In this document: positions 1-60,170 of the stretch, one piece after another
Numbering within the stretch: position 1 is the stretch's first letter
How the letters are laid out: the number at the start of each line of letters is the position of its first letter
NCBI GenBank assembly: GCA_964602665.1
Contig: CAZRRH010000002.1
Coordinates: 1 to 60,170, forward strand
Origin: an uncultured Candidatus Saccharibacteria bacterium
GTDB lineage: Bacteria > Patescibacteriota > Dojkabacteria > SC72 > WJKH01
DNA length: 60,170 bases
Direction: 5' to 3'
The notes under the pieces: model-generated
The model's input: only the letters and a program-made list of their open reading frames with translations
What the model was told of the DNA's origin: nothing
Databases searched by the model: none
Program-made: the position numbers and the translations under genes

Positions 1-34
1 GCCCATTATACCAAAATTAGTTGACCATTTTAAT

Positions 35-610
35 TCAGTTAACTGGGCAAGGCCCCTTAATTTTATTAATCATCCTCATAAAAGCATATTGATCATTATG
101 TTTTTGAGCTTCATTTATGTTTATCCATTTGACATCTATTGATTCTTTTGAAATCGCAAATTTCGTTTTAAAATCAACGACAAGAAGCATTCTAACATCA
201 TAATGAAAATGTTCTGGGAATCCTTTGTAGCTGTTAATTTTATGTACATCGATGTCAAAAATAGTTGGAACCCTTTTATCAAAATGAAAATCAGTAATTC
301 CTGATTCTTCAAATACTTCTCTAAATGCAACTGCAAAGGGGTTTGGATCTTTGTCGCTATGACCGCCAAATTGAAGCCACAAACCTATTTTTTTGTGATA
401 TGTGAGAAGGACATGTTCAAACTCTTTGTCTACAACAATGCCTGATCCTGTTATATGACCAGGCATTGTTTCTCTATCAAACGGATCGTTTGAGCTTTCA
501 ATAAGTTTTAAAAATTTCTTCTTTGACGCTATTTCTTCTTTATCTTTTGGTTTGTACTCTAAAATCTGCTTGTACAAAAAGAAGCTCTTGTTAGATGGTA
601 GAATATCCAT
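35..610 (-). CDS. NUDIX hydrolase
   Basis: Nudix box GGHSDKDPNPFAVAFREVFEESG; HITGS and HYDVR motifs typical of this subfamily. Confidence 0.9.
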   Translation of the reverse strand: MDILPSNKSFFLYKQILEYKPKDKEEIASKKKFLKLIESSNDPFDRETMPGHITGSGIVVDKEFEHVLLTYHKKIGLWLQFGGHSDKDPNPFAVAFREVFEESGITDFHFDKRVPTIFDIDVHKINSYKGFPEHFHYDVRMLLVVDFKTKFAISKESIDVKWININEAQKHNDQYAFMRMINKIKGPCPVN

Positions 611-618
611 ATTCCTTT

Positions 619-1584
619 TTACTCAGTCCACTCACTCTTTTGTATAATTTCAGACAAGACCCAGTCATAATCTCCATTTACAACTGTTGCGTTACAGTAT
701 TTACACTTACCTGCGACATCAACATCGATTGGAGCACCGCAATTAGGACACTTTCTATCAAAAATACCGTCTTTGATTTTAGTCTTTAAGTTAGATTTTC
801 GTATAAAAACCCAGAATTCCGTAAATGGAGGGTTAAGATCTTTACTTCCGTGAATGAGCTTATCAGGTGCGTCTTCTTTTACTCGGTAATCTTTCATTGA
901 TGCACGAACTTTCATTGAGATTTTATGGTATGTGTCGCCAAGATCAATTCTTGCAAAATCCATTGAGCCAACAACTATATCTTCAAGTACATTTATTTCT
1001 TTGTTTTTTATCATGCTGTCGATTTGCATCTGATGGCTTTGATAAACTTCTTCTGCCATAAATGGTCTACATACGCTTTGATCTCTTTTGGTCCATCCTT
1101 CTTGTACTGCCATGAAGACTTTTTTTGAGTGTGTCTTAAATTTTTGTTCGTCAAAATCAGGATCGACTTCCTTAAGCTTTTTGATTTGATCACTTATCTC
1201 GTCTGTGGTCATGGATTTGTTTGTTCCTGCTGATCCTTGAGATGAAGATGTTGTTGGGGTACTTCCTGTTGGGCCAGATCCTCCCTTTCTCTTTTTAATT
1301 ATTGAAGCAATGACAAATATTGCAACAACTATGAAAAAGCAACAAGCTGACATCCATCCGTTCTCGTCTGAGCTACTAGATGTATAAGAACTTGATGACC
1401 AGTCCGATCCTGATGACCAATCTGATCCGCTATCCCACGAGGATCCCGAGTCAAAACCTCCGTCGCCAAATGTATCACCGCCACCCGCTCTTGCTAATAA
1501 ATTGTCCTCTTGTGCCAAAGCAAAGCTACCACTTAAATGTAGCATTACAGAAATAACAAGCAAAAATCTTAATGTTTTGCTCAT
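619..1584 (-). CDS. Membrane protein with Tim44-like domain and C-terminal zinc ribbon
   Basis: Signal peptide, ARAGGG plus Gly/Ser-rich linker, TM helix, Tim44-like DPDFDEQKF...VQEGW...FTEFWVF, CPNCGAP-x9-CKYC. Confidence 0.8.
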   Translation of the reverse strand: MSKTLRFLLVISVMLHLSGSFALAQEDNLLARAGGGDTFGDGGFDSGSSWDSGSDWSSGSDWSSSSYTSSSSDENGWMSACCFFIVVAIFVIASIIKKRKGGSGPTGSTPTTSSSQGSAGTNKSMTTDEISDQIKKLKEVDPDFDEQKFKTHSKKVFMAVQEGWTKRDQSVCRPFMAEEVYQSHQMQIDSMIKNKEINVLEDIVVGSMDFARIDLGDTYHKISMKVRASMKDYRVKEDAPDKLIHGSKDLNPPFTEFWVFIRKSNLKTKIKDGIFDRKCPNCGAPIDVDVAGKCKYCNATVVNGDYDWVLSEIIQKSEWTE

Positions 1585-1617
1585 AGATGTTAAATTTTTA
1601 AAAATTATTTACTATTA

Positions 1618-2586
1618 TTATTCTGTCGTACTTGTTGGTGCTGGCTCTGTTGGTGTAACGGGAGCGGTTGGTTCTGTAGGCTGTGGATTTACGGCTGTCG
1701 GAGCTGGCTTTGCAGTTGGCTGAGCTGATGCTCCAATTCCTGCTCCAATTCCCATACCTGTCATCATTCCTGCGCCCATATTGGCTACTTGTCCTGCAGG
1801 AGAATTGCTTTTAAGACCCTCTGCCATACCAAGCTTGACTGCAACATCTGCAGCTCCAGCATTGTTGGCATAAGCGAAGTCTCTTGTTAATTGCTTTAGC
1901 ATTGCTTCATCTTCCTCTTTGATGCTAATTGTAACATTGCCAAGTTTAGCTATTTCAATACCGTAATCTTTAAGCTCTTCCTTTACTTTACTTATCGCAC
2001 TTACTTCAAACTCTGAGGCCTGAGAAGCGATTCCTAATACAGGCTTTTTTTCTACTGATACATAGTCAGCAACAATTTCCCTGAATACTTTTAATATTTG
2101 TTGCTTTATCCATTCTGTGATTTCATCATTTGAATAAAGGTTTTTTGTTCCTGCGAGATTGACAATTAGCTTGCCAGAATCTATTACTCTAAGACTATAT
2201 TCGCCAAATAGTCTTATTGTTATAGCAAGATTTGTTGTTGGATCTAGCACATTATCAATCATTCCACCAAATGGCAAAGATGCAAATTGCCTTGTTGATA
2301 CGAAATACAGCTCAGATATGAGGAAGTTACCACCTGTTGCGGCATCTATTAGTCCGCTTAAAAAAGGAATACTTGCACCATCAAGAGTATGTGTGCCAGA
2401 ATCTAGTAATCCTACTACTTCTCCTTTTTTAATAAATAAAGCTACTTCATCAGGCTGGACTGTTAATTGTGTGAGCATCCTGATGTTTGTGTCTGGCCAT
2501 TTATAAATTATTAGATCTTTACTCTCATCTGGTCTTGCAATAAACTCTCTCTTGACCTCTTTTTTTACAAAATTAAAAATACCCAT
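1618..2586 (-). CDS. SPFH/band-7 domain protein (YdjI / 'virion core protein'-like)
   Basis: IYKWP...QLTVQPDEVALF..KG...GTHTL...ELYFVSTRQF; Gly/Met-rich then Pro/Thr-rich tail. Confidence 0.85.
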   Translation of the reverse strand: MGIFNFVKKEVKREFIARPDESKDLIIYKWPDTNIRMLTQLTVQPDEVALFIKKGEVVGLLDSGTHTLDGASIPFLSGLIDAATGGNFLISELYFVSTRQFASLPFGGMIDNVLDPTTNLAITIRLFGEYSLRVIDSGKLIVNLAGTKNLYSNDEITEWIKQQILKVFREIVADYVSVEKKPVLGIASQASEFEVSAISKVKEELKDYGIEIAKLGNVTISIKEEDEAMLKQLTRDFAYANNAGAADVAVKLGMAEGLKSNSPAGQVANMGAGMMTGMGIGAGIGASAQPTAKPAPTAVNPQPTEPTAPVTPTEPAPTSTTE

Positions 2587-2604
2587 ATTTATTTAAATAA
2601 AAAA

Positions 2605-3012
2605 TTATTTTACACTCTTCTTACTTTTTGTTACGGGAGCTCTTTTTGTCATCTGTCTTTTGACAGTGCTCCAGTCAGTTTTAAGTTGTCCTGCAAGTTT
2701 TGAGCTTGCTTCTTTTGTTACAGAAGCATCGTCTTTTAGCTCACTTACGACATCGTTTACGATTGCTTTATAGTTACTCTCGTCGAGTTTTGCTCCTAAC
2801 TTTTTTGCTTGCTTGACTTTGTACAAAACCTCTTTTTTTGCAAGGGAATATTGCTCGTCAAAGTCCTCTTTTAGTTTTTTGCCAACCTTTTCCAAATCTT
2901 TTCTTGTTTCCTCTCCAGACTTTGGAGCAAGGAGTATGCCTGCTACTGCACCTGCGACAAGTCCAGTAGTAAGTCCTGTCAGAAAAGATCCAAATGAATT
3001 ATCTCTTGACAT
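2605..3012 (-). CDS. YtxH-domain protein
   Basis: GLVAGAVAGILLAPKSGEETRKDL signature. Confidence 0.9.
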   Translation of the reverse strand: MSRDNSFGSFLTGLTTGLVAGAVAGILLAPKSGEETRKDLEKVGKKLKEDFDEQYSLAKKEVLYKVKQAKKLGAKLDESNYKAIVNDVVSELKDDASVTKEASSKLAGQLKTDWSTVKRQMTKRAPVTKSKKSVK

Positions 3013-3033
3013 AAAATTTTTATAAAAAATTAA

Positions 3034-3591
3034 TTAAAGTCTCATCTTAAATATTAGTAAATAAGCAATTGCTATTAATATAACCGGTGGAATTGATATA
3101 AAAAGGATCTCTCTTATACCAAACTTATTCTCCTGTGGCTCTATTAATACTGTTTCACTTACTTTTTGCTCTGTTTGTTCTTCGTCATCTGTTGTACTAC
3201 TGGAGGCTGTATCTTGTGGCTCGTAAATTTGTACTACAGGCTCTGTATTTGTTCTTTCTGCTATGTCTTCTAGTATCTTTACGCTTCCAAAGATGCAATC
3301 TTCTCCATCATAGGACATCGGTACTGAGTAATCACTCTCGGATATGTCGTATCCGCAAGCATCTTTCGCTATGAGATATTGATTAAGGTTTTCATCACTA
3401 GTGTCAATATCTTTAAATATTATGTTAAGTTTCTCATCGTATTTTTGTTCTTCTGTTGCTGATTTTACTTGTGCACAATATCCGCATGTTGTGGAAGTGA
3501 ATATTGTATATTCATCTTTGGCTAGAACATCACATGGGGCATATATAATTATTAATGAAAACATCATTAAAAAAAGAATTATTTTCTTCAT
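3034..3591 (-). CDS. Exported glutaredoxin/thioredoxin-fold protein with C-terminal TM anchor
   Basis: Signal peptide, CGYC motif, cis-Pro-like SVPM, acidic linker, C-terminal hydrophobic helix. Confidence 0.7.
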   Translation of the reverse strand: MKKIILFLMMFSLIIIYAPCDVLAKDEYTIFTSTTCGYCAQVKSATEEQKYDEKLNIIFKDIDTSDENLNQYLIAKDACGYDISESDYSVPMSYDGEDCIFGSVKILEDIAERTNTEPVVQIYEPQDTASSSTTDDEEQTEQKVSETVLIEPQENKFGIREILFISIPPVILIAIAYLLIFKMRL

Positions 3592-3635
3592 GATAACTAT
3601 TCTATCATAAAATCAAATATGTTAGAATAGATCTT

Positions 3636-4319
3636 ATGCAATATCCGACATTAGATTTAGAAAAGAAGCTTTGGGCTGATGGCAAGGACTTTATTGTAGG
3701 AATAGATGAAGCGGGTAGAGGACCTTGGGCGGGACCTATGGCAATTGCTGGGACTTTAATCACTCCCAATACGCCTTTAATTGAAGGTATTGCAGATAGC
3801 AAAAAGTTATCCAAGAAAAGAAGAGAAAGAGTTCTCTTACAAATGAGGGAGGAGAAAATTATCTATGAAGTTATAATGGTAGAAAATACTGACCTAGATA
3901 AATACGGTTTATCTGCCTGTTTGTCATCTGTTATATCTAAAATTTGTTTGAAGTTAGAATTAAGAGTGGGCAAAAAAATCGATGTTATCTTGCTTGATGG
4001 CGAGAATTTAAAAACGAGTATAGACAGGTTTTTTATTAAAGAGAATAATGCTGATATGAATCATTATACTGTTTCTTGCGCCTCTGTAATTGCAAAAGTT
4101 AGTAGAGATAATATAATGTGTTCGTATGCTAAAAAATATCCTGAATACGGTTTTGATAAGCACATGGGATATGGTACTAAGCTTCATCAGGAGATGATTG
4201 ATAAATATGGTCCTTGTCCAATACACAGGTTCTCATTTAATCCTATCAAAAAACTTATTGAGGAAAAAAATAACTCACAAAAAAAGAATTGGAAATATTG
4301 GAGAGGCGATTGTAGCTAA
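3636..4319 (+). CDS. rnhB: Ribonuclease HII
   Basis: GIDEAGRGPWAGP, DSKKL, ASVIAKVSRD, KHMGYGT, HRFSF motifs. Confidence 0.95.
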   Translation: MQYPTLDLEKKLWADGKDFIVGIDEAGRGPWAGPMAIAGTLITPNTPLIEGIADSKKLSKKRRERVLLQMREEKIIYEVIMVENTDLDKYGLSACLSSVISKICLKLELRVGKKIDVILLDGENLKTSIDRFFIKENNADMNHYTVSCASVIAKVSRDNIMCSYAKKYPEYGFDKHMGYGTKLHQEMIDKYGPCPIHRFSFNPIKKLIEEKNNSQKKNWKYWRGDCS

Positions 4320-4620
4320 TAAGCTTATTCAGAAAGGTTTTACTATTATTGACAGAAACTATTTTTGTAAAGGGCACAAAGGAGAGATCGACATAGTAGC
4401 AATAAAGGATAATAAGGCATATTTTTTTGAAGTAAGAACAAGATCTTCCAATTTATCAAATGGAGAATATGCTGTCATAAATTCGTATAAAAAGTACAAA
4501 TTCCTAATGGCGTGCTATTGCTGGATTAATGAGCATAATTATCAATTTGGAGGTATATATCTGGCAATTGTAAAAATCATAGTAGATGATACTTTTATTT
4601 TTTGTAAAAGAATGATATAA
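4258..4620 (+). CDS. yraN: YraN family PD-(D/E)xK nuclease
   Basis: GNIGEAIVANKL..KGFTIIDRNY...GEIDIVA...FFEVRTR. Start moved to in-frame TTG at 4258 because the track start at 4198 lies deep inside rnhB. Confidence 0.8.
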   Translation: MRKKITHKKRIGNIGEAIVANKLIQKGFTIIDRNYFCKGHKGEIDIVAIKDNKAYFFEVRTRSSNLSNGEYAVINSYKKYKFLMACYCWINEHNYQFGGIYLAIVKIIVDDTFIFCKRMI

Positions 4621-4638
4621 TAGTATCTAGAATACTTT

Positions 4639-4712
4639 GGGTCGCTAGCTCATCAGGTTAGAGCAACTGCCTTTTAAGCAGTAGGTGCTGGGTTCGAGTC
4701 CCAGGCGACTCA
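4639..4712 (+). tRNA. tRNA-Lys(UUU)
   Basis: Acceptor GGGTCGC/GCGACTC, anticodon arm ACTGC-CTTTTAA-GCAGT, T-loop TTCGAGT; CCA not encoded. Confidence 0.95.
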
Positions 4713-4772
4713 TTTTTTATCTCCACAGAATGACAAAAAAAGCTTGAAAATCTCTATGGTTTTTGATATATT

Positions 4773-5333
4773 TTGTATATGAAGAAAAAAACTAATAAAA
4801 AAACTTATCAAGAAATTGACAGATGGGCAAAAAAGCCTAATAGGAGACAGCTTTTTTTAAACAGGCTCTCAAAAATAAAAAGCAAATATTTTATTATTGG
4901 CGTTGTTGTTTTATTGATAGTATCAAACTTTCTATTTTTTATCCTTGTAAAAAGAGGAAATTATTCATATAAAAGGCTTTGGGAAAATGGTGATGAAGTA
5001 GCAAATAACAAGATCGAAGAGGGAAAAGAGAGTGTTGTATTTGACAAACTGTTATTCAATGTGCCATTTAGATTTTCTGTAGATGACAACAAAAAATTTG
5101 ACTGGAATGTTTTTATAATAGAAAGTCCAGAACTTAAATATTATCAGTATAACGGATCAATTTCAGATGACCAAGACAATATTTTATCTGAGGTCGATTT
5201 GTATTTTTATCCAAAAGGTATAAAATTTCCTTCAGACTCAGATGAAGAAATTAAACATATAAAAAGTTGGGACATTTATATCGTTGGTAATGATGCCAAG
5301 GAAATTAAGGAAAGTTTTAAATTGCAGGAGTAG
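4773..5333 (+). CDS. Hypothetical single-pass membrane protein
   Basis: Basic N-terminus, one TM helix (YFIIGVVVLLIVSNFLFFILV); ATG alternative at 4779. Confidence 0.6.
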   Translation: MYMKKKTNKKTYQEIDRWAKKPNRRQLFLNRLSKIKSKYFIIGVVVLLIVSNFLFFILVKRGNYSYKRLWENGDEVANNKIEEGKESVVFDKLLFNVPFRFSVDDNKKFDWNVFIIESPELKYYQYNGSISDDQDNILSEVDLYFYPKGIKFPSDSDEEIKHIKSWDIYIVGNDAKEIKESFKLQE

Positions 5334-6735
5334 ATTTGTAGTCAACAAGTTGCTCGATACTGTAGGCCAAGTCCAAAATAAGTTGCTCTTCCCAATGTCT
5401 TGATAATATTTGGAAGCCAACTGGTAAATTGCCAGAGTATCCTACTGGAATTGATATTCCCGGCATACCAGAGAGGGAACTAGCTTCGGTAAGAACATCC
5501 ATCATTTCGCCAAAAAGCGGGTCTTTGCTTGCGTCTCCCTGTTTAAGTGCAGGAATTGGTGTGGTGGGGCCTATTATTGCATCGTATTTTGATAATACGG
5601 AATTTATATCATCTATAATCATTTGTCGTACGAGCTGGGCTTTTGCATAATATTTGTCGCTGTAGCCTGCAGAAAGAGAGAACTTTCCTGTCATTATGCG
5701 CCTTTTCGCTTCGGCTCCAAATCCCATTCCTCTTACTTCTTCCATGTAGTCGCTTGTGCTTTTTCCACTTCTTGAATTTATTCCATATCTGATACCATTG
5801 TAGCGACTCAAATTTGAACTAACCTCACTTCTACAGACAATTGTATAAACCGCAATTGCAAGTTGTGGATCAAGAAGTTTAACATACTCGATTTTTGCTC
5901 CTTCTGATTTTATCGTTTCTAAAACCCTTGTAAAATTTTCTCTTACTCCTTTATCTAAATCTAATTCTAGCCACTCAGTAGGGACAGCGAGCTTTGCTCC
6001 CTTAAGTTTTGATTTGTTAAGATTAGTATAGTAGTCGGGAACTTCTTTTTCTGAAGTTGTAAAGTCGCTTTTATCATGACCTGCTATTACGCTAAGTAAA
6101 TATGCGCTGTCTCGTACACTCTTTGTAATAGGCCCAGGGCTGTCAAGAGAAGACCCCATGGCTAAAACTCCATATCTTGATACTCTGCCATATGTTGGTT
6201 TGATACCAACACAGCCACACCAAGATGCCGGCTGTCTTATGGATCCTGCCGTTTCTGTGCCAATAGCAGTTGTTGCAAGGTCGGCGACAACCGCTACTGC
6301 ACTACCTCCAGATGAACCTCCAGGAAGTCTTGATAAATCATGCGGATTATGTGATGCTTTGTAATAAGATGTTTGTGTTGATGAACCATGACAAAACTCA
6401 TCAAGATTTGTTTTTCCAATAATAATCCCTCCTTCATCAAGTATTCTTTGAGTAACAGTTGATTCAAATACGGGGATATAATTTTCTAAGATCTTTGATG
6501 CACATGTCGTTTTGAGCCCTTTTGTCGTAAAGACATCTTTTACTGCAATTGGTATTCCTGCCAACTTGCCTGTTTTAATGTCGTTTTTAAGATCGTCGTG
6601 GTTTACAGTTATAAAGGCGTTAAGTTTTGGGTTTAACTTCTCGATTCTTTCTAAATAGTACCTCAAGAGTTCTTCTGAGCTTATTTCTTTATCTTCGAGT
6701 AGCTTTTTTGCCTTAATTATGTCTAGATTTTCCAT
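5317..6735 (-). CDS. gatA: Asp-tRNA(Asn)/Glu-tRNA(Gln) amidotransferase subunit A
   Basis: Amidase signature GGSSGGSAVAV, GTETAGSIRQPASWCG, KPTYGRVSRYG, EAKRRIMTG. Confidence 0.95.
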   Translation of the reverse strand: MENLDIIKAKKLLEDKEISSEELLRYYLERIEKLNPKLNAFITVNHDDLKNDIKTGKLAGIPIAVKDVFTTKGLKTTCASKILENYIPVFESTVTQRILDEGGIIIGKTNLDEFCHGSSTQTSYYKASHNPHDLSRLPGGSSGGSAVAVVADLATTAIGTETAGSIRQPASWCGCVGIKPTYGRVSRYGVLAMGSSLDSPGPITKSVRDSAYLLSVIAGHDKSDFTTSEKEVPDYYTNLNKSKLKGAKLAVPTEWLELDLDKGVRENFTRVLETIKSEGAKIEYVKLLDPQLAIAVYTIVCRSEVSSNLSRYNGIRYGINSRSGKSTSDYMEEVRGMGFGAEAKRRIMTGKFSLSAGYSDKYYAKAQLVRQMIIDDINSVLSKYDAIIGPTTPIPALKQGDASKDPLFGEMMDVLTEASSLSGMPGISIPVGYSGNLPVGFQILSRHWEEQLILDLAYSIEQLVDYKSTPAI

Positions 6736-7423
6736 GTTTTATTAATAAGATTATGCCTGTTGTAATCATTGCAATGGAGAATATATCCGCCCATCCCCAA
6801 AATCCTATCACTGCAACATTATCTATCCTAAATCTACCCACAAATAAACGAATTAAACCGTACCCAATTGCGTATTTAGCTGCTATTTTACCTTTTTTAC
6901 GGTAAAAAAACAATAGTATAAAAAGTATAAGATTTAAAACACTCTCATAAAAGAATGTAGGGTGAAAGAATTCGTATGATAAGAACTCAGGCGCTCTATT
7001 TTCTGTAGATATATATATTTTCCAAGGTAAATTCGTTGGATAACCATAAAGTTCTTGATTAAAAAAATTCCCAAGTCTGCCAACAGCCTGTGCGATTGGC
7101 AAATATAGCGCGATTGTGTCAAACCAATTAATCAGATTAATTTTATTTCGTTTTGTTATCCATAAAGAAGTCAGGATTATACCTATAAGGACGCCGTAAA
7201 ATGATATCCCTTCTACTCTTGGATTAGCAATTTGTCTTATTGATTGCCAACTTAATCCTTCTCCTACAATATGAAAAATTCTTCCGATAATTATTATTAA
7301 AAGCAGTGATAATATTACCTCGTTATTTTTTATTTGTGGAAATTTGCAGAAAACCGGGACTAGAACTATGAGCACAGATATCCCTATCAAAAAGCCATAT
7401 ATTGAAAAAATATTCAAAAGCAT
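6713..7423 (-). CDS. lgt: Prolipoprotein diacylglyceryl transferase
   Basis: QAVGRLGNFFNQELYG, HPTFFYES, YGLIRLFVGRFR; multiple TM helices. Confidence 0.92.
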   Translation of the reverse strand: MLLNIFSIYGFLIGISVLIVLVPVFCKFPQIKNNEVILSLLLIIIIGRIFHIVGEGLSWQSIRQIANPRVEGISFYGVLIGIILTSLWITKRNKINLINWFDTIALYLPIAQAVGRLGNFFNQELYGYPTNLPWKIYISTENRAPEFLSYEFFHPTFFYESVLNLILFILLFFYRKKGKIAAKYAIGYGLIRLFVGRFRIDNVAVIGFWGWADIFSIAMITTGIILLIKHGKSRHN

Positions 7424-7441
7424 ATATAATTATACACCATT

Positions 7442-8125
7442 ATGAACAAACTAGCACTATTTGATTATGATAATACGCTCGCAATGGGCTTTGCGGTACC
7501 TGATGTTTGCAAGCTTATGGAGAAGAGTAATTTGGGAAATAAAGGATTTGCCAAAAGCTGGGATGAGTTATTAAGCGATTATGAAAGCGGTCGTATTGAG
7601 TATAATACAATGGTTGATAAGAGTGAAATTGTTATAGGAAATTTTCTTAAAGGAGTTAGCACAAATGAGTTTATGAAATTTATCAGGGAACAGTATAAAC
7701 CACTAGATTATTTAAATGCATGGGTAGAGCCACTATTTGATTTACTGAGAAAAAACGGATGGCATACTGCAATAATATCAGGCGCAATAAATGAGTTTTT
7801 GGAAGTTGTGCAAGAGTTGCTAGATGTTGATTTTATATGGGGTAGTAGAGTACATAAAAAAGGCTCGCTTTTTACAACAGACTTTAATGTCGTAATGAAT
7901 CATCAAGAAAAGGCTAAAATAGTTAAGGAGCTTGTTCCTTCTTTTGAAAAATCATTTGGAATGGGGGATAGTGAAGGAGATCTTGAATTTCTAAAGCTTG
8001 TTGATAGCGCTTTTGTATATAGCCCACAACCTGTTTTTGCTTCTATGCTTAAAGATAAATATCCCCAAATTATAATAATAGAAGACGGCCAGGCGATAGA
8101 AAAACTTACCAAGACGCTTGTTTAG
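7442..8125 (+). CDS. HAD-IB family hydrolase (phosphoserine-phosphatase-like)
   Basis: FDYDNTL motif I, IISGA motif II, K plus GDSEGD motifs III/IV. Confidence 0.85.
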   Translation: MNKLALFDYDNTLAMGFAVPDVCKLMEKSNLGNKGFAKSWDELLSDYESGRIEYNTMVDKSEIVIGNFLKGVSTNEFMKFIREQYKPLDYLNAWVEPLFDLLRKNGWHTAIISGAINEFLEVVQELLDVDFIWGSRVHKKGSLFTTDFNVVMNHQEKAKIVKELVPSFEKSFGMGDSEGDLEFLKLVDSAFVYSPQPVFASMLKDKYPQIIIIEDGQAIEKLTKTLV

Positions 8126-8128
8126 CAA

Positions 8129-10339
8129 TTATTTTATTACGACAAGTTTGTGTAATGTCCTTGTGAATGCAACATAAAGAAGTTTTGCATCTAAGATTTT
8201 TTTCCCTTCTCTGTCTGGAGTAAAGTATTTTGAATCTTTATCAACAACTATTACAGAGTCAAACTCAAGCCCTTTGGCTTTTTCTATTGGTAGAACCAAA
8301 ACAGCAGATTTATAATCTGAAACCTCATAGTTGTAGATAAATCGTTTAGATTTGAAATCTTTGATCATATCATATATTTTGTCTGCATGCGCGTAATCTT
8401 GACATAAGATCGCCGTGGTACTATCACCTTCTTTGTCGAATTGATTTATAAGTTCAGATAGACTGTTTTTAAGATCATTTGTGCTTATTTCTTTTACATC
8501 AGCTCCATGTCTTAAAACTCCCTCTGGAGGAGAAAAAGGCAAATCGTTTTTACCAAAAACTGTATGTAGAAAATTCCTTGTATAGTCAATAACCTCTATT
8601 GTTGTTCGGTAGCATTTTTTTAGCTCGTGATAGGATATGCTTGGTCTTGTAAATCCGATTCCTCTTGATAATTCATCATCGTTTAGCAAATCTATGACCT
8701 CTTTCCAGCTTTTTATCTGAAAAGGAGGAATAATTGATTGAGCCAAATCACCTGTTATTGTAACATTGCCGTTTTTACTGTATAAAAAAAGAGTAAATAT
8801 CGCAAATAAGCTTATATCTTGAGCCTCGTCTATCAAAATATAATCATATTTTTTATTATCATCTCCGTTTAAATAGTTTTCTATCAATAGAATAGGGGGA
8901 AGGTCTTCTGATTTATACTCTCTGCCATTTAAAGTTTTTGCTGTGTAATTATATATTTTGCTTAGCTGCTCTTTATTAAGGTTAGCAAACCTATCTAGTA
9001 GTTTATCTCTAAATAATTTACGGTAAATGTTATATGATCTACATTCCTGTTTAAAATATCTTCGAATAGCCTCGATTTTATAAGGCTCATACTGGTTATT
9101 AAAATAGTTTGAGACAAAGTTTTTTCCGTAGTTTTGTTGTTGAAGAGCATATTCAAGTGATAAATTAAGTGCTTCGATAAGCGAAAGAGAACGAAATTGA
9201 GATTTTAGATAGGTAAAACGATTTTTTATTACTATCTTTAGTTCTTGGTGAGGTATATTCTCTATTAAGTTATCTTCCCAAAATTTAAGGTAATTCTTGA
9301 TCGTTTTTATAAACTCTTTGCTTCCTTTAAAACTTTTTATGTCAAAATAATCCTCTTTGTTTGATATAAAATATTTATCTTCCCAGCCAAGTTTTGATTT
9401 ACCCCAAAGAAGATAAGTATTTCGCTGTATTCCAAAAACACCGAGCGTATTGAGTGCATCAGATATATAATCCAAGAAAAGAACATTTGGAGCTATAACA
9501 AGTGAATTGTCGATTTTAATTTTATCTTTGTAATTATAAGCAATGTAAGATATTTTATGTAGCAGTATTGTTGTTTTGCCACTACCTGCGACACCTTGTA
9601 CAATTGTTGTTTTACCAATATCTTCTCTAATTATATTATTCTGCTCCTCTTGGATGGTTGATATGATATCTTGTAGTTTTTTTCCAACCCTTCGCTTAAG
9701 ATTTGTTAATAAAAATGCGTCAACTGTACTGTTTCCTGTGCTTTGATCGTAAACATTGTTAAGAGTCCCATTGGAGATATCAAGCTGTAGCTTTTTTGTC
9801 AAATCTCCTTTCTGAATTCCAACGGGAGATTTAAAAGAGACTTCTTTTGTTGGACCTGAATAATTGTAGTATAAGTTCGCAATAGGAGCTCGCCAATCTG
9901 TTACTATTACTCGTTTTGTCTCTTCATCGAAATATGCCTGTTTCCCAATATATGATGTTATATTGCTTGTTGGGAAATTATTATCTTCTTTGCGATCAAA
10001 TATTATTTTGCCAAAGTATGGGGAGTCAAATTGCGATAAAAGTCTATCGTTAATATAATTAATATTTAAAGAGGCAAGTTTATAGAATTTATTATACTCC
10101 GATTGCGCTGAAGATTTATCATCTCCCGTGCTGTTTTCTACTTGTTCAATAAGCTCTTCAAGCTGTTTTTCTAGCTCAACAAGACGATTATGCTTCATAT
10201 ATATTTCGCTTGAAACAAGTGAGAGTGCTTTGTTCAGATTGTCTTGCTCCTGTGGGAATTTGCTGCTCTTCTCGTTAGCTTTTAGTATCTGTCCTATTTT
10301 CTCAAATAAAGGATCTAGATATTGAGTTAAATTGAGCAT
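8129..10339 (-). CDS. helD: HelD-like RNA polymerase-associated SF1 ATPase
   Basis: SPYFGKI, VTDWRAPIANLYY, LQDIISTIQEEQNNIIR, GVAGSGKT, DEAQD, YRTT, KGLEFD. Start moved to ATG 10339 (MLNLTQ); the track extension to 10585 overlaps the divergent DUF192 gene. Confidence 0.85.
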   Translation of the reverse strand: MLNLTQYLDPLFEKIGQILKANEKSSKFPQEQDNLNKALSLVSSEIYMKHNRLVELEKQLEELIEQVENSTGDDKSSAQSEYNKFYKLASLNINYINDRLLSQFDSPYFGKIIFDRKEDNNFPTSNITSYIGKQAYFDEETKRVIVTDWRAPIANLYYNYSGPTKEVSFKSPVGIQKGDLTKKLQLDISNGTLNNVYDQSTGNSTVDAFLLTNLKRRVGKKLQDIISTIQEEQNNIIREDIGKTTIVQGVAGSGKTTILLHKISYIAYNYKDKIKIDNSLVIAPNVLFLDYISDALNTLGVFGIQRNTYLLWGKSKLGWEDKYFISNKEDYFDIKSFKGSKEFIKTIKNYLKFWEDNLIENIPHQELKIVIKNRFTYLKSQFRSLSLIEALNLSLEYALQQQNYGKNFVSNYFNNQYEPYKIEAIRRYFKQECRSYNIYRKLFRDKLLDRFANLNKEQLSKIYNYTAKTLNGREYKSEDLPPILLIENYLNGDDNKKYDYILIDEAQDISLFAIFTLFLYSKNGNVTITGDLAQSIIPPFQIKSWKEVIDLLNDDELSRGIGFTRPSISYHELKKCYRTTIEVIDYTRNFLHTVFGKNDLPFSPPEGVLRHGADVKEISTNDLKNSLSELINQFDKEGDSTTAILCQDYAHADKIYDMIKDFKSKRFIYNYEVSDYKSAVLVLPIEKAKGLEFDSVIVVDKDSKYFTPDREGKKILDAKLLYVAFTRTLHKLVVIK

Positions 10340-10385
10340 TCTTATATTATAGCATATTCTAAATAATTTTGCTATAATTATTTTT

Positions 10386-10934
10386 ATGAATAAGAGAATA
10401 ATTGCTGTAATACTTGCTTTCGTTGCTTTAATAACATATTTTGGATTAAGGTTTGACCTTTTTGATAAAATAAAATTAGAAAAAGTTAATGAAATAACCC
10501 AGGAAAAAGCAGAAATCAAGCAATTCCGGATTGATGCTAGCCACCCCGTTTTACGCATCATAATCGTAACAAAAAATGGTGACAAATTTGATTTGGAAGT
10601 TGAAATTGCAAAGGAGGAAAGAGAGAAAGAAATAGGATTAATGTTTAGAGAGAAGTTAGAAGAAAATAAAGGAATGCTTTTTGTCTACGAAGCTGATAAT
10701 AGTTCGAAATTTTGGATGAAAAACTGTAAAATTCCGCTAGATATAATATTTATAGATAAGGATGGTGTCATAATAGAGATTGCTAAAAACGCACAGCCAT
10801 GTTATTATGACCCTTGTGCTTTTTATGGGTCAACTCTCCCTTATAGATATGTTTTAGAGGTTAATGGCGGTTGGTCAGATAAAAACGAAATAAATTTAGG
10901 AGACAAGATGATTTATGATAACAACGATAATTGA
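10386..10934 (+). CDS. DUF192 family protein with N-terminal membrane anchor
   Basis: GLMFRE...GMLFVY...FWMKN..IPLDIIFID...YVLEVNGG. Confidence 0.9.
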   Translation: MNKRIIAVILAFVALITYFGLRFDLFDKIKLEKVNEITQEKAEIKQFRIDASHPVLRIIIVTKNGDKFDLEVEIAKEEREKEIGLMFREKLEENKGMLFVYEADNSSKFWMKNCKIPLDIIFIDKDGVIIEIAKNAQPCYYDPCAFYGSTLPYRYVLEVNGGWSDKNEINLGDKMIYDNNDN

Positions 10935-11553
10935 ATACATGATTAAGCTCATGGAACAGACAGGATATTTTGGTCTTGCTTTTGCTGTTATGCTTGAGAG
11001 TTTTGTGGCGATAATTCCTAGTGGGGCAATTTTACCGTTCGCAGGATTTTTAGTTGGAGAAGGTAAATTAAATATGTTTCTTGTCGTTTTAGTGGCTGGA
11101 TTTTCAAGCTATATTGGAACATTGCCTTTTTATCTAATTGGATTGATATGGGATAGAGAAAAGATTTTTTATATGACAGAAAAATATGGTAAATACATAT
11201 TTATTGAGCTTGAAGAAGTTAAAAAAGCTTTTGCAATGTTTGATAAGCATGATAAACCACTACTCTTTTTTGGTAGGATGATTCCAATTGTAAGATCACT
11301 AATCTCACTTCCTGCAGGCATTGCTAGAATGAATTTCTGGCAGTTTTCACTTTATACAATATCTGGAGCTTGTCTGTGGTCCGCTATTGCTGCGACGGCA
11401 GGATATTTTTTGGGGAAAGAATGGGAAGTTTTCGGCTATTATTTAGATAGATACGAGAATTTCTGGTATGCGATTATAGCGCTTATTTGTCTTGGATTTG
11501 TCTTTTATAAAGTAAGATCTGCTAAGAAAAAGAAATCTGAAAATCTCAAATAA
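10915..11553 (+). CDS. dedA: DedA family membrane protein
   Basis: LES...IPSGAILPFAGFL, FFGRMIPIVRSLISLPAG. Confidence 0.92.
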   Translation: MITTIIEYMIKLMEQTGYFGLAFAVMLESFVAIIPSGAILPFAGFLVGEGKLNMFLVVLVAGFSSYIGTLPFYLIGLIWDREKIFYMTEKYGKYIFIELEEVKKAFAMFDKHDKPLLFFGRMIPIVRSLISLPAGIARMNFWQFSLYTISGACLWSAIAATAGYFLGKEWEVFGYYLDRYENFWYAIIALICLGFVFYKVRSAKKKKSENLK

Positions 11554-13045
11554 GCACTTTACCTGTCATCTCACTTGGTATATTTATTCCCATAAGTTTT
11601 AGTGCTGTTGGAGCAATATCTGCAAGGATACCTAACGGGAGTTTGGCACTTTTCATATCATTCCCTGCCAAAATAAATGGTACCGGATTAATTGAGTGTT
11701 CTGTATCTACTTCACCTGTTTTAGGATTTAGTAGCTCTTCAACATTTCCATGATCTGCTGTTATAATAACTTTGCCATTGAAAGCTAGAAATCTCCTTGT
11801 AAGCTCACCAACGCAATAATCTACTATTTTAACAGCGAGTTTTGATGCTTCAAAATTGCCTGTATGACCGACCATATCTCCATTGGCAAAATTTACAACT
11901 ATTAGGTTGTAATATTTTTGTGAAATTCTTTCTTTTAAAACTTCGGTTATCTGTAGCGCGCTCATCTCGGGAGCATAATCGTAAGTGGGGACATTTGGAG
12001 ATTGTATTTCTATTCTGTTTTCGTTTGGATAGATGATATTAGCTCCGCCATTGAAAAAATATGTAATATGAGCAAATTTCTCTGACTCTGCGATTCGAAG
12101 CTGTCGAAGTCCAGTTTCTGAAATAATTCTTCCAAGGGGTAATGTTATATTATCTCGTGGCACAAGAATATTTTGTGGGAAATTCTTCTCGTACTCAACC
12201 ATTCCTGTAAAGAAAATCTTTTTATACTTATTTACTTTAAATTGTGTGAAATTTTCATCTGCAAAGCTTTTACTTATTTGTAATGCTCTATCAGCTCTGA
12301 AATTAAAATTAATTATAAAATCGCCATTTTTTACCTTTACTGGGGTAATAACTGAAGGTTTAATGAACTCGTCGTTTATTCCTTGCTGATATGATTTTTC
12401 AATACAGTCTCTCCAGTTATCATATTTTGTTCCTTGGCTATTTGCAATCAAATTGTAAGCTTTCTCTGTTCTTTCCCATGTTTGATTTCTATCCATGCCA
12501 AAATATCTACCGCAAATCGTCGCAATTTTGACTTCTGGTTTGTCTGATATAAATTTTTCAAGCTGTTCAAAGTAGATATTTGCAGATCGCGGTGGAGAAT
12601 CTCTCCCATCAGTAAAAAGATGAAGATAGGTATTTATTTTACGATTATGTAAAAAACCAATTATTGCAAAAAGGTGATTAATATGTGAATGAACACTACC
12701 ATCGCTAATACAGCCCATTAAATGAACATTTTTTGCGCTTGATGCGATTTTATTAAGAGTATTGTTTGAGTAAAAACTCTTATTTTCAATTGCTCTATTT
12801 ATCCTTGGAAGGTTTTGATAAACAACTTTGCCTGCTCCAATAGCTAGATGTCCGACCTCACTGTTTCCTTTTGTATTCTCAGGTAAACCAACTGATTGTG
12901 AGCTTGCAAAAAGATAAGTGTGAGGGTAATTATTCCAAAGAGTACTTAAATTAGATGGGTTAGCTTCTGTTATTGCGTTGCCTGGGCTTTTCTTAGCTAC
13001 TCCAAAGCCATCAAGTATAATTATCATTAAGAATTTTGTTTGCAT
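11546..13045 (-). CDS. gpmI: 2,3-bisphosphoglycerate-independent phosphoglycerate mutase
   Basis: ILDGFG, GNSEVGH, DGRD, GRYFGMDR, AESEKFAHITYFFNGG, DMVGHTG, TADHGN. Confidence 0.97.
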   Translation of the reverse strand: MQTKFLMIIILDGFGVAKKSPGNAITEANPSNLSTLWNNYPHTYLFASSQSVGLPENTKGNSEVGHLAIGAGKVVYQNLPRINRAIENKSFYSNNTLNKIASSAKNVHLMGCISDGSVHSHINHLFAIIGFLHNRKINTYLHLFTDGRDSPPRSANIYFEQLEKFISDKPEVKIATICGRYFGMDRNQTWERTEKAYNLIANSQGTKYDNWRDCIEKSYQQGINDEFIKPSVITPVKVKNGDFIINFNFRADRALQISKSFADENFTQFKVNKYKKIFFTGMVEYEKNFPQNILVPRDNITLPLGRIISETGLRQLRIAESEKFAHITYFFNGGANIIYPNENRIEIQSPNVPTYDYAPEMSALQITEVLKERISQKYYNLIVVNFANGDMVGHTGNFEASKLAVKIVDYCVGELTRRFLAFNGKVIITADHGNVEELLNPKTGEVDTEHSINPVPFILAGNDMKSAKLPLGILADIAPTALKLMGINIPSEMTGKVLI

Positions 13046-13112
13046 TATTTCTAATAATATTATATAATTGAGGAGTAGTAAAGGGGCTAGTTAATATTTT
13101 AAAAATAATCAT

Positions 13113-13427
13113 ATGATTGAAAGACCTGATATAACTGTAGGTGATACAGTAAGATTACATCTAAAAATTAAAGAAGGCAATAAAGAGAGAATTCAGATAT
13201 TTGAAGGCATTGTTTTATCATTATCCGGTACTGGGGAGACAAAAACTATGACAGTAAGAAAAATGTCTGGCGGAATTGGCGTTGAGAAAGTTATCCCACT
13301 AAATATGCCAACAATGGAAAAAGTTGAAATCGTCAAAAAAGGTAAGGTTAGAAAAGCGAAATTATACTTTATGAGAAGCAAAATTGGTAAAAGGGCGATG
13401 GATGTAAAAACCAGTGAAAGTAAATAA
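13113..13427 (+). CDS. rplS: 50S ribosomal protein L19
   Basis: GDTVRLHLKIKEGNKERIQIFEG...GVEK...GKVRKAKLYF. Confidence 0.97.
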   Translation: MIERPDITVGDTVRLHLKIKEGNKERIQIFEGIVLSLSGTGETKTMTVRKMSGGIGVEKVIPLNMPTMEKVEIVKKGKVRKAKLYFMRSKIGKRAMDVKTSESK

Positions 13428-13433
13428 TTTGTT

Positions 13434-13506
13434 GCGGGAGTAGTTCAGTGGTTAGAATAGCTGTTTTCCAAACAGTAGGTCGTGGGTTCGAATCCCATCT
13501 CCCGCT
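13434..13506 (+). tRNA. tRNA-Gly(UCC)
   Basis: Acceptor GCGGGAG/CTCCCGC, anticodon arm GCTGT-TTTCCAA-ACAGT, T-loop TTCGAAT; 6 nt after the rplS stop. Confidence 0.93.
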
Positions 13507-13531
13507 GTCTAATATTATATTAGATTAATAA

Positions 13532-14134
13532 ATGCCAACGATATTTCCTCCAGCAAAATCAGTTACACCTGCTAATACAAACACAAATTCGAGTACAAGC
13601 ACTTCTACAACCCCGCCATCTAATAATATTACAATGCCAAACACTCCATCTCCTTATGTTCCTGCGCCAGCACCAATGCCAGCCTCGCCAGCGAGAAATT
13701 ATTGGAATGATACAGGCTTTGATGGATGGAATGATCCTTATTCAAGAAGTATGCCTATGAGTGATCAAGGCAACAAACGAATTACACCAGAGGAGAGAGA
13801 AGCTCTTGTTAAAAAGCTATATAAAGAGATTTTGGGTAGGGAAGCTACCGCTAGAGACATAAATTATCATAAATATGGTATATCTGGCGAAGATGAGATA
13901 AGGAAACAGCTTATCTCTTCTGAAGAGTTTAAAACAATGATATCAAATGCAACAAAGTATAATGATATTAAGGATAAATATAACAAAACAATGCAAAGAA
14001 ATAATCAAATGGAAGCTCAAATAAAAGACCAGATAGAAGAGTTCAAAAAGCTTTTGCAGTTATTAAATGAGAAAAATAAATATATTGAAAAACTAAGAAC
14101 AGAATTAAATAATCCATATAACATAGTAAAATAA
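13532..14134 (+). CDS. Hypothetical protein: Pro/Thr-rich N-terminus, DUF4214-like helical core, coiled coil
   Basis: LVKKLYKEILGREAT...YH...QLISSEEF resembles the DUF4214 pattern; heptad-rich C-terminus. Confidence 0.55.
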   Translation: MPTIFPPAKSVTPANTNTNSSTSTSTTPPSNNITMPNTPSPYVPAPAPMPASPARNYWNDTGFDGWNDPYSRSMPMSDQGNKRITPEEREALVKKLYKEILGREATARDINYHKYGISGEDEIRKQLISSEEFKTMISNATKYNDIKDKYNKTMQRNNQMEAQIKDQIEEFKKLLQLLNEKNKYIEKLRTELNNPYNIVK

Positions 14135-14138
14135 AATT

Positions 14139-14504
14139 ATGTACGAGTACATCGGTGAAAGGATAAAAAGGGCAAGAGAATCTAGAGGATTGTCGCAGAA
14201 ATTACTTGGTGTTAAATTAGGTTTATCTGACAAAGCAATAAGCTCATATGAAAGTGCAAGGACGGTTCCTCCTATCGAGACAATGTATAAAATCGCAAAA
14301 GAGCTTAAGAAGCCAATAAGCTTTTTTCTGGAAAGTGAAGAGGACGATGCTTCTTTGCTTGAACGAATTGACAGAATAGAAAAAAGTATTGGTGGCTTTG
14401 TGGAAGATTTGCAAACAGTCAAGCAAATATTAAAAGGGATGGAGGACAATAATGAGCAAGATCCTAATTTACCTCCTGTTACTGTACCTGTAGAAGATAT
14501 TTAG
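14139..14504 (+). CDS. XRE-family HTH transcriptional regulator
   Basis: IGERIKRARESRGLSQKLLG..LGLSDKAISSYES.RTVP; C-terminal coiled coil. Confidence 0.9.
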   Translation: MYEYIGERIKRARESRGLSQKLLGVKLGLSDKAISSYESARTVPPIETMYKIAKELKKPISFFLESEEDDASLLERIDRIEKSIGGFVEDLQTVKQILKGMEDNNEQDPNLPPVTVPVEDI

Positions 14505-14511
14505 AGATATT

Positions 14512-15075
14512 ATGAAAAGAATACTCTTTTTTATATTAATAATAGGTTTTCTAAGTTTGGATACTGTATTTGCTGCGGATGAAATTGCGCAAGAAGATCA
14601 ATCTAATGAATATTTCGATATAGAGGTTGATATTGGAACGCAATCATTTTGGGATAAATCAGTTCCTATAACAGTAAAATTTACTCCAAAAATTGACAGT
14701 AGTAAGACTGAATTAACTTTCGATCATCTTGATGGGATACAGATAGTTAAGAGATTTGACGATTTTTTTGCTGTTTCGAAAGATCAATCAGTTTCATTAA
14801 AAGCCAAAGTTATTCCCGAGAGCAGTGGTAGCTTTTCGATTGGGGTTAATGTAATAAGTTGGGGCGATTATAATTATATAAACTCAGAAAAAATCAAGCT
14901 AGAATTTGGAGATGATAGAGTCCTTGTACCTGCTCAACAAGGTTACAAAACTGGAAGAGCAATCTATGTCGTAATAATACTGGGATTTTTTGCAGGATTA
15001 ATATTTGGAGTGTTCTTATTCCTTAAAAAGATATCTCCACTTATAATTAAGTGGATCAAGCCTGATGTTTACTAA
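14512..15075 (+). CDS. Exported beta-sandwich-like protein with C-terminal TM helix
   Basis: Signal peptide ending VFA, beta-rich middle, C-terminal hydrophobic helix. Confidence 0.55.
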   Translation: MKRILFFILIIGFLSLDTVFAADEIAQEDQSNEYFDIEVDIGTQSFWDKSVPITVKFTPKIDSSKTELTFDHLDGIQIVKRFDDFFAVSKDQSVSLKAKVIPESSGSFSIGVNVISWGDYNYINSEKIKLEFGDDRVLVPAQQGYKTGRAIYVVIILGFFAGLIFGVFLFLKKISPLIIKWIKPDVY

Positions 15076-16843
15076 AAATTTTCCTAAATATTAAAAAAAG
15101 TATAAGTCCAAAAATACTTATCGATAAGAGTTTAATCAGTATGGCAAAAGAGCTATTTTGCATCTTTTCAACTGAAATACTTGTATTAACAGTTGTCGTC
15201 TGATCATATCCGCTAGTTACTTCAAAAAATGTTGAGAAATTGTTTTTTTCTTTTACAAGTACGGTTATTGATTTTTCCTGACCTGGGAGAATTATATTAT
15301 CAATGTTTTGGACGATTTGGAGCCTTTCATCTTCTGTTGATACAGATCTTACAATTCTATTGCCCGAGTTTTTTATCGTTATGTTTGCAAATATGTCTTT
15401 TTGCCAGAATTCATATTTGACATTTGGAGAACTTGCAACTAGGTAATCAATTTTTGCTAAGCCGTTTTGAGAGAGGACAATTGAATAATTAGCAGAATCA
15501 GTTGTTGTAAATGAGGGAGATATAGAGTCTTGATCCCTGACTATTATTGAAACATGATCATTAAATTTTTCACCATAATAAGTTTTGCTCTCTACAAGTA
15601 AGTCTAATGTAGGATCTAATACAAGCCATCCTGTGCTGGCAGTATATATTTCGAGCCAATAATGGAAAAAGCCTTCTTGGCCATACTCGTTTGGGCTTAC
15701 ATATCCAAAAACCATTCTTGCAGGAATTCCAAGTGAGCGATAAACAGCAATATATGTATCGACAATGTCCTCAATTGATAAGTCTGTGTTTTGCTTTAAG
15801 GCCTCTGTTGCACCAATTCGTTGATTTAAGTCATTATTTTGTGCTAATTTAAGCCTGTTTATCAGGTAATTATATATGTCTTCTGCCGAGCTGTTTTTCG
15901 GTAAATCTGCTGTTAATGTTGGATCTGTTATTTCCCAGTATCCGGTACCAGCGGTTAAAATATTACTGTTTTTATAAGTAGTTTTGTTTTCTTCTACAAT
16001 TATGCCTCCGCTGATCTTTATATTTACTGTCTGATTAGGATTAACATTATATTGAAAAAAGATATTGTCAGCAGAATCAATATACACAGAGGTTGGCATC
16101 GGTGATATTTCTGAGAAAATAACGGACTGATTATGATGTTCTCTTGGAATGTTTATTGTAGCGATATAGCCTTGGTTTGAATCTGAATTTTCATATGTTT
16201 TCTCAATATTAAAATCGTATGTAAAATTATCGCCTGCTATAACTGTTAGTGCATTTGTATCATCTTTTATCTGGTTAATATCCTTATATGAGAGATAAAA
16301 GTAATCTCCAATAGTATCCAAATTTGAGTATCTCAGAGATGAATATAACGGCTTCCCTCTGCTTTTAGGATAGATAAGCTGGAGTGATTTAATGTTTAAG
16401 TTCTGAGCTAAATCTATTGGAACAACAAATTTCCTTCCATTTGTATCAAGGAAGTTTTCAATCTCAAAGAAGGCATTAAAAGTGTATGGAGAAGATTCTT
16501 TTATTATTAAATCTCCTAAACTAACAACAATCTCCGTGAAATTTTCTCTAGAGTATTTTGCAAAAGGAACTGTCTTGCCCTGACTTGTTATTACGGTGCT
16601 TTTTACCTCTGAGAAAGGAAGATATAAATTGTAATGATTTAATACTGATGGATAAGTGCTGTTGCTTTCAAGCTTGACGGTTAAACTTATCAGAAGATTG
16701 CCATTTTTTATAGTGTAGATAACATCTGAATTAGAGGCAATACTTGAGCTCTCTTGTGCTAATGCGTAGTTGCCAAAGGAGAACAAAAATAAGCTAAAAA
16801 TAAATATTGATATTTTTCTCAAAAAGCCAGTTAAACTTATCAT
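15056..16843 (-). CDS. Membrane-anchored transglutaminase-like domain protein, catalytic Cys absent
   Basis: RSLGIPARMVFG...HYWLEIY...GWLVLDPT; signal peptide and C-terminal TM; no cysteine in the translation. Confidence 0.8.
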   Translation of the reverse strand: MISLTGFLRKISIFIFSLFLFSFGNYALAQESSSIASNSDVIYTIKNGNLLISLTVKLESNSTYPSVLNHYNLYLPFSEVKSTVITSQGKTVPFAKYSRENFTEIVVSLGDLIIKESSPYTFNAFFEIENFLDTNGRKFVVPIDLAQNLNIKSLQLIYPKSRGKPLYSSLRYSNLDTIGDYFYLSYKDINQIKDDTNALTVIAGDNFTYDFNIEKTYENSDSNQGYIATINIPREHHNQSVIFSEISPMPTSVYIDSADNIFFQYNVNPNQTVNIKISGGIIVEENKTTYKNSNILTAGTGYWEITDPTLTADLPKNSSAEDIYNYLINRLKLAQNNDLNQRIGATEALKQNTDLSIEDIVDTYIAVYRSLGIPARMVFGYVSPNEYGQEGFFHYWLEIYTASTGWLVLDPTLDLLVESKTYYGEKFNDHVSIIVRDQDSISPSFTTTDSANYSIVLSQNGLAKIDYLVASSPNVKYEFWQKDIFANITIKNSGNRIVRSVSTEDERLQIVQNIDNIILPGQEKSITVLVKEKNNFSTFFEVTSGYDQTTTVNTSISVEKMQNSSFAILIKLLSISIFGLILFLIFRKIFSKHQA

Positions 16844-17522
16844 ATTTTCTTAAAAGCTGCTTAACAATAGGTAATTTTGATGATAAATTATATCTTGCAT
16901 CAAATTTATCTGGCTTTATTCTATAATATTTCTCGACATTAATAAAGTCTGGGTTAAGAACTATCGCGGGCTTTGAGTTTTTGCTTATGACATAGTATGG
17001 AATTTCATCCTGTTCGTCTGCTAGTAAGAAATTTCTTGCGGCATAAGAGTAAATCTCACATGCAATTAATGGTGTATAAAGTTTTGTATTTATAATTTTG
17101 AGTTTAAAATTTGGTGGTACAATAACTTTTTGTCCCTCCTTGACTTTAACAATGTATATCTTATCGTTTTTTACATCTTGCATCATTACAATGCCACTTC
17201 CATGACTAATCTCAATGATTTTAGGATATGATTTTAAAAGATAGCAATGGGTTTTTATGTATTCGATGCCTGCTACTCCAGGTTGGAGCAAATAAAAATT
17301 AAGCTTAATTCCTTTTTCTTTAAAAAATCCTTCATGATCAATTGAAACAAATCGTGAATAAAAACATGTTGGACAATTAACATTTCTATTAATTAAATGC
17401 TTACGGATATCTGCCAAAGTGTAATTAACTGTCTGAGAAAAACAGAAATCTTTACTACAGATATTGTTTTCTTTTATGTATATAGGAAGTCCTGTTTTTT
17501 TCTTTAGGTCTAAGTTGATCAT
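16794..17522 (-). CDS. Cupin-type (archaeal PgiA-like) glucose-6-phosphate isomerase homologue, degenerate
   Basis: PGVAGIEYIKT, GSGIVMMQD, GQKVIVPP, YYVI..N.K..IVLNPDF match the GPI cupin layout; metal ligands not conserved. Confidence 0.6.
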   Translation of the reverse strand: MINLDLKKKTGLPIYIKENNICSKDFCFSQTVNYTLADIRKHLINRNVNCPTCFYSRFVSIDHEGFFKEKGIKLNFYLLQPGVAGIEYIKTHCYLLKSYPKIIEISHGSGIVMMQDVKNDKIYIVKVKEGQKVIVPPNFKLKIINTKLYTPLIACEIYSYAARNFLLADEQDEIPYYVISKNSKPAIVLNPDFINVEKYYRIKPDKFDARYNLSSKLPIVKQLLRKYDKFNWLFEKNINIYF

Positions 17523-17524
17523 TT

Positions 17525-17809
17525 TTATAGAGAAAGTGCTTTTATTATCTCTACAACGACAAGCATTATAATTAAGTAAAAAAATAGCCCAATAATTGCG
17601 TTAATATCAATATAAATTCCTTCAAAATATGCTGGTGAGCCAAGTCCAGCTAAAGGGCTTAAGAAAAGATCAGAATAGCGATAAACAATCCTTGTAAGTG
17701 GAGTATAATCGGGGGAATTAAGTAATTTAAGAACTATCCTTGCAGCTATAGTAGTCTCAATGATTGTAAGTACTATGTAAATCAACTTTGCAAGAAGTTT
17801 CATGGCCAA
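17525..17809 (-). CDS. YggT family membrane protein
   Basis: RIVLKLL...VYRYSDLFLSPLAG...IDINAIIGL. Confidence 0.75.
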   Translation of the reverse strand: MAMKLLAKLIYIVLTIIETTIAARIVLKLLNSPDYTPLTRIVYRYSDLFLSPLAGLGSPAYFEGIYIDINAIIGLFFYLIIMLVVVEIIKALSL

Positions 17810-17860
17810 TTATATCATAAATAGCCCTAAAAGTCAAGCAAGACAGATGAAAAGTAAATC

Positions 17861-18538
17861 CTAGAGCCTGTTAAGGTACATATCGAGCTCTCTCATGTAC
17901 CTTGTGACGCCATTTGCCCAAGGATGGGCGGGATCTTGAGAGCAAGGAGGACAATAGGCAGGTTCAATTTGGCTTGGAGTAAGGGTTGTTCCATAACCAA
18001 CGGCCAGTCCTCTTGTTACATCTGCGATTGATTCTGCCCAATTATTCCAGCTACTCCATGTCCTTTGTCCGTTTTCTGTACGACCACCTCTCCAACCCCA
18101 TGCGTTATTTGTATTTATAGGAGTGATTCTTCCAAAAGCCGATTCTACCCCTGATATTGAAACGACAAGCCTCCAATCAAGTCCATATCTATCAGCTTCA
18201 TAAATAAAAATATCCGCATAAGGATACATAGGCGAGTTATAGTCCAGTAAAAAGTTGCGAAGAGCGATAACTCTAGGATCGTTATAAGACATATTGGCAT
18301 ATCCTGATACCATTTGAGATGAGTTTTTACTTGAAATACCTGATGAGCTAAAGTTGCTGTATTGATACTGCTTTTGTGCTGGAGACAAGCTGTTGATTAT
18401 ATAATCTTGTTCTGATGCAATAATAGTGCTTATTCTATTTGTTAGAGTAGTTTCTACCATTGGGGATATATATAAAGAATAAGCCGTCATTATAATGAAA
18501 TATAGAAACCACTTTGAAATAGATTTGTAATTTTTCAT
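17861..18538 (-). CDS. Exported lysozyme/glucosaminidase-like protein
   Basis: N-terminal TM; ADRYGLDWRLVVSISGVESAFG..NNAWGW resembles SLT/glucosaminidase-like domains with a putative catalytic Glu. Confidence 0.6.
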   Translation of the reverse strand: MKNYKSISKWFLYFIIMTAYSLYISPMVETTLTNRISTIIASEQDYIINSLSPAQKQYQYSNFSSSGISSKNSSQMVSGYANMSYNDPRVIALRNFLLDYNSPMYPYADIFIYEADRYGLDWRLVVSISGVESAFGRITPINTNNAWGWRGGRTENGQRTWSSWNNWAESIADVTRGLAVGYGTTLTPSQIEPAYCPPCSQDPAHPWANGVTRYMRELDMYLNRL

Positions 18539-18602
18539 AAACTCTCGTAAAATAAGATAGATCCCTTTCTATTTTACTTTGTAAAGAAGATTAAGTCAAT
18601 TT

Positions 18603-21600
18603 ATGGAGTTTACACATTTGCACTTACATACAGATTTTTCCCTATTAGACGGTGTTTCACAAATCCCTGCACTTATAGAGAAGCTCCAAAAAGAGCAGAT
18701 GAAAGCCTGTGCAATAACTGATCATGGGAATTTATATGGCGGATATAAGTTCTTTTCAGCATGTAAAGCGGCAGGTATAAAACCAATAATTGGAGCAGAA
18801 ATTTATATTGCACCAAGAAGTATGCAAGATAAGGAGAAAGATGTTGATAATAAATACATGCATTTAGTGCTTTTAGCAAAGAATTTCCAAGGGTACAAAA
18901 ATCTTATAAAAATACTCTCAGCAGGGCATATGGAGGGATTTTATTATAAACCAAGAGTAGACTTTGAGCTTTTAAGTAAGTATAGCGAAGGTTTAATTGC
19001 ACTGTCGGCTTGTCTCGGAGGTATAATCAGCAGACCTCTTCTAAATAAAGATAAGAAACTTGCAGTTGGAAATCTTAAGAAGTATAGCAATCTTTACAAA
19101 GATAATTTTTATATTGAAATACAAAGAAATGGTATAAAAGAGCAGGAGACTGTAAACAAATCTCTTTTGGAAATGGCTAAGGAGTATTCTTTGCCAATTG
19201 TGGCAACTTGTGACGCACATTATCTTGAAAAAGAAGATTATGAGCTCCAAGAGATATTGTGGGCTATATCTGACGGACATACAATATTTGATCCAAACAG
19301 ACGAAAAGCATCTGCACAAGAATTTTATGTCAAATCAACAAAGGAGATGCAGGAGTTATTTTCTGATTTACCCGAAGCGATTGAAAATACTCAAAAGATT
19401 GTTGATGCCATTGAAGATTATGATATTAATCTTGGAAGAGTAGAACCTGTTTTCCAGATATCAGAGAAGACAAAAAAGGATCATAAAAAATATGTTGCAG
19501 ATAAGCTGCAGGAAATGGCTTATGAAGGGGCAAAAATCAAGTACGGAAAACTTACTGATGAAGTAAAAAAAAGAATTGATTATGAACTCAAAGTAATCGA
19601 TGATAAAGGTTATAACGATTATTTCTTGATTATGCATGATTTTGTTGATTTTTGTAGGAAGAATGGGATAGTAACCGGCATGAGAGGATCAGGTTGTGGC
19701 TCTGTCGTTGCTTATTCTATAGGGATAACTCATGTGGAGCCTTTTGAATGGGAGCTCTATTTTGAAAGATTCTTAAACTATGAGAGAGCCGACCCCCCAG
19801 ATTTCGATATCGATGTCGCAGACGATAGAAGAGATGAGTTAATCCAATATGCGATTGACAAATATGGTATTGACTGTGTGAAGCAGATCGGTACTTTTAG
19901 TAAATTAATGACAAGACAGGCTATAAGAGATGTTGCAAGAGTGCTTGGTATTGACTTGTCCATTGCAGATAGATTATCAAAAAAAGTTATCATACAGTTT
20001 GGTAAATCTAAGTCTTTGGATTATATGATGGAGAATGATGTTGAGTTTGCTCAAATAATAAATTCATCCCCTGAGCTTCTTAGGCTGGCTGATATTGTGC
20101 GTAAGCTCTCAGGAGTGCATAGAGGTGTCTCAACGCACGCCTGTGGCATCGTAATAACGCCACAGCCTGTTGTAGAGTACTGTCCAATACAAAGAGATGC
20201 CCATGGAGCAGGCATTGGCATGACTCAGTATGAGATGTTTGATATTGATCCTATGGGACTTATCAAATTTGACTTCTTGGGACTCAAAAATCTTTCTGTT
20301 ATTGGTAGGACAATAAGAACTATAAAAGCAACAAAAGATCCTGATTTTGATTTGGCAAAGATTGATTATAAAGATAAAAAAGTTTTTGAAACAATAATGA
20401 TGGGGCATACGGTTGGCATTTTCCAGATGGAGGGAGGCGGAATGAAAAAAGTCGTATCTGAGATAAGGCCAGATAGTCTTGAGGAAATATGCTATGTTTT
20501 AGCTGCATACAGGCCTGGTCCTATGGAATTTATACCGGACTTTGTATCTGTTAAGAGAGGAAAGAAAAATCCTGAATATATTGTTCCAGAAATGAAAGAA
20601 ATTCTTGAAGTTACAAATGGTGTCATAACTTATCAAGAGCAAATCATGAAATTGCTAAATGTCCTTGCTGGTTATGAGCTCGGTGCTGCAAGTGTTGTCA
20701 TGAAAGCAATGAGCAAGAAAAAAATGGATAAGGTCGAGGCAGAAAAACCTAAGTTTATGGAAGGAGGTATTGCAAAAGGATTTGATGAGAAAGCTCTTGA
20801 AGAAATCTGGGAAAAGCTTCTAAGATTTGCTAATTACGGATTTAATAAGGCACACAGCTCCTCATATGCTCATGTAAGTTATTGGACAGCATACCTAAAA
20901 ACACATTACCCATTTGAGTTTATGTGCTCTTTACTTGAATCAGATCTTGAGAAATTTGATAGACTGGTAATTGATATGGAAGAGTGTAAAAGGCTTGGTA
21001 TAAAAGTATTATCGCCGAGCATAAATAAAAGCTATCACTATTTTAGAGTAGAGGATGATGTTAATATTAGAATTGGTCTTGGTGCTATAAAAAATGTTGG
21101 TGTCGATATTTGCAAAGATATAGTTGAAGACAGAAAAAAGAATGGAGATTTCTTAAATTTTGATGATTTTATATATAGAGCGAACAAGATCGGAGTAGGC
21201 AAAAAAATAATCTTATATCTTGTACAAGCTGGAGCTTTGGATGAATTTGGGGATCGAGGAGGTATGATTTCTTTGCTTGATAATTTGTACGATTTTTATC
21301 GCAAAAAAGTAGAGAAAGAGGCTAATGGCCAAAAGGGTCTATTTACGACTAAAAAGCAGGACGATGGACACATAACATTTTCGTCACAAATTCCAACTGA
21401 TAAAAAAATGACAGCACTGCAAATGCTTGAATATGAGAAGGAACTTTTGGGAGTCTATATAAGTAGTCATCCACTTGATCAATTTGAAGAGCTTTTTATA
21501 TCAAAAGGTGTCGTTAATATCGTGGATTTGGATAAATATAAGGACGGAGAATTAGTTCTAATTGGCGGATATATAACAAATATTAAGAGAATAACTACAA

Positions 21601-22013
21601 AAAATGGCGATTCGATGGCGTTTGTGACGATCGAAGATAGGGGAGGGCGAGTCGATATTGTAATATTCCCAAAAAGTCTTGAGACAATGCAACCTGAACT
21701 TGTAAGTAAAGCCCCTATACTTTTTGCAGGTAAAGTAAGCAGAAGAAACGATAGTATAAGTATACTTGCAAATAAAGCAAAAGCAATTGATCCCACAAAG
21801 CATATCGAGCAATTTGATGGAATAACTTTTAGGATAAGAGATTGGCATACTGAGCAAGAAGTCCAGGATCTTAAAGAAAGTATAAAAACTAATGGTGGAG
21901 ATGTAAAAGTAAAAATTGTTAACTATAAAGATGGTGAAAACAGCATTTTTATGCTTAAGCATACGATTAAAATTACAGATAAAATTAAACAATTACAGGA
22001 TAGGTTTGTTTAG
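18603..22013 (+). CDS. dnaE: DNA polymerase III subunit alpha
   Basis: PHP (HLHLHT.FSLLDG, ITDHG), RGSG, PDFDID, THACG, KFDFLGL, YGFNKAHS, OB fold. Confidence 0.98.
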   Translation: MEFTHLHLHTDFSLLDGVSQIPALIEKLQKEQMKACAITDHGNLYGGYKFFSACKAAGIKPIIGAEIYIAPRSMQDKEKDVDNKYMHLVLLAKNFQGYKNLIKILSAGHMEGFYYKPRVDFELLSKYSEGLIALSACLGGIISRPLLNKDKKLAVGNLKKYSNLYKDNFYIEIQRNGIKEQETVNKSLLEMAKEYSLPIVATCDAHYLEKEDYELQEILWAISDGHTIFDPNRRKASAQEFYVKSTKEMQELFSDLPEAIENTQKIVDAIEDYDINLGRVEPVFQISEKTKKDHKKYVADKLQEMAYEGAKIKYGKLTDEVKKRIDYELKVIDDKGYNDYFLIMHDFVDFCRKNGIVTGMRGSGCGSVVAYSIGITHVEPFEWELYFERFLNYERADPPDFDIDVADDRRDELIQYAIDKYGIDCVKQIGTFSKLMTRQAIRDVARVLGIDLSIADRLSKKVIIQFGKSKSLDYMMENDVEFAQIINSSPELLRLADIVRKLSGVHRGVSTHACGIVITPQPVVEYCPIQRDAHGAGIGMTQYEMFDIDPMGLIKFDFLGLKNLSVIGRTIRTIKATKDPDFDLAKIDYKDKKVFETIMMGHTVGIFQMEGGGMKKVVSEIRPDSLEEICYVLAAYRPGPMEFIPDFVSVKRGKKNPEYIVPEMKEILEVTNGVITYQEQIMKLLNVLAGYELGAASVVMKAMSKKKMDKVEAEKPKFMEGGIAKGFDEKALEEIWEKLLRFANYGFNKAHSSSYAHVSYWTAYLKTHYPFEFMCSLLESDLEKFDRLVIDMEECKRLGIKVLSPSINKSYHYFRVEDDVNIRIGLGAIKNVGVDICKDIVEDRKKNGDFLNFDDFIYRANKIGVGKKIILYLVQAGALDEFGDRGGMISLLDNLYDFYRKKVEKEANGQKGLFTTKKQDDGHITFSSQIPTDKKMTALQMLEYEKELLGVYISSHPLDQFEELFISKGVVNIVDLDKYKDGELVLIGGYITNIKRITTKNGDSMAFVTIEDRGGRVDIVIFPKSLETMQPELVSKAPILFAGKVSRRNDSISILANKAKAIDPTKHIEQFDGITFRIRDWHTEQEVQDLKESIKTNGGDVKVKIVNYKDGENSIFMLKHTIKITDKIKQLQDRFV

Positions 22014-22015
22014 GA

Positions 22016-22050
22016 AATTTTTAATTTTAAATTCTAAATTTTAAATTATA
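22016..22050. repeat. Five tandem AT-rich heptamers AATT(T/C/A)T(T/A)
   Basis: AATTTTT AATTTTA AATTCTA AATTTTA AATTATA read directly between dnaE and uvrC. Confidence 0.75.
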
Positions 22051-22077
22051 CAGAGAGATTATTCTTCTTTTTGATTT

Positions 22078-23385
22078 ATGAAAACAAATGAAATTTTGGA
22101 ACAGTTACCAATAAGTTGTGGAGTTTATAAGTTTTTTGATAAGGAAAATAAACTTCTATATATCGGCAAGGCCAGCAATTTAAAACAAAGGGTTTCTTCG
22201 TATTTTCATGACAATCACGTTGATAGGCCTCACATTATCCCAATGATTCCGCTCATAGAGGATATAAAATTTATCCAGACTGTAAATGAAGTTGAGGCGC
22301 TTATTCTTGAGTCTGCCCTCATTAAAAAGTATCAGCCTAAATTTAATATTGATTTGAAAGATGACAAATCATTTGGATGGATTTTTATATCTACTAAGGC
22401 CGACATTCCTCAAGTCAAAATTGTTAGATCAATAAAAAAAGCAGATTACAAAGGGGGAAGGCTATTTGGTCCGTATCCTCACGGTATTGTTATAAAAAGA
22501 GTTTATAAATATCTTCGCATGATTTTCCCGTTTTGCAATTGTAAAAACGATAGAGAGGAGCTTTTATATCATCAAATAGGATTATGTCCAGGTCCAATTA
22601 TCGGTAAGATATCAAAAGAAGAGTACAAAAAAAGTATAAATAAACTAATCGATTTCCTCTCAGGAAGAAGAGTTTCGCCTATAAAAGCACTAAGTAAGAA
22701 CCTTGATTTACTAATAAAAGAGCAAAGATTTGAAGAAGCCCAGAAAATTAGCGAAAAAATAAAGGATCTGCAATATATAACTCAAAGAATAGATATTGAT
22801 CACTTATCAAATGAGCAGGATTACAGAATAAAGAGAGAAAGTACATTAAAAAAATCAAATGAGATGCTTGCAAAAGAGCTCAAGCTCGAGAGAATAAATA
22901 GGATTGAATGCTATGATATTTCTAATATAGGAGGAGATTTCTCTTACGGATCAATGGTTGTCGCAAATGATGGGATAATTAATACATCAGGTTATCGAGC
23001 TTTTAAAATAAAAACAGTTGAAGGTGCAAATGATTATGCGTCATTAAATGAAGTTTTATCAAGGCGAATAATCCATATTGACAACAATTCGAAAGACCAG
23101 AGTTTAAATACTAAACCTGATATTATACTTATAGATGGTGGAAAAGGGCAGGTGAAAGCTGTTGCAGATATTGTCCCAGAAGATATTATTTTAATGGGTA
23201 TAAGTAAAGGGAGAAAATTTGCTCGTGCCGGGGGCAAAAGATCAAATCAATACTGGAGTAGGCAGGGAGAATTAATAACAATAAAAAGCGATTTTGTTTT
23301 AGTAAATTTGAGGGATGAAGCTCACAGATTTGCAATAAAGTTCTACAGACAAGGGCACAACAAAAGTCTGCAAAACGACAAATAA
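22078..23385 (+). CDS. uvrC: Excinuclease ABC subunit C (short form)
   Basis: GIY-YIG (GVYKF..LLYIGKASNLKQRVSSYF, EALILES), RIECYDISN, IDGGKGQ, LRDEAHRFA; ends without an HhH domain. Confidence 0.92.
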   Translation: MKTNEILEQLPISCGVYKFFDKENKLLYIGKASNLKQRVSSYFHDNHVDRPHIIPMIPLIEDIKFIQTVNEVEALILESALIKKYQPKFNIDLKDDKSFGWIFISTKADIPQVKIVRSIKKADYKGGRLFGPYPHGIVIKRVYKYLRMIFPFCNCKNDREELLYHQIGLCPGPIIGKISKEEYKKSINKLIDFLSGRRVSPIKALSKNLDLLIKEQRFEEAQKISEKIKDLQYITQRIDIDHLSNEQDYRIKRESTLKKSNEMLAKELKLERINRIECYDISNIGGDFSYGSMVVANDGIINTSGYRAFKIKTVEGANDYASLNEVLSRRIIHIDNNSKDQSLNTKPDIILIDGGKGQVKAVADIVPEDIILMGISKGRKFARAGGKRSNQYWSRQGELITIKSDFVLVNLRDEAHRFAIKFYRQGHNKSLQNDK

Positions 23386-23458
23386 AAGCCTTGAAAATAT
23401 ACACTAATTTTAAACACTATGATATAATCGGAAGATTTAAATTTTGATTAATAAAAAA

Positions 23459-23845
23459 ATGAAAATACAAGTTTTTGGAACGGGATGCCCAACATGTTTG
23501 GAGCTTTTTGATAAAGTTAAAAAGGTTAGGGAAGAACTAAAAATTGAGGATGAGGTAAGTTATACTTCTGATATAATGGAGATCGCAAATGAAGGAATTG
23601 CTGCTACTCCAGCCTTAAAAATTAATGGTAAGGTCATTTTTGCCGGTAGAGCTCCATCTATTGAGGAGATAAAGGAGAAATTTCAATTTATAATTGAATC
23701 GGATTCATCTCTGGAAGTTGATGCACATACATGCGACTGTAATTGTGCAGATGATTGCAAATGTGGCGCTGGAAATTGCGACTGCGGATGTGACGAAGGA
23801 AATTGTGATTGCAAAGATAACTGTAGTTGTGGATGTCAAGATTAA
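23459..23845 (+). CDS. MTH895/ArsE-like small thioredoxin fused to a Cys-rich metallothionein-like tail
   Basis: MKIQVFGTGCPTC...TPALKING..GRAPS; last 39 aa contain 13 Cys. Start ATG 23459 (track used TTG 23444). Confidence 0.85.
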   Translation: MKIQVFGTGCPTCLELFDKVKKVREELKIEDEVSYTSDIMEIANEGIAATPALKINGKVIFAGRAPSIEEIKEKFQFIIESDSSLEVDAHTCDCNCADDCKCGAGNCDCGCDEGNCDCKDNCSCGCQD

Positions 23846-23869
23846 AATTTTGAATAAAATTGTTCTAAT

Positions 23870-24322
23870 ATGCAAGTTAATATTAATAAAAAACTGTTAT
23901 ATATATTATTAGCGATTATTTTTCTTATCATAGCGGCCCAAATTCTTATCGTAAAATTTGGCAAGAAAGAATCTGAGCAGGAGATACAGAAAGGTGATAG
24001 ATTAGAAATATTGCAATTCCATGGAAATATTAAATGTGCTTCGTGCACAACGCTTAGTGATAATATTAATGCCGTTTTGGATGAAAAATTTACTGATAAA
24101 AAAGAGCAAAATAAGATTGTTTATAAATTAATAAATGTTGATCTAGCGAAGAATCAACAAATTGTCCAAAAATATAATGCAAAAGATGGCAATGTATATT
24201 TTAATGTAATTAATGGAGACGAAGAAACAGCAATCGCCGAGTACTCTATATGGGGTTACATATACGATAAAGAGGGTTTTAGCTCATATTTGGAAAATAA
24301 AATAAACAGCTTATTAAATTAA
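23870..24322 (+). CDS. ArsF-like membrane-anchored thioredoxin-fold protein
   Basis: N-terminal TM, LEILQFHGNIKCASC, INVD..N.....KY pattern. Confidence 0.7.
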   Translation: MQVNINKKLLYILLAIIFLIIAAQILIVKFGKKESEQEIQKGDRLEILQFHGNIKCASCTTLSDNINAVLDEKFTDKKEQNKIVYKLINVDLAKNQQIVQKYNAKDGNVYFNVINGDEETAIAEYSIWGYIYDKEGFSSYLENKINSLLN

Positions 24323-24966
24323 TGCAAACGGTAATATCTATATTTTTGGCGGGTTTATTAATGACAGTAAGTCCGTGTCAGTTTAGTAGCAATATTTCTG
24401 CTGTAGCATTTTTATCAAGAGATGTACAGAATAAAAAGAAAGCCTTGCTTAATAATGGATTGTATATTATCGGTCGAGCGAGTGTTTATTTAATAATCAC
24501 TATAATAATCTACACAGGTGCAGCAAATATAAATTTACATGAATTATCTGAAAAAATCCTAGCGCCGTTATTTATAGTCGCAGGAATACTCATGCTTGAT
24601 ATTATTAAAATAAAAGGTTTGCATAACAGCAAATTCGTTGAGAAAATAAATGGGAAGTCATTTTTAGGCTCGTTTTTATTTGGAATTGTACTGGCACTGT
24701 CTTTTTGTCCTCATAGCTTGGGCATATTTTTAGGGGTTTTTATTCCTATCGTTTTAAAAAACGAAATGCCTTTATTATCACCTATTTTTTTTGCCCTTGG
24801 GAGCTCATTACCAGTAATTATTTTTTCAATAATAATCGTATTTAGCGCCAATAAACTTGGGATTGTATTTAATGCAGTTAAGAAAATCGAGAAATGGGTT
24901 AGAAGAATTGCTGGATTAATTATGTTGGGAGCAGGTTTGTACTATCTTATATTGGAAATAATATAA
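24322..24966 (+). CDS. ArsG-like / DsbD-CcdA family membrane protein
   Basis: GLLMTVSPCQFSSNISA and ALSFCPHS Cys pair, GRASVY, six TM helices; 1-nt overlap with upstream gene. Confidence 0.8.
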   Translation: MQTVISIFLAGLLMTVSPCQFSSNISAVAFLSRDVQNKKKALLNNGLYIIGRASVYLIITIIIYTGAANINLHELSEKILAPLFIVAGILMLDIIKIKGLHNSKFVEKINGKSFLGSFLFGIVLALSFCPHSLGIFLGVFIPIVLKNEMPLLSPIFFALGSSLPVIIFSIIIVFSANKLGIVFNAVKKIEKWVRRIAGLIMLGAGLYYLILEII

Positions 24967-26060
24967 TCGTACATATTTGAAATTGCTTCATTATTTCCAT
25001 ATCTCTCAATTAAGAAAACGACTTTTTTATTATACTGTATCAATATCGTTACAGAATTAGGGATCTGGGACAGTTGAGTTTCTGACTCTGTATTTGATTG
25101 CCCAGAAGAATTAGTTGTAGTATTTGGCTGTACTTGAGCCTCAAGAACCGTTCCAATACTTAACTGTTTATAACTATGATTATCGATTTTATATCCTCTT
25201 GAAAGCTCGACATCATCGATATATTTATCAATAGTGCCCCCTGTGTAGATCATAACAGGGAAAAGATCAATACGGCCACTTTCGCCTTTAGTTTTAAAAG
25301 ACACGCCAAAAATCTCACTAATAACTGTCTCTGCTGAGTCAATTATATAATATGTTGCAACATAATCTCTGTCTATCTGTAATTGCCAAGGATAATTAGG
25401 TAGAAGAGACACCTTCTTTGCATCTTCGATTATTTGTGCGATTTCTTTTTCATAATTAACAATATCTGACAACCCATTCCTAGCCTGTTCATCTGTTATT
25501 TTTTGATACCATATGTCATTTATTTGATCGTATAGCCTTATGCCAATTCCTTCAGATTCTTTTTGCCAGTAAAAGCCATATTTTTTATCTGTAGACTCAG
25601 GAGGGACTTCTTGTACAAAAGTCCATCCGAATTTTTCCATGTTTTCTTTGTAATACTGTGTGGCATCTTTAAAGGTTTTTGAAGGAGAAATTCTGTATAT
25701 TGAATAACCCTTGCCAATAAACTCTTGAACAGCCAACTCTTCTGTTTTGTTTTGAAATACAAATTCAGAATAAGGATAAGCAGGTACATCTTCAAATCCT
25801 ATAACGCGATCCTCTGTATAATCATCTAGGTTTACCGAAGGCTTTTCTCTTATCTTAAGGACAAGTTGTACAAGTGATATTATGAGAATGAAAACAGATA
25901 TTCCAATAATGGGAACTAATATTAGTGTCGCCAAGTTTTTCTTGCCTGTGCTCAGAGTGAATAGGCGATTTCTTTTTATTCTTTTACTAGAATTTTTTTT
26001 AGGGAGCTTAATTTGCCCAGGAGTAAAAGGTTTTATTTGCTTCTTTTTTTTAAAAATCAT
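24942..26060 (-). CDS. Hypothetical single-pass membrane protein
   Basis: Long ORF with basic N-terminus and one TM. Start set to ATG 26060 (MIFKKK); the track start at 26123 overlaps dus. Confidence 0.65.
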   Translation of the reverse strand: MIFKKKKQIKPFTPGQIKLPKKNSSKRIKRNRLFTLSTGKKNLATLILVPIIGISVFILIISLVQLVLKIREKPSVNLDDYTEDRVIGFEDVPAYPYSEFVFQNKTEELAVQEFIGKGYSIYRISPSKTFKDATQYYKENMEKFGWTFVQEVPPESTDKKYGFYWQKESEGIGIRLYDQINDIWYQKITDEQARNGLSDIVNYEKEIAQIIEDAKKVSLLPNYPWQLQIDRDYVATYYIIDSAETVISEIFGVSFKTKGESGRIDLFPVMIYTGGTIDKYIDDVELSRGYKIDNHSYKQLSIGTVLEAQVQPNTTTNSSGQSNTESETQLSQIPNSVTILIQYNKKVVFLIERYGNNEAISNMYDYIISNIR

Positions 26061-26117
26061 GCTTTTAAAATATAAACTGTTACTTTGTTTTGATATTGTG
26101 GTATGGTATAATTTACT

Positions 26118-27068
26118 ATGCAATCAAATAAAAATCAAGTATGGTTAGCTCCTATGGATGGTTGGACTGACTGGGCTCTCAGGAGAGCAATAAAAGATAA
26201 AAACTGTTATGATAATGTTACTTATTTTACCGAATTTGTACACGTACAGTCTTTAATAAGAGATATTTACAACAATAAAAAGGTTCTTTATAGGCTTAGA
26301 AATGAAGATGATATTGCACAGCTTTATGGACAAGACGAGGAAGCGTTTTTTAAAGCTAGTCAAATGCTTATAAAGCAAGGATTTAAAGGAATAGATATAA
26401 ATATGGGTTGTAGCATAAGGAAAATTGCGACAAGAGGCGATGGCGCTGGATTAATAAGAGATAGAGAAAATGCAATAAAAGTAATAAGAGCAGTTAAAAA
26501 AGCGGTTAAACAAAGTGGAAAAAATATCACAGTTTCAATAAAAACGAGACTTGGTTTTGATAAAGATGATGGTGAGAATTGGATTTCATTGCTTGTACAG
26601 GAGCAGCCTGATTGGATTACAATACACGGTAGAACATATGCTCAAGGTTTTAGCGGTAAAGCCAATTGGAGTAGAGTAGGTGAAATAGCTAAATATGTCA
26701 CAAAGAACTTTGGATACAACAAAATTGTTGGCAATGGAGATATTAAGAGCATAGAACAGGCTCATGATTTGCAAGAAAAATATAATTTATATGCCACAAT
26801 GATTGGTAGAAATTTGAGATCTTTTATAATCGATCCTACTCGTGATATAAATGAGCAAAAAATTACTATCACATCCTTTCTGATTAAGTATTTATCTTAT
26901 CATAGAGAGCATTTATCTAAATTTTTTGGCAGCGAAAAATCTGCTTATGATTATACAAAGAAAATTAGCATAATAATGCTTAAAGGACTTAGCAATATTA
27001 AACAATTAAAAATTGATCTTTTAGTTGCTGATAACTATGATAGAGCGTTAGAAGTATTGGCTCTATAG
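26118..27068 (+). CDS. dus: tRNA-dihydrouridine synthase
   Basis: LAPMDGWTD, GIDINMGC, VSIKTRLG, ITIHGRT, VGNGDI, MIGR. Confidence 0.92.
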   Translation: MQSNKNQVWLAPMDGWTDWALRRAIKDKNCYDNVTYFTEFVHVQSLIRDIYNNKKVLYRLRNEDDIAQLYGQDEEAFFKASQMLIKQGFKGIDINMGCSIRKIATRGDGAGLIRDRENAIKVIRAVKKAVKQSGKNITVSIKTRLGFDKDDGENWISLLVQEQPDWITIHGRTYAQGFSGKANWSRVGEIAKYVTKNFGYNKIVGNGDIKSIEQAHDLQEKYNLYATMIGRNLRSFIIDPTRDINEQKITITSFLIKYLSYHREHLSKFFGSEKSAYDYTKKISIIMLKGLSNIKQLKIDLLVADNYDRALEVLAL

Positions 27069-28502
27069 AAGTTTTTTAATCCCATATCCAAGTTTTTCCA
27101 TTATCTCAAAATCTTTTTTTCTATAATATTCTCGTGTCCCGACAGAAGCTATTACTGCGATGCTTTTTATATGGTGTTTTTTTGTGATATTTTCTGCTTG
27201 TGATATGAGATACGAGCCAATTCCTTTGTGTTGAGTCTGATCGCCTGATTTTTCATCTACATTGAGGGATCTTCCATAAACATGAATCTCACGGATCATT
27301 GATTTGAAAGGATAGATTTGGAGTTTGCATGCTTTTTTATTGTATATTGATAATCTCAAAAAACCAAGAAGTTTTTCTTTGTTTAAATCTTGCATTTTTG
27401 ATATGTGTTTTATATCTGCTTCCTGTGTCATTTGTAAGAAATATTCTGTGCTGATAGCTGTCTTATATTTGATTATTGAGAGTTTAGGCTCTTTAGAACT
27501 ATTAAAAGATAGGTCTCTTATTTCTCTACATCTTATGCATTTACACGGTTTTTTCCTTAAATATAGCTGTTTTTGGAGGTCTTCTCTGATGTTGCTTTTA
27601 TTAACACCACTTACAATATATTGTGCAGGTATATCTCTAAAGAGCCTCGATATACGACAGTAAGCCTTGGTTTGTAATTTGCAATTAGTTAGTACTTTTG
27701 CTAATGTATCGTAATCATAAGGTTTGTACTCTCCTGATAAATATTTTGAGTAAAGATCTGATGAGGAGATTAGACAGCAAGGATATATTTTTAATTCATC
27801 AGGATGCAAATTTTTATTTGAGAATAATCTTTTATAATCTAAAACATCTTTTTTGGGAGATGAACCATATAAGTTGCACATCCAGTGAAGCTGTATTTTA
27901 AAGCCGTTTGCTCTTAACAAATTTATTGCATCAAAGCTTTGTTGTAAAGAATGACCGCGATTATTTAGCTCCAAAACTCTATCGTAAGTAGATTGTATGC
28001 CTAGCTGGACTTTTGTCACACCTAATTGGCGAAGCTTGGTTATTTCTGCTAAATTTATTTTATCAGGCCTTGTTTCTATTGATAGACCAACACACCTGTG
28101 TGTAGTGTTCTCGTTACACTTTTGTAACTTATACAAATTTTGATATGAAACTGTTACGTAATCATCAGCAGGCTTTTCATTGTTAAGCTGGGCGTATATA
28201 TCCATTAAAAACTTAAGGCGGTACTCCTCTGGATAATCATGCCATGTGCCTCCTGATATTATTATCTCGATTTTGCCTGTATTATGCTGATTATCTTTAT
28301 ATGAATTAATCCTATGCGCTGTTTGGATTTTGGCATCAAAATTTAGGGCATTTGCTCGTTGTATGCCTGGCTCATCACCAAGGTAACTTTTAGGTGACTG
28401 TGTTTCTTTTGGGCAAAACAAACAGTTACCAGAGCAAGCATAAGGCTTTGTAAATACTGTTACAGGAGTTACTCCTGATATTGTGCGAGTAGGCTTTTTC
28501 AT
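27063..28502 (-). CDS. elp3: Elp3-family radical SAM/GNAT tRNA U34 carboxymethyltransferase
   Basis: RTISGVTPV, C-x3-C-x2-C (CSGNCLFCP), SIETRPD, LKIYP, RLFRDIP, CKCIRCRE, IREIHVYG, QHKGIG. Confidence 0.95.
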   Translation of the reverse strand: MKKPTRTISGVTPVTVFTKPYACSGNCLFCPKETQSPKSYLGDEPGIQRANALNFDAKIQTAHRINSYKDNQHNTGKIEIIISGGTWHDYPEEYRLKFLMDIYAQLNNEKPADDYVTVSYQNLYKLQKCNENTTHRCVGLSIETRPDKINLAEITKLRQLGVTKVQLGIQSTYDRVLELNNRGHSLQQSFDAINLLRANGFKIQLHWMCNLYGSSPKKDVLDYKRLFSNKNLHPDELKIYPCCLISSSDLYSKYLSGEYKPYDYDTLAKVLTNCKLQTKAYCRISRLFRDIPAQYIVSGVNKSNIREDLQKQLYLRKKPCKCIRCREIRDLSFNSSKEPKLSIIKYKTAISTEYFLQMTQEADIKHISKMQDLNKEKLLGFLRLSIYNKKACKLQIYPFKSMIREIHVYGRSLNVDEKSGDQTQHKGIGSYLISQAENITKKHHIKSIAVIASVGTREYYRKKDFEIMEKLGYGIKKLL

Positions 28503-28512
28503 AAAATAAAAA

Positions 28513-28583
28513 TTGCGGGACTAGGTCTCGAACCTAGATTCACGGCTTCAAAGGCCGGTGTCCTACCATTAGACGATCCCGCA
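28513..28583 (-). tRNA. tRNA-Gln(UUG)
   Basis: Reverse complement TGCGGGA...CGGC-CTTTGAA-GCCG...CTAGG-TTCGAGA-CCTAG-TCCCGCA-A; CCA not encoded. Confidence 0.92.
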
Positions 28584-28651
28584 TCACCATATATTATAAC
28601 ATAATTAGCAGTTTTGGAAAATGTTATGAAAAATATAGTAGACTTAATTTA

Positions 28652-29449
28652 TTATCGGAAGAGAGGACTTGATAGATATGTGACATACTCAGCCAATTGC
28701 AAAACGGTCTGAATTCTTGGCCCAACAGTGCCTTTGGCCTCTTTTGCTTTATTTAGGTCATCCATTGTTATATTTCTTGCTTTTAAGGCTTCTGTAATCA
28801 TAATGTGCATAATCTGTAACCTTAATGCATGAAGATTTCTAAAATCAGACCAAGCCTGTGGGGTAGATCGTAAGAGCTCTTTTATATCTGGTAAATTTGC
28901 TGATGAAGAACCGAGAGTATAGCACTCTCTAATAAAATGGATCAGGGAAAATTCTCCTTTTGCAAAGGCGCACAATAGATTACCTACTAATCTATCTTTA
29001 TCAAAATCGTCGCTAAGAAACCCTTGCTGTTGAAGTTTTTCTACTACCGAAGATAAATCATTTCTTGTAGGATCAGGAGTTGCGGCATATTTTCCTTGAC
29101 TCCAGGCTAATATCATCGCCATATCAAAAGAACTTACTGTATTTATAAAGATTTTTTGAAATGGAACCAGCTCTGGGAGTTTCCATGTTGATTGACAAAT
29201 TGTGTTTGATTTACCGTAGCCCAGAAAGACAAGAGCAAGAGTTTCATCTCGGAAATATGGGCTAATTGAGGTATTATCTTCGTTTAGTACATCTTCTCCT
29301 GTTCCCATTACGAAATCAAAAACTTTTTCATAATTCCTTACGAGTTCAACTTGGGTAAACAATTCTGTTGTGGTGCCATAAATCAATGAAACCATAGTCT
29401 CAACTTCCTCAGGAGGTGGTGGTGTTATAGGACCTTTACTCTCGGCCAT
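28652..29449 (-). CDS. Hypothetical protein
   Basis: 265-codon ORF, no recognisable motif. Confidence 0.6.
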   Translation of the reverse strand: MAESKGPITPPPPEEVETMVSLIYGTTTELFTQVELVRNYEKVFDFVMGTGEDVLNEDNTSISPYFRDETLALVFLGYGKSNTICQSTWKLPELVPFQKIFINTVSSFDMAMILAWSQGKYAATPDPTRNDLSSVVEKLQQQGFLSDDFDKDRLVGNLLCAFAKGEFSLIHFIRECYTLGSSSANLPDIKELLRSTPQAWSDFRNLHALRLQIMHIMITEALKARNITMDDLNKAKEAKGTVGPRIQTVLQLAEYVTYLSSPLFR

Positions 29450-29482
29450 GTTCTGATTGTTAAGGAATTAAAGTTTGAATCT

Positions 29483-29701
29483 TTAGTTGTTTGGTGCTGT
29501 AAAAGCAATTATTGTTGGGCCTATTATAGACATTGTCCTCGTGACCAATTCTTGTGAGTCAGGAGATAATTCATCTCCAATTTGTTTATCCTCAAGTGCT
29601 CTGCTTGCATCTGGACTTTCAAGAAATGTAAAATCGAATCTGGTTCCTGTCTCTGGATTAATATCAGGTACACTGGTTGTATCTATATGATATTGGATCA
29701 T
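29483..29701 (-). CDS. Small hypothetical protein
   Basis: 72-codon ORF co-oriented with 28652..29449. Confidence 0.4.
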   Translation of the reverse strand: MIQYHIDTTSVPDINPETGTRFDFTFLESPDASRALEDKQIGDELSPDSQELVTRTMSIIGPTIIAFTAPNN

Positions 29702-29776
29702 ATTTATTTGCTAACAAATTACTGCATAGTATTATACTATAAAACAATTAAAATGTCAATAATAGGAATCTAATAA

Positions 29777-29854
29777 TGGGGTGGTCGACAGGACTTGAAC
29801 CCGCAACCTCCTGTGCCACAAACAGGAGCTCTAACCAATTGAGCTACGACCACC
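29777..29854 (-). tRNA. tRNA-His(GUG), with encoded G-1 and CCA
   Basis: Reverse complement G-GTGGTCG...CCTGT-TTGTGGC-ACAGG...TTCAAGT...CGACCAC-C-CCA. Confidence 0.95.
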
Positions 29855-29861
29855 ATAAGTA

Positions 29862-29890
29862 TTGACTATCAAATAGCCATACAGTATAAT
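29862..29890 (+). promoter_or_regulatory. Sigma70-type promoter of def
   Basis: TTGACT(29862-67)-17 nt-TATAAT(29885-90), 6 nt before ATG 29897. Confidence 0.75.
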
Positions 29891-29896
29891 TATACC

Positions 29897-30388
29897 ATGA
29901 ATGAAGGGAAATTGGAAATCGTAACACTAAATGATGACGAGCCTTTTTTGAGGCAGAAATCGAGAAATATCACACAAGAAGAGCTCGGAAGTGACAAAAT
30001 ACAACAGTTGATAAGCGCCATGAAAAACTATCTCCTTGACGCGCAAAATAATGCTGTTGGATTATCAGCGATACAAATTGGTCAGCCGATTGCGATGTTT
30101 TTATTCAAGGACTTTGGACAAGGTAAATCCCCAATTATAAGAGTTGCTGTTAATCCGCAGGTTCTTCCCGCTTGTGATTTGCTCAAAGAAGGCAAAGAAG
30201 CGTGTCTTAGTGTGCCTGGTGTTGATGGTGTTGTGGCAAGATATCAGAGTGTCAAGATGAAGTTTTTAGATGAAAAGGGTGATAAATGTTCGAAGAAGTT
30301 TGAAGATTATACTGCGCGAATTATTCAGCACGAGTATGATCACTTGCAGGGGGTTCTTTTTACTGATAAAGTGTTATCCCGCCATTAG
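29897..30388 (+). CDS. def: Peptide deformylase
   Basis: GLSAIQIG, EACLS, QHEYDHL. Confidence 0.96.
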   Translation: MNEGKLEIVTLNDDEPFLRQKSRNITQEELGSDKIQQLISAMKNYLLDAQNNAVGLSAIQIGQPIAMFLFKDFGQGKSPIIRVAVNPQVLPACDLLKEGKEACLSVPGVDGVVARYQSVKMKFLDEKGDKCSKKFEDYTARIIQHEYDHLQGVLFTDKVLSRH

Positions 30389-30408
30389 GTCCTGCCATTA
30401 CTGTAAAG

Positions 30409-30482
30409 CGGAGAATAGCTCAGATGGCTAGAGCACACGCATGGGGTGCGTGGGGTCGCAGGTTCGAGTCCTGTTTCTCCGA
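30409..30482 (+). tRNA. tRNA-Pro(GGG)
   Basis: Acceptor CGGAGAA/TTCTCCG, anticodon arm CACGC-ATGGGGT-GCGTG, T-loop TTCGAGT. Confidence 0.95.
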
Positions 30483-30530
30483 TGGTAATGGCAGGAGGGT
30501 GCGTGAGGTCGTAAGCATGGTTAGGCTATT
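30479..30530 (+). repeat. Left direct repeat (candidate attL)
   Basis: CCGATGGTAATGGCAGGAGGGTGCGTGAGGTCGTAAGCATGGTTAGGCTATT, 48/52 identical to 41186-41237. Confidence 0.85.
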
Positions 30531-30547
30531 GCGGAGCAATGGCCTAA
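30521..30547. terminator. 12-bp hairpin (one G:U) containing the recombinase stop codon
   Basis: TTAGGCTATTGC-GGA-GCAATGGCCTAA; no U-tract, so terminator function is uncertain. Confidence 0.4.
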
Positions 30548-32010
30548 TTCAAGTCGGGTCGCCCCGACCATTCAGAACGAGATTGCATTTTTATAATCTC
30601 GGAAAATGGATTTTTAGCGGTATAATCGAATTTTTCATTGGTAATGATAAAGTTCGAGAATACAAATTGGAGAATTTCTCGCTTTTCTTCTTGTGTCCCC
30701 TGTTTATATATATATGAAGCCATTTTACAGAGTTCGAGAATTTTTAAACCTGTTTCAAAATAAGATTGATTAGCTCTTTTGTGCTTTTTTATAAGGTTTA
30801 ATAGTCTATCTTCATTTTCCTGTTCTTTCTTTGCTTTCTCAAGATAAACTTCTTTTGAAATCAAACCATCTAATTTATCATCGTACAATTGATCTTTTCG
30901 CTTTTGAATACGATCTAACTTTTGTTGCAATGTTTTTAATGCTTCATTATGAAACTGGATTTCATTCGTGTGAGAATTTTTTAAAACGTTTTTAACATCA
31001 TCATAAATATTCTCTGGAATAATAAGCATATCAAGCACTTGTATAATTTCGTCTTCAAGTTTTTCTTCTCTCCAATAATTGTGAGAATGCTTTTTGTAAT
31101 GCTCTGTACATCGATAATAAATATATTTGCCTTTCTGAATTTCGGTCGTATAGCTCGAGCCACAAACACCACATTTAATAAGTCCTGAAAACAGGAAGTT
31201 ATGTTTATCTTTTCTTGGACGTTTTCTGTTATTGAATATTACTTGCACTTTATAAAATAATTCTGGTTCAATTATTGGCTTATGCTTACCTTGATAAGTT
31301 TCACCTTTCCATATCATTTTACCAATATAGAAGGGATTTTGTAAGGTTACGTGTAATTTTGATTTTGATACTTTTTTATTGAATTTATTCACAAACCCTT
31401 CTTTATGTAACTGTTCACAAATGCGTTCTAACGAGAAAAGCTCTGTAGCGTACATTTCAAAAGCTTTTTTTACAAAATGGGCTTGTGAATCATCAATGAT
31501 AACGTTTTTTGTATTTGCATCGTTTTTATATCCAAGTGGAGCTGATCCCGGCCAGCCACCTTGTCGTAACTTTTCCTGAAAACCTTTTTTAACTTCATCT
31601 GAAAGATTGTTAATGTAGTTTTTAGCAAGTACTGCTTGTAAGTCAAAATTTAATTTCTCTGAGGATCTAGAATTTCTATGAAGTACAATATTTTCTCTTA
31701 CAAAGTGAAACTCCTTGTCGTAATCATCAATTAATTCTTGAACTTTTACAATGTCTCTAAAATTTCTTGCTACACGATCTATTTTTTCAAATATTACAAC
31801 TCGTATGTCCGATTTCTTTAAGAATTCAATCATTTCATTAAATGCTTTTCTTCCCTCTTTTTTTGCTGATTCGGAAACTTTCCAACTTTTTTGTACTTTT
31901 AAATTCTGCTTTTCTGCGTAAATACCGATTTTCTCGTACTGAGCATCAAGTGAATATCCTTCTGCCTGTTCTCTTGATGAAACTCGACAGTAGGCAATTG
32001 CTTTATTCAT
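30544..32010 (-). CDS. Large serine recombinase (resolvase + recombinase + zinc ribbon + coiled coil)
   Basis: AYCRVSS.EQ catalytic Ser motif, DRVARN, GGWPG.APLGY, NPFYIG, HKPII, CGVCG...YYRC. Confidence 0.95.
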   Translation of the reverse strand: MNKAIAYCRVSSREQAEGYSLDAQYEKIGIYAEKQNLKVQKSWKVSESAKKEGRKAFNEMIEFLKKSDIRVVIFEKIDRVARNFRDIVKVQELIDDYDKEFHFVRENIVLHRNSRSSEKLNFDLQAVLAKNYINNLSDEVKKGFQEKLRQGGWPGSAPLGYKNDANTKNVIIDDSQAHFVKKAFEMYATELFSLERICEQLHKEGFVNKFNKKVSKSKLHVTLQNPFYIGKMIWKGETYQGKHKPIIEPELFYKVQVIFNNRKRPRKDKHNFLFSGLIKCGVCGSSYTTEIQKGKYIYYRCTEHYKKHSHNYWREEKLEDEIIQVLDMLIIPENIYDDVKNVLKNSHTNEIQFHNEALKTLQQKLDRIQKRKDQLYDDKLDGLISKEVYLEKAKKEQENEDRLLNLIKKHKRANQSYFETGLKILELCKMASYIYKQGTQEEKREILQFVFSNFIITNEKFDYTAKNPFSEIIKMQSRSEWSGRPDLN

Positions 32011-32136
32011 TGTTTACTATCCTTAGATTAAATAAAAAATGGGGATCCGTTGGACACAACTCTGCAAAAACAGAATTGTACAGATCCCCATTTATTCTAT
32101 CTATAACCTTCAGATAGTTAGGTCTGTCTTTGCATT

Positions 32137-32358
32137 TTAAGTTGTGTCCATTTCCATTTTATCATTTTCAAGAAGATTTTTGTACTTTTTTGAAAGGCTT
32201 TTTTCTGTCTTAATCCGTTTATCAATTTTATCAAGTGTTTTTATAAAGCCGACAAGATTAAATAGCGAATTATACGCTTCTTTATCAGATATATTCTTTT
32301 TAAAGTCCTTTTGGTAATTTCTCTTAAAAGAGTTTACAAAAGGTTTTATGTTATCCAC
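32137..32358 (-). CDS. Small helical protein upstream of the recombinase (candidate directionality factor)
   Basis: 73 aa, GTG start overlapping the upstream stop, co-oriented with the recombinase. Confidence 0.55.
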   Translation of the reverse strand: MDNIKPFVNSFKRNYQKDFKKNISDKEAYNSLFNLVGFIKTLDKIDKRIKTEKSLSKKYKNLLENDKMEMDTT

Positions 32359-32687
32359 AAATTGTTTGTGCTTTTATTCCAGCCTATGTATTGAGTTTCT
32401 ACAAGTCTTAAAAGCTCCGATTTAATATCAGATGAATAAATTCCTATCTCAATGAAATCAGAGGGCTTTAAATTGGCTACAGAGCGTCTGCAACCGATTG
32501 AGAATCTGGCAATGAATAAAAGTATTTTGATTTGCCTTTTAGTGAAAATATTTGAAAAAAGAATTGGGTTTAAAAGTGTGAGAGGATTTTTAAGAAATTC
32601 AAGTTTGTCAATTATTTCAATTGGAACAGGAGACAGATTTATTTGTTCTGTTTTATAGCTATTTATGATGTCTCTTATATGTTCCAT
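32346..32687 (-). CDS. Phage replication protein O N-terminal-like winged-helix protein
   Basis: FTKRQIKILLFIARFSIG resembles the lambda O motif LTKRQFKVLLAILRKTYG. Confidence 0.55.
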   Translation of the reverse strand: MEHIRDIINSYKTEQINLSPVPIEIIDKLEFLKNPLTLLNPILFSNIFTKRQIKILLFIARFSIGCRRSVANLKPSDFIEIGIYSSDIKSELLRLVETQYIGWNKSTNNLWIT

Positions 32688-32957
32688 TACTATAAATTTT
32701 CTCGCATGTTCTAGTCATATGCAAAAAAATTGACAACTCTCAGAAGAAGAAAAAGTTAAAATAATATTGATAGTATGGGCAGTTTAAGAGATTACAAAAA
32801 AATCAAAATATATGGTCTACACTATAGTCTGCACACTATAAAAAACAGGGTTAAATAGATAAAAATTATTTAAAAGAGATTACTTCTAAAATTTTCCAAA
32901 AACATACATTTAAAAAATGAGTGTTTTCGAGGATACACATAGTGTCCGTAGTCGAGG

Positions 32958-32998
32958 GAGTGATTGGGTGGAGGTTGCAAACGTCCACCCAATCACTC
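32958..32998. repeat. Perfect 15-bp inverted repeat
   Basis: GAGTGATTGGGTGGA-GGTTGCAAACG-TCCACCCAATCACTC. Confidence 0.9.
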
Positions 32999-33185
32999 AT
33001 ACCGAGAGGAAAATTTTAAGGAATAATCGCGTAAAAGTGACTTTTTTTATAGTAAAGGTAGATTGTTTCTTTTGGTTTCGGAGATGAAATGGGTGGGCAA
33101 CAAAATTGGTTTAGAAATTTAACAAAATATGATATGATATTTCTATTAATAGATTGCTAAAATTAATTGGATTTTGAAATGAAAA

Positions 33186-33389
33186 ATGAATAAAAGCAAA
33201 CTTGCAAAGAATATTAACAAATTTAGAAAAGAAAGAGGTTGGACACAGGAGCAATTAGCAGAAAATTCTGGTGTAACATATACAACTATTATTAAATTGG
33301 AACAGGGAGTTGTTGAAAATCCTATACTTAGAACACTTGAGAAACTGGCAAAAGTGTTTGAAGTGAGTATAGATAATTTGATTAAATAA
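33186..33389 (+). CDS. XRE/C-protein-like HTH regulator
   Basis: LAKNINKFRKERGWTQEQLAENSGVTYTTIIKLEQG..NPILRTLEKLA; 5 nt upstream of mod. Confidence 0.92.
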   Translation: MNKSKLAKNINKFRKERGWTQEQLAENSGVTYTTIIKLEQGVVENPILRTLEKLAKVFEVSIDNLIK

Positions 33390-33394
33390 AGAAG

Positions 33395-35269
33395 ATGCAA
33401 AATTTAAAAGAAAAGCTGTTTGACTTACTAGAGTCAGATACAAGAATCTGGAATGAAGAAAAAACAGAATTGAACGAAACCTTACTGAAAGACATGATTG
33501 ATAAACTTGATGAAAAATTGCTTGAAATACTATTAAGTAGTGAAGATATTAAGGAGAAATTTTTTATCAAAGTAACTCGGACTGAGCAAAGTCGAAGTCA
33601 AGATGTCTATGTGCTGAAGCAGAACGAATTGAAGTTTTTTATTGATGAAAACAAACTTGACAACTCCTATACACAATATAGAAATAAGATTGGGTTAAGG
33701 GTTGGGAATAAATTACTTTCTGAAAGGGATGAGGTTGTGCTTGACTGGCCTTTTAAAGATTGTGTGCTTGAGGGTGGTATGACAAAAGAAGATCAAAAAA
33801 GAAATGAGATATTTTTCAATGAGGTGTTGGCAAAAGATGAAATTGATAGACTGTATGAGCCCAAAGCTCTTGTAAACTGGAAAAGATACACTGCAAAGGG
33901 TGAAGAAAAAGTTACGGAGATTAAAAGAGATAAAGATGGAATGATAAGGGAGAATTTGATTATTAAAGGCAATAATCTTTTAGCCTTGCATACGTTGAAA
34001 AAAGAATTTGCAGGAAAGGTGAAGCTGATTTATATCGATCCACCTTATAATACCGAAAATGGTTCTTTTAGATATAATGACTGTTTTAATCATTCTTCGT
34101 GGCTAGTTTTTATGAGGAACAGATTGGAGATTGCAAAACAATTACTTTCTGATGACGGCTTAATCTTTGTGCAAATAGATGATAATGAGCAGGCATATTT
34201 AAAAGTATTAATGGATGAATTATTCGACAGAGAAAATTTTATAAATTCTATTATTTGGAAAAGGACATTCAGTCATGGTGATTCCGGTCAGGGTGCTAAC
34301 CATCTTGGTAGACTGCACGATGTTATTCTTCTTTACAAAAAATCAGATCAAGGGAAATTAAATAATGTTTATACTGAATATTCAGAAGAATATGTTAAAA
34401 ATTTTTATAAATATACTGATGAGAATGGGCGCAGATATCGTTTAGTAACTATGACGGCACCCGGAGGATCAAATAAAGGAAATCCTTTCTATGAAGTTAT
34501 GGGAGTTGAGAGATATTGGATGTATTCGAAAAAGAATATGGAAGAACTTATCAAGAAGGGGGAAGTTGTTCAAACTAATCGAGGTACCGTACCACAAAGA
34601 AAAAGATATTTAGATGAATCAAAGGGTGTCCCACTACAAGATCTATGGGTTGATATAAACCCGTTGCAGGGAGTACAAAAAGAAAAGGTTGATTTTGTTG
34701 GACAAAAACCCGAAAAATTACTTGAAAGAATAATAGAATTGTCTACAAATCAAAGCGATTTGGTTATTGATTTTCATATCGGGACAGGAACGACTTTAGC
34801 GGTCGCTCATAAAATGGGTCGGCAATATATCGGTATTGAACAAATGGATTATATTCATGATTTGGCGGAGTCACGGTTAAAAGAAGTTATTAAGGGGGAT
34901 CAATCGGGAATCTCAAAAAATGTAAACTGGCAAGGGGGTGGTGACTTTATCTACCTCGAACTTGCCAAGTGGAACGAAGAAGCTAAAGAAAAAATCCTTA
35001 ATGCCAAAAGCCTTGATGAGCTAGTTAAACTATTTGATGAACTCTACGAAAGATACTTCCTTAACTACAATGTTAAAACAAAGGAATTCAAGGAAAAGAT
35101 TGTAAAAGAGGACGAATTCAAGAAACTTTCACTTGATGAACAGAAAAAGCTGTTTGTAGAAATGCTAGATATGAATCAGATGTATGTCAATTTCAGTGAA
35201 AGAAACGATAAAAAATATGGATTATCAGCTGATGATATTAAAATATCAGAAATGTTTTATAGTAAATAA
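33395..35269 (+). CDS. mod: Type III restriction-modification methyltransferase (Mod)
   Basis: NLIIKGNNLLAL, IYIDPPYNT, QIDDNE, KPEKLLERII, DFHIGTGTT, GIEQMDY. Confidence 0.93.
   Translation: MQNLKEKLFDLLESDTRIWNEEKTELNETLLKDMIDKLDEKLLEILLSSEDIKEKFFIKVTRTEQSRSQDVYVLKQNELKFFIDENKLDNSYTQYRNKIGLRVGNKLLSERDEVVLDWPFKDCVLEGGMTKEDQKRNEIFFNEVLAKDEIDRLYEPKALVNWKRYTAKGEEKVTEIKRDKDGMIRENLIIKGNNLLALHTLKKEFAGKVKLIYIDPPYNTENGSFRYNDCFNHSSWLVFMRNRLEIAKQLLSDDGLIFVQIDDNEQAYLKVLMDELFDRENFINSIIWKRTFSHGDSGQGANHLGRLHDVILLYKKSDQGKLNNVYTEYSEEYVKNFYKYTDENGRRYRLVTMTAPGGSNKGNPFYEVMGVERYWMYSKKNMEELIKKGEVVQTNRGTVPQRKRYLDESKGVPLQDLWVDINPLQGVQKEKVDFVGQKPEKLLERIIELSTNQSDLVIDFHIGTGTTLAVAHKMGRQYIGIEQMDYIHDLAESRLKEVIKGDQSGISKNVNWQGGGDFIYLELAKWNEEAKEKILNAKSLDELVKLFDELYERYFLNYNVKTKEFKEKIVKEDEFKKLSLDEQKKLFVEMLDMNQMYVNFSERNDKKYGLSADDIKISEMFYSK
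33575..33598. repeat. 24-bp REP-like palindromic element, in frame inside mod
   Basis: ACTCGGACT-GAGCAA-AGTCGAAGT (7/9 arm pairs) encoding TRTEQSRS. Confidence 0.65.
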
Positions 35270-35271
35270 TT

Positions 35272-38046
35272 ATGGATGATCAAATATTACAACAACAAGT
35301 TGAATCTGAAATAGGTAGAAAAACCATTTCAAAAATAAAGATTCCTGAATATATCACTAGTAATATTAAGCATGATCTCTGGCAGTGGCAGATCGAGGCC
35401 TTACAATACTTCATAGCATATGATGATCCTGAGTATGACTTTGAAAGAAGTTTCAGCGCCCCTGTACATCTAATGTTTAACATGGCAACCGGAACAGGTA
35501 AAACAGTACTCATGGCTTCACTGATTCTTTATTACTACAAAAAAGGTTATCGCCACTTCATCTTCTTTGTAAATCAAAATAATATTGTAGATAAAACTGA
35601 AAACAACTTTATCAATAAAAACCATAATAAATACTTATTCAAACAAAACATCGTAATTGACGATAAAACAGTAAATATCAAGAAAGTCGAAAGTTTTGAT
35701 GATAGTGATGATATTCAGATCAAATTTACTTCCATTCACAAGTTACATAATGCAGTTTATCTGGCAAAAGAAAACGCTGTAACGCTTGAAGATCTGCAGA
35801 AAAGGAATCTTGTGATGATTGGTGATGAAGCTCACCACTTTAACGCCTCAACGATGAAAAACGGACAAATGAATTTAGATATGCCGACTGAGCTTAAAGA
35901 TAATTCAAGTGCCAGTGATGTTGAAAGAAGCTGGGAAAATACTGTTTTGAATAAAATACTTAAAAAAGAAGGTTATTCAGGACAAAGTGAGAACAGAAAT
36001 GTTTTGCTTGAATTTACTGCGACTATTCCAAACAATCAGGAAGTAAAAGAGAAATACCGCACAAAAACAATATATAAATACGAATTAATAGACTTTCTTA
36101 ATGCAGGATACACAAAAGAGATAAATTTAATTTCCACTTCTTTAAATAAAAAAGAAAAAATCCTGTTAGCACTACTCTTTAATTGGTATAGACACAAGAT
36201 AGCTTTATTAAATAACATTCCCAATTTCAAACCAGTTATTTTATTTAGAAGCAAATACATTGAAGAATCAAAAAATGACTATCGTGAATTTTTAACAACA
36301 GTAAAAGAATTACAAAAAACTGATTTTGAATTTTTATCAAGCATTGAAAAGAAACTGCAATCAGAACAAAGGTCAGTTCTAAAAGTATATGAGCAAGGTG
36401 CAAGCAGGATAAAACAAATGATTGGATTTATTAATGAGCAGAATATTGACTTTAACGACATTATCAGTTTTATAAAAGCTGATTTTGATGAAAGAAATTG
36501 CATTATTACAAATTCAAAGGATAATAAGACTACAACAAAGGAAAAAACGACAGAAGAACAGGAACAGCTTTTAAACAGCCTTGAGGATAAGAATAATCAT
36601 ATTAGAGCAATATTTACAGTTAAGCGTCTTACAGAGGGCTGGGATGTGCTAAATCTATACGATATCGTAAGGCTTTACGAAGGTCGTGACGAGGGTCAAG
36701 ACAAAAGCGGAAAAAGAAAGGCAGGAGAAACAACAACGCAGGAAATTCAGCTTATCGGGAGAGGTGTAAGATATTATCCTTTTGAATACAAAGAAACAGA
36801 AGCAAGTAAAAGGAAGTTTGATGAGGACTTAGAAAATCCGTTAAGAATATTAGAAGAATTTTATTTTCATAGCGAAAATGATATTAGATATCTGGATGAA
36901 TTAAAACGTGAATTAAAGAATAAAGGATTTATTCAGGATAATAGGATTGTTAAAAAGTATAAATTAAAGGAGGATTTTGAAAACACGGACTTTTTCAAAG
37001 AAGTAAAAGTTTGGAAAAATGAAAGAATTGATAATCCTGAAAAAAGAAAGCTCAATTTATCTGAAATAAAAACAGATCCACAATTTAACCCGTTTACTTA
37101 TGAAATTAAAGGATTTTCTCTAAAAGAACAGAAAGTTGACCTTAATGAAAAGTTTGATAATGTATTGGCAGAGTCAAAACCAGCATACAAAAGATCGATA
37201 CAGATATCTTTCAAAGAGATAGATAAACACATAATTAGAAAAGCAATAAATATCAAGGCAAAAGCAGATAATTCAATTCTGAAATATGAAAATTTAACCA
37301 ATGAATTAAACATCTCCTCGATTGATGATATATTCAATGATAAATATCTTGGAGATATGAAATTCAATATCATTACAGAAAGCGAAACCGTAAATTTATC
37401 AGATATAAGTGCAGATGATTTGTTAAATTGCTTACTGATTTTCTTTGAGCAATTCACAAGCAAACTAAAGGAGATTAATAATCCATATAAAGGTGATACA
37501 AAGTTTAAACACTTCTCGTTTAAAGAATTATTTGGAGAACAAAAAGAAAAGAGCGTTTTAATCGATGAGGAAAGCAAACTACTTGAAGATGAAATGCTGA
37601 AATGCAAGTGGTACGTATTAAATGGTTTCAACGGTACGAGTGAAGAAAGAGAACTACTTGATTTCTTAAAAAAGAGAATTGTTAATCTACAGGAAAGATA
37701 TGATCAGGTATACCTACTTAGAAATGAAGAAGTATATAAAATATACGATTTTGAGAAAGGTAGAGGATTTGAACCTGATTTTCTTCTATTCCTAAAAGGG
37801 AAAAATAAAACACTTTATTATCAAATTTTCATTGAACCAAAAGGAGATGAATTCAAGGATAAATCAGGATTATTCACTGAAAGTAAGGAAGGATGGAAAG
37901 AAGAATTTATGAAACAAATATCTCATAAATATGGTAATGGAGAGATTTTGAAAGCCGAGAACAGAAAATATGTTTTATATGGTTTACCTCTTTTTAATAG
38001 TAAAGATAAACTAAGTTTTGAAAATGAATTTAATAAATTTATTTGA
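35272..38046 (+). CDS. res: Type III restriction endonuclease (Res)
   Basis: SF2 motifs MATGTGKT, DEAHH, FTAT, LTEGWDV, QLIGRGVR; nuclease FEPDF...IEPKG. Confidence 0.93.
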   Translation: MDDQILQQQVESEIGRKTISKIKIPEYITSNIKHDLWQWQIEALQYFIAYDDPEYDFERSFSAPVHLMFNMATGTGKTVLMASLILYYYKKGYRHFIFFVNQNNIVDKTENNFINKNHNKYLFKQNIVIDDKTVNIKKVESFDDSDDIQIKFTSIHKLHNAVYLAKENAVTLEDLQKRNLVMIGDEAHHFNASTMKNGQMNLDMPTELKDNSSASDVERSWENTVLNKILKKEGYSGQSENRNVLLEFTATIPNNQEVKEKYRTKTIYKYELIDFLNAGYTKEINLISTSLNKKEKILLALLFNWYRHKIALLNNIPNFKPVILFRSKYIEESKNDYREFLTTVKELQKTDFEFLSSIEKKLQSEQRSVLKVYEQGASRIKQMIGFINEQNIDFNDIISFIKADFDERNCIITNSKDNKTTTKEKTTEEQEQLLNSLEDKNNHIRAIFTVKRLTEGWDVLNLYDIVRLYEGRDEGQDKSGKRKAGETTTQEIQLIGRGVRYYPFEYKETEASKRKFDEDLENPLRILEEFYFHSENDIRYLDELKRELKNKGFIQDNRIVKKYKLKEDFENTDFFKEVKVWKNERIDNPEKRKLNLSEIKTDPQFNPFTYEIKGFSLKEQKVDLNEKFDNVLAESKPAYKRSIQISFKEIDKHIIRKAINIKAKADNSILKYENLTNELNISSIDDIFNDKYLGDMKFNIITESETVNLSDISADDLLNCLLIFFEQFTSKLKEINNPYKGDTKFKHFSFKELFGEQKEKSVLIDEESKLLEDEMLKCKWYVLNGFNGTSEERELLDFLKKRIVNLQERYDQVYLLRNEEVYKIYDFEKGRGFEPDFLLFLKGKNKTLYYQIFIEPKGDEFKDKSGLFTESKEGWKEEFMKQISHKYGNGEILKAENRKYVLYGLPLFNSKDKLSFENEFNKFI

Positions 38047-38079
38047 ATGCACAAATAGTATAATTTTAATTTTATTTAT

Positions 38080-38304
38080 ATGATAGATATTGGAAAAAGC
38101 AAAATTTCTCTCACATGCCCTTTATGTAAGTTTATTAACCATGTTACTTTAGAGGATGTTTCAAAAGGGAAGTCAATTATATGTAATGGATGTTTAAAAA
38201 CAATTAAACTTGTAGACAATGAAGGTTCGACTAAAAAAGCCATAAAAACGATCAAACAAGCTACCAATGATTTATCCAATAATTTGAAAAGATTATCTAA
38301 ATGA
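38080..38304 (+). CDS. Small zinc-ribbon protein
   Basis: CPLC-x16-CNGC followed by an amphipathic helix; own TATAAT at 38059. Confidence 0.7.
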   Translation: MIDIGKSKISLTCPLCKFINHVTLEDVSKGKSIICNGCLKTIKLVDNEGSTKKAIKTIKQATNDLSNNLKRLSK

Positions 38305-39170
38305 TGGAAATAAGATATATTCGAAAAAACTTACAAAGTAAAAAAGAAGAACTTCTATCCGCAAAATATCAATTAGCGGAGAAACGATTAAGTGACTTTA
38401 TCGAATACTGCAAGGGAAATCAAATTATTAGCAAAATAATATCTGAACTCCCAAATATCGAAATAGATTTTGAAAAATGGGAAGCAGAACTATGGGGAGC
38501 TTCTGACTATGGTATCCCTGATGATTATTCTGAAGCAGCAAGTTACTGTTGGGAAATAATTACTAAATATAGGGGTAGATCTGTTAATATTGCACAGAAT
38601 TTTCATGTGTCCTCAAATAAGATTACAGACCATGTACAAGAGTATTTTGAATCATTTGTTCCATTTATTTATGATTACATAGACAATAAATTAATTGAAC
38701 TTGAGGAAATCATTAGCCCTCTGGATATGGTGTCCGAGGTTCATGCCCTTGTAAATACAGGACTTTCGGAAAATTATCCTGAAATTCAAAAACGATTAAA
38801 TGATGTTTATAAAAGACTATATATATCAGAATCAAATGATGAATATGTGGGTATAGCTAATTCTTGCAGATTAATAATTATTGATTTTGCAACATTAATA
38901 TATAAATCTGAATACTTACCATCAAATGCAGAAGTCCCGAAAAATGATGATGCAAAAGTAAAATTGAAATATACCTACAGAAACTCAAATTCTGGTATTT
39001 CTAAATCAATATTAGAAGGACGTGAAAAATTTATTGATTCTATTTGGCAGATAGTTTCTTCATCCGTTCACAGGAAGAATATTCATAAAGAAGAAATAAA
39101 GGAGGTAGTCTTGTTAACATATCTTCTATTATCTTCTTTTATAAAAACAATGAATAAAAAATTAATTTGA
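38301..39170 (+). CDS. Hypothetical protein with an abortive-infection-associated-like C-terminal domain
   Basis: EYVGIANSCRLIIIDFATLIY...PKNDDAKVKL resembles helical domains recalled from Abi-linked defence proteins; ATGA overlap with upstream gene. Confidence 0.45.
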   Translation: MMEIRYIRKNLQSKKEELLSAKYQLAEKRLSDFIEYCKGNQIISKIISELPNIEIDFEKWEAELWGASDYGIPDDYSEAASYCWEIITKYRGRSVNIAQNFHVSSNKITDHVQEYFESFVPFIYDYIDNKLIELEEIISPLDMVSEVHALVNTGLSENYPEIQKRLNDVYKRLYISESNDEYVGIANSCRLIIIDFATLIYKSEYLPSNAEVPKNDDAKVKLKYTYRNSNSGISKSILEGREKFIDSIWQIVSSSVHRKNIHKEEIKEVVLLTYLLLSSFIKTMNKKLI

Positions 39171-39694
39171 TAACTTACAAAGCCATGCAACCATATAAAC
39201 CACATAAATTACCCATAAAAGAACTAAATTGGGTTGAATTTATACCATATTTAGGCAATGCTAGAGATAAACTCGCAAAATTTGATGGATTATTACAAGG
39301 AATCCCAAACCCAAGAGTTCTTTTATCTCCTTTAACAACAAAGGAAGCTGTACTCTCATCAAAAATCGAAGGAACTCAAGCAACACTTGAGGAAGTACTA
39401 AAATATGAAGCTAATCCATCTGCGACTCAAGGAAAAACTGAGGACATAAAAGAAGTACTCAATTATAGACAAGCTCTCATGTATGCAATTGATCGCCTTG
39501 ATAAACTCCCGCTAAGTGAAAGACTTATCAAAGAGGTACATAAAATTCTGCTTAAAGATGTTAGATCAAATACTGGAATGCTAGGAGAATTTAGAGATGG
39601 ACAGGTTTTTATTGGTAAGGATGGAACTATGTCAAGTACAGATTACCCAATGATTCAGAAATTAATTAGTAATGACCAGTTTCATGTTTTATGA
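39167..39694 (+). pseudogene. Fic family protein, N-terminal part only
   Basis: YKPHKLP, LAKFDGLL..IPNP, KEAVLSSKIEGTQATL, LIKEVHKILL, GEFR; ends before any HPFxDGNGR motif. Confidence 0.8.
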
Positions 39695-39910
39695 GAATTT
39701 GCAAAAACTTGTAAAACAAAAACACTGTTACAATGGGAGTTTTATCATTTTTTACAAGTTTATGATGATAATTTTTACATAAGGAATGAGAGCTAATGTT
39801 TATATTTTTAAAAATAACTGAAAGCTAGTGATATGCAATAGACTGACCGCTACAAAGCTAGAGGGCGGTTAAATACATATTCACTGACTACTAAATTAAA
39901 AACTTAAAAT

Positions 39911-41113
39911 ATGATAAAACCAAAATTTACATTTGAAAAAATTAAGTTCTCAATAGATCCCTCTACGCTTAAAAAAGCAATTGACCTATACGAAACAGGT
40001 AAAATAAAGGATTTTAAAGAAACAGCTTATTGCTACACTGCAAAGGTTCAAGGAACAAGTTTATATAAAGTAACAGTAGATATAGATCATTATGATTATG
40101 GAGATTGTGACTGTTATATAGGAAAACAGGGTGACTTATGTAAACATATGATAGCAGTTGCAATATATGCACTGTTTAGAGGAGACAAAATCCCAGAAGA
40201 TAGCATAGAAGTTTTACTACATCCTGTTTGCAGTAATAAAATAGGAGAATTAAATGAAAGTGAACTAGTAGAGGTTAAAGAGAAAATTTCACAGGCAGTA
40301 AAATTAATAAGAGCTTACTCAGGACCATCAAGCACATGGTTTCACTATCAGAATAAGCTATCAGAAGCTGTGAATCGACTAACGGAGGTAGTCTCGAAAA
40401 TGCCTGTAAGCTATCAAACTACTGATATTTTAATAAGACTTCTTGTAAGACTCGATAAAAAGCTTGTAAGTGGTGGAGTTGATGATTCGGATGGAACTGT
40501 TGGAGGTTTTATTACCGATGTCGTTGAAGTCTTAAAAGAGTTTGCAAAACTAGATGAGAAATGTTTAAAGGCATTTAATAAACTTAAAGGAGTCAGTACC
40601 TGTTTTGGTTGGGAAAATTCTTTGTTGCAGTTAATAATGCCAAGCCATCTTTTCTATATAACTAAGATACGTGATGAGCTGAAAATGTACGGCTATCAAG
40701 TTGGAGATATTGAGTACACATCTAACAATTATGATGAAAAAGGTAAACTTATTACAAAAAAGATCCCCACAGTTACATCAAAATATGGAGAAATGGGTAT
40801 AATAGAAGGTAAATTTTATCTTGTAATAATTTTTAAGAAGGAGCTATTATCAGAAAAATTTCTTAAAGACATAGCCAAAATAAGAAAATATAAACTGTAT
40901 GGATTTAATGATTTCTTAAAGGATATTGATATTAAAACAGTATTTTCAGAAGATTTTAAGGAAAAATACATTCAAATACAGTATGGTGATATAATTGAAA
41001 CAGACTATTATGAAATCATTAGGATTCACGATAAGTTGAAAAATATGTTTTTAGAAAATAAGATTTATCCAATTAATCAACTGAATATAAATTTAAGATC
41101 CGAAATTGTCTAA
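39911..41113 (+). CDS. SWIM zinc-finger protein with an unrelated C-terminal extension
   Basis: CDC-x8-CKH (CDCYIGKQGDLCKHMIAV), GGVDDSDG. Confidence 0.75.
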   Translation: MIKPKFTFEKIKFSIDPSTLKKAIDLYETGKIKDFKETAYCYTAKVQGTSLYKVTVDIDHYDYGDCDCYIGKQGDLCKHMIAVAIYALFRGDKIPEDSIEVLLHPVCSNKIGELNESELVEVKEKISQAVKLIRAYSGPSSTWFHYQNKLSEAVNRLTEVVSKMPVSYQTTDILIRLLVRLDKKLVSGGVDDSDGTVGGFITDVVEVLKEFAKLDEKCLKAFNKLKGVSTCFGWENSLLQLIMPSHLFYITKIRDELKMYGYQVGDIEYTSNNYDEKGKLITKKIPTVTSKYGEMGIIEGKFYLVIIFKKELLSEKFLKDIAKIRKYKLYGFNDFLKDIDIKTVFSEDFKEKYIQIQYGDIIETDYYEIIRIHDKLKNMFLENKIYPINQLNINLRSEIV

Positions 41114-41185
41114 AAACCTTCCTATATAAATTGAAATTATCTACAATCTCTATAAAGCTGAAATTCGTAAGTACGTCTTTCAACC

Positions 41186-41237
41186 CCGATAGTAGTGGCA
41201 GGAGTGTGCGTGGGGTCGTAAGCATGGTTAGGCTATT
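41186..41237 (+). repeat. Right direct repeat (candidate attR)
   Basis: CCGATAGTAGTGGCAGGAGTGTGCGTGGGGTCGTAAGCATGGTTAGGCTATT, 48/52 identical to 30479-30530. Confidence 0.85.
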
Positions 41238-41283
41238 TTAAAGACTTGGTATAATTCAGATCATTTATTATAATAAAATAATT

Positions 41284-43242
41284 ATGTCTACAGAGCAGAT
41301 ATACGGTATACCAGAACAGCCACCAATGCCATCGGTTTTACTAGGCAAAGAGTATCAGCCAGACAGACCTATAAGCGAAACATTTTACCAAGCATTAGAG
41401 GAACAGAATCCTTTCATGACATCAACTCAACTAGAAAGTTATCTAAGCAATAGGGGTAAAAGTACCTCTCTCTCTCCAGAGAAAGAAGAGCGAATAAGGT
41501 TAACTCGTATTGGAGAGATTTTTTCCTTGTCAAAAATTATTTACCAAAGTGTTCTACTAGAAGACTATTCGATTGACGACGCAAATGTATATCCAGAGAT
41601 AACTGAGCTTCGCAGAGTCTTAAATGATATGAAGAAGCAAGTAAATGAAGAATCAGATCCAGAAATAAAAGAACAACTCAAAAGGCAACTTTACTTTGCT
41701 GAGCTACAATTTTTACTAGAATGCTCAAAATATGCATCAGGCATAGTTGATACAAATGATAGAAAAAAAATCAAAGAGATCAAGAGAGGAACCCATTCAA
41801 CTAAATTAACACAAAAAATATACCGCATTGCTACTCCAATTGCCCTTGCAACGACATTAGCTATCTCATCAGGCTGTTCTGCAACAGGTCAATCAGTGAT
41901 TCCCCAAACAACGCAATCAATCGAGGGAAAATTTATCATAAATGGGATTGACTATACAGATAAATTTGGAAGTATGCATAATCCAGAAGAGTTTTGTAAA
42001 GCAGATTTTGATTCACAAAGAGAATATAAAAGACACTTTCCCGAAAACCTCCCAGCCATTCTTGAAAGACTTATAAAAACTAGAGATGTCGCGACAGATC
42101 CTGCTTTAAAAGACCAAATTGAAAACGCAATTATTTCAATCGTGGTCGACTCAGAAATTCCTCTTACACAAGATCAAATTAATGTAAGTGGAATATATTT
42201 TCAAGTTGGTCCATTTGGAAATTTAGAACCATACTTGGATATTTCAGATACAAATATGACCTTGGTAAATTTAGGATATTCTGTAGAGTATTATCTTAAT
42301 GGACAAAGAGTTAAATTAAATCAAGATTCTTCAACTAAATCTCAATTGCCTATTCAAGCCAATTCAAACTTGACATTAAGGATAATGGATTCAATGGGGA
42401 ACATAGTTTTACAGATAGGATACTCCCCTTTAACAAAAATTGGAAATTCGATCCAATATGAACCTAGTGGAACAATGTATGATTCTGTTTTACCTCTTGA
42501 TCAGTACGGAATTACAGAAGATGATCTTGTACCAATAAGAGAAGTAGTTAATAAATTTAATTCTTTAGGTCTAAGTGGAATTAATAGAGTTCAAATTGTG
42601 CCTTTGAGAGATAACAGGGTTGGAGCTCTTTACGATCATCCGCACAAATTAATTACTATTAATACTAATTCGCTTACACAGGATGATGATAAAACAATTT
42701 TAATACAGATTTATCATGAATCTGCTCATGATCTTTTTGCTACAATCACAGGTAATTATCAATATCCTAGTTCTTTAGAGTTAGAAAACGATTACTATAA
42801 TAAAAGATTGCAGGCGCTAGGATTGCAACCTCACGGACAAATTGAGACGCAAACAACTTTCGAAAGCCCTTATCTGACAAGGTATAATGATTTGTTCGAT
42901 CGATTTAATTCTTTAGGAGAAAAAATTTATGCATTTTTTGGCGGTGGCGGTGGCCATCCCGAGAATCCAACTGAATTATTCGCTTCTGCAGTAGTTTATT
43001 TATACGGAGCAAATAGTGAAGAATTAAATCGCCAATTCCAAAAACTCAATGAAGAAGAGAAAAGAATGGTTATAGAAATTTTTAGAACAACATTACTTGC
43101 TTTTCATCCTGATGTGTCTTACGCAAGAATTTCCTCACAAGTATCAGGCCTTCAATCATATGAATTGTCTGATTTCTTTAATCCAGACATCCTGAGATTT
43201 GTCGATGAGCAAGATGCTATAATAAACGGCAACAAAGAATAG
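41284..43242 (+). CDS. Large protein with an internal lipobox-like segment and a C-terminal zincin metallopeptidase motif
   Basis: LAISSGC (Cys198), HESAH (478-482), PTELFA (Glu564). Confidence 0.6.
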   Translation: MSTEQIYGIPEQPPMPSVLLGKEYQPDRPISETFYQALEEQNPFMTSTQLESYLSNRGKSTSLSPEKEERIRLTRIGEIFSLSKIIYQSVLLEDYSIDDANVYPEITELRRVLNDMKKQVNEESDPEIKEQLKRQLYFAELQFLLECSKYASGIVDTNDRKKIKEIKRGTHSTKLTQKIYRIATPIALATTLAISSGCSATGQSVIPQTTQSIEGKFIINGIDYTDKFGSMHNPEEFCKADFDSQREYKRHFPENLPAILERLIKTRDVATDPALKDQIENAIISIVVDSEIPLTQDQINVSGIYFQVGPFGNLEPYLDISDTNMTLVNLGYSVEYYLNGQRVKLNQDSSTKSQLPIQANSNLTLRIMDSMGNIVLQIGYSPLTKIGNSIQYEPSGTMYDSVLPLDQYGITEDDLVPIREVVNKFNSLGLSGINRVQIVPLRDNRVGALYDHPHKLITINTNSLTQDDDKTILIQIYHESAHDLFATITGNYQYPSSLELENDYYNKRLQALGLQPHGQIETQTTFESPYLTRYNDLFDRFNSLGEKIYAFFGGGGGHPENPTELFASAVVYLYGANSEELNRQFQKLNEEEKRMVIEIFRTTLLAFHPDVSYARISSQVSGLQSYELSDFFNPDILRFVDEQDAIINGNKE

Positions 43243-43291
43243 ATAAAAGAATAAAACCAAGCCAAGCTTAATTTAGAAAATTAGTTTTCGC

Positions 43292-43642
43292 ATGCTTTAT
43301 ATGAAAAACTTAACTCTGGTTAATAAAAAGCTTTTACTTTTAGCTATCTGGATTATAATGCTAATACATTTTTTAAAAGACATGACACAAGATATACTTG
43401 GAATACCTTCTGTACTTGATTTATTTGGGAATATACAAGAAAACACTTCAACATTCCCTATTTGGCTTGAATATTTATATCATTGGGCGATGGTAAATAC
43501 TTTTATTGGAGAACTTATTCTTATTTTCCTTATTCCAAAATACATTTTTAAAACAATAAATCGTTTGGAAAAATTATTAATAATCGGTTTTATTTTTTAT
43601 ATTCCATTAATATTCCTTCTTGCCTTCCTCCAAACCTTCTAA
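43292..43642 (+). CDS. Small multi-pass membrane protein
   Basis: Three hydrophobic segments; HFLKDMTQDILGIP. Confidence 0.6.
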   Translation: MLYMKNLTLVNKKLLLLAIWIIMLIHFLKDMTQDILGIPSVLDLFGNIQENTSTFPIWLEYLYHWAMVNTFIGELILIFLIPKYIFKTINRLEKLLIIGFIFYIPLIFLLAFLQTF

Positions 43643-43682
43643 ACCTTCATAACCCACTCAACATATGCTATAATCGAACAAA

Positions 43683-44222
43683 ATGGAAAAAATACTCATC
43701 ATAAGCTACATAGCGATAAGTATAATTGGTGTACTACTACACTTCACACATCAGATATTCAAAAAAGGGGCATTCCTGCATTACATATCGGCCATAAATG
43801 AAAGCACATGGGAGCATACAAAACTTGCCTTCTACCCCGTCCTAATGGCGCTACTGGTGCACAGCTACATACCCGTACTACAGCATCAATATTTCTGGAG
43901 CATGAGTGCAATAGTCCTAATATTCTCAATCATACTAATCCCAGCATTATACATCCCAATACGAAAAATATTAAAAAAAGAAATCACATTTGTTAGCATA
44001 TCATTATATTTCATAACAATCCTGATATGTATGATCATCGAATATTATTTGATCAAATTCGGATGGCCCAAAATCAACAATATTTGGGGTTTGATAGGCA
44101 TATTTATAATGTTGCTTTTGTATCTTATATTTACATTTAAAACTCCTCGTCGCAATCTTTTTTTGGATCCTATTCATAAAAAATATGGCGAATTTAAACA
44201 AAAATTTGATAAAAAAAACTAA
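43683..44222 (+). CDS. DUF6512-like membrane protein
   Basis: GVLLHF...INESTWEHTKLAF motif, five TM helices. Confidence 0.65.
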   Translation: MEKILIISYIAISIIGVLLHFTHQIFKKGAFLHYISAINESTWEHTKLAFYPVLMALLVHSYIPVLQHQYFWSMSAIVLIFSIILIPALYIPIRKILKKEITFVSISLYFITILICMIIEYYLIKFGWPKINNIWGLIGIFIMLLLYLIFTFKTPRRNLFLDPIHKKYGEFKQKFDKKN

Positions 44223-44240
44223 ATTCATAATTAAAATCAG

Positions 44241-44816
44241 ATGAAAACAAAACAGCTCGCAAATTTCTTCTTTGAGGCGGGTACAATGAGAAAACTTGCA
44301 AGATCACATAGACAAGTCCTGCTAACTGATGATCTTTCTGACAATATAGCATCGCATTCGTACAGAGTAACGCTAATCGCCTATTTCCTTGCGCAAATGG
44401 AGCATGCAGACACAGAGAAAGTGCTTACCATGGCGATATTTCACGACATGGCGGAGACTCGTTCTGGCGATCAGAACTGGGTCAATAAAAAGTATGTCAA
44501 GGTTTTTGATGATGAGATTACGCAGGATCAACTTGGAGGTTTAACCAAAGGTGATAAACTTCTTAAGATCATGCAAGAGTATGAGAAAAGAGAGTCGCTT
44601 GAGTCCAAGGTTGCTAAGGATGCAGATTTGCTTGATCAGATTCTGCTTCTTAAGGAGTATGTCAATAATGGCAATAAGGAGGCGGGTGTATGGCTTGACG
44701 ATAAGGTTGCCCAGAAACGCTTGCATACTGATTCTGCCAAGAAGCTGTCCGAAGAAATTTATTCTGCCGATGTCCATGATTGGTGGTGGTTTCTGTGGAC
44801 GGATAAGAGGAGATAA
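44241..44816 (+). CDS. HD-domain phosphohydrolase (YfbR/HDDC2-like)
   Basis: NIASHSYRV, IFHDMAETRSGD, VAKDADLLD. Confidence 0.88.
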   Translation: MKTKQLANFFFEAGTMRKLARSHRQVLLTDDLSDNIASHSYRVTLIAYFLAQMEHADTEKVLTMAIFHDMAETRSGDQNWVNKKYVKVFDDEITQDQLGGLTKGDKLLKIMQEYEKRESLESKVAKDADLLDQILLLKEYVNNGNKEAGVWLDDKVAQKRLHTDSAKKLSEEIYSADVHDWWWFLWTDKRR

Positions 44817-44876
44817 ATGTGGGTATAAAGAAAAATAAGAGTTTATATTTTATTAACTAATTTTAAATGAAAATTT

Positions 44877-46583
44877 ATGCATAAAAAGTCATTAATTGCT
44901 GATCAGAATAAAATTAATTTAGTAATCAGAAGAATTTTAAGGGAAGATCCAACAATAATTAAACCGTCAGAAAGACATTTCCTTGAGAGAGAGAGTTTTT
45001 TAAAATCTTCTAAATTTGATAAGGAAGAGATAATTTTAAATGATATAAAGCTTATTGGAAGAGATGCATATATTGTAAAATTGCTTAAAAAAGTTGCTGA
45101 ATCTTTGCCAATTGACAGCTTTGATAATATTATTGAATTGCTTCCAGGAACAGCAGAGGAATTAAGCGTTGCTTTTAGCAAGGCAGGATATAGAAAAATT
45201 TATGATAAATTAGACATGTTTAATTTTTTCTCTGAAGATGAGTTATATTCTGTCAGGAAAAACTTTCAGGCATTAGGGTTTGATAAGGAAAGCGAAATTT
45301 TGATATCAGATGTTTTTTTATGGGCATCAAAAGAGCAAAAAGAATATGATGCTGTTATTGCTAAACATCCATTTGATGATCTTTTAATTGGGCAATTTGC
45401 ACAAGACAAAGGATTAAGTAGCTTTGATTATTTTAGGTCTCCAGTTAATTGCAAAAAGTCTTGGAAAATGCTAACTCAAAATTATTATTATTATTTAGAA
45501 AAGATTATTGAATTAGCAAAAAATATTTCAAGTATTGTTCGTAAGAATGGTTATTTTATAGTAATTAATCATCCTGATTCGTTCTCTACATTTAATAGGA
45601 TGGATGACAGATTGATATTGGCACAAGATGTAACGAACAGATTTATTACAGAATTGTATAGAAATGGTTTTGAATTTATAGAAAACACTGCTATAAATGA
45701 CTATAATAATAATACTTACGCAAACTCTTTGTTTGTATTGAAAAAGGAAAGATATTATAATAAGAAAAATGATACTGATAGCTTAGGCGACTTATTATCT
45801 GCTAATTTTGTGAAGAATGTAAACCCTGCTGTGGTGGGGAAGTTGTATTATCAGTCTCGTATGGAAATCTTTAAGAGCAATTCTTCTCAAAATGAAAATA
45901 GTTTGCACAATGAAGTCGAATTGTTAATTGATTTTATATGTATTAGCAGTAAAAGAATAAATTATAGGGAAAAATTAATTGAAGAAAAGATTTTTCAAGC
46001 TAGAGAATTGCTTAGGACAAAAGAAGGCTCTTATGAAGCGATTAAACTAATAAAATCATTGTTAAAAATCTTAAAGATTAAAACTAAAGATATAATTATA
46101 TATCAAAATATTTCTCCTTGCCAAAAAAGAAACAGACAAATTAGCTGCAAAGAGATATTTTCAGAACTTGGTATAAAAATAAGATATGTTATTGACGATT
46201 CGATTGAACAACAAACCCCTGGTAATTTTAAAAGTTATTTTGTAAATTTGGATAAGCTTCATTATATGGCATTATATTTCTTAAAAAAATACGATTTTGC
46301 GATTGTTAATGGTGGACACATAACTGTGATAGACAATAAAATAAAATATTTAGGAGGGTTTTGTTCGTTTAATAATCTTCTTGGTTTAGAGGAAGGGATA
46401 TTATTCGTTAACATAAAGAATATAAGTATAAAAAAGGTAATTGTCAAGCTAAAAAGTGAAAATCTAAAGCCGTGGAAAATTGTTGTTAATGTCGAAAATG
46501 ACTTTGATGAAGAGAAAAGAAATGATTTAGTTAAGGCTTTAAATTTATTCTCGGATGACATTGATATGGTTACTTATTATTGA
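44877..46583 (+). CDS. Class I SAM-dependent methyltransferase-like domain plus unknown C-terminal half
   Basis: IIELLPGTAE (motif I-like), KLDM, YDAVIAKHPFDD, SIVRKNGYFIV. Confidence 0.5.
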   Translation: MHKKSLIADQNKINLVIRRILREDPTIIKPSERHFLERESFLKSSKFDKEEIILNDIKLIGRDAYIVKLLKKVAESLPIDSFDNIIELLPGTAEELSVAFSKAGYRKIYDKLDMFNFFSEDELYSVRKNFQALGFDKESEILISDVFLWASKEQKEYDAVIAKHPFDDLLIGQFAQDKGLSSFDYFRSPVNCKKSWKMLTQNYYYYLEKIIELAKNISSIVRKNGYFIVINHPDSFSTFNRMDDRLILAQDVTNRFITELYRNGFEFIENTAINDYNNNTYANSLFVLKKERYYNKKNDTDSLGDLLSANFVKNVNPAVVGKLYYQSRMEIFKSNSSQNENSLHNEVELLIDFICISSKRINYREKLIEEKIFQARELLRTKEGSYEAIKLIKSLLKILKIKTKDIIIYQNISPCQKRNRQISCKEIFSELGIKIRYVIDDSIEQQTPGNFKSYFVNLDKLHYMALYFLKKYDFAIVNGGHITVIDNKIKYLGGFCSFNNLLGLEEGILFVNIKNISIKKVIVKLKSENLKPWKIVVNVENDFDEEKRNDLVKALNLFSDDIDMVTYY

Positions 46584-46624
46584 TAAGCTTAAATAGTTTA
46601 CGTATAAATTGTTACGAAAATGCT

Positions 46625-46951
46625 ATGAAAATTATTGAATACAGATATACAATACCTTTAGACAACAGGGATGAATTTTTAGAATATGCGAAAAGCACAC
46701 TTTAGCCTATCTGGCAAAAACATGGTTGCAAAAAACATGAGCTTTCTGTTGTTTCTTCATCTGTTTATGTTGGGAGATAAATTGTTGAGGAAGGCGCATT
46801 TATTGAGAGGTTATATTTTGAAGATGATTTTGATTTAAAGAATTTTTACAATGATGCCTTAACTTACGATAAAGAGAAAACCCGAGCTTATCAAGATAGG
46901 TTTCTTGCATCTTCTATTGAACTGAGAGTTTTAAATGTAATGGTCGAATAG
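46625..46951 (+). pseudogene. NIPSNAP/dimeric alpha-beta barrel-like gene with two in-frame stops
   Basis: MKIIEYRYTIP..RDEFLEYAKSTL*PIWQKHGC...GR*IVEEG...LNVMVE*; TAG 46703-05, TAA 46778-80; absent from the ORF track. Confidence 0.6.
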
Positions 46952-47049
46952 AGTTTCTTTTTTTTTAAGGTTTAGAAAAGTTTTTAAACATGGTAAAATA
47001 TAGCTCATACAAAATTTAAATATTTTATCAATTAAAAGCTAATAAAATC

Positions 47050-50000
47050 ATGAATGAAGCAGTAAGAAAATATCTTGAAGAAATCTTAAACAAATATAAA
47101 AGTGGACATGCAAGAGAACATGCTTATCGCCCTGCTCTTCAAAGGTTAGTTGAAGAAATAAACGATTCAATAAATGCAATCAATGACCCTAAACAGCAAA
47201 AAGTTGGTGCTCCTGACTTTGTACTTCTTAAAAACAAGACGCCAATCGGCTACATTGAGGCAAAAGATATTAATGTAGATCTTGACAAAGAATTTAAAAC
47301 AAAAAATCAGTTCAATCGCTATAAACAATCTTTAAATAATCTTTGTTTTACTAATTATTTACAATTTATATTCTATCTTAATGGACAAGAAGTACAGAGG
47401 GTCGAATTGGCAAAACTTGTTGATAAAAAAATTGAAATAATAGAAGAAAACATTCCTTTGTTTGAAAGTGTCCTGAAAAATTTCACAATAGCAAAAACAG
47501 TTTCAATAAAAAGTCCAAAAGAGCTAGCCTCATTAATGGCAGAAAAAGCGAAAATGCTTAAAAATGTTATATATCTTGCGCTTTCACAAGAGGAAGAGGA
47601 ACAGCAACAAATTGAGAAGCAGTTTGAGACTTTTAAACATATGCTAATTCACGATTTAACTAAGGAGCAGTACGCTGATATTTATGCACAGACGGTTGCA
47701 TATGGTATGTTTGCAGCTAGATATCATGACAATTCAATGGAAACATTTTCAAAAGATGAGGCAGGTAAACTTCTTCCAAAATCAAATCCATTTCTTAGGA
47801 ACTTTTTTGACACTATTACAGGGATAAATATTGATGATCGTATAGTTTGGATTGTTGATGATATGGCAGAGCTTTTTAATCATGTAAGTGTCCGTGAGTT
47901 GCTTGAGAATTATGGTAAAGATACAAAGAGAAATGATGTGATTGTGCATTTTTATGAGACTTTTCTTTCGGAGTATGATTCCAAAATGCGGAAATCACGA
48001 GGTGTTTACTACACTCCTGAGCCTGTTGTTGATTTTATTGTCAGAGCTGTTGATGACATTTTAAAGAGTGAGTTTGGGATTGCCGATGGGCTTGCTGATA
48101 CAAGTAAAATCGAAGTTGTAAAAGAGGTCCAAGGAAGTAAGAAAAAGCAAAAAGTAATGGAACACAGAGTACAAGTACTCGACCCCGCCACTGGTACTGG
48201 GACTTTTTTGGATCATGTAATCAAGCATATCTATAGAAGTAAGTTTGAGGGTCAGCAAGGGCTTTGGCAAAGCTATGTTGATGAGCATCTACTACCCCGT
48301 TTGCACGGTTTTGAGCTTTTGATGGCAAGTTATGCGATGGCTCATCTTAAATTGGACATAACTCTTGCCCAGACAGGATATGATTCCTCTAAGGGGCAAG
48401 GTGGGCGTTTGGGTGTATATCTTACTAATTCGCTTGAAGAACCAACCGCTACATATCGTGATTTGTTTTCACAATGGATTACGACTGAAAGTCTTGAAGC
48501 TAATAAGATTAAGAAGGAGAAGCCCATTATGGTGGTTATGGGAAATCCACCGTATTCGGTAAGTAGCTCTAATAAGGGAGAATGGATACAAAATCTTATC
48601 AAAGACTATAAAAAAGATTTGAATGAGAGAAAAATAAACCTCGATGACGATTACATCAAGTTTATTCGCTATGCCCAATGGTTTATTGAAAAGAACGGTG
48701 AAGGAATTATTGCCTACATTTCAAATAATTCTTTTATAGACGGAATTACTCATAGGCAGATGCGAAAGTCATTGCTCGAAACATTTAATAAAATCTATAT
48801 TCTAGATTTGCATGGGAATTCAAAGAAAAAAGAAGAATCTCCTGATGGTTCAAAAGATGAAAATGTTTTCGATATTATGCAAGGTGTAAGTATAAATATT
48901 TTTGTAAAAAATAAGAGTTCAAGAAGTAAATTAGGCGAAGTCTATCATTCAGAGTTGTGGGGAAAGCGAGAAGAGAAATACAATGAATTGTTCAATAATA
49001 TCGAGAAATTCACTTGGAGTAAATTACAATGCCAGTCTCCAAGTTATTTTTTTGTCCCAAAAGATTTCTCAAAGATTATTGATTATGAAAAAGCTATAAA
49101 TCTTTCGGACTTATTTAGGAGCTATTCTTCTGGTATCGAATCACAAAAAGATTCTGTTGCTATTCAATTTACAGATGGCGAAGCTGATATTATTTTCGAA
49201 GATTTCAAAAACCTAGACGCTGTAGATTTATCCAATAAATATAAAATTTGTGATACAAGAGACTGGACTATTAAGAATGCCAAAACGGATTTAATCAGCT
49301 CAAAAAGAGTGATAATTTCATATAGGCCATTCGATTATAGATATACCAATTACTCTGGTAAATCAAAAGGATTTATTGCATATCCTCGTGATGATGTCAT
49401 GAAGCAATTCGTTGAAAAAGCAAATTACGGCTTAGTGTTTAAAAGAGGGTTTTCTGAAAGTTTGGCGGCCCCCTGTTTCATCTCAGATACAATCATTGAT
49501 AGAAGGTTTTGGTCAAGACCTGGAATGCAAGGTGCTGAACAAATAGCCCCTCTTTACCTCCATTCTGAATCACGACTAGATTCTTCAACTCGTCAACCAA
49601 ACTTTGACCAAAAAATCATTGACGAGATTGCATTAAAACTAAAACTTCAATTTATCCCTGACCACGAACACGCAGATTCAGGCAAAGAAGGAACATTCAA
49701 TCCTCTAGATGTTCTTGACTATATTTACGCAATATTACACTCTCCAACATATCGAGAACGATACAAAGAATTCTTGAAAATAGATTTTCCTCGAATACCA
49801 TTTACATCAGATCAACAGCTATTCTGGGCTTTAGTGAAAAAAGGTCGAGAGCTGAGAGAGTACCACTTAATGGAACATGTAAACAGCAGTAAATTGATTA
49901 CTAAATTTCCAATTACTGGCGAAAATGAAATAACTCAATTCCCCAAATTTGATGGTAGCAAAGTATGGATAAACGAAACTCAGTACTTCGATAAAGTGCC

Positions 50001-50187
50001 TCAAATTGCATGGGAGTTTTATATTGGTGGCTATCAACCTGCTCAAAAATGGCTAAAAGATAGAAAAGGTCGTAAGTTGAGTTTTGATGAAGTTTTGCAT
50101 TATCAAAAGATTATTGTTGCATTGGTGAATACAGATAGGTTGATGAAGGAGATTGATAAATTAATACCGAAGTGGCCGATTAAATAA
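47050..50187 (+). CDS. Single-chain Type IIG-like RM enzyme (nuclease + m6A MTase + Type ISP-like specificity domain)
   Basis: GAPDF...GYIEAKD, GVYYTP, VLDPATGTGTF, GNPPY, DYIYAILHSP.YR..Y.EFLK.DFPRIP, WEFYIGGYQPAQKWLKDRK; no helicase motifs seen. Confidence 0.9.
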   Translation: MNEAVRKYLEEILNKYKSGHAREHAYRPALQRLVEEINDSINAINDPKQQKVGAPDFVLLKNKTPIGYIEAKDINVDLDKEFKTKNQFNRYKQSLNNLCFTNYLQFIFYLNGQEVQRVELAKLVDKKIEIIEENIPLFESVLKNFTIAKTVSIKSPKELASLMAEKAKMLKNVIYLALSQEEEEQQQIEKQFETFKHMLIHDLTKEQYADIYAQTVAYGMFAARYHDNSMETFSKDEAGKLLPKSNPFLRNFFDTITGINIDDRIVWIVDDMAELFNHVSVRELLENYGKDTKRNDVIVHFYETFLSEYDSKMRKSRGVYYTPEPVVDFIVRAVDDILKSEFGIADGLADTSKIEVVKEVQGSKKKQKVMEHRVQVLDPATGTGTFLDHVIKHIYRSKFEGQQGLWQSYVDEHLLPRLHGFELLMASYAMAHLKLDITLAQTGYDSSKGQGGRLGVYLTNSLEEPTATYRDLFSQWITTESLEANKIKKEKPIMVVMGNPPYSVSSSNKGEWIQNLIKDYKKDLNERKINLDDDYIKFIRYAQWFIEKNGEGIIAYISNNSFIDGITHRQMRKSLLETFNKIYILDLHGNSKKKEESPDGSKDENVFDIMQGVSINIFVKNKSSRSKLGEVYHSELWGKREEKYNELFNNIEKFTWSKLQCQSPSYFFVPKDFSKIIDYEKAINLSDLFRSYSSGIESQKDSVAIQFTDGEADIIFEDFKNLDAVDLSNKYKICDTRDWTIKNAKTDLISSKRVIISYRPFDYRYTNYSGKSKGFIAYPRDDVMKQFVEKANYGLVFKRGFSESLAAPCFISDTIIDRRFWSRPGMQGAEQIAPLYLHSESRLDSSTRQPNFDQKIIDEIALKLKLQFIPDHEHADSGKEGTFNPLDVLDYIYAILHSPTYRERYKEFLKIDFPRIPFTSDQQLFWALVKKGRELREYHLMEHVNSSKLITKFPITGENEITQFPKFDGSKVWINETQYFDKVPQIAWEFYIGGYQPAQKWLKDRKGRKLSFDEVLHYQKIIVALVNTDRLMKEIDKLIPKWPIK

Positions 50188-50420
50188 TATTGATTAGTTT
50201 AAACTTATAACAGAAGGAGTCACATCAAAAGAATTGGCAACACTATTACAGTTAATAGTCTTTATGATAATGGTATTAGTAAAGAAAAATACAGAAGCCC
50301 TTTTATTAAATATATCTTGAAACCTTAAGAATTAATGCTGTTTTATAAAGGAAATATTTTTGAAGATTATGAAAATTAAGACTAAGGAAACTAAAAATAA
50401 ATTATTTAAAACAAATTAAC

Positions 50421-51257
50421 ATGGCAGTACCAAAATATGACGACTTATTTCAGCCTTTACTTGATGCTTTACATGAGTTGGGTGGCTCAGCAAGCATAGA
50501 AGAGATTGATGATAAAGTAGCAAAAGTGCTTAAATTAAACGATGATGATATAAATGAAATTCATCGTGGCAATATGACAAAATTGAGTTATAGATTAGGA
50601 TGGTCGAGAAACTATCTTAAAAAATTTGGATTATTAGAAAATTCACAGAGAGGAGTTTGGAGGCTTACATTGAAAGGGCAAACCACAAAGAAAATTGATA
50701 AGGCAACAGTAAGACGAGAAGTAAGGAAAATGTCTAAAAAAGAAGTTGATATTAACGATATGGATGAAGGAACGACGCCGGAAGATATCGATACCACATG
50801 GCAAGAAGAACTTATTGGGAAACTATTGCGAGTATCTCCACAATCTTTTGAAAAACTTTGCCAGAGAGTTCTTAGGGAGGCAGGATTTGTACAAGTTGAG
50901 GTAACAGGTCGTAGCGGGGATGGCGGAATTGATGGAAAGGGAATATTAAAAATGAACGGTCTTCTTAGTTTTCATATTATCTTTCAATGCAAGCGCTACC
51001 AAAATGCAGTTTCTTCAAAAGAGATCAGAGATTTTCGTGGTGCAATGCAAGGTCGAACTGATAAAGGTCTTTTTATAACTACGAGTACTTTTACAAGAGA
51101 TGCAAAGCAGGAAGCTACTCGTGACGGAGCTCCTCCCATTGATTTAATTGATGGGAATTCTTTAGCAGAAAAAATGAAAGAATTAAATTTGGGCGTAAAA
51201 ATCAAAACAGAGGAGAATGTAAGTATTGACAATTCTTTTTTTGAAGAGTATTTTTAA
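50421..51257 (+). CDS. mrr: Mrr-family (Type IV) restriction endonuclease
   Basis: N-terminal wHTH (RLGWSRNYLKKFGLL..SQRGVW), GRSGDGGIDG...QCKRY, IRDFRGAM, LIDG. Confidence 0.93.
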   Translation: MAVPKYDDLFQPLLDALHELGGSASIEEIDDKVAKVLKLNDDDINEIHRGNMTKLSYRLGWSRNYLKKFGLLENSQRGVWRLTLKGQTTKKIDKATVRREVRKMSKKEVDINDMDEGTTPEDIDTTWQEELIGKLLRVSPQSFEKLCQRVLREAGFVQVEVTGRSGDGGIDGKGILKMNGLLSFHIIFQCKRYQNAVSSKEIRDFRGAMQGRTDKGLFITTSTFTRDAKQEATRDGAPPIDLIDGNSLAEKMKELNLGVKIKTEENVSIDNSFFEEYF

Positions 51258-51284
51258 TTTTAAAAAGCAAAAACTCCAAACAAA

Positions 51285-52340
51285 ATGCAAAACATAGAAA
51301 ATAAAACATTGCCAAAACTCCAGAAAGGAGATGCAGTTGCAATAATATCTCCTTCCTTTGCGGCACCTGCAAAATGGCCAAAAGTATATCAATTAGGATT
51401 ACAAAAAATAAAAGAAGTATTTGGCTTAATTCCAGTTGAGTATCCAACAACGAGCAAACTAGGTGCAAGTGGCGAAGAAAGAGCAAAAGACATCTTATCA
51501 GCTTTTCGTGACAGTAAAATCAAGGCTGTAATAGCATCATTGGGTGGCGATGACCAAATAGCATACATTTGGAAACATTTGGCTAAACACAAAGATGTTT
51601 TTATTAATAATCCAAAGCCATTTTTTGGATACTCCGATAATACACATCTAATCAACTTCTTATGGTTACAGGGTATTCCTTCATTTTATGGAGGGAGTCT
51701 TTTTACCGAATTTGCGATGCAAGGGCATATGGATGATTTCACAATAAATTACCTTAAAAAAGCTCTGTTTGAAAATGGCGAGTTTGAACTAACAGCAAGT
51801 CAAGAATTTAACGATGAAGGCTTAAGTTGGGGTGATGATTCAAATCTAAATAAAAGAAGAAGATATCAAGCCAATGAAGGTTGGTACTGGGATGGACAAA
51901 TTGATTCAGAAGGTATTCTTTGGGGCGGTTGTATTGAATCAATTGATGAATTATTAAGGCATGGTACGCCAATTCCCTCTCTTTCACAATTTGAAAACAT
52001 AATTTTATTAGCTGAGTCATCTGAAGAGTTACCAAGTAGTGATTATGTTAATAGGGTTTTTAGAGCTTTTGGAGAAAGAGGTGTTCTTGAGAGAATACAG
52101 GGCGTTGTAATAGGAAGACCAAAGGCTTGGGAATTCGACAAACAGAATACCGACGAACAAAAAGTTGAATATAAAAAGCAACAAAGAGATACGATTTTAG
52201 ACATTGTTAGAAAATATAATTCTACAATTCCAATAGTGCAAAATCTTGATTTTGGCCACACAGCTCCGCAGATTCCTATGCCTATGGGGAAGTTGATGAA
52301 AATAAAGGTTGGCGAAAAGAAAATTTTTGCTCAGTTTTAA
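51285..52340 (+). CDS. S66 family LD-carboxypeptidase (MccF/LdcA-like)
   Basis: IISPS, GYSDNT (Ser), ESSEE (Glu), DFGHT.PQ (His). Confidence 0.9.
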   Translation: MQNIENKTLPKLQKGDAVAIISPSFAAPAKWPKVYQLGLQKIKEVFGLIPVEYPTTSKLGASGEERAKDILSAFRDSKIKAVIASLGGDDQIAYIWKHLAKHKDVFINNPKPFFGYSDNTHLINFLWLQGIPSFYGGSLFTEFAMQGHMDDFTINYLKKALFENGEFELTASQEFNDEGLSWGDDSNLNKRRRYQANEGWYWDGQIDSEGILWGGCIESIDELLRHGTPIPSLSQFENIILLAESSEELPSSDYVNRVFRAFGERGVLERIQGVVIGRPKAWEFDKQNTDEQKVEYKKQQRDTILDIVRKYNSTIPIVQNLDFGHTAPQIPMPMGKLMKIKVGEKKIFAQF

Positions 52341-52432
52341 GACAAAAACTTGTATAAGAAAGCAACTTTTTTCTTAGCAACAATCAATAATAATATGCTA
52401 TAATATCATAGATATAAAACACAAATCGCAAC

Positions 52433-53362
52433 ATGCAAAAAAAATACACAAAACTATTAAAAGAGCTAACATCAATCTCCCCCAGAAGAGGAGACGGAGA
52501 GCAAAAAGCTTGTGAAACAATAAAACGCCATCTAGAACAAAACAAAATAGCCTACACAGCACAAACATTTACCACCAAAATACCTGTGACAAAAAAAGTA
52601 CAGTTATATACAGATGGCGAAAAAATACCATGCATAGCATCAACATTTGTAAGTGGAAAAATAGACAAAAAATCACCAATCTTAAACTCAATAGATGCGA
52701 AATCAGACGGCCCAGCAATAGTATTTCATCCAGTTTCCAAAGGAATATGTATGCAAGCATATAAAAACTTCCCTTGTATTTCTGTAAATAGAGACTCAGT
52801 TGCAAAATTAATAATGGCAAAAGAAATAATTGGCGAGGTAGAAGTGGATTCACAAGGTTTTAAGTCTGCCAACATCATTGTTGGAAACTTAGTAAATCCA
52901 AGCAAAATCGTTTTTGCACATTATGATTCAATTATCGGTGCCGGTGCAATTGATAATGCCGGAAGTGTAGAGGTAGTATATCAAGTGCTATCAGAAAACA
53001 AAGATCTACTGGACAAACATCTTTTTGTCTTTGCGGGATCAGAAGAAGAGTCTATTTCAAGTCATTTTGGTCTTTACGGATTTGAGATTTTTGGTCAGAA
53101 GTATGGAGCACTTTTGGAAATTGCCGAGGAAATAATAGTTCTTGATGGGGTAGGCGTTGGAACGCCATCTTTTACAAGTGATCATATTGATTGGGTTTTT
53201 GAAATTTCCAATATGCCCGATCTTGCGCAAAAAACTGTTTGGATGCTTAATGATCAATCTTTAGTTATGCAGTACTATCACAGCGATTTGGATACTTTAG
53301 ATAAATTAGATCATCGCTTCTTGGATGAGGCGAAAACTTTGCTTTTGGAGCAGCTAAGATAA
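52433..53362 (+). CDS. M28 family zinc peptidase
   Basis: AHYDS, GAIDNAGSV, GSEEE, YYHS..D. Confidence 0.85.
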   Translation: MQKKYTKLLKELTSISPRRGDGEQKACETIKRHLEQNKIAYTAQTFTTKIPVTKKVQLYTDGEKIPCIASTFVSGKIDKKSPILNSIDAKSDGPAIVFHPVSKGICMQAYKNFPCISVNRDSVAKLIMAKEIIGEVEVDSQGFKSANIIVGNLVNPSKIVFAHYDSIIGAGAIDNAGSVEVVYQVLSENKDLLDKHLFVFAGSEEESISSHFGLYGFEIFGQKYGALLEIAEEIIVLDGVGVGTPSFTSDHIDWVFEISNMPDLAQKTVWMLNDQSLVMQYYHSDLDTLDKLDHRFLDEAKTLLLEQLR

Positions 53363-53374
53363 ATCAATTCAAAT

Positions 53375-53725
53375 ATGGAAAATACAAATGAAAATAGTAT
53401 AACAATCGCAAAAATACATAAAGAATTTGTGCCCAAATATGACCGTTGGCAAGGAAAACTATTTCCAAGAATAAAATCGTGGTTTGCTCATATTGGTGAA
53501 GTCGTGATTCTGTGGCTTAAAGGCAATAAGCCTTATTACAAACATGGCAGAACTCTTGGTACTTGTAGAGAGCATTCTAAAACGGAGCTAGGCGATTGGT
53601 TATGGCTTACTGCCGAAATTTTTTGGATGATTACTAAAATTGAGCTTTATATCGTGCCTAAAAGCACTTTTAAAAGGGTTTGGGATAAGATGCAGGAGAA
53701 TAAGGATAGTGATTTGAAAAAATAA
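53375..53725 (+). CDS. Hypothetical protein, weakly MazG-like
   Basis: KTELGDWLW resembles the MazG ELGD motif; otherwise unclear. Confidence 0.35.
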   Translation: MENTNENSITIAKIHKEFVPKYDRWQGKLFPRIKSWFAHIGEVVILWLKGNKPYYKHGRTLGTCREHSKTELGDWLWLTAEIFWMITKIELYIVPKSTFKRVWDKMQENKDSDLKK

Positions 53726-53729
53726 GTAT

Positions 53730-54926
53730 ATGACAGAGAAATCGAACTGGAAAAGAAACATACTAGTATATAAAATAGACTCATTAATCAACTGGTTTTT
53801 TATACCCATAGGGGTATATATATTAATATGGAACAATGACCTAAAACTAAGCTTTTCACAAATAAATAGTGCCATATCAATAGGACTCATATGGAGCGTC
53901 ATATTGGAGCTACCTTCTGGAGCTTTGGCTGACTTAATAGGCAGAAAAAAAACAATAATCATAGGCAGAATATTTCTTGTCATAGCGTATGTGGCATTTG
54001 CATTACAGCATAATTGGTTAGGAATAATGCTCCATCAGATATTTTATTATACGGATCAAGCAATGAACTCAGGAGCTCAATCAGCTCTCTTATTTGATTC
54101 ATTAAAAGAAAATGAAAAAGAGAAAGAATATTATAAAAAAGTTGAAGCAGATTCGTTTTTTCTAAATACTGTTGGCATGGGAGTTGCTAGCATAATAAGT
54201 GGCTTGTTATATAAGATTAACAGTTTTCTACCATTTACAATAATGATTCCGATAACAATAACAGGTGCCGTGATGTCTTTCTTTTATACAGAGCCAAAAA
54301 TCGATTCTCAAAAATACTCACTTAAGGCGTATTTACGACAAAATGTCGACGGCATGAAACATATCGTTAGGAATTCTAAAATAAAGTGGATATCCATATT
54401 TAGTATAATAACAATGACAATTACATATGTGTCCTTGTGGTATATATACGAACCAAGAATAACAGTTGCTTTTGATAATCCTATCTTGATAACATGGCTT
54501 ATTGGCGGTACTTATATAATTAGGGCCGTTGGAATAAAATTTATCAATGTTCTTGACAAGAAGATTGATCAGAAACGCGCACCTGTTTTTATTGCATTCC
54601 TACAGTCTATTGGCTCCATGCTGTCATTTATAAAAAACGGCTTCGGTGCAATATCTTCGGTTTATCTTCGTAAGTTTTCTGATGGATATATTCGCCCAAC
54701 TGTTTTAAACTTGCAAAACGAGAATATTGAATCTAGATATAGAGCAACTTCGCTTTCTGCTATTAGCCTTTTTTACAATATTTTAGTCTCTGTAATTGGA
54801 GTTTTTATCGGTTTTTTGATGGATAAATTAGGGCCTGCTACAACTTTAGGCTTAGTTGGTACTGTTGGCTTGATTGTTGGTCTTCCAGTTGCTTTTAAGC
54901 TTTCAACTGTTCTTTCAAAGGAATGA
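53730..54926 (+). CDS. MFS transporter
   Basis: ELPSGALADLIGRKKTIIIG motif A, SGAQSALLFDSL, RATSLS; ~12 TM. Confidence 0.92.
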   Translation: MTEKSNWKRNILVYKIDSLINWFFIPIGVYILIWNNDLKLSFSQINSAISIGLIWSVILELPSGALADLIGRKKTIIIGRIFLVIAYVAFALQHNWLGIMLHQIFYYTDQAMNSGAQSALLFDSLKENEKEKEYYKKVEADSFFLNTVGMGVASIISGLLYKINSFLPFTIMIPITITGAVMSFFYTEPKIDSQKYSLKAYLRQNVDGMKHIVRNSKIKWISIFSIITMTITYVSLWYIYEPRITVAFDNPILITWLIGGTYIIRAVGIKFINVLDKKIDQKRAPVFIAFLQSIGSMLSFIKNGFGAISSVYLRKFSDGYIRPTVLNLQNENIESRYRATSLSAISLFYNILVSVIGVFIGFLMDKLGPATTLGLVGTVGLIVGLPVAFKLSTVLSKE

Positions 54927-55060
54927 TTTAAGTTTAGATGTGATGAAAATGATAGAAGATAAAAATGCACCAGAAATTATCAAAAATATTTAATGAATTT
55001 AATATTAAACCCATAAATCAAATAAAATGAAAACCATTCACTAATTTATGTAAACTGCAT

Positions 55061-55088
55061 TTGACAAAAACGGTAAACTAAGTATAAT
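55061..55088 (+). promoter_or_regulatory. Consensus sigma70 promoter
   Basis: TTGACA(55061-66)-16 nt-TATAAT(55083-88), upstream of ATG 55118. Confidence 0.75.
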
Positions 55089-55117
55089 TAAATTATTAAA
55101 TTTTTATAATATCAAAT

Positions 55118-55735
55118 ATGAACCCAAAGTTAAAAATGGCATTAAGCATACTTTCAATGATAACAACTCTAGGTACAGGAACTGGAACCGTATATGCATC
55201 TGACTCGGCAACACCTGGCGATCTGCTCTTTGGAGTTGACACAGCAGTAGAAAGCGTACAGAGAGCTCTTACTAATGATCCAGTGGCCAAAACAGAGCTA
55301 GAATTAGAAATCATGGATGAAAGATTAGAAGAGCTTGCGGTGCTAGCAGAAGAGAACAAAGAAGATGGTATAGCAACCGCACTTGAAGAAATTGAATCTC
55401 AACAAGCAAGGTTAGGCGAGAGAGTTCAAGAGATGAATCAATTAAGAACTGAGAATAAACTACAGACCTCTTCTCAAGAACAGGTTATGGTTAAACTTCA
55501 AGCTCAAGTTGAATCTCATCAAGAGCAAATGAACCAAGTCAATATACAATTAAATTCAAACGGGAATGGGCAAAATTCTGATAATTTGCAAAACATACAA
55601 AACAGTTATTCTGAAAAAACTATGGAACAAATAAGGAATTTTGAAGAGGAAACTGGCCTACAAATTCAAAATCAGCAACAGAATCAGAATGGTCCAACGG
55701 ATAATCAGCAAGGTGGAAATGGTAAAGGGCAGTAA
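55118..55735 (+). CDS. DUF5667-domain exported helical protein
   Basis: ATPGDLLFGVDTAVESVQ...ERLEEL; Gln/Asn/Gly-rich tail. Confidence 0.8.
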   Translation: MNPKLKMALSILSMITTLGTGTGTVYASDSATPGDLLFGVDTAVESVQRALTNDPVAKTELELEIMDERLEELAVLAEENKEDGIATALEEIESQQARLGERVQEMNQLRTENKLQTSSQEQVMVKLQAQVESHQEQMNQVNIQLNSNGNGQNSDNLQNIQNSYSEKTMEQIRNFEEETGLQIQNQQQNQNGPTDNQQGGNGKGQ

Positions 55736-55782
55736 TAGTCTTAAAACATTATTAAGTCAGGAATTTAAGCAAAGCTATTAAA

Positions 55783-56232
55783 ATGAACAAAATAAAAAAT
55801 TTCATTAAAAAAAAGTGGGCATTAATTCTTTTGATTATATTACTAATGCCCCTCTCCTACTATATAATCATCTATTCAATCGATTCCTATTTCTATTCTA
55901 ATAGTGATGCACGAAACAAAGCAATAAAACAAGTTGCCACAAAATATATCCAGGCAATAGAAGAAAACGATCAAGAAATACTTACGAGATTAACAAAAAA
56001 AGAGGATCATTGTCTTACTGAACTTGAAAAGATGAAACAGGGGGCTTACAAAGATTTTTTGGGGAAAGATATATCAAATTTAGAAATAACAGTAACAACT
56101 TCCAATCATGAAGATGTATCAAGCTTCGAAGCATCTTTTGAATTTACAGACAATGACGAGAAAAAAACTGGTAAAATAATTAATTCCGTATTTCTAGAGA
56201 GAGGACGGTTTTTAATTTGTGGGATATTTTAA
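55783..56232 (+). CDS. Hypothetical membrane-anchored protein
   Basis: N-terminal TM, NTF2/DUF4878-like AIKQVATKYIQAI segment. Confidence 0.55.
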   Translation: MNKIKNFIKKKWALILLIILLMPLSYYIIIYSIDSYFYSNSDARNKAIKQVATKYIQAIEENDQEILTRLTKKEDHCLTELEKMKQGAYKDFLGKDISNLEITVTTSNHEDVSSFEASFEFTDNDEKKTGKIINSVFLERGRFLICGIF

Positions 56233-56253
56233 AATTTTGACGAATTAACCAAA

Positions 56254-56760
56254 ATGAAAACTCAGATCGATTTAAACAAAATATTACAATTTAAAGAAAT
56301 AATAACTAAAACAAGACTCCAAGAAGGTTATCAAGAGCAAACAAAGCTTTTTAGACTACTAAAAAATCACTTGCAAAAAGAGCTAAAAGGATATGCTTTT
56401 ACTGGCAACATAGTTGAAAACAATATGGATTACGCATATTTTCAATTTACCGACGAGAATTTAAAAGCAAAAGGCCTCAAATTTGTTGTTGCTTTCCTCT
56501 ACAAAGATTTCCAATATGAGCTGTGGCTTTCTGGATACAATAGAAAGATACAGTCAGACATGTACAAGAAATTTGCAAAAATGAAGAGCTTGCGATTTGC
56601 ATTAACGGCTAACCCATTAAGAACGGACTATGTTTTGAAGCAAAGATTTGACTGCAATTTTAATGATTTTGAAGATTTTGATAGGTCACTTGAAGCTTTT
56701 ACGAAGGAAGCCCGCCTGATTATAGAAAATATTATTAAAGAGCTTTCTAAGGCCTCTTAG
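56254..56760 (+). CDS. DUF7000-like hypothetical protein
   Basis: MDYAYFQF...LKAKGLKFVVAF.....YELWLSG.NRK pattern recalled from memory. Confidence 0.55.
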   Translation: MKTQIDLNKILQFKEIITKTRLQEGYQEQTKLFRLLKNHLQKELKGYAFTGNIVENNMDYAYFQFTDENLKAKGLKFVVAFLYKDFQYELWLSGYNRKIQSDMYKKFAKMKSLRFALTANPLRTDYVLKQRFDCNFNDFEDFDRSLEAFTKEARLIIENIIKELSKAS

Positions 56761-56772
56761 ATTCAGAAAGAA

Positions 56773-57720
56773 TCATTCCTTGAAATTTTTTAGCGCCAAT
56801 ATGTAATGCAATCCTGTGGAAATATTGTAATTTGAAGGAAATATTGTTTTAATCTTTAACGCTTTTGATACTGCAAAAATGTTTATAAGAGCCTTATCAG
56901 CAGCCCACATATAATAAGGTTCAGCTGGATACATCTCCATTCTATCTTCATAGCTTTTTCTAATTATTTTCTCATAAAGCTTTTTCAATGGCGGTATCCC
57001 AATATAATACGGGTGATCAATAAATGCAGATGTTCTATTTACAGGTAAATTCATAGCCTCAAAAAAATCAATAATATTAGTTGATCCATATATTATTTTA
57101 TCAAGACGAAAATTAAGTTTTTTTAATTCACTCATTTGAGTCTCTACATACTTTTTACATTCTGCCAATTCTTTAAGTGTTGGATGATGAGATCGAGAAA
57201 AAGACTCTTGTAAAAAGTAAGTTCCTGTTTTAAAAGACTTGTTAAATAATATCTTTTCTTTGCTTCCGATTATTACTTGAACGCTTCCTCCCCCAACGTC
57301 AACAGCACAGAAAGTTTCATTTGCAAAATCTTTTGTTAAGGCCGTGAAAAATATTTTACCTTCCTCTTTTCGTGAGAGTATTTTTGGGATAAAGCCCGTC
57401 TCTTTTTCAATTCTTTTCTTAACAATATCACCATTTTTTGCTTTTCTTAAAGCATCAGTCGCCACCACGGAGAAATTTATTACTGAATATTTTGCAAGGA
57501 GTTTTTTACATTCTTTTAAGGCTGTGATTGTCTTTACAATGGCTTCCTCAACAATCATATTGTCTGTTTTATCAAGATCTCTTCCTAAAACTGTGAGGTA
57601 TTTCTCTTTCTTTAATGTCTTGCTTTTTAATGTATTGTTGAATTCACATATTTCAAATTTGACTTTTAGCGTTCCAATATCTATTACTCCAGTACGAATA
57701 TTTGGAGATTTGTCTTTCAT
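56773..57720 (-). CDS. ppx: Ppx/GppA family phosphatase (ASKHA)
   Basis: IDIGT..VK, VATDALRKAKNG, EEG, VDVGGGSVQ. Confidence 0.85.
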   Translation of the reverse strand: MKDKSPNIRTGVIDIGTLKVKFEICEFNNTLKSKTLKKEKYLTVLGRDLDKTDNMIVEEAIVKTITALKECKKLLAKYSVINFSVVATDALRKAKNGDIVKKRIEKETGFIPKILSRKEEGKIFFTALTKDFANETFCAVDVGGGSVQVIIGSKEKILFNKSFKTGTYFLQESFSRSHHPTLKELAECKKYVETQMSELKKLNFRLDKIIYGSTNIIDFFEAMNLPVNRTSAFIDHPYYIGIPPLKKLYEKIIRKSYEDRMEMYPAEPYYMWAADKALINIFAVSKALKIKTIFPSNYNISTGLHYILALKNFKE

Positions 57721-57755
57721 AATAATGAATTAGTTGTTAAAACAAAATATATCTC

Positions 57756-58133
57756 TCATCTTTTTCCCAATTTATTTGAAATAATACTTCTAATTAATAA
57801 AACTATTAAACCAACAAGTCCAGCGCTCCATACATACGCAAAAACATTTTCAGCGGGAGAACCTTCAAATGGAATGAAAAGCTCCCAATTAACGAAAAGC
57901 TTTTTATCACAGCTACCTGTTGCTTCCCAAAAATCTTTTGCTTCAGGACAAAACTCCTTATCAATACTAATTTTTTCCTCATATTCTTCCACTGTCACTT
58001 TACAACTTTCATATAATTTATCAGCATCCATCTTCATCCCATCCCAACAGACCACGCCAAAAGAGATAAAAAAAGGGATAAATATTAAAATCCACACACC
58101 GATTAGTATTATTATTATTTTGTTGCTCTTCAT
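57756..58133 (-). CDS. Hypothetical two-TM protein with four Cys in the external loop
   Basis: Hydrophobic N- and C-terminal helices. Confidence 0.6.
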   Translation of the reverse strand: MKSNKIIIILIGVWILIFIPFFISFGVVCWDGMKMDADKLYESCKVTVEEYEEKISIDKEFCPEAKDFWEATGSCDKKLFVNWELFIPFEGSPAENVFAYVWSAGLVGLIVLLIRSIISNKLGKR

Positions 58134-58151
58134 TAAATATGATTTATAAAT

Positions 58152-58268
58152 TTATACTTGCTGTCTAGTAATTTGGAGATCACCATTTTCATCTGAAAGA
58201 ATCTCAACTCCTGTCGTGTCAACTACATCTCCATCATCATTTAAATCAAAAGTGATCGACTCGTCCAT
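58152..58268 (-). pseudogene. 38-aa acidic ORF, probable gene remnant
   Basis: MDESITFDLNDDGDVVDTTGVEILSDENGDLQITRQQV*, resembling the end of a surface protein. Confidence 0.3.
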
Positions 58269-58467
58269 AGGTTTTAATATATGATGCTAAGTTATTGTAA
58301 GGTATAGCAAAGTATATCATAAATGCTTTTACTGCTCAAGCTTTATTTAGAAATCGTTTTTTACTTTTTTTAATCTCATCAACTCGATTTCCGAGCGCGA
58401 CATTAAATTTATTTGTTCACAATTTGTCTTGATAAAAATTTAGAATTAGTATAGAATCAAAGTCAAT

Positions 58468-60170
58468 ATGAGTCTGAACTTTAGCAGGAAAACATTGTCA
58501 AAAATTCTTATTTTTATCTTTTTATTAACAATTGTTTTTGCATTAGGCTATGTTTTATTGCTTTTTATACAGTATAATCCTCAAAAAGTCAGAGTTACAA
58601 ATATAACAGATAGAAGTGCAACGATTACATGGCACACAGATTCACCAACCACTGGCATTGTAAATTGGAGAAACAGTGATGGAAATAAAGGAATTGCTTA
58701 TGATGATAGAGATTATCAAATGGCTGAATTGATTCAATCCACAGAAGATCCAAGCTATCAAAATGTAATTGTTAAACAAAGAAGCAAATATTATACACAT
58801 CATGTTACTTTGAGAGGTCTTAAACCTAATTCGGAATATACATTTGCGGTTAGTGATGGATTTGTAGTTAAATCAAAATTTGATTTTGCCGCAGCGGATA
58901 AAGAGATGTTTAGTGCTGTAAATGAAGCGAAGTTTATTACAACACAAGAATTACAAAACACACAAGCGCCTAATCCAACATACGGCAAGATAGTTATGGA
59001 AGACGATTCTTACATAGGAGGTGATGGAATAGTATTTCTAAGTGCAGTAAGAGATGGTAAGTTGATAACTTTGTCGGCTGTACTCAATGATCAGGGAAGA
59101 TGGTATATTGACTTAACGACAGCGAGGAAAGATGATGGGCAAATAATGTCGTTTGATGATGATACCGATATTCAGAATGTTAAAGCAGAAACTGCTTATG
59201 GAGATTCTGCTGTTTATACAGTATCGATGAATATGAATGCCCCAATGGAGAATATAAAATTGACAAAAGATCGAGATCTAAAGGCAAGTCTGCTTACTAA
59301 AGTCTATGCCTGCACTGGAGGTTCATACAGCAATTGTGTTAAGCAGTGCAAAAGTGACTGTGGTAAAGGGGCGGATGCTAGAGCTTGCCAACTCGACTGT
59401 GAAGAAGGCTGCTCTTCAGAGTGCACTACTACTCCTGCACCAACAATACGAAGTAGAGTTACAGAGACTTTGGTTATCCAGCAAGAAGAGAATTTAAATG
59501 TGCATGCAGAACAAGATCCTCGTAAAGGATGCCCAGGATGTGGTGGGATTTGTGATGATGGTTACCAGACTTTAACAGAATATCCTCCTGAAGGAGATAT
59601 TTTAGCTACTTGCAATCGTAAATGTGATAATGGACAATGGGTAGCTGGTAACTCTTGTTCTGATAATGCAAATGGCGTATCCAGGGTTAATTGTAGTTCT
59701 CCAAAGTGTGTTGTAAATGACAAATGCCAATTAAACGGATGGAGCGATGGAACTTATCAATGTGTTAATGGGGCTTTAGAGGATATTGCAGAAAGGGAGT
59801 TACGTGCTTTAGCCGGTTTAGGAGGGGAAGATGGTGAGTTAGAAGCATCTTCTTCAGAAATAATATGCTATAAATCTTCTCCCACGGGGATTTGTGAAAG
59901 ATTTGCACATCAGGGATTTAATTGTCCTGTTGGTTCAGATAAAGACCAATCAGCTGTCTGTCCAATTTCTATACTTCTTAAGCCTATTAATGAACAGGTT
60001 ATTACAGATCAATCTATCCAAGAAATATACGAAGATGTAATTGAAGGTTTAAATGAGGGTATAGAAGAGACTGAAGAGGAAATTAATGTGCCTTTAGTTT
60101 TATTAGATTGTAGTAGTAGTGATGCAGATTGTGGAAGTTATGGATGTAACCTAATATGTGAGAAAGCAAA
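58468..60170 (+). CDS. Large surface protein (FN3/PAP-N domain then Cys-rich modules), truncated by the window end
   Basis: Frame open from ATG 58468 to the end (567 codons): N-terminal TM, VTNITDRSATITWHTD...HHVTLRGLKPNSEY, 26 Cys after 59311; absent from the ORF track. Confidence 0.85.
   Translation, partial: MSLNFSRKTLSKILIFIFLLTIVFALGYVLLLFIQYNPQKVRVTNITDRSATITWHTDSPTTGIVNWRNSDGNKGIAYDDRDYQMAELIQSTEDPSYQNVIVKQRSKYYTHHVTLRGLKPNSEYTFAVSDGFVVKSKFDFAAADKEMFSAVNEAKFITTQELQNTQAPNPTYGKIVMEDDSYIGGDGIVFLSAVRDGKLITLSAVLNDQGRWYIDLTTARKDDGQIMSFDDDTDIQNVKAETAYGDSAVYTVSMNMNAPMENIKLTKDRDLKASLLTKVYACTGGSYSNCVKQCKSDCGKGADARACQLDCEEGCSSECTTTPAPTIRSRVTETLVIQQEENLNVHAEQDPRKGCPGCGGICDDGYQTLTEYPPEGDILATCNRKCDNGQWVAGNSCSDNANGVSRVNCSSPKCVVNDKCQLNGWSDGTYQCVNGALEDIAERELRALAGLGGEDGELEASSSEIICYKSSPTGICERFAHQGFNCPVGSDKDQSAVCPISILLKPINEQVITDQSIQEIYEDVIEGLNEGIEETEEEINVPLVLLDCSSSDADCGSYGCNLICEKA

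Follow-up and report, generated by a model that had tools for sequence, protein, structure and literature searches.

An arsEFG-like gene trio with a 13-cysteine tail on its thioredoxin: a possible metal(loid)-linked trans-membrane dithiol relay in an uncultured Candidatus Saccharibacteria bacterium

This study examined three consecutive genes within the window, the whole 60,170-nt stretch of DNA analysed here. The reading that we prefer, at a probability of about 0.55, is that they are a minimal copy of the operon ArsR-ArsE-ArsP-ArsF-ArsG without the regulator and the permease, and that their products form a trans-membrane dithiol relay with a metal(loid)-linked tail. A cytoplasmic MTH895-type thioredoxin, ArsE (CPTC), would hand reducing equivalents to a CcdA-like protein with six transmembrane (TM) segments, ArsG (Cys19/Cys129), which would in turn hand them to an exported, membrane-anchored thioredoxin-fold protein, ArsF (CASC). 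The family assignments, predicted folds, conserved cysteines, fusion-derived topology, context statistics and conservation of the tail cysteines are supported by the tools used. ArsE, ArsF and ArsG of Shewanella putrefaciens 200 belong to the same families and occur in the same E-F-G order (TIGR00412, NF040494, NF040495). The trio was noted in ars operons in 2010 (PMC2963123) and NCBIfam models exist for it; therefore, the operon itself is not new. The long 13-Cys tail is a rare, undescribed variant of this known and widespread three-gene module, which is mostly associated with defence against arsenic or metals.

The first gene (23,459 to 23,845 including the stop codon, forward strand) encodes a 128-aa protein, MKIQVFGTGCPTC...HTCDCNCADDCKCGAGNCDCGCDEGNCDCKDNCSCGCQD, in which an MTH895-type thioredoxin is followed by a Cys-rich tail. 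The ATG at 23,459 was favoured as the start over the TTG at 23,444 because homologues begin with MKI. The N-terminal part is a Thioredoxin_3 domain (PF13192, 2.1e-19, 69.8 bits against a cut-off of 24.8); the protein also exceeds the cut-off of TIGR00412 (MTH895/ArsE) with 79.4 bits against 62, and its residues 1-73 align with MTH895 itself (PDB 1ILO, 8.7e-10). Together with the composition count, these matches bear out the proposal of the earlier note on this DNA, made from the sequence alone, that a CPTC thioredoxin of the MTH895 type ends in 39 acidic residues with 13 cysteines. The CPTC active-site motif (Cys10 and Cys13; 23,486 to 23,497, forward strand) falls in invariant columns of the family alignment: G9, C10, C13, P51 and G63 are invariant in 34 family members, the family-defining G9, C10, C13 and P51 are all present here, and P51 occupies the position of the thioredoxin cis-Pro. 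The protein has no signal peptide. Its relatives were collected by an exhaustive search of representatives, since the word-indexed homologue search gave just three; ArsE hits number 1364 in all, and the nearest tailed ArsE is from Roizmanbacteria.

The tail (residues 90-128; 23,726 to 23,842, forward strand) contains 13 Cys, 8 Asp, 1 Glu and 2 Lys and no aromatic residue (Phe, Tyr or Trp), and its cysteines are arranged in CxC, CxCxC and CxCxxxC patterns. Against a background of 0.82% Cys in the other 52 open reading frames of the window, the binomial probability of at least 13 Cys in 39 residues is 5e-18, and the next densest 39-residue segment in any open reading frame of the window has 4 Cys. 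With 33% Cys, CxC and CxCxC patterns, no aromatics and about 40 residues, the tail resembles the metallothioneins (SmtA/BmtA, MymT and the eukaryotic proteins); it differs from them in being fused to an enzyme domain, in being strongly acidic (9 Asp/Glu versus 2 Lys) and in matching no family. Searched by itself against Pfam at E<=10, metallothionein families included, the tail gave zero matches, and the whole protein matched no metallothionein family at E<=1. The proposed metallothionein tail thus stood as to composition and CxC pattern and failed as to family; the label is a compositional resemblance only, and metal binding by the tail is putative.

The second gene (23,870 to 24,322, forward strand) encodes ArsF, a 150-aa protein with an N-terminal TM anchor and a thioredoxin-fold domain carrying C56-A-S-C59. 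With 73.7 bits, the protein clears the NF040494 cut-off of 60. The AlphaFold2 (AF2) model (pLDDT 88.8) has a helix at residues 3-31 and a beta-alpha-beta-alpha-beta-beta-alpha core, with the CASC motif (24,035 to 24,046, forward strand) at the N-terminus of helix alpha-1. The Foldseek matches listed from the PDB were thioredoxin-fold proteins, mostly thioredoxins; 22 of them were at E<=0.001 (best 8.6e-5), with probability 1.00. The predicted fold of ArsF is therefore confidently a thioredoxin fold, and the TM-anchored CASC thioredoxin fold described earlier agrees with the profile, the model and the structural matches. The sequence comparisons were less productive: the ArsF profile found no meaningful homologue among PDB sequences, the word-indexed homologue search with ArsF returned nothing beyond the cluster of the window itself, and hhalign of ArsF with ArsE aligned just 22 columns around the CxxC (probability 60%). 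The family-invariant CxxC (C56, C59), W128, F137 and Y140 are present, and Lys stands at position 105, in the L-T-T-K-S segment ahead of beta-3, where the family has a near-invariant Thr. A conserved cis-Pro is also missing from ArsF, an uncommon trait among thiol-disulfide oxidoreductases.

The third gene (24,322 to 24,966, forward strand), whose ATG shares 1 nt with the stop codon of arsF (TAATG), encodes ArsG, a 214-aa protein of the CcdA/DsbD_2 type with six TM segments (PF13386, NF040495). Cys19, in an SPC motif of TM1 (24,376 to 24,378, forward strand) that aligns with the TM1 SPC of CcdA, and Cys129, in an FCP motif of TM4 (24,706 to 24,708, forward strand), are both invariant in 21 homologues. 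The DsbD_2 match (2e-11), this cysteine pair and the match to CcdA uphold the description of a DsbD-like protein with six TM segments and a Cys pair. CcdA (PDB 5VKV) was the sole match of the ArsG family profile among PDB sequences (2.4e-7) and the best Foldseek match (E 0.018, probability 1.00, TM 0.50), for a model of moderate confidence (pLDDT 67.8). The arsEFG-like assignment of the trio was confirmed above the cut-offs of TIGR00412 and NF040494, with ArsG under the NF040495 equivalog cut-off at 189.6 bits versus 200; the ArsG of locus L008, for comparison, reaches 292 bits. No GTDB representative matched the ArsG of the window at more than 43% identity.

Concerning the function of such a trio, the likeness to the CcdA pathways (thioredoxin to CcdA to ResA, StoA or Etrx; DsbD; ScsB/ScsC) lies in a cytoplasmic thioredoxin, a protein of six TM segments with cysteines in TM1 and TM4, and an exported, anchored CxxC protein. 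The trio differs from these pathways in that ArsG belongs to DsbD_2 and not to CcdA/DsbD_TM proper and has FCP in place of xPC as its second motif, ArsF has no cis-Pro, and the donor thioredoxin is dedicated, co-encoded and, here, Cys-tailed. In the alignment, Cys129 is offset by two residues from the TM4 Cys of CcdA, giving CP in ArsG and PC in CcdA. This CP order, the sub-cut-off score and pLDDT of 67.8 of ArsG, the missing family Thr and cis-Pro of ArsF and the lack of a metallothionein family match for the tail all count against the relay proposal. Electron flow, metal binding and the choice of metal are the parts of the proposal that we infer.

The same anatomy, with one dithiol per compartment, would also serve if the metal(loid) itself were handed over by ligand exchange without electron transfer, as the Mer relay in reverse: from the tail or CxxC of ArsE to the Cys pair of ArsG, acting as a transporter, then to the CxxC of exported ArsF and out of the cell. 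The Mer relay (MerP CxxC to MerT CC to NmerA CxxC to the C-terminal CC of MerA) likewise has dithiol stations within the membrane and on each side of it and a Cys tail on its cytoplasmic redox protein; its protein families are unrelated to ArsEFG. A Cys-rich tail is better suited to substrate handling than to electron transfer, the ArsP permeases of full cassettes have a membrane CxC (invariant in 64 of 64), and ArsG has a sub-threshold Pfam match to LysE, a superfamily that includes genuine metal transporters. ArsG has also been reported as an efflux permease, as a passage of PMC9144182 cites it. However, CcdA, the one relative of ArsG with a solved structure, transports electrons; the CxxC of ArsE is that of a canonical thioredoxin, with Pro at the cis-Pro position; and full cassettes already own a dedicated permease in ArsP. 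We therefore regard such a hand-over as possible but unlikely.

The dithiol relay with electron transfer that we prefer is linked to metal(loid)s through its relatives, because the window contains no ArsR, ArsP or metal- or arsenic-related gene. No ArsR- or ArsP-like sequence was found in any frame of the 60-kb window, which extends the earlier remark that neither gene is adjacent; metal- or arsenic-related genes besides the trio, including an ArsA gene, were likewise absent from the window. The genome scan was anchored on ArsG and gave at least 588 genome loci, the best 80 of which were analysed; the gene-context counts come from home-made HMMs and crude ORF calls. E, F and G occur together in 66 of these best 80, and among the 66 loci ArsP is present in 59 (89%) and ArsR in 53 (80%). 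The ArsR proteins of the cassettes bear CVC or CC...C motifs, and in P. mercurii, arsenic induces expression of an ArsR-ArsP-ArsE operon (bioRxiv 10.1101/2022.10.17.512643). In the relatives, a Cys-bearing regulator of the ArsR/SmtB type would control the relay, with an ArsP-type permease that carries a CxC as its partner; this setting suggests a role in defence against thiol-seeking metal(loid)s.

In the window, the surroundings are of another kind, and the GC content is 33%. The neighbours of the trio are housekeeping genes (DnaE, UvrC, Dus), without a regulator among them. An extended -10 promoter-like element, TGATATAAT, lies 30 nt before the first ATG (23,420 to 23,428, forward strand), as had been pointed out before; TGNTATAAT is over-represented in the window (16 matches versus 7.05 expected, with none of 100 shuffles reaching 16). 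By reading of coordinates, most copies stand shortly upstream of genes or tRNAs, including copies just 5' of tRNA-Lys, tRNA-Gln, tRNA-His and the Dus gene. A scan for the -35/-10 consensus called no promoter at 23,420 to 23,428, and the 73-nt intergenic region ahead of arsE is identical in six strain variants. Elsewhere in the window, an exported glutaredoxin-like protein is encoded at 3,034-3,591, and it is related to proteins that follow ArsG in CPR cassettes.

This housekeeping neighbourhood and the glutaredoxin-like protein would suit an extracytoplasmic disulfide reduction of the CcdA-ResA/Etrx type with no metal role; the Cys tail would then buffer the redox state or serve in docking to ArsG. 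The retention of ArsR and ArsP in the large majority of E+F+G loci argues against this. Tails also co-occur with an adjacent ArsP: those with at least 3 Cys are restricted to ArsE directly followed by ArsP (7/24 versus 0/43, Fisher p=4e-4). Further, a similar Cys tail, GCCGGNTSCC, forms the C-terminus of ArsD, whose two C-terminal vicinal Cys pairs have been reported as extra As(III)/Sb(III) binding sites. A purely housekeeping role is thus improbable.

The membrane topology of the relay was derived from natural fusions, a signal peptide and a lipobox. At least ten natural ArsE-CysRich-TM-ArsF fusions were found, in which the Cys-rich stretch sits immediately ahead of the TM segment; a signal-peptide-ArsF-ArsG fusion occurs in L050, and ArsF of L043 has a lipobox. 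In the positive-inside analysis, Lys/Arg lie on either side of the TM anchor. By these data, the membrane separates ArsE from ArsF, which favours a CcdA-type relay over the nitroreductase role implied by the ArsE/F names. In that role, ArsE and ArsF would act jointly on trivalent roxarsone or nitarsone by reducing its nitro group, and ArsG would export the amino products. Nitro-group reduction was reportedly assigned to ArsE/F, and efflux to ArsG, by Chen, Zhang and Rosen in 2019, to our knowledge the only experimental study of ArsEFG. That work, as a passage of PMC9144182 cites it, and the NCBIfam names and scores speak for the role. Besides the topology, which is unlike a soluble ArsEF enzyme, neither ArsE nor ArsF has a nitroreductase or flavin-binding match in Pfam or NCBIfam, the name of the ArsF model aside. 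The cassette is also widespread, ranging over CPR, DPANN, Bacteroidota and others, whereas substrates of the roxarsone/nitarsone type are synthetic compounds. Compared with the S. putrefaciens 200 type, whose wider family occurs in ArsR-controlled operons, the trio of the window has no ArsR, ArsP or other ars gene within 60 kb, its ArsG is below the equivalog cut-off and its ArsE has a 13-Cys tail. For this locus, we consider the published role improbable.

The tail itself appears to be maintained. At least 23 contigs, drawn from several samples, encode the exact 128-aa ArsE protein in unchanged synteny; therefore, it is neither an assembly nor a read-through artefact. A second allele of the tail (P0179, at loci L094 and L095) shows 23 differences in 120 nt (19%), with 11 synonymous and 6 non-synonymous codons, and retains all 13 cysteines and their spacing. 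Based on the retention of cysteines across divergent alleles, the long tail is apparently a selected variant. Tandem Repeats Finder detected no array in the tail DNA, so that recent tandem duplication did not produce the tail. A hypermutation reading of the 23-difference patch was dropped, as the strain comparison shows comparably dense SNP patches at other places, for instance in uvrC; the patch is therefore recombination mosaicism. A non-functional low-complexity extension or read-through, the latter having been named in the earlier note as a one-off event that could overturn its reading, might be argued from the missing family match and from the antisense frame that is likewise open across 23,683-23,814, but this hardly credible reading is already contradicted by the many contigs with an identical protein, the second allele, the analogous tails of distant homologues and the fact that an open antisense frame is an expected by-product of wobble positions shared with the sense frame.

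Cys-rich C-terminal tails were found on 56 of the 152 top ArsE relatives (for example, GSCCSQGGCC and GCSCGGKC) and on 7 of 71 ArsE proteins in the ArsG-anchored genome sample, 62 of which are entirely without a Cys tail. Short tails of the type CxCGGxC (typically C-x-C-G-G-x-C) are carried by about 10% of ArsE proteins, and a soluble ArsE very rarely has a tail of 10 or more Cys. Among long-tailed relatives, the closest, P0004, belongs to an ArsR-ArsE-ArsP-ArsF-ArsG operon whose ArsG has 292 bits. The claim that no such fusion had been described thus holds for the length of the tail and not for its uniqueness: judged from the sequences compared, a Cys tail on ArsE is not unique, and the unusual feature here is its length. 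Nothing relevant came up in literature searches for MTH895 proteins with cysteine-rich tails or for thioredoxin-metallothionein fusions in nature.

A similar tail, resembling ArsE tails such as GSCCSQGGCC and GCSCGGKC, is found on ArsD, the As(III) metallochaperone of ArsA, which shares with ArsE a small MTH895-related thioredoxin fold, a short linker, a Cys-rich tail and an ars context. ArsD has CCx4C (the Cys12-Cys13-Cys18 As(III) site) where ArsE has CPTC, and its tail has 4 Cys versus 13 here. MTH895 (1ILO) is reported to be the top SCOP match of ArsD (PMC3091736). Over the common region beta3-beta4-alpha3, the similarity of ArsD and ArsE is weak (BLASTP E 9e-4; hhalign E 1.2e-4, probability 55%), and no Pfam ArsD match was returned for the ArsE of the window at E<=1.

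In the proposed relay, the acidic 13-Cys tail would be an expanded form of the short tail that a minority of ArsE proteins have and that the As(III) chaperone ArsD has in a similar form. Its most likely ligands would be metalloids of the As(III)/Sb(III) kind or soft metals, bound in the cytoplasm close to the membrane, and its reduced state may be maintained by the thioredoxin domain to which it is joined. We further suggest, tentatively and as a possibility that we do not favour, that the tail is a true metal(loid)-thiolate domain, with, for example, about four S3 As(III)/Sb(III) sites or a Cu(I)/Zn/Cd cluster, kept reduced by its own thioredoxin as a "self-reducing metallothionein"; ArsR and ArsP would then have been lost from the ancestral cassette in a small-genome bacterium, with sequestration replacing efflux or feeding ArsG directly. 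The earlier idea of a thiol relay combined with metal(loid) handling fits these findings.

If the tail binds metal(loid)s, this protein would be a natural thioredoxin-metallothionein fusion that would counter the main weakness of metallothioneins, the oxidation of their thiols, and its design might find further use in bioremediation or biosensing. Beyond this locus, the comparisons concern a far larger family, with at least 588 genome loci. The names "nitroreductase subunit" and "efflux permease", which annotation pipelines have spread through this family, may capture no more than a side activity of a system that is in truth a transmembrane dithiol relay regulated by metal(loid)s.

The window carries its arsE-, arsF- and arsG-like genes on one strand (23459-24966, plus strand), between uvrC (22078-23385) and a convergent minus-strand gene (24942-26123). 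The earlier note had described this trio as an arsEFG-like operon under an extended -10 element, in which an MTH895-type thioredoxin with 13 Cys in 39 residues is followed by a TM-anchored CASC thioredoxin fold and a DsbD-like protein with a Cys pair, and the present analysis confirmed the observation and found the annotation largely correct. The 128-residue product of arsE (gene 1; 23459-23845, plus strand) has an MTH895-type thioredoxin in residues 1-74 (PF13192 at 2.1e-19; TIGR00412 'MTH895/ArsE family', 79.4 bits against a cut-off of 62; PDB match 1ILO, 8.7e-10), followed by a 15-residue linker and a 39-residue tail. G9, C10, C13 and P51 (the thioredoxin cis-Pro position), which are invariant across the ArsE family, are all present. 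The tail contains 13 Cys, 9 Asp/Glu and 2 Lys and lacks aromatic residues; against the 0.82% Cys of the window's 52 other ORFs, this Cys content has P ~5e-18, and no other ORF of the window exceeds 4 Cys in any 39-residue stretch. A 43-aa antisense ORF (23683-23814, minus strand) is open across the tail because its wobble positions are common with the sense TGY/GAY/GGN codons, and it was rejected as a gene and regarded as a by-product of this coincidence.

The arsF-like gene 2 (23870-24322, plus strand; NF040494 'ArsF family', 73.7 bits, cut-off 60) encodes an N-terminal TM helix followed by C56-A-S-C59. Ordinary profile methods did not demonstrate a thioredoxin fold in ArsF. The AlphaFold2 model, built from a 12-row alignment (pLDDT 88.8), showed helix 3-31 and then a beta-alpha-beta-alpha-beta-beta-alpha order, with the CxxC placed at the start of helix 1, and the Foldseek PDB matches listed were thioredoxin-fold proteins, mainly thioredoxins (22 at E<=0.001, probability 1.00); a thioredoxin fold of ArsF is therefore supported at the level of the predicted model. 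The ATG of the arsG-like gene 3 (24322-24966, plus strand; DsbD_2, 2e-11) overlaps the arsF stop codon, and its product reached 189.6 bits on NF040495 'ArsG', slightly below the equivalog cut-off of 200. All 21 homologues compared keep Cys19 (SPC, TM1) and Cys129 (FCP, TM4). The electron transporter CcdA (5VKV, 2.4e-7) was the sole PDB protein found with the ArsG family profile and also the best Foldseek match of the ArsG model, which is only moderately confident (pLDDT 67.8). The convergent gene downstream, whose 372-393-aa product has a TM segment at its N-terminus and belongs to no Pfam family, shares 25 nt with the 3' end of arsG, and no terminator-like structure was seen between the two.

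Upstream of arsE, the extended -10 TGATATAAT (23420-23428, plus strand) is one case of the motif TGNTATAAT, which occurs 16 times in the window against 7.05 expected, a twofold excess reached in 0 of 100 shuffles. Its sites (for example 4613, 23420, 26104, 28593, 29889, 41247 and 43666) lie mostly 10-40 nt upstream of genes, including tRNA-Lys, tRNA-Gln, tRNA-His and several ORFs, and no -35 element was recognisable at these sites in the window; TGNTATAAT is probably the usual promoter form of this genome. A further copy lies within arsE (23569-23577).

The gene names arsEFG were given by Chen et al. (2019), as cited in PMC9144182, and arsenic induces the ArsR-ArsP-ArsE operon of P. mercurii ND132 (bioRxiv 10.1101/2022.10.17.512643). 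When one genome per GTDB species was scanned with ArsG as the anchor, at least 588 loci were obtained. The best 80 of these, namely the closest ArsG relatives and not a random sample, came from Bacteroidota, several CPR lineages, DPANN archaea, Gammaproteobacteria and others. Annotation of these 80 loci, and the context statistics resting on it, used HMMs built for this analysis and simple ORF calls. E, F and G occurred together in 66 of the 80, a PF03773 ArsP-type permease in 59 and an ArsR/SmtB regulator in 53 of these 66, with the gene orders R-E-P-F-G or R-E-F-G-P. A CxC is invariant in the cassette permeases (64/64), and the regulators carry a CVC motif or a CC...C set; among ArsR/SmtB regulators, those that sense metal(loid)s through thiolates typically have CVC in helix alpha-3. 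In the window, the neighbours of the trio are housekeeping genes, and no ArsR- or ArsP-like sequence was found in any frame of the 60 kb, which extends the earlier remark that neither gene is adjacent. This context is atypical for the cassette, and the window operon is a reduced member of it.

Other variants of the cassette were also observed. In Bacteroidales-type loci (L035, L058, L059, L064, L066 and L072), ArsR and ArsG are separated by three ArsF paralogues in tandem (arsE-arsR-arsF-arsF-arsF-arsG). In several loci, mostly of CPR (L008, 3016-4578; L001, 7169-8723; L054; L087), a TM-anchored Grx-like gene comes after the cassette, and then two conserved genes of ~170 and 188 aa, unassigned in function and without Pfam or NCBIfam matches. 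An exported glutaredoxin-like protein of the window (3034-3591, minus strand) shares 25% identity (E 3e-10) with the Grx-like protein after ArsG in L008 and L001. It combines a signal peptide, CGYC and an acidic linker with a TM anchor at the C-terminus, and may be a client of the relay, whose genes lie 20 kb from its own.

Concerning the function of the trio, at least 10 ArsE relatives are natural fusions in which ArsE is joined to ArsF through a Cys-rich linker and a single TM helix, the membrane segment coming directly after the Cys-rich stretch. A single 388-aa protein of Candidatus Solincola (L050, 4503-5669) joins a signal peptide, ArsF and ArsG, an ArsF in an Altiarchaeales MAG (L043, 3109-3774, minus strand) has a lipobox (LLAGC), and no signal peptide was found on ArsE. 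Together, these features suggest that ArsE is cytoplasmic and ArsF exported, with the CcdA-like ArsG between them, an anatomy like that of the Trx to CcdA to ResA/Etrx reducing pathways. This predicted topology and the likeness of ArsG to CcdA favour a transmembrane dithiol relay, in which cytoplasmic ArsE would reduce ArsG and ArsG would in turn reduce exported ArsF; we give this whole picture a probability of about 0.55. The main rival is that the same stations pass on the metal(loid) itself, like a Mer relay working outward, which we regard as unlikely. A single soluble nitroreductase made of ArsE and ArsF is hard to reconcile with the opposite sides predicted for the two proteins.

The search for thioredoxin plus Cys-tail architectures, which the earlier note had suggested, returned recurrent short tails and rare long ones. 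At least 3 tail Cys were present in 56 of the 152 best ArsE relatives, frequently with the ending C[S/G]CGG[K/N]C, a biased sample, since the tail itself adds to the match score; in the 71 ArsE proteins of the ArsG-anchored sample (best 80 of at least 588 loci), which is unbiased as to the tail, the count was 7, with a maximum of 6 Cys. Such tails occurred in 7/24 proteins where ArsP directly follows ArsE versus 0/43 otherwise (p=4e-4). Among the top 150 relatives from 1.84 billion representatives, the only soluble ArsE proteins with at least 10 tail Cys were the window protein and P0004 (11 Cys), which sits in a complete ArsR-E-P-F-G operon. In P0005 (19 Cys) and P0026 the Cys-rich stretch is followed by a TM helix. 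The genes after P0005 in L012 (5001-7150), under an ArsR with a CVC motif, encode an AhpC/Redoxin protein and then a membrane protein that is SBF-like (Acr3-superfamily-like), and not ArsP/F/G. The nearest tailed ArsE is from Roizmanbacteria and the GC content of the window is 33.2%, on which grounds the DNA probably comes from a CPR bacterium. The fusion noted earlier is thus not unique, and what is unusual is its length: the long tail is a rare elaboration of a recurrent feature, undescribed so far as a limited literature search shows.

At least 23 contigs, drawn from several samples, carry the identical 128-aa ArsE, with the synteny DnaE-UvrC-trio-Dus in every case, which contradicts a one-off readthrough or an assembly artefact. 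Strain variants of the window diverge from it by 1.5-3.5% overall. In the second tail allele (P0179; L094, L095), 23 of 120 nt are changed, giving 11 synonymous and 6 non-synonymous codons, and 13/13 Cys and their spacing are kept; the two alleles agree fully in the promoter region, in the thioredoxin part of arsE and in arsG, and differ by 1 nt in arsF. When 22950-25370 was compared with L002, L004, L007 and L094, divergence was a mosaic of dense SNP patches (for example 20 SNPs within 145 bp of uvrC and 23 in the arsE tail) alternating with long identical stretches, with the promoter, the thioredoxin part of arsE, arsF and arsG (near-)identical and the flanks differing by 1.3-4.6%. Because comparable dense patches occur elsewhere in this comparison, hypermutation of the tail was rejected, and we read the P0179 patch as imported by recombination. 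This allele shows a Cys array maintained in a diverged lineage, and the long tail is apparently under selection.

The most divergent stretch between strains (193/1343 nt) runs from ~28.5 kb to at least 29.8 kb, the end of the compared loci, and directly precedes a probable integrated island or defence region (30409-51257). This region holds tRNA-Pro (30409-30482), a large serine recombinase (30544-32010, minus strand) followed by a Phage_rep_O-like ORF, a Type III restriction-modification pair (33395-38046) followed by a Fic_N protein, a Type ISP restriction-modification enzyme (47050-50187) and Mrr (50421-51257).

As for what the tail may be, the metallothionein label of the earlier note holds for its Cys-rich composition and not for family membership, and 'metallothionein-like' refers to composition only because the tail matched no Pfam family, metallothionein families included. 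ArsD is a thioredoxin-fold As(III) chaperone, for which MTH895 was reported as the best SCOP match (PMC3091736). Its C-terminal end (...SGCCGGNTSCC) is Cys-rich like ArsE tails, and its beta3-beta4-alpha3 segment is common with ArsE. The two C-terminal vicinal Cys pairs of ArsD are reportedly additional As(III)/Sb(III) sites. If the tail is read as binding thiol-seeking metalloids, ArsD is the best precedent. The tail spacings CxCxxxC and CxCxxxxC also recall CxCxxC, the As(III) site of R773 ArsR, and we infer that charge-neutral As(III)-S3 sites would be more compatible with the strongly acidic tail than anionic M(II)-thiolate clusters. Tentatively, ArsE in this organism may act as a metallothionein-like buffer that reduces itself and takes the place of the lost efflux partner.

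What the first reader, a model, noticed from the sequence alone, without database searches (positions are those of the whole stretch)
30479..41237. Compact serine-recombinase integrative element at tRNA-Pro delivering a Type III RM system
Seen: 52-bp direct repeats with 4 mismatches bound ~10.7 kb containing recombinase, small ORF and O-like wHTH (minus strand), divergent from XRE, mod, res and further cargo. The repeat starts in the last four tRNA bases (CCGA). Its right copy contains GTGCGTGGGGTCG, identical to tRNA-Pro 30446-30458 (anticodon stem and variable loop). Known: serine integrases normally leave short cores, and long tRNA-derived repeats are typical of tyrosine integrases. Inference: an atypical tRNA-targeting serine-recombinase element with no conjugation or capsid genes, so it would be mobilised in trans.
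Basis: partly seen in the sequence, partly recalled or inferred. Interest (0 to 1): 0.75.

Follow-up and report, generated by a model that had tools for sequence, protein, structure and literature searches.

The report
Serine-recombinase restriction-modification island beside tRNA-Pro
A real 10.6-kb mobile island carrying a Type III restriction-modification system sits just downstream of a tRNA-Pro gene, but the 52-bp repeats flanking it are native host DNA: the serine recombinase used only a 6-bp core in a tRNA-like target, as such enzymes normally do.

Summary
Two related contigs that lack the island (L001, L003) keep both repeat copies, in tandem with an 89-bp period. The island lies between the copies, and attL and attR share only CCCCGA (30562-30567 and 41184-41189). 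The true element is about 30568-41189 (10,622 bp).

The target is a 20-nt sequence resembling a tRNA-Pro 3' end, 85 bp downstream of the real tRNA. It matches at 18/20 the tRNA-Pro(CGG) 3' end used by 95%- and 59%-identical recombinases elsewhere. The recombinase gene reads antisense across attL. Its last codons (RPDLN*) are host-encoded, and the element places CCA next to the core.

In an 80-sequence tree, at least 47 of 53 members of this recombinase clade abut an antisense tRNA or tRNA-like tail. Precedents exist: Dehalococcoides ssrA islands and the serine-recombinase tycheposons.

The host is probably a Dojkabacteria (CPR) bacterium. Relatives keep the wHTH, small-ORF and recombinase module but exchange the restriction-modification cargo. 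No circle junction was found. This is a new member of a known kind, of moderate interest.

The parts
30409..30482 (+). tRNA-Pro(GGG). It is intact in both occupied and empty strains and has no encoded CCA.
   Evidence: ARAGORN; Rfam tRNA model, 58.1 bits
30479..30530 (.). Native repeat copy 1 (52 bp). It is part of a host 89-bp tandem unit (30479-30567) and is not an att site.
   Evidence: present in empty-site contig L001 at 10583-10634
30548..30567 (+). B arm of attB/attL: TTCAAGTCGGGTCGCCCCGA. It resembles the T-loop plus 3' acceptor strand of a tRNA-Pro.
   Evidence: 18/20 identical to the tRNA-Pro(CGG) 3' end in L013/L014 and 14/20 to the adjacent tRNA-Pro(GGG). Unique in the window. Not recognised as tRNA by Infernal.
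30562..30567 (.). attL core CCCCGA, the only sequence shared by both junctions. The crossover lies within it.
   Evidence: Three-way comparison of L001 (empty site) with the window's left and right junctions
30568..41183 (.). Element-specific DNA. With one core copy the element is 10,622 bp.
   Evidence: Absent from L001 and L003. attL is present in L004, L006 and L008; attR is present in L011.
30544..32010 (-). Large serine recombinase, 488 aa in the integrated state. The last 24 nt (30544-30567, encoding SG-RPDLN*) are host DNA. A reconstructed circle would give a 519-aa ORF.
   Evidence: Pfam Resolvase, Recombinase and Zn_ribbon_recom; PHROG integrase, E = 2e-91; C-terminus analysis
32137..32358 (-). 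Conserved 73-aa ORF of the integration module. It is a candidate recombination directionality factor, which is an inference only.
   Evidence: 53% identical to the L012 85-aa ORF in the same position. No family match.
32346..32687 (-). 113-aa wHTH protein resembling the RepO / DnaD N-terminal domain. It is shorter than the 139-180-aa relatives.
   Evidence: Pfam Phage_rep_O, E = 1.2e-5, below the curated cut-off; PHROG DnaD-like helicase loader, E = 1e-11; 55% identical to L012; homologues in L014 and L095
32927..33012 (-). Conserved GC-rich hairpin or palindrome (15+3 bp) followed by a conserved tract with a second small hairpin, in the divergent intergenic region. Function unknown; it could be an operator, ori, oriT or RNA.
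   Evidence: 7 compensated pairs; the CM finds it only in the window, L094, L095, L012 and L014; no Rfam match
33186..33389 (+). 67-aa XRE-family HTH protein, a C-protein-like controller immediately upstream of mod.
   Evidence: Pfam HTH_3; PADLOC Control_protein hits
33395..35269 (+). Type III R-M methyltransferase (Mod, 624 aa). The central region is swapped relative to L094.
   Evidence: Pfam N6_N4_Mtase and TypeIII_RM_meth; PADLOC MTase_III, E = 1e-206; comparison with the L094 Mod
35272..38046 (+). Type III R-M restriction subunit (Res, 924 aa), full length.
   Evidence: Pfam ResIII; PADLOC REase_III, E = 5e-108, covering model positions 22-856 of 873
38080..39694 (+). Three overlapping or abutting cargo ORFs: 74 aa; 289 aa (weak N-terminal match to PDC-M14B); and 175 aa with a Fic_N domain only and no Fic catalytic domain.
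39911..41113 (+). 400-aa SWIM zinc-finger / DUF3201 protein (weak N-terminal match to PDC-S62). It is the last cargo gene.
41164..41189 (+). P arm plus attR core: TTCGTAAGTACGTCTTTCAA + CCCCGA (core at 41184-41189).
41186..41237 (.). Native repeat copy 2 (52 bp). Its start forms the B' arm of attB.
   Evidence: present in L001 at 10672-10723, directly after copy 1's unit

Best explanation
The window holds a 10.6-kb integrative island (about 30568-41189) in a probable Candidatus Dojkabacteria (CPR) chromosome.

Shown:
- The island was inserted, or can be lost, by conservative site-specific recombination at a 6-bp core, CCCCGA.
- That core lies at the end of a 20-nt tRNA-Pro-3'-end-like sequence, 85 bp downstream of the intact tRNA-Pro(GGG).
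- The island sits between the two copies of a pre-existing native 89-bp tandem duplication. This is why it appears to be flanked by 52-bp direct repeats.

Inferred:
- The island's own large serine recombinase (LSR) is the catalyst. Its gene sits at the tRNA-proximal end and reads antisense across attL.
- The LSR recognises the T-loop plus acceptor-strand sequence as the B half-site of attB.
- attP is embedded in the last conserved codons of the LSR gene (E-W-S-G). The W codon TGG is the complement of CCA, so the element places CCA directly after the core.
- Excision would need a directionality factor. The conserved 73-aa ORF is the candidate.

Cargo: a complete Type III R-M system (C-like XRE regulator, Mod, Res) plus four poorly characterised genes.

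Transfer between cells must rely on something else, such as transformation, transduction or a helper element, because no transfer genes are present. That route is untested.
For: Empty site:
- L001 and L003 carry the identical deformylase and tRNA-Pro flank, followed directly by the 652-aa right-flank gene. Both repeat copies are retained and the junction reads ...GTCGGGTCGCCCCGA|TAGTAGTGG.
- The left flank is 100% identical over 671 bp, right up to the core.
- attL or attR is found in four further samples.

LSR:
- All three domains are present.
- The tail RPDLN* is an antisense translation of host DNA.

Same target motif in relatives:
- The 95%-identical LSR in L013/L094 abuts a perfect 21-nt copy of the tRNA-Pro(CGG) 3' end.
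- The 59%-identical LSR in L014 abuts the genuine tRNA-Pro(CGG).
- L094 is the same element type at about 90-93% nucleotide identity, at a different locus.

Independent second case:
- The 516-aa LSR element in L001 has the core TGGGGT, which is the complement of the tRNA-His 3' end ACCCCA. Its C-terminal 21 residues are antisense tRNA-His.

Family level:
- 40 of 76 loci have an antisense tRNA at the LSR 3' end, against about 1.5 expected. One has a sense tRNA and none has a tRNA upstream.
- In the NJ tree, at least 47 of 53 members of the clade containing the window show this, while a sister clade has none.

R-M system: it is complete.

Precedents for this architecture: PMC3146451 and 10.1101/2020.12.28.424599.
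Against: - No circular (attP) junction was found in JGI metagenomes or IMG/VR, so excision is inferred only from the presence/absence polymorphism.
- Dyad symmetry of the reconstructed attB and attP is weak (at most 8/20). The crossover dinucleotide cannot be assigned within CCCCGA.
- The native units are not recognised as tRNA-like by Infernal even at E <= 10. 'tRNA-like' therefore rests on a 20-nt and a 13-nt similarity.
- No RDF has been identified.
- The wHTH gene is shorter than in relatives and the Fic gene lacks its catalytic domain, so parts of the island may be decaying.
- Recombinase activity is untested.
Confidence: 0.85

Rival explanations
1. The 52-bp direct repeats are attL and attR, generated when an atypical serine recombinase integrated the element into the 3' end of tRNA-Pro, duplicating a long tRNA-derived sequence as tyrosine-integrase islands do.
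For: The repeats flank the island, start in the last 4 nt of tRNA-Pro and contain a 13-nt tRNA-Pro-identical stretch. Related LSR islands in Dehalococcoides are flanked by 20-bp repeats of the ssrA 3' end.
Against: Empty-site contigs L001 and L003 retain both copies plus the 37 nt between them. The insertion point is 85 bp past the tRNA, and only CCCCGA is common to both junctions.
Confidence: 0.03
2. The island is a fixed, non-mobile region. The island-free strains arose by deletion through homologous or microhomology-mediated recombination, not by recombinase-mediated excision or integration.
For: No circle junction was detected. Some island genes look truncated. The occupied contig L011 is 100% identical to the window, which is compatible with clonal inheritance.
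Against: - Homologous recombination between the 52-bp repeats would leave one chimeric copy, not two.
- The breakpoints coincide exactly with the conserved E-W-S-G end of the recombinase gene and with the same tRNA-Pro-like motif used by related elements at other loci.
- A second, unrelated-cargo LSR element shows the same precise geometry at tRNA-His.
Confidence: 0.07
3. The native 89-bp units, including the tRNA-like arm, are themselves scars of earlier integrations at tRNA-Pro. On this view, remnants of former elements left behind tRNA-3'-mimicking P arms, and the present island is the latest member of a tandem accretion series rather than an insertion into pristine host DNA.
For: - The units contain tRNA-Pro-derived stretches.
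- In L013/L094 a perfect 21-nt tRNA 3' copy lies about 190 nt beyond the intact tRNA.
- L047 and L090 have tRNA-like LSR tails with the real tRNA 4-5.5 kb further on.
- Tandem arrays and partial tRNAs are reported for the ssrA-GIs and tycheposons.
Against: - Conservative serine recombination does not duplicate flanking DNA, so it does not by itself explain duplication of the 52-bp segment.
- No recombinase remnant lies in the 85 bp.
- Infernal sees no tRNA-like structure there.
- This rival is compatible with the best explanation. It concerns the origin of the target, not the present element.
Confidence: 0.35

Closest known systems
[quoted passage not shown] 2011, PMC3146451)
   Same: - The large serine recombinase gene lies next to attL, and its ORF runs across attL and antisense into the (t)RNA gene, giving a variable C-terminus.
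- The target is the tRNA-like 3' end of a stable RNA gene.
- The islands are small and carry cargo, with no transfer genes (IME-like).
- Tandem arrays occur, with leftover 3'-end copies.
   Different: - The target there is tmRNA, with a 20-bp direct repeat. Here the target is a tRNA-Pro-like fragment and only 6 bp are shared.
- Their six-gene module (DsiA small recombinase, RecF-like, ParB, Mom, and others) is absent. Here the module is a RepO/DnaD-like wHTH gene plus a small ORF.
- Sequence relatedness of the two recombinases could not be tested with these tools.
Tycheposons of Prochlorococcus, the large-serine-recombinase minority (Hackl et al., bioRxiv 10.1101/2020.12.28.424599)
   Same: They are cargo-carrying integrative elements at tRNA genes. 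They leave partial tRNAs and tandem remnants in islands. A minority (27 of 937) use a large serine recombinase.
   Different: - Most tycheposons use tyrosine recombinases and carry replication modules (primase/helicase) or packaging genes.
- This element has only a small wHTH protein.
- It is in a CPR bacterium and carries R-M cargo.
Characterised phage and ICE serine integrases (phiC31, Bxb1, TP901-1, A118, CcrAB)
   Same: The domain architecture is the same (Resolvase, Recombinase, zinc ribbon). The crossover core is short and there is no target duplication.
   Different: - Identity to any annotated phage integrase is at most 30%, and only catalytic-domain matches are found in the PDB.
- Those enzymes mostly target protein-coding genes. 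This clade targets tRNA 3' ends, with attP inside its own 3' coding end.
Tyrosine-integrase tRNA islands
   Same: They lie at or near a tRNA 3' end, appear to be flanked by direct repeats, and leave the tRNA intact.
   Different: No tyrosine recombinase is present. The repeats are not produced by integration.

Membership tests
Large serine recombinase (serine integrase) | N-terminal resolvase catalytic domain with the catalytic serine motif | tested here: met
   Pfam PF00239, E = 3e-23, residues 4-153. The N-terminus reads AYCRVSSREQ.
Large serine recombinase (serine integrase) | Recombinase domain (PF07508) followed by a zinc beta-ribbon domain (PF13408) | tested here: met
   E = 1.5e-18 and 3.8e-15 respectively
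Large serine recombinase (serine integrase) | Conservative recombination at a short core, with no target-site duplication | tested here: met
   Only CCCCGA is shared by attL, attR and attB. The empty site is restored exactly.
Large serine recombinase (serine integrase) | Demonstrated attP x attB recombination, and RDF-dependent excision | not testable with these tools
   No circle junction was found in public assemblies. No RDF was identified.
t(m)RNA-3'-end-targeting LSR islands (Dehalococcoides ssrA-GI type) | LSR gene adjacent to attL, with its ORF reading antisense into the RNA gene or a copy of it | tested here: met
   The tail SG-RPDLN* is encoded by host tRNA-like DNA. The same is seen at real tRNAs in L001, L014 and 40 other loci.
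t(m)RNA-3'-end-targeting LSR islands (Dehalococcoides ssrA-GI type) | About 20-bp direct repeat of the RNA gene's 3' end at both island boundaries | tested here: not met
   Only 6 bp are shared. The P arm (41164-41183) is a diverged, longer version of the tRNA-like arm.
t(m)RNA-3'-end-targeting LSR islands (Dehalococcoides ssrA-GI type) | Six-gene integration module (DsiB, DsiA, RecF-like, ParB, Mom, large protein) | tested here: not met
   The module here is LSR, a 73-aa ORF and a wHTH protein.
t(m)RNA-3'-end-targeting LSR islands (Dehalococcoides ssrA-GI type) | Recombinase homologous to DsiB at clade level | not testable with these tools
Integrative mobilisable element (IME) | Own integrase and att sites, with presence/absence polymorphism | tested here: met
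Integrative mobilisable element (IME) | Relaxase and/or oriT for mobilisation by a conjugative helper | tested here: not met
   No relaxase domain was found in any ORF. The conserved hairpin at 32927-33012 is an untested oriT/ori candidate.
Type III restriction-modification system | Mod with an N6/N4 methyltransferase domain and the Type III N-terminal domain, with Res directly downstream (SF2 helicase plus endonuclease) | tested here: met
   Gene order is mod then res, with a 2-nt gap.
Tyrosine-integrase tRNA island | Tyrosine recombinase, with att repeats generated by integration into the tRNA | tested here: not met
   There is no tyrosine recombinase. The repeats pre-exist in the empty site.
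Prophage or phage satellite | Capsid, terminase or packaging genes | tested here: not met
   There are no such PHROG or Pfam hits.

The most novel reading that the evidence does not exclude
The window's recombinase belongs to a large clade of large serine recombinases spanning many phyla: Patescibacteria, Acidobacteriota, Armatimonadota, Melainabacteria, Elusimicrobiota, Dependentiae and others. This clade has specialised on the 3' ends of tRNA genes. At least 13 tRNA types are used, and specificity follows sub-clade. attP is embedded in the enzyme's own last conserved codons, with the W codon TGG being the complement of CCA. If this clade has not been described as such, it would be a natural library of serine integrases whose attB sites are predictable, highly conserved tRNA sequences. 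It would also be a major route of island accretion in CPR bacteria.
Probability: 0.45. Interest if true: 0.6.

Novelty: new member of a known kind. Interest (0 to 1): 0.4.

Why it matters
- It corrects a tempting mis-annotation. Direct repeats flanking an island next to a tRNA are not necessarily att sites. Here, an empty-site comparison moved the boundaries by 85 bp and 3 bp and restored ordinary serine-integrase behaviour.
- It documents a mobile R-M shuttle in a CPR (Dojkabacteria-like) genome, a group whose mobile elements are poorly known. The integration module is conserved while the R-M cargo and the Mod specificity domain are exchangeable.
- The family-level pattern, with the recombinase ORF reading into antisense tRNA in most clade members, extends the Dehalococcoides ssrA-GI architecture to many tRNAs and phyla. 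That could be useful for predicting attB sites of uncharacterised serine integrases.

Tried and rejected
- Circle junction. I searched for the exact attP junction in JGI metagenome contigs and found nothing. A more general search with the element's LSR-proximal end found only one more L013-type attL (L094) in metagenomes and nothing in IMG/VR.
- Crossover dinucleotide. A dyad-symmetry scan of reconstructed attB and attP gave at most 8/20, which is uninformative.
- Pseudo-tRNA status of the native 89-bp units. A permissive Infernal scan recognised only the real tRNA-Pro. I therefore describe the units as containing tRNA-Pro-derived fragments, not as a pseudogene.
- The idea that the P arm equals the B arm plus about 5 nt, matching the attP versus attB spacing model for serine integrases. 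The offset is 4-6 nt depending on the anchor, so I left it as speculation.
- Literature. Several term combinations found no paper describing a tRNA-targeting LSR clade. Two targeted searches then found the Dehalococcoides and tycheposon precedents. PMC7192596 is not held.
- Cargo of relative L012. PADLOC and Pfam gave nothing informative.
- The conserved hairpin. It has no Rfam match. A covariance model found it only in the five sequences it was built from, so it is a sub-family feature of unknown function.
- Solved structures. The PDB sequence search returned only catalytic-domain matches.

Full report
**1. Observation**

ARAGORN and Rfam place tRNA-Pro(GGG) at 30409-30482 on the + strand. 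The repeat finder returns 30479-30551 versus 41186-41258. The first 52 nt differ at 4 positions, and the match fades to 82% over 73 nt. The repeat begins with the last four tRNA bases, CCGA. The right copy contains GTGCGTGGGGTCG, which is identical to tRNA positions 30446-30458. A degenerate 41-nt pattern finds exactly these two copies in 60 kb, against none in 100 shuffles. The repeat is therefore real, non-random and not dispersed.

- a 488-aa large serine recombinase (LSR) with Resolvase, Recombinase and Zn_ribbon_recom domains;
- a 73-aa ORF;
- a 113-aa RepO/DnaD-like wHTH protein;
- divergently, an XRE regulator, Type III mod (624 aa) and res (924 aa, full-length match to PADLOC REase_III);
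- a 74-aa ORF, a 289-aa ORF, a 175-aa Fic_N-only protein and a 400-aa SWIM/DUF3201 protein.

**2. The empty site refutes the repeats as att sites**

An exact-protein lookup of the left-flank deformylase returned L001, an 80-kb ENA contig. In it, deformylase and tRNA-Pro are followed directly by the 652-aa gene that flanks the island on the right in the window. Reading and aligning that interval shows that L001 keeps both repeat copies, head to tail with an 89-bp period:

...TCTCCGA-[copy 1]-GCGGAGCAATGGCCTAATTCAAGTCGGGTCGCCCCGA-[copy 2]-TTAAAGAC...

The window's insertion lies between the copies. The junctions are:
- left: ...GTCGGGTCGCCCCGA|CCATTCAGAACG
- right: ...TCTTTCAACCCCGA|TAGTAGTGG
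- empty: ...GTCGGGTCGCCCCGA|TAGTAGTGG

Only CCCCGA (30562-30567 and 41184-41189) is common to both junctions. The left flank is 100% identical to L001 over 671 bp, right up to that core.

A second contig, L003, also has the empty junction. L004, L006 and L008 have attL, and L011 has attR. L011 is 100% identical to the window over 16 kb.

The element is about 30568-41189 (10,622 bp counting one core). It has a short core, as is normal for serine integrases.

**3. What the target is**

The 20 nt ending at the core, TTCAAGTCGGGTCGCCCCGA (30548-30567), resemble the T-loop plus 3' acceptor strand of a tRNA-Pro. The match to the adjacent tRNA-Pro(GGG) is 14/20.

Two relatives sharpen this:
- In L013, and independently in L094, a 95%-identical LSR ends against a perfect 21-nt copy of the 3' end of tRNA-Pro(CGG): GTTCAAGTCGTGTCACCCCGA|CCATTCAG. 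The copy lies about 190 nt beyond the intact tRNA.
- In L014, a 59%-identical LSR abuts the genuine tRNA-Pro(CGG)...GTCACCCCGA|CCAGTC.

The window's target matches that sequence at 18/20 and is unique in the window. In every case the element contributes CCA immediately after the discriminator base.

The native units are not recognised as tRNA by Infernal even at E <= 10. I therefore call them tRNA-Pro-derived fragments, not a pseudogene. Their origin, whether old scars of earlier elements or a simple tandem duplication, is unresolved.

**4. The recombinase reads across attL**

The LSR stop codon (30544-30546) lies 24 nt inside host DNA. The tail ...S-E-W-S-G-R-P-D-L-N* is CGT TCT GAA TGG TCG GGG CGA CCC GAC TTG AAT TAG, which is the antisense of the tRNA-like arm. 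A reconstructed circle would give a 519-aa ORF with an unrelated 36-residue tail.

Homologues are conserved up to W-S/G-G and then diverge. Several have tails such as RLDLNQRPLGPKPSVLAI or RRDSNPQPRAPKARILAN, which are antisense tRNA. So attP overlaps the last conserved codons of the gene, and the tail beyond them is probably non-functional read-through.

**5. An independent second case**

L001 carries a different 6.7-kb element between a 165-aa gene and tRNA-His. The window and L003 are its empty site. The junctions are:
- empty: ...CTAATAATGGGGTGGTCGACAGG...
- one junction: ...CTAATAATGGGGT|CGGTTATTAG...
- the other junction: ...TCTAAATTGGGGT|GGTCGACAGG...

The core is TGGGGT, the complement of the tRNA-His 3' end ACCCCA. 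The C-terminal WGGRQDLNPQPPVPQTGALTN* of the 516-aa LSR (32% identical to the window's) is an exact antisense translation of tRNA-His.

Aligned in the same reading register, the two cores overlap at tRNA positions 71-73. That region is my inferred crossover zone.

**6. Family level**

A genome-collection scan with the LSR alignment returned 80 loci from many phyla. Of the 76 loci with at least 150 nt downstream:
- 40 have an antisense tRNA within -80 to +300 nt of the LSR end, covering 13 tRNA types;
- 1 has a sense tRNA;
- none has a tRNA just upstream.

The tRNA density in these loci predicts about 1.5. Several loci with no called tRNA still have tRNA-antisense tails.

In an NJ tree, a sister clade (Rhodobacterales, Flavobacteriia, some Acidobacteriota) has no tRNA association. 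At least 47 of 53 members of the clade containing the window do. Sub-clades are specialised, for example Pro, Gln in Saccharibacteria and Arg(TCT) in Gastranaerophilales.

The nearest annotated phage integrases are at most 30% identical. The PDB search gives only catalytic-domain matches.

**7. Element family and cargo**

The wHTH, small-ORF and LSR module is conserved in L012 (55%, 53% and 69% identity), L014 and L095.

L094 shares about 90-93% nucleotide identity with the window from the LSR through XRE into mod. The central part of Mod (about residues 220-490) is replaced while both ends stay nearly identical, which is the classic pattern of a Type III specificity-domain swap.

L095 couples the same module to an EcoRI-type methyltransferase. 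L012 carries unrelated cargo. So this is a modular shuttle, often carrying R-M systems.

The same element type occurs at two different chromosomal loci that share the tRNA-Pro-like arm. That is the best available evidence of mobility.

No relaxase, conjugation, capsid or packaging function was detected. The Fic protein has only the N-terminal domain.

**8. Host**

The window encodes DnaE, GatA, UvrC and iPGM. The named relatives of DnaE, at 55-64% identity, are all Candidatus Dojkabacteria. The host is therefore probably a CPR/Patescibacteria bacterium.

**9. Comparison with what is known**

General surveys state that tyrosine integrases preferentially target RNA genes with long cores, and that serine integrases have short cores (PMC13626063).

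The specific architecture seen here has a clear precedent in the Dehalococcoides ssrA-GIs (PMC3146451):
- a 540-aa serine recombinase (DsiB) next to attL, whose ORF always overlaps attL and runs antisense into ssrA;
- 20-bp repeats of the ssrA 3' end;
- tandem islands;
- IME-like elements without transfer genes.

In Prochlorococcus tycheposons, 27 of 937 tRNA-targeting elements carry an LSR, and partial tRNAs mark old insertions.

The present element differs in its target (a tRNA-Pro-like fragment), its core length (6 bp, not 20 bp), its accessory module and its host phylum. I could not test homology to DsiB.

**10. Verdict**

The island, the LSR and the R-M cargo are real. The repeats as att sites, and atypical long-repeat behaviour by a serine recombinase, are refuted.
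- The element is a new member of a known kind: LSR islands at t(m)RNA 3' ends.
- The breadth of the tRNA-specialised LSR clade is the most interesting by-product, and I did not find it described as such.
- What remains unshown: excision (no circle junction), the crossover dinucleotide, the RDF and the transfer route.

Noticed in passing
window 29760-29790 (3' end of tRNA-His, 29777-29853, - strand); L001 about 3220-9880: The window is the empty site for a second, unrelated-cargo LSR element present in L001 and L002. That element has a 516-aa recombinase plus DUF4352, signal peptidase II and unknown genes. It is integrated at the very 3' end of tRNA-His, with core TGGGGT (the complement of ACCCCA). 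The recombinase's last 21 residues are antisense tRNA-His.
   Followed up: yes
window 32927-33012 (- strand): A conserved GC-rich hairpin or palindrome (GAGTGATTGGGTGGA...TCCACCCAATCACTC) is followed by a conserved tract with a second small hairpin. It lies in the AT-rich divergent intergenic region and overlaps a probably spurious 56-aa ORF (32917-33087). Compensated pairs are seen in L012 and L014. There is no Rfam match, and it is found only in the close sub-family. It could be an operator, ori, oriT or small RNA.
   Followed up: partly
window 33395-35269 (mod) versus L094 2-1708: The Mod proteins are nearly identical at residues 1-218 and again at the C-terminal end, but diverge across about residues 220-490. 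This looks like a target-recognition-domain swap between two copies of the same element type.
   Followed up: partly
window 29483-29701 (- strand): This 72-aa ORF corresponds to a 165-aa gene in L001 and L003. The window, like L005, is 279 nt shorter between this gene and the deformylase gene, so there is an in-gene indel polymorphism.
   Followed up: no
window 44877-46583, 47050-50187 and 50421-51257: The downstream neighbourhood is rich in defence genes and is variable. A 568-aa ORF is present in the window and L011 but absent from L001. A 1045-aa fused Type IIG/ISP-like methyltransferase-nuclease (N6_Mtase, MmeI_Mtase, Eco57I, Type_ISP_C) is intact here but split into 627, 82 and 430 aa in L001. 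An Mrr-family nuclease follows.
   Followed up: no
window 39167-39694: The 175-aa protein matches only the N-terminal ~150 residues of 361-aa SoFic-type Fic proteins. The catalytic Fic domain is missing and there is no room for it before the next gene. It is either a truncated gene or a stand-alone Fic_N protein. Its start overlaps the end of the upstream 289-aa ORF.
   Followed up: partly
window 32346-32687: The RepO/DnaD-like wHTH protein is 113 aa here, against 139-180 aa in L095, L012 and L014. The window lacks about 210 nt corresponding to the C-terminal part.
   Followed up: partly
L047 and L090 (and L025, L026, L035): These LSRs end in tRNA-antisense-like tails (for example WCARRDSNSRPSGS, WWGWGESNSRHAV) with no tRNA called at that spot. 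In L047 and L090 an antisense tRNA-Arg lies 4.3-5.6 kb further on. This suggests tandem element arrays or partial tRNA copies, as in the window.
   Followed up: no
L045-L093 sub-clade (for example L048, L052, L064, L068, L076): The sister clade of LSRs has no tRNA association. Its members have other conserved C-terminal motifs (...CRTWE..., ...LLGGA...), which hints at a different conserved target.
   Followed up: no
window 30409-30482 versus 29777-29853: tRNA-Pro(GGG) does not encode CCA, whereas tRNA-His does. The element supplies CCA directly after the tRNA-like arm at attL (30568-30570).
   Followed up: partly

Follow-up and report, generated by a model that had tools for sequence, protein, structure and literature searches.

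A serine recombinase gene that ends in the relic of a tRNA-Pro gene in a Dojkabacteria genome

Results

An intact tRNA-Pro gene is followed by the broken 3′ half of another

We analyzed a 60,170-nt stretch of contig CAZRRH010000002.1 (assembly GCA_964602665.1), hereafter the window, from an uncultured, ultra-small member of the Dojkabacteria. It carries an intact resident tRNA-Pro(GGG) gene, behind it the 3′ half of another tRNA-Pro, and a large serine recombinase gene that lies at the left end of a mobile island and reads into this relic from the opposite strand (Table 1). The relic, its hairpin, T-loop and acceptor strand and the end of the recombinase reading frame were all recovered where an initial annotation of the sequence had mapped them.

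Table 1 Features of the locus (window coordinates)
Feature	Position	Strand	Basis or remark
Dispersed palindromic repeat, two left arms in tandem	30378–30401	+	Inner arm, 30390–30401, is the left arm of the clamp
Resident tRNA-Pro(GGG), intact, without encoded CCA	30409–30482	+	ARAGORN; Rfam RF00005, 58.1 bits
Right arm of the clamp	30485–30496	+	Arm comparison, folding
Older tRNA-Pro(GGG), relic part 1 (anticodon position 35 to 5′ T-stem strand)	30497–30515	+	T-stem strand decayed
32-nt insertion between T-stem and T-loop	30516–30547	+	12-bp GNA-loop hairpin (30521–30547)
Large serine recombinase, 488 aa (Resolvase, Recombinase, Zn-ribbon)	30544–32010	−	Gene spans attL
Relic part 2 (T-loop to discriminator), forming the host arm of attL	30548–30567	+	Core CCCCGA at 30562–30567
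CCA, first bases of the element (most likely)	30568–30570	+	Trp481 codon on the minus strand
Mobile island, 10.6 kb	30568–41183		Lies between the two repeat units
73-aa ORF and lambda-O-like wHTH ORF, upstream of the recombinase	32137–32687	−	Order kept in related elements
Cargo: HTH regulator, type III R-M mod and res, 289-aa ORF, Fic_N fragment, DUF3201/SWIM-like ORF	33186–41113	+	
Element arm of attR, a T-loop-like motif followed by core CCCCGA	41164–41189	+	Core at 41184–41189
Second, more decayed unit, host arm of attR	41190–41262	+	Arm, tRNA part 1, broken hairpin, T-loop remnant

The resident gene is enclosed by a perfect inverted repeat whose arms are complementary at 12 of 12 bases; of 3000 random position pairs taken as a control, one had at least 12 complementary bases. 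The arm motif has 23 matches in the genome against about one expected, marking it as a dispersed palindrome family, and an Rfam search returned nothing but the tRNAs. The outer palindrome arm also provides the stop codon of a peptide deformylase gene, which ends within the arm (window 30376–30388).

Within relic part 2, the T-loop (30548–30554), a T-stem strand (30555–30559) and the acceptor strand (30560–30566) follow one another and are succeeded by A. The hairpin that had been described as the interruption is present, with one T·G pair and a GGA loop, but the full insert extends to 32 nt. The hairpin folds more stably than shuffled sequence, with a z-score of −4.6 as RNA (0 of 200 shuffles) and −3.9 as DNA. 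The two T-stem strands of the relic do not pair with each other.

With the insert removed, the relic matches the tRNA-Pro(GGG) genes of relatives at 34 of 39 positions and the resident tRNA at 30 of 39, which bears out the earlier view that the two alleles differ. The first 15 nt (30497–30511) agree with the resident gene at 14 positions; the last 20 nt match Pro(GGG) of relatives at 19 and the resident at 14. Since the best non-Pro tRNA reaches at most 24/39 (184 tRNAs compared), a chance resemblance to tRNA was rejected. By these scores, which favor the relatives' genes over both the resident and non-Pro tRNAs, the relic is a real Pro(GGG) allele of a type common in this order of Dojkabacteria, and not a random decay product of the resident gene. 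The proposed comparison with tRNA-Pro genes thus gave a clear match and no exact donor: neither the 120 genomes sampled from the order nor the 401 from the phylum, two overlapping samples, held an exact copy of the 20-nt 3′ end (best, 19/20). The exact hairpin was also absent from JGI metagenomes, in a search that possibly did not cover near-identical records.

The recombinase gene runs through its own attachment site

The Resolvase, Recombinase and Zn-ribbon domains of the recombinase occur in this order with Pfam scores above the cut-off; the protein has the catalytic serine motif YCRVSS and matches the TP901-1 integrase in the PDB. Its C-terminus, WSGRPDLN, had been read as relic antisense throughout. 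This is true of the last seven residues (482–488), which are the antisense of relic part 2, but Trp481 is most likely attributable to the element, and the stop codon (30544–30546), in the minus-strand reading, sits in the hairpin arm. Similarly, a CCA does follow the relic as annotated; because Trp481 is invariant among close homologues and the junctions of all close relatives read CCGA and then CCA before element sequence, this CCA is most likely part of the element rather than of the relic, and everything 5′ of the core would be host DNA. As the gene extends across the attachment site of its element, its tail is host-derived.

Among 93 distinct homologous loci, 61 recombinase genes read into an intact tRNA, two read into a duplicated 3′ end (this locus and L034) and four have an attP-type tail, the rest being unclassified or cut off. 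Overlap with the attachment site is therefore a rule for the clade and not peculiar to this locus. The tails follow the site: a 95%-identical protein (P0002) ends in WSG and a stop, and others continue through tRNA-Pro(TGG). Integrated tails are arbitrary and range from 2 to over 20 residues. That recombination changes the recombinase C-terminus, as had been supposed, is evident from this comparison, in which near-identical elements end differently at different sites.

L034 is instructive as to the origin of the tail. Its recombinase gene is 92% identical, and its flank is 97% identical to G002, a genome of the same family that has a different recombinase on an intact tRNA-Pro(CGG) site. The L034 protein ends in WSG and a stop, and the duplicate on which it sits equals the tRNA-Pro(CGG) end of its own host at 20/20 positions, which speaks against the element as carrier of the tail; nor does this element include a repeat unit of the relic type. 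A 165-bp module lies between tRNA and element at L034 and may have arrived after the element. The initial annotation had allowed either another host or an older allele as the source of the relic. Because the tail belongs to the host side of the crossover, and the 92%-identical element carries its own host's tRNA end, an older host allele fits better than import from another host.

A second repeat unit forms the far end of the island

The relic proved to belong to a repeat that flanks tRNAs across the genome, and a second unit of it lies at the far end of the island; the initial annotation had missed this. Units 1 and 2 form a 73-nt ungapped repeat of 82% identity; they share derived bases and the same insert in the alignment. 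A 52-bp repeat, which begins at the last four bases of the real tRNA, is matched at 48/52 positions, and the next best match in the genome reaches 32/52. The attL and attR sites themselves share only the 6-bp core CCCCGA, and their element-side flanks are unrelated. The right junction contains neither a displaced tRNA end nor a CCA, only the core and the internal tRNA piece of unit 2.

An assembly artefact was rejected, as the same junction is present in an independent JGI contig. For the island right end, the only other record is 100% identical, and thus supports the sequence but adds no diversity. Searching viral contigs for the right-end motif gave nine chance matches, all without the core; no spare inverted attP was seen within the island, and no empty site or excised circle of this locus was found.

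Several minor features were noted in and near the island. The decayed hairpin arm of unit 2 (window 41246–41255) now has the sequence of an extended −10 promoter motif and lies 29 nt ahead of a 652-aa ORF at 41284. The Fic_N ORF (175 aa, window 39167–39694) has no Fic domain and appears to be truncated cargo, and a hairpin upstream of the recombinase start (window 32029–32101) gives a weak, non-significant Rfam match. The genome has four more serine recombinase genes or fragments (G000 C9:11889-13325, C9:18326-19099, C9:24019-25110 and C1:193391-194620), two of which adjoin tRNA-Asp and tRNA-Ala(CGC) and one of which has an attP-type tail.

The circle form and the significance of the tail swap

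Across homologues, the Arg of a hydrophobic-Arg-Thr motif is fixed eight residues past the Trp. When the end of the reading frame was predicted for the circle (attP) form, a check that had been proposed earlier, exact joining of the island ends gave a 39-residue tail out of this conserved register, whereas a frame one base shorter placed Y-L-R-I in register with a stop at similar length. Since the register is missed by the exact join and met one base shorter, the right end of the island is probably damaged by one extra base; its attR element arm is one base longer than in relatives.

AttP-type junctions occur naturally in a 59%-identical subclade (L070 and G002 C44), where the T-loop-like motif is more distant from the core, by 5 bp, than it is in a tRNA. 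For this island the corresponding offset is 6 bp, and we infer that the motif serves as a binding site; in serine integrases, the binding motif is offset by 5 bp between attP and attB (PMC3783163). Proteins P0142 and P0133 have 12-residue tails with a Y-V-R-T motif, and members of the same cluster on tRNAs end in WSG and a stop. The two recombinases with an attP-type junction in the chromosome (L070:7117-8430 and G002 C44:2490-3626), one behind a 5′–3′ exonuclease gene near tRNA-Pro(CGG) and the other broken and with no tRNA within the 12 kb examined, are possibly tandem islands.

The tail swap had been proposed to act as a directionality switch. A regulated switch of directionality or stability would be compatible with the anatomy: the tails do change upon integration, the spacing between the Trp and the hydrophobic-Arg-Thr motif is constant in attP-type tails, some of which continue with a longer hydrophobic stretch, and the integrase of phage Mx8 offers a precedent (PMC6070905). 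However, all Pfam domains and the last helix of the recombinase are complete ahead of the junction, and a tail of the circle type is predicted to be disordered, the 12-residue attP tail of P0142 having a pLDDT below 50 with few aligned residues there. Moreover, overlap with the DNA binding site accounts for the conserved motif, integrated tails are arbitrary, the exact join at this island misses the register, and the overlap typifies a whole clade rather than this locus alone. We thus regard a switch as doubtful, and the tail swap as most likely a tolerated by-product.

Units of tRNA halves flank other tRNA genes of the same genome

A clamp arm followed by the local tRNA 3′ half, starting near the anticodon, is also found behind tRNA-Pro(TGG), Arg(GCG), Arg(CCT) and Arg(TCT), and an arm variant with a 3′ half is found behind Pro(CGG), the fifth further tRNA of the genome. 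The units at these five tRNAs are mostly tandem, and at four of the five loci 5′ halves with the opposite arm stand upstream. In this layout, a complete tRNA is placed within a broken copy of itself. The 32-nt insert has equal length and position in the Pro(TGG) and Arg(GCG) units and in the relic. The nearest units at the five other tRNAs match their own tRNA; the mismatch at the present locus therefore requires allele replacement.

Degenerate hairpin and arm-plus-anticodon patterns were found only in this genome among the 201 and 90 genomes searched, and 200 other genomes of the class yielded no unit of this type. Modules of other sequence that end in a tRNA tail lie behind tRNA-Pro in several relatives: in L009, L014, L017 and L033, tRNA-Pro is followed by a 130–160-nt hairpin-rich module ending in its own 3′ end, and in L009 and L033 this copy is then followed by CCA. 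In the present genome, tRNA-Gly(GCC), Ser(GCT) and Ser(GGA) (G000 C2:91990-92200, C3:5450-5712 and C1:114600-114809) have structured modules of ~110–140 nt behind them that end in the last 13–16 bases of the tRNA, two with a related hairpin. At tRNA-Arg(CCT) and Arg(TCT) (G000 C1:215600-216500 and C1:238600-239370; L207 and L208), tandem 5′-half units lie upstream and 187–188-nt 3′-half units, each with two inserts, lie downstream; both sets carry the same derived D-loop change, indicating that units at different tRNAs share history. Stand-alone MITE-like palindromes assembled from this same repeat arm (13–14 bp) also occur (G000 C1:66762-66835, C1:143943-144191 and C3:92057-92118), some with tandem sub-units, and the arm likewise closes the long variable arm of tRNA-Ser(CGA) (G000 C1:109955-110074).

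Among known repeats, the tRNA-linked repeats of E. coli, or RtT repeats of tyrT, follow a tRNA gene in tandem, each unit finishing with a copy of the tRNA 3′ end, and the units described here share this arrangement. Unlike RtT repeats, they begin at the anticodon behind an inverted-repeat clamp, contain a hairpin insert in the T-arm and often have a mirror image in upstream 5′ halves; the Rfam RtT model gave no match at E up to 5. With REP- and MITE-like repeats, the units have in common short dispersed palindromes, tandem sub-units and GNA-loop hairpins, but no cognate transposase was found and the arms here enclose a whole tRNA gene.

Discussion

The anatomy of the locus, both of its junctions and the site-dependent tails are observed, and they are in our judgment probably best explained by a host tRNA gene that was split, a 3′ half that was duplicated, and an island that then integrated at the first copy. 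An older tRNA-Pro(GGG) would have been split near the anticodon by a cassette with palindromic arms that carried a complete replacement tRNA-Pro, the present resident. The left-over 3′ half would then have gained the 32-nt hairpin in its T-arm and undergone tandem duplication, as at other tRNAs of this genome. An element with a tRNA-Pro-targeting large serine recombinase, needing only the last ~20 bases of a tRNA-like end, would have integrated at the end of the first copy by crossover within CCCCGA, leaving the second copy at the far end. With attP within the last codons of the recombinase gene, the integrated enzyme would end in filler from the host arm, reading up to the first stop codon, which here lies in the hairpin. 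The order of events, the exact crossover and the origin of cassette and hairpin are our reconstruction.

This history is suggested by the units of arm, 3′ half and insert that five other tRNAs possess, often arranged in tandem and in four cases accompanied by upstream 5′ halves; by the better fit of the relic to Pro(GGG) of relatives than to the resident, together with the derived bases shared by unit 2; by the bare 6-bp core at the right junction, the 61 of 93 loci on intact tRNAs and the host-matched tail of L034; and by the natural attP-type junctions of L070 and G002 C44 with their 5-bp offset. Counting against it, no upstream 5′ half survives at this locus, no empty allele or exact donor allele was found, the relic T-stem strands are unpaired, and the allele mismatch, unlike the self-matching nearest units at the five other tRNAs, calls for a replacement of the allele.

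A layered order of events appears unlikely. The island would have entered at a then-functional tRNA-Pro, of which the relic is the allele, with unit 2 behind it, and a second cassette bringing the resident tRNA would later have pushed the old 3′ half and the island away. Such an order would explain the foreign-allele end of the relic, the prevalence of homologues on intact tRNAs and the two left arms upstream of the tRNA, and the module at L034 may likewise be a later arrival; against it, units 1 and 2 share derived bases and an insert, which is unexpected for a recently functional tRNA half, and an extra conversion event is required.

That the element itself brought the foreign sequence, either as the 3′ end of a previous host's tRNA or as the whole 52-bp repeat acting as a long att core, is in our view improbable. 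Integration would then have occurred at the real tRNA end, as in islands of tyrosine integrases, and the start of the 52-bp repeat at the last four bases of the real tRNA and the foreignness of the last 20 nt of the relic to this genome's tRNAs would follow naturally. Yet the 92%-identical element lacks a unit of this kind and has a tail equal to the tRNA of its own host, the unit type is native to this genome and was not found in the 200 others of the class, no displaced resident 3′ end stands at the right junction, and a short core suffices for serine integrases.

It is highly improbable that the relic is a working RNA, as an intron-containing, split or permuted tRNA with its hairpin spliced out. 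In favor, the insert is identically placed in three units, with wobble pairs that favor folding on the tRNA strand; against, each such locus has an intact tRNA, the relic T-stem is unpairable, there is no matching 5′ half, and Rfam and ARAGORN detect nothing at the relic. A role as a decoy protecting the tRNA was rejected, as 3′-end integration leaves tRNAs intact.

The closest published case is the integrase of Myxococcus phage Mx8: attP lies within the integrase gene and the altered end changes specificity (PMC6070905, PMC4383910). The two are alike in layout, with attP inside the integrase ORF, a new 3′ end upon integration and two neighboring attB sites, but not in family; Mx8 Int is listed among tyrosine recombinases by Islander (PMC4383910) and the enzyme here is a serine recombinase, of which only ~7–12 terminal residues, outside all domains, are swapped. 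With the large serine integrases (Listeria LI/A118, TP901-1, phiC31 and Bxb1; PMC3783163), the recombinase shares the Resolvase, recombinase and zinc-ribbon/coiled-coil architecture, the short core and, in relatives of this element, a 5-bp shift of the putative binding motif between attP and attB (6 bp in this island); it differs in that the target is a tRNA 3′ end and the gene spans attP. According to the 2015 Islander paper, serine integrases were not known to target tRNA genes (PMC4383910). Our literature search found no paper on serine integrases whose gene spans attP at tRNA ends, nor on clamped tRNAs within broken copies of themselves in Patescibacteria.

What is particular to this locus is an integrase on a dead, allele-mismatched tRNA half, where two features, both widespread among such bacteria, meet. 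The serine integrase here sits on a nonfunctional tRNA-like end of 20 bases that differs from the host's tRNA, which narrows the attB needs of the large clade. More speculatively, and with little confidence on our part, the pseudo-tRNA units of Patescibacteria might serve as reserve attachment sites, making tRNA hotspots longer, and one lineage of tRNA-targeting serine recombinases might prefer them, with the host-supplied tail and the hairpin stop codon setting the activity or lifetime of the integrated enzyme; the preference is suggested by the position of both this element and its 92%-identical relative on duplicates.

The locus also bears on annotation. As in the tRNA islands recognized by Islander and TIGER, a tRNA, an integrase-bearing island and direct repeats at both ends are present, but the far-end repeat is a second host unit rather than a displaced tRNA 3′ end, and the tRNA fragment adjoins the tRNA on the integrase side. 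The 52-bp repeat would lead island finders to the real tRNA as the left end, 85 bases too early. Elsewhere in the genome, ARAGORN mislabels tRNA-Ser(GCT) as Lys.
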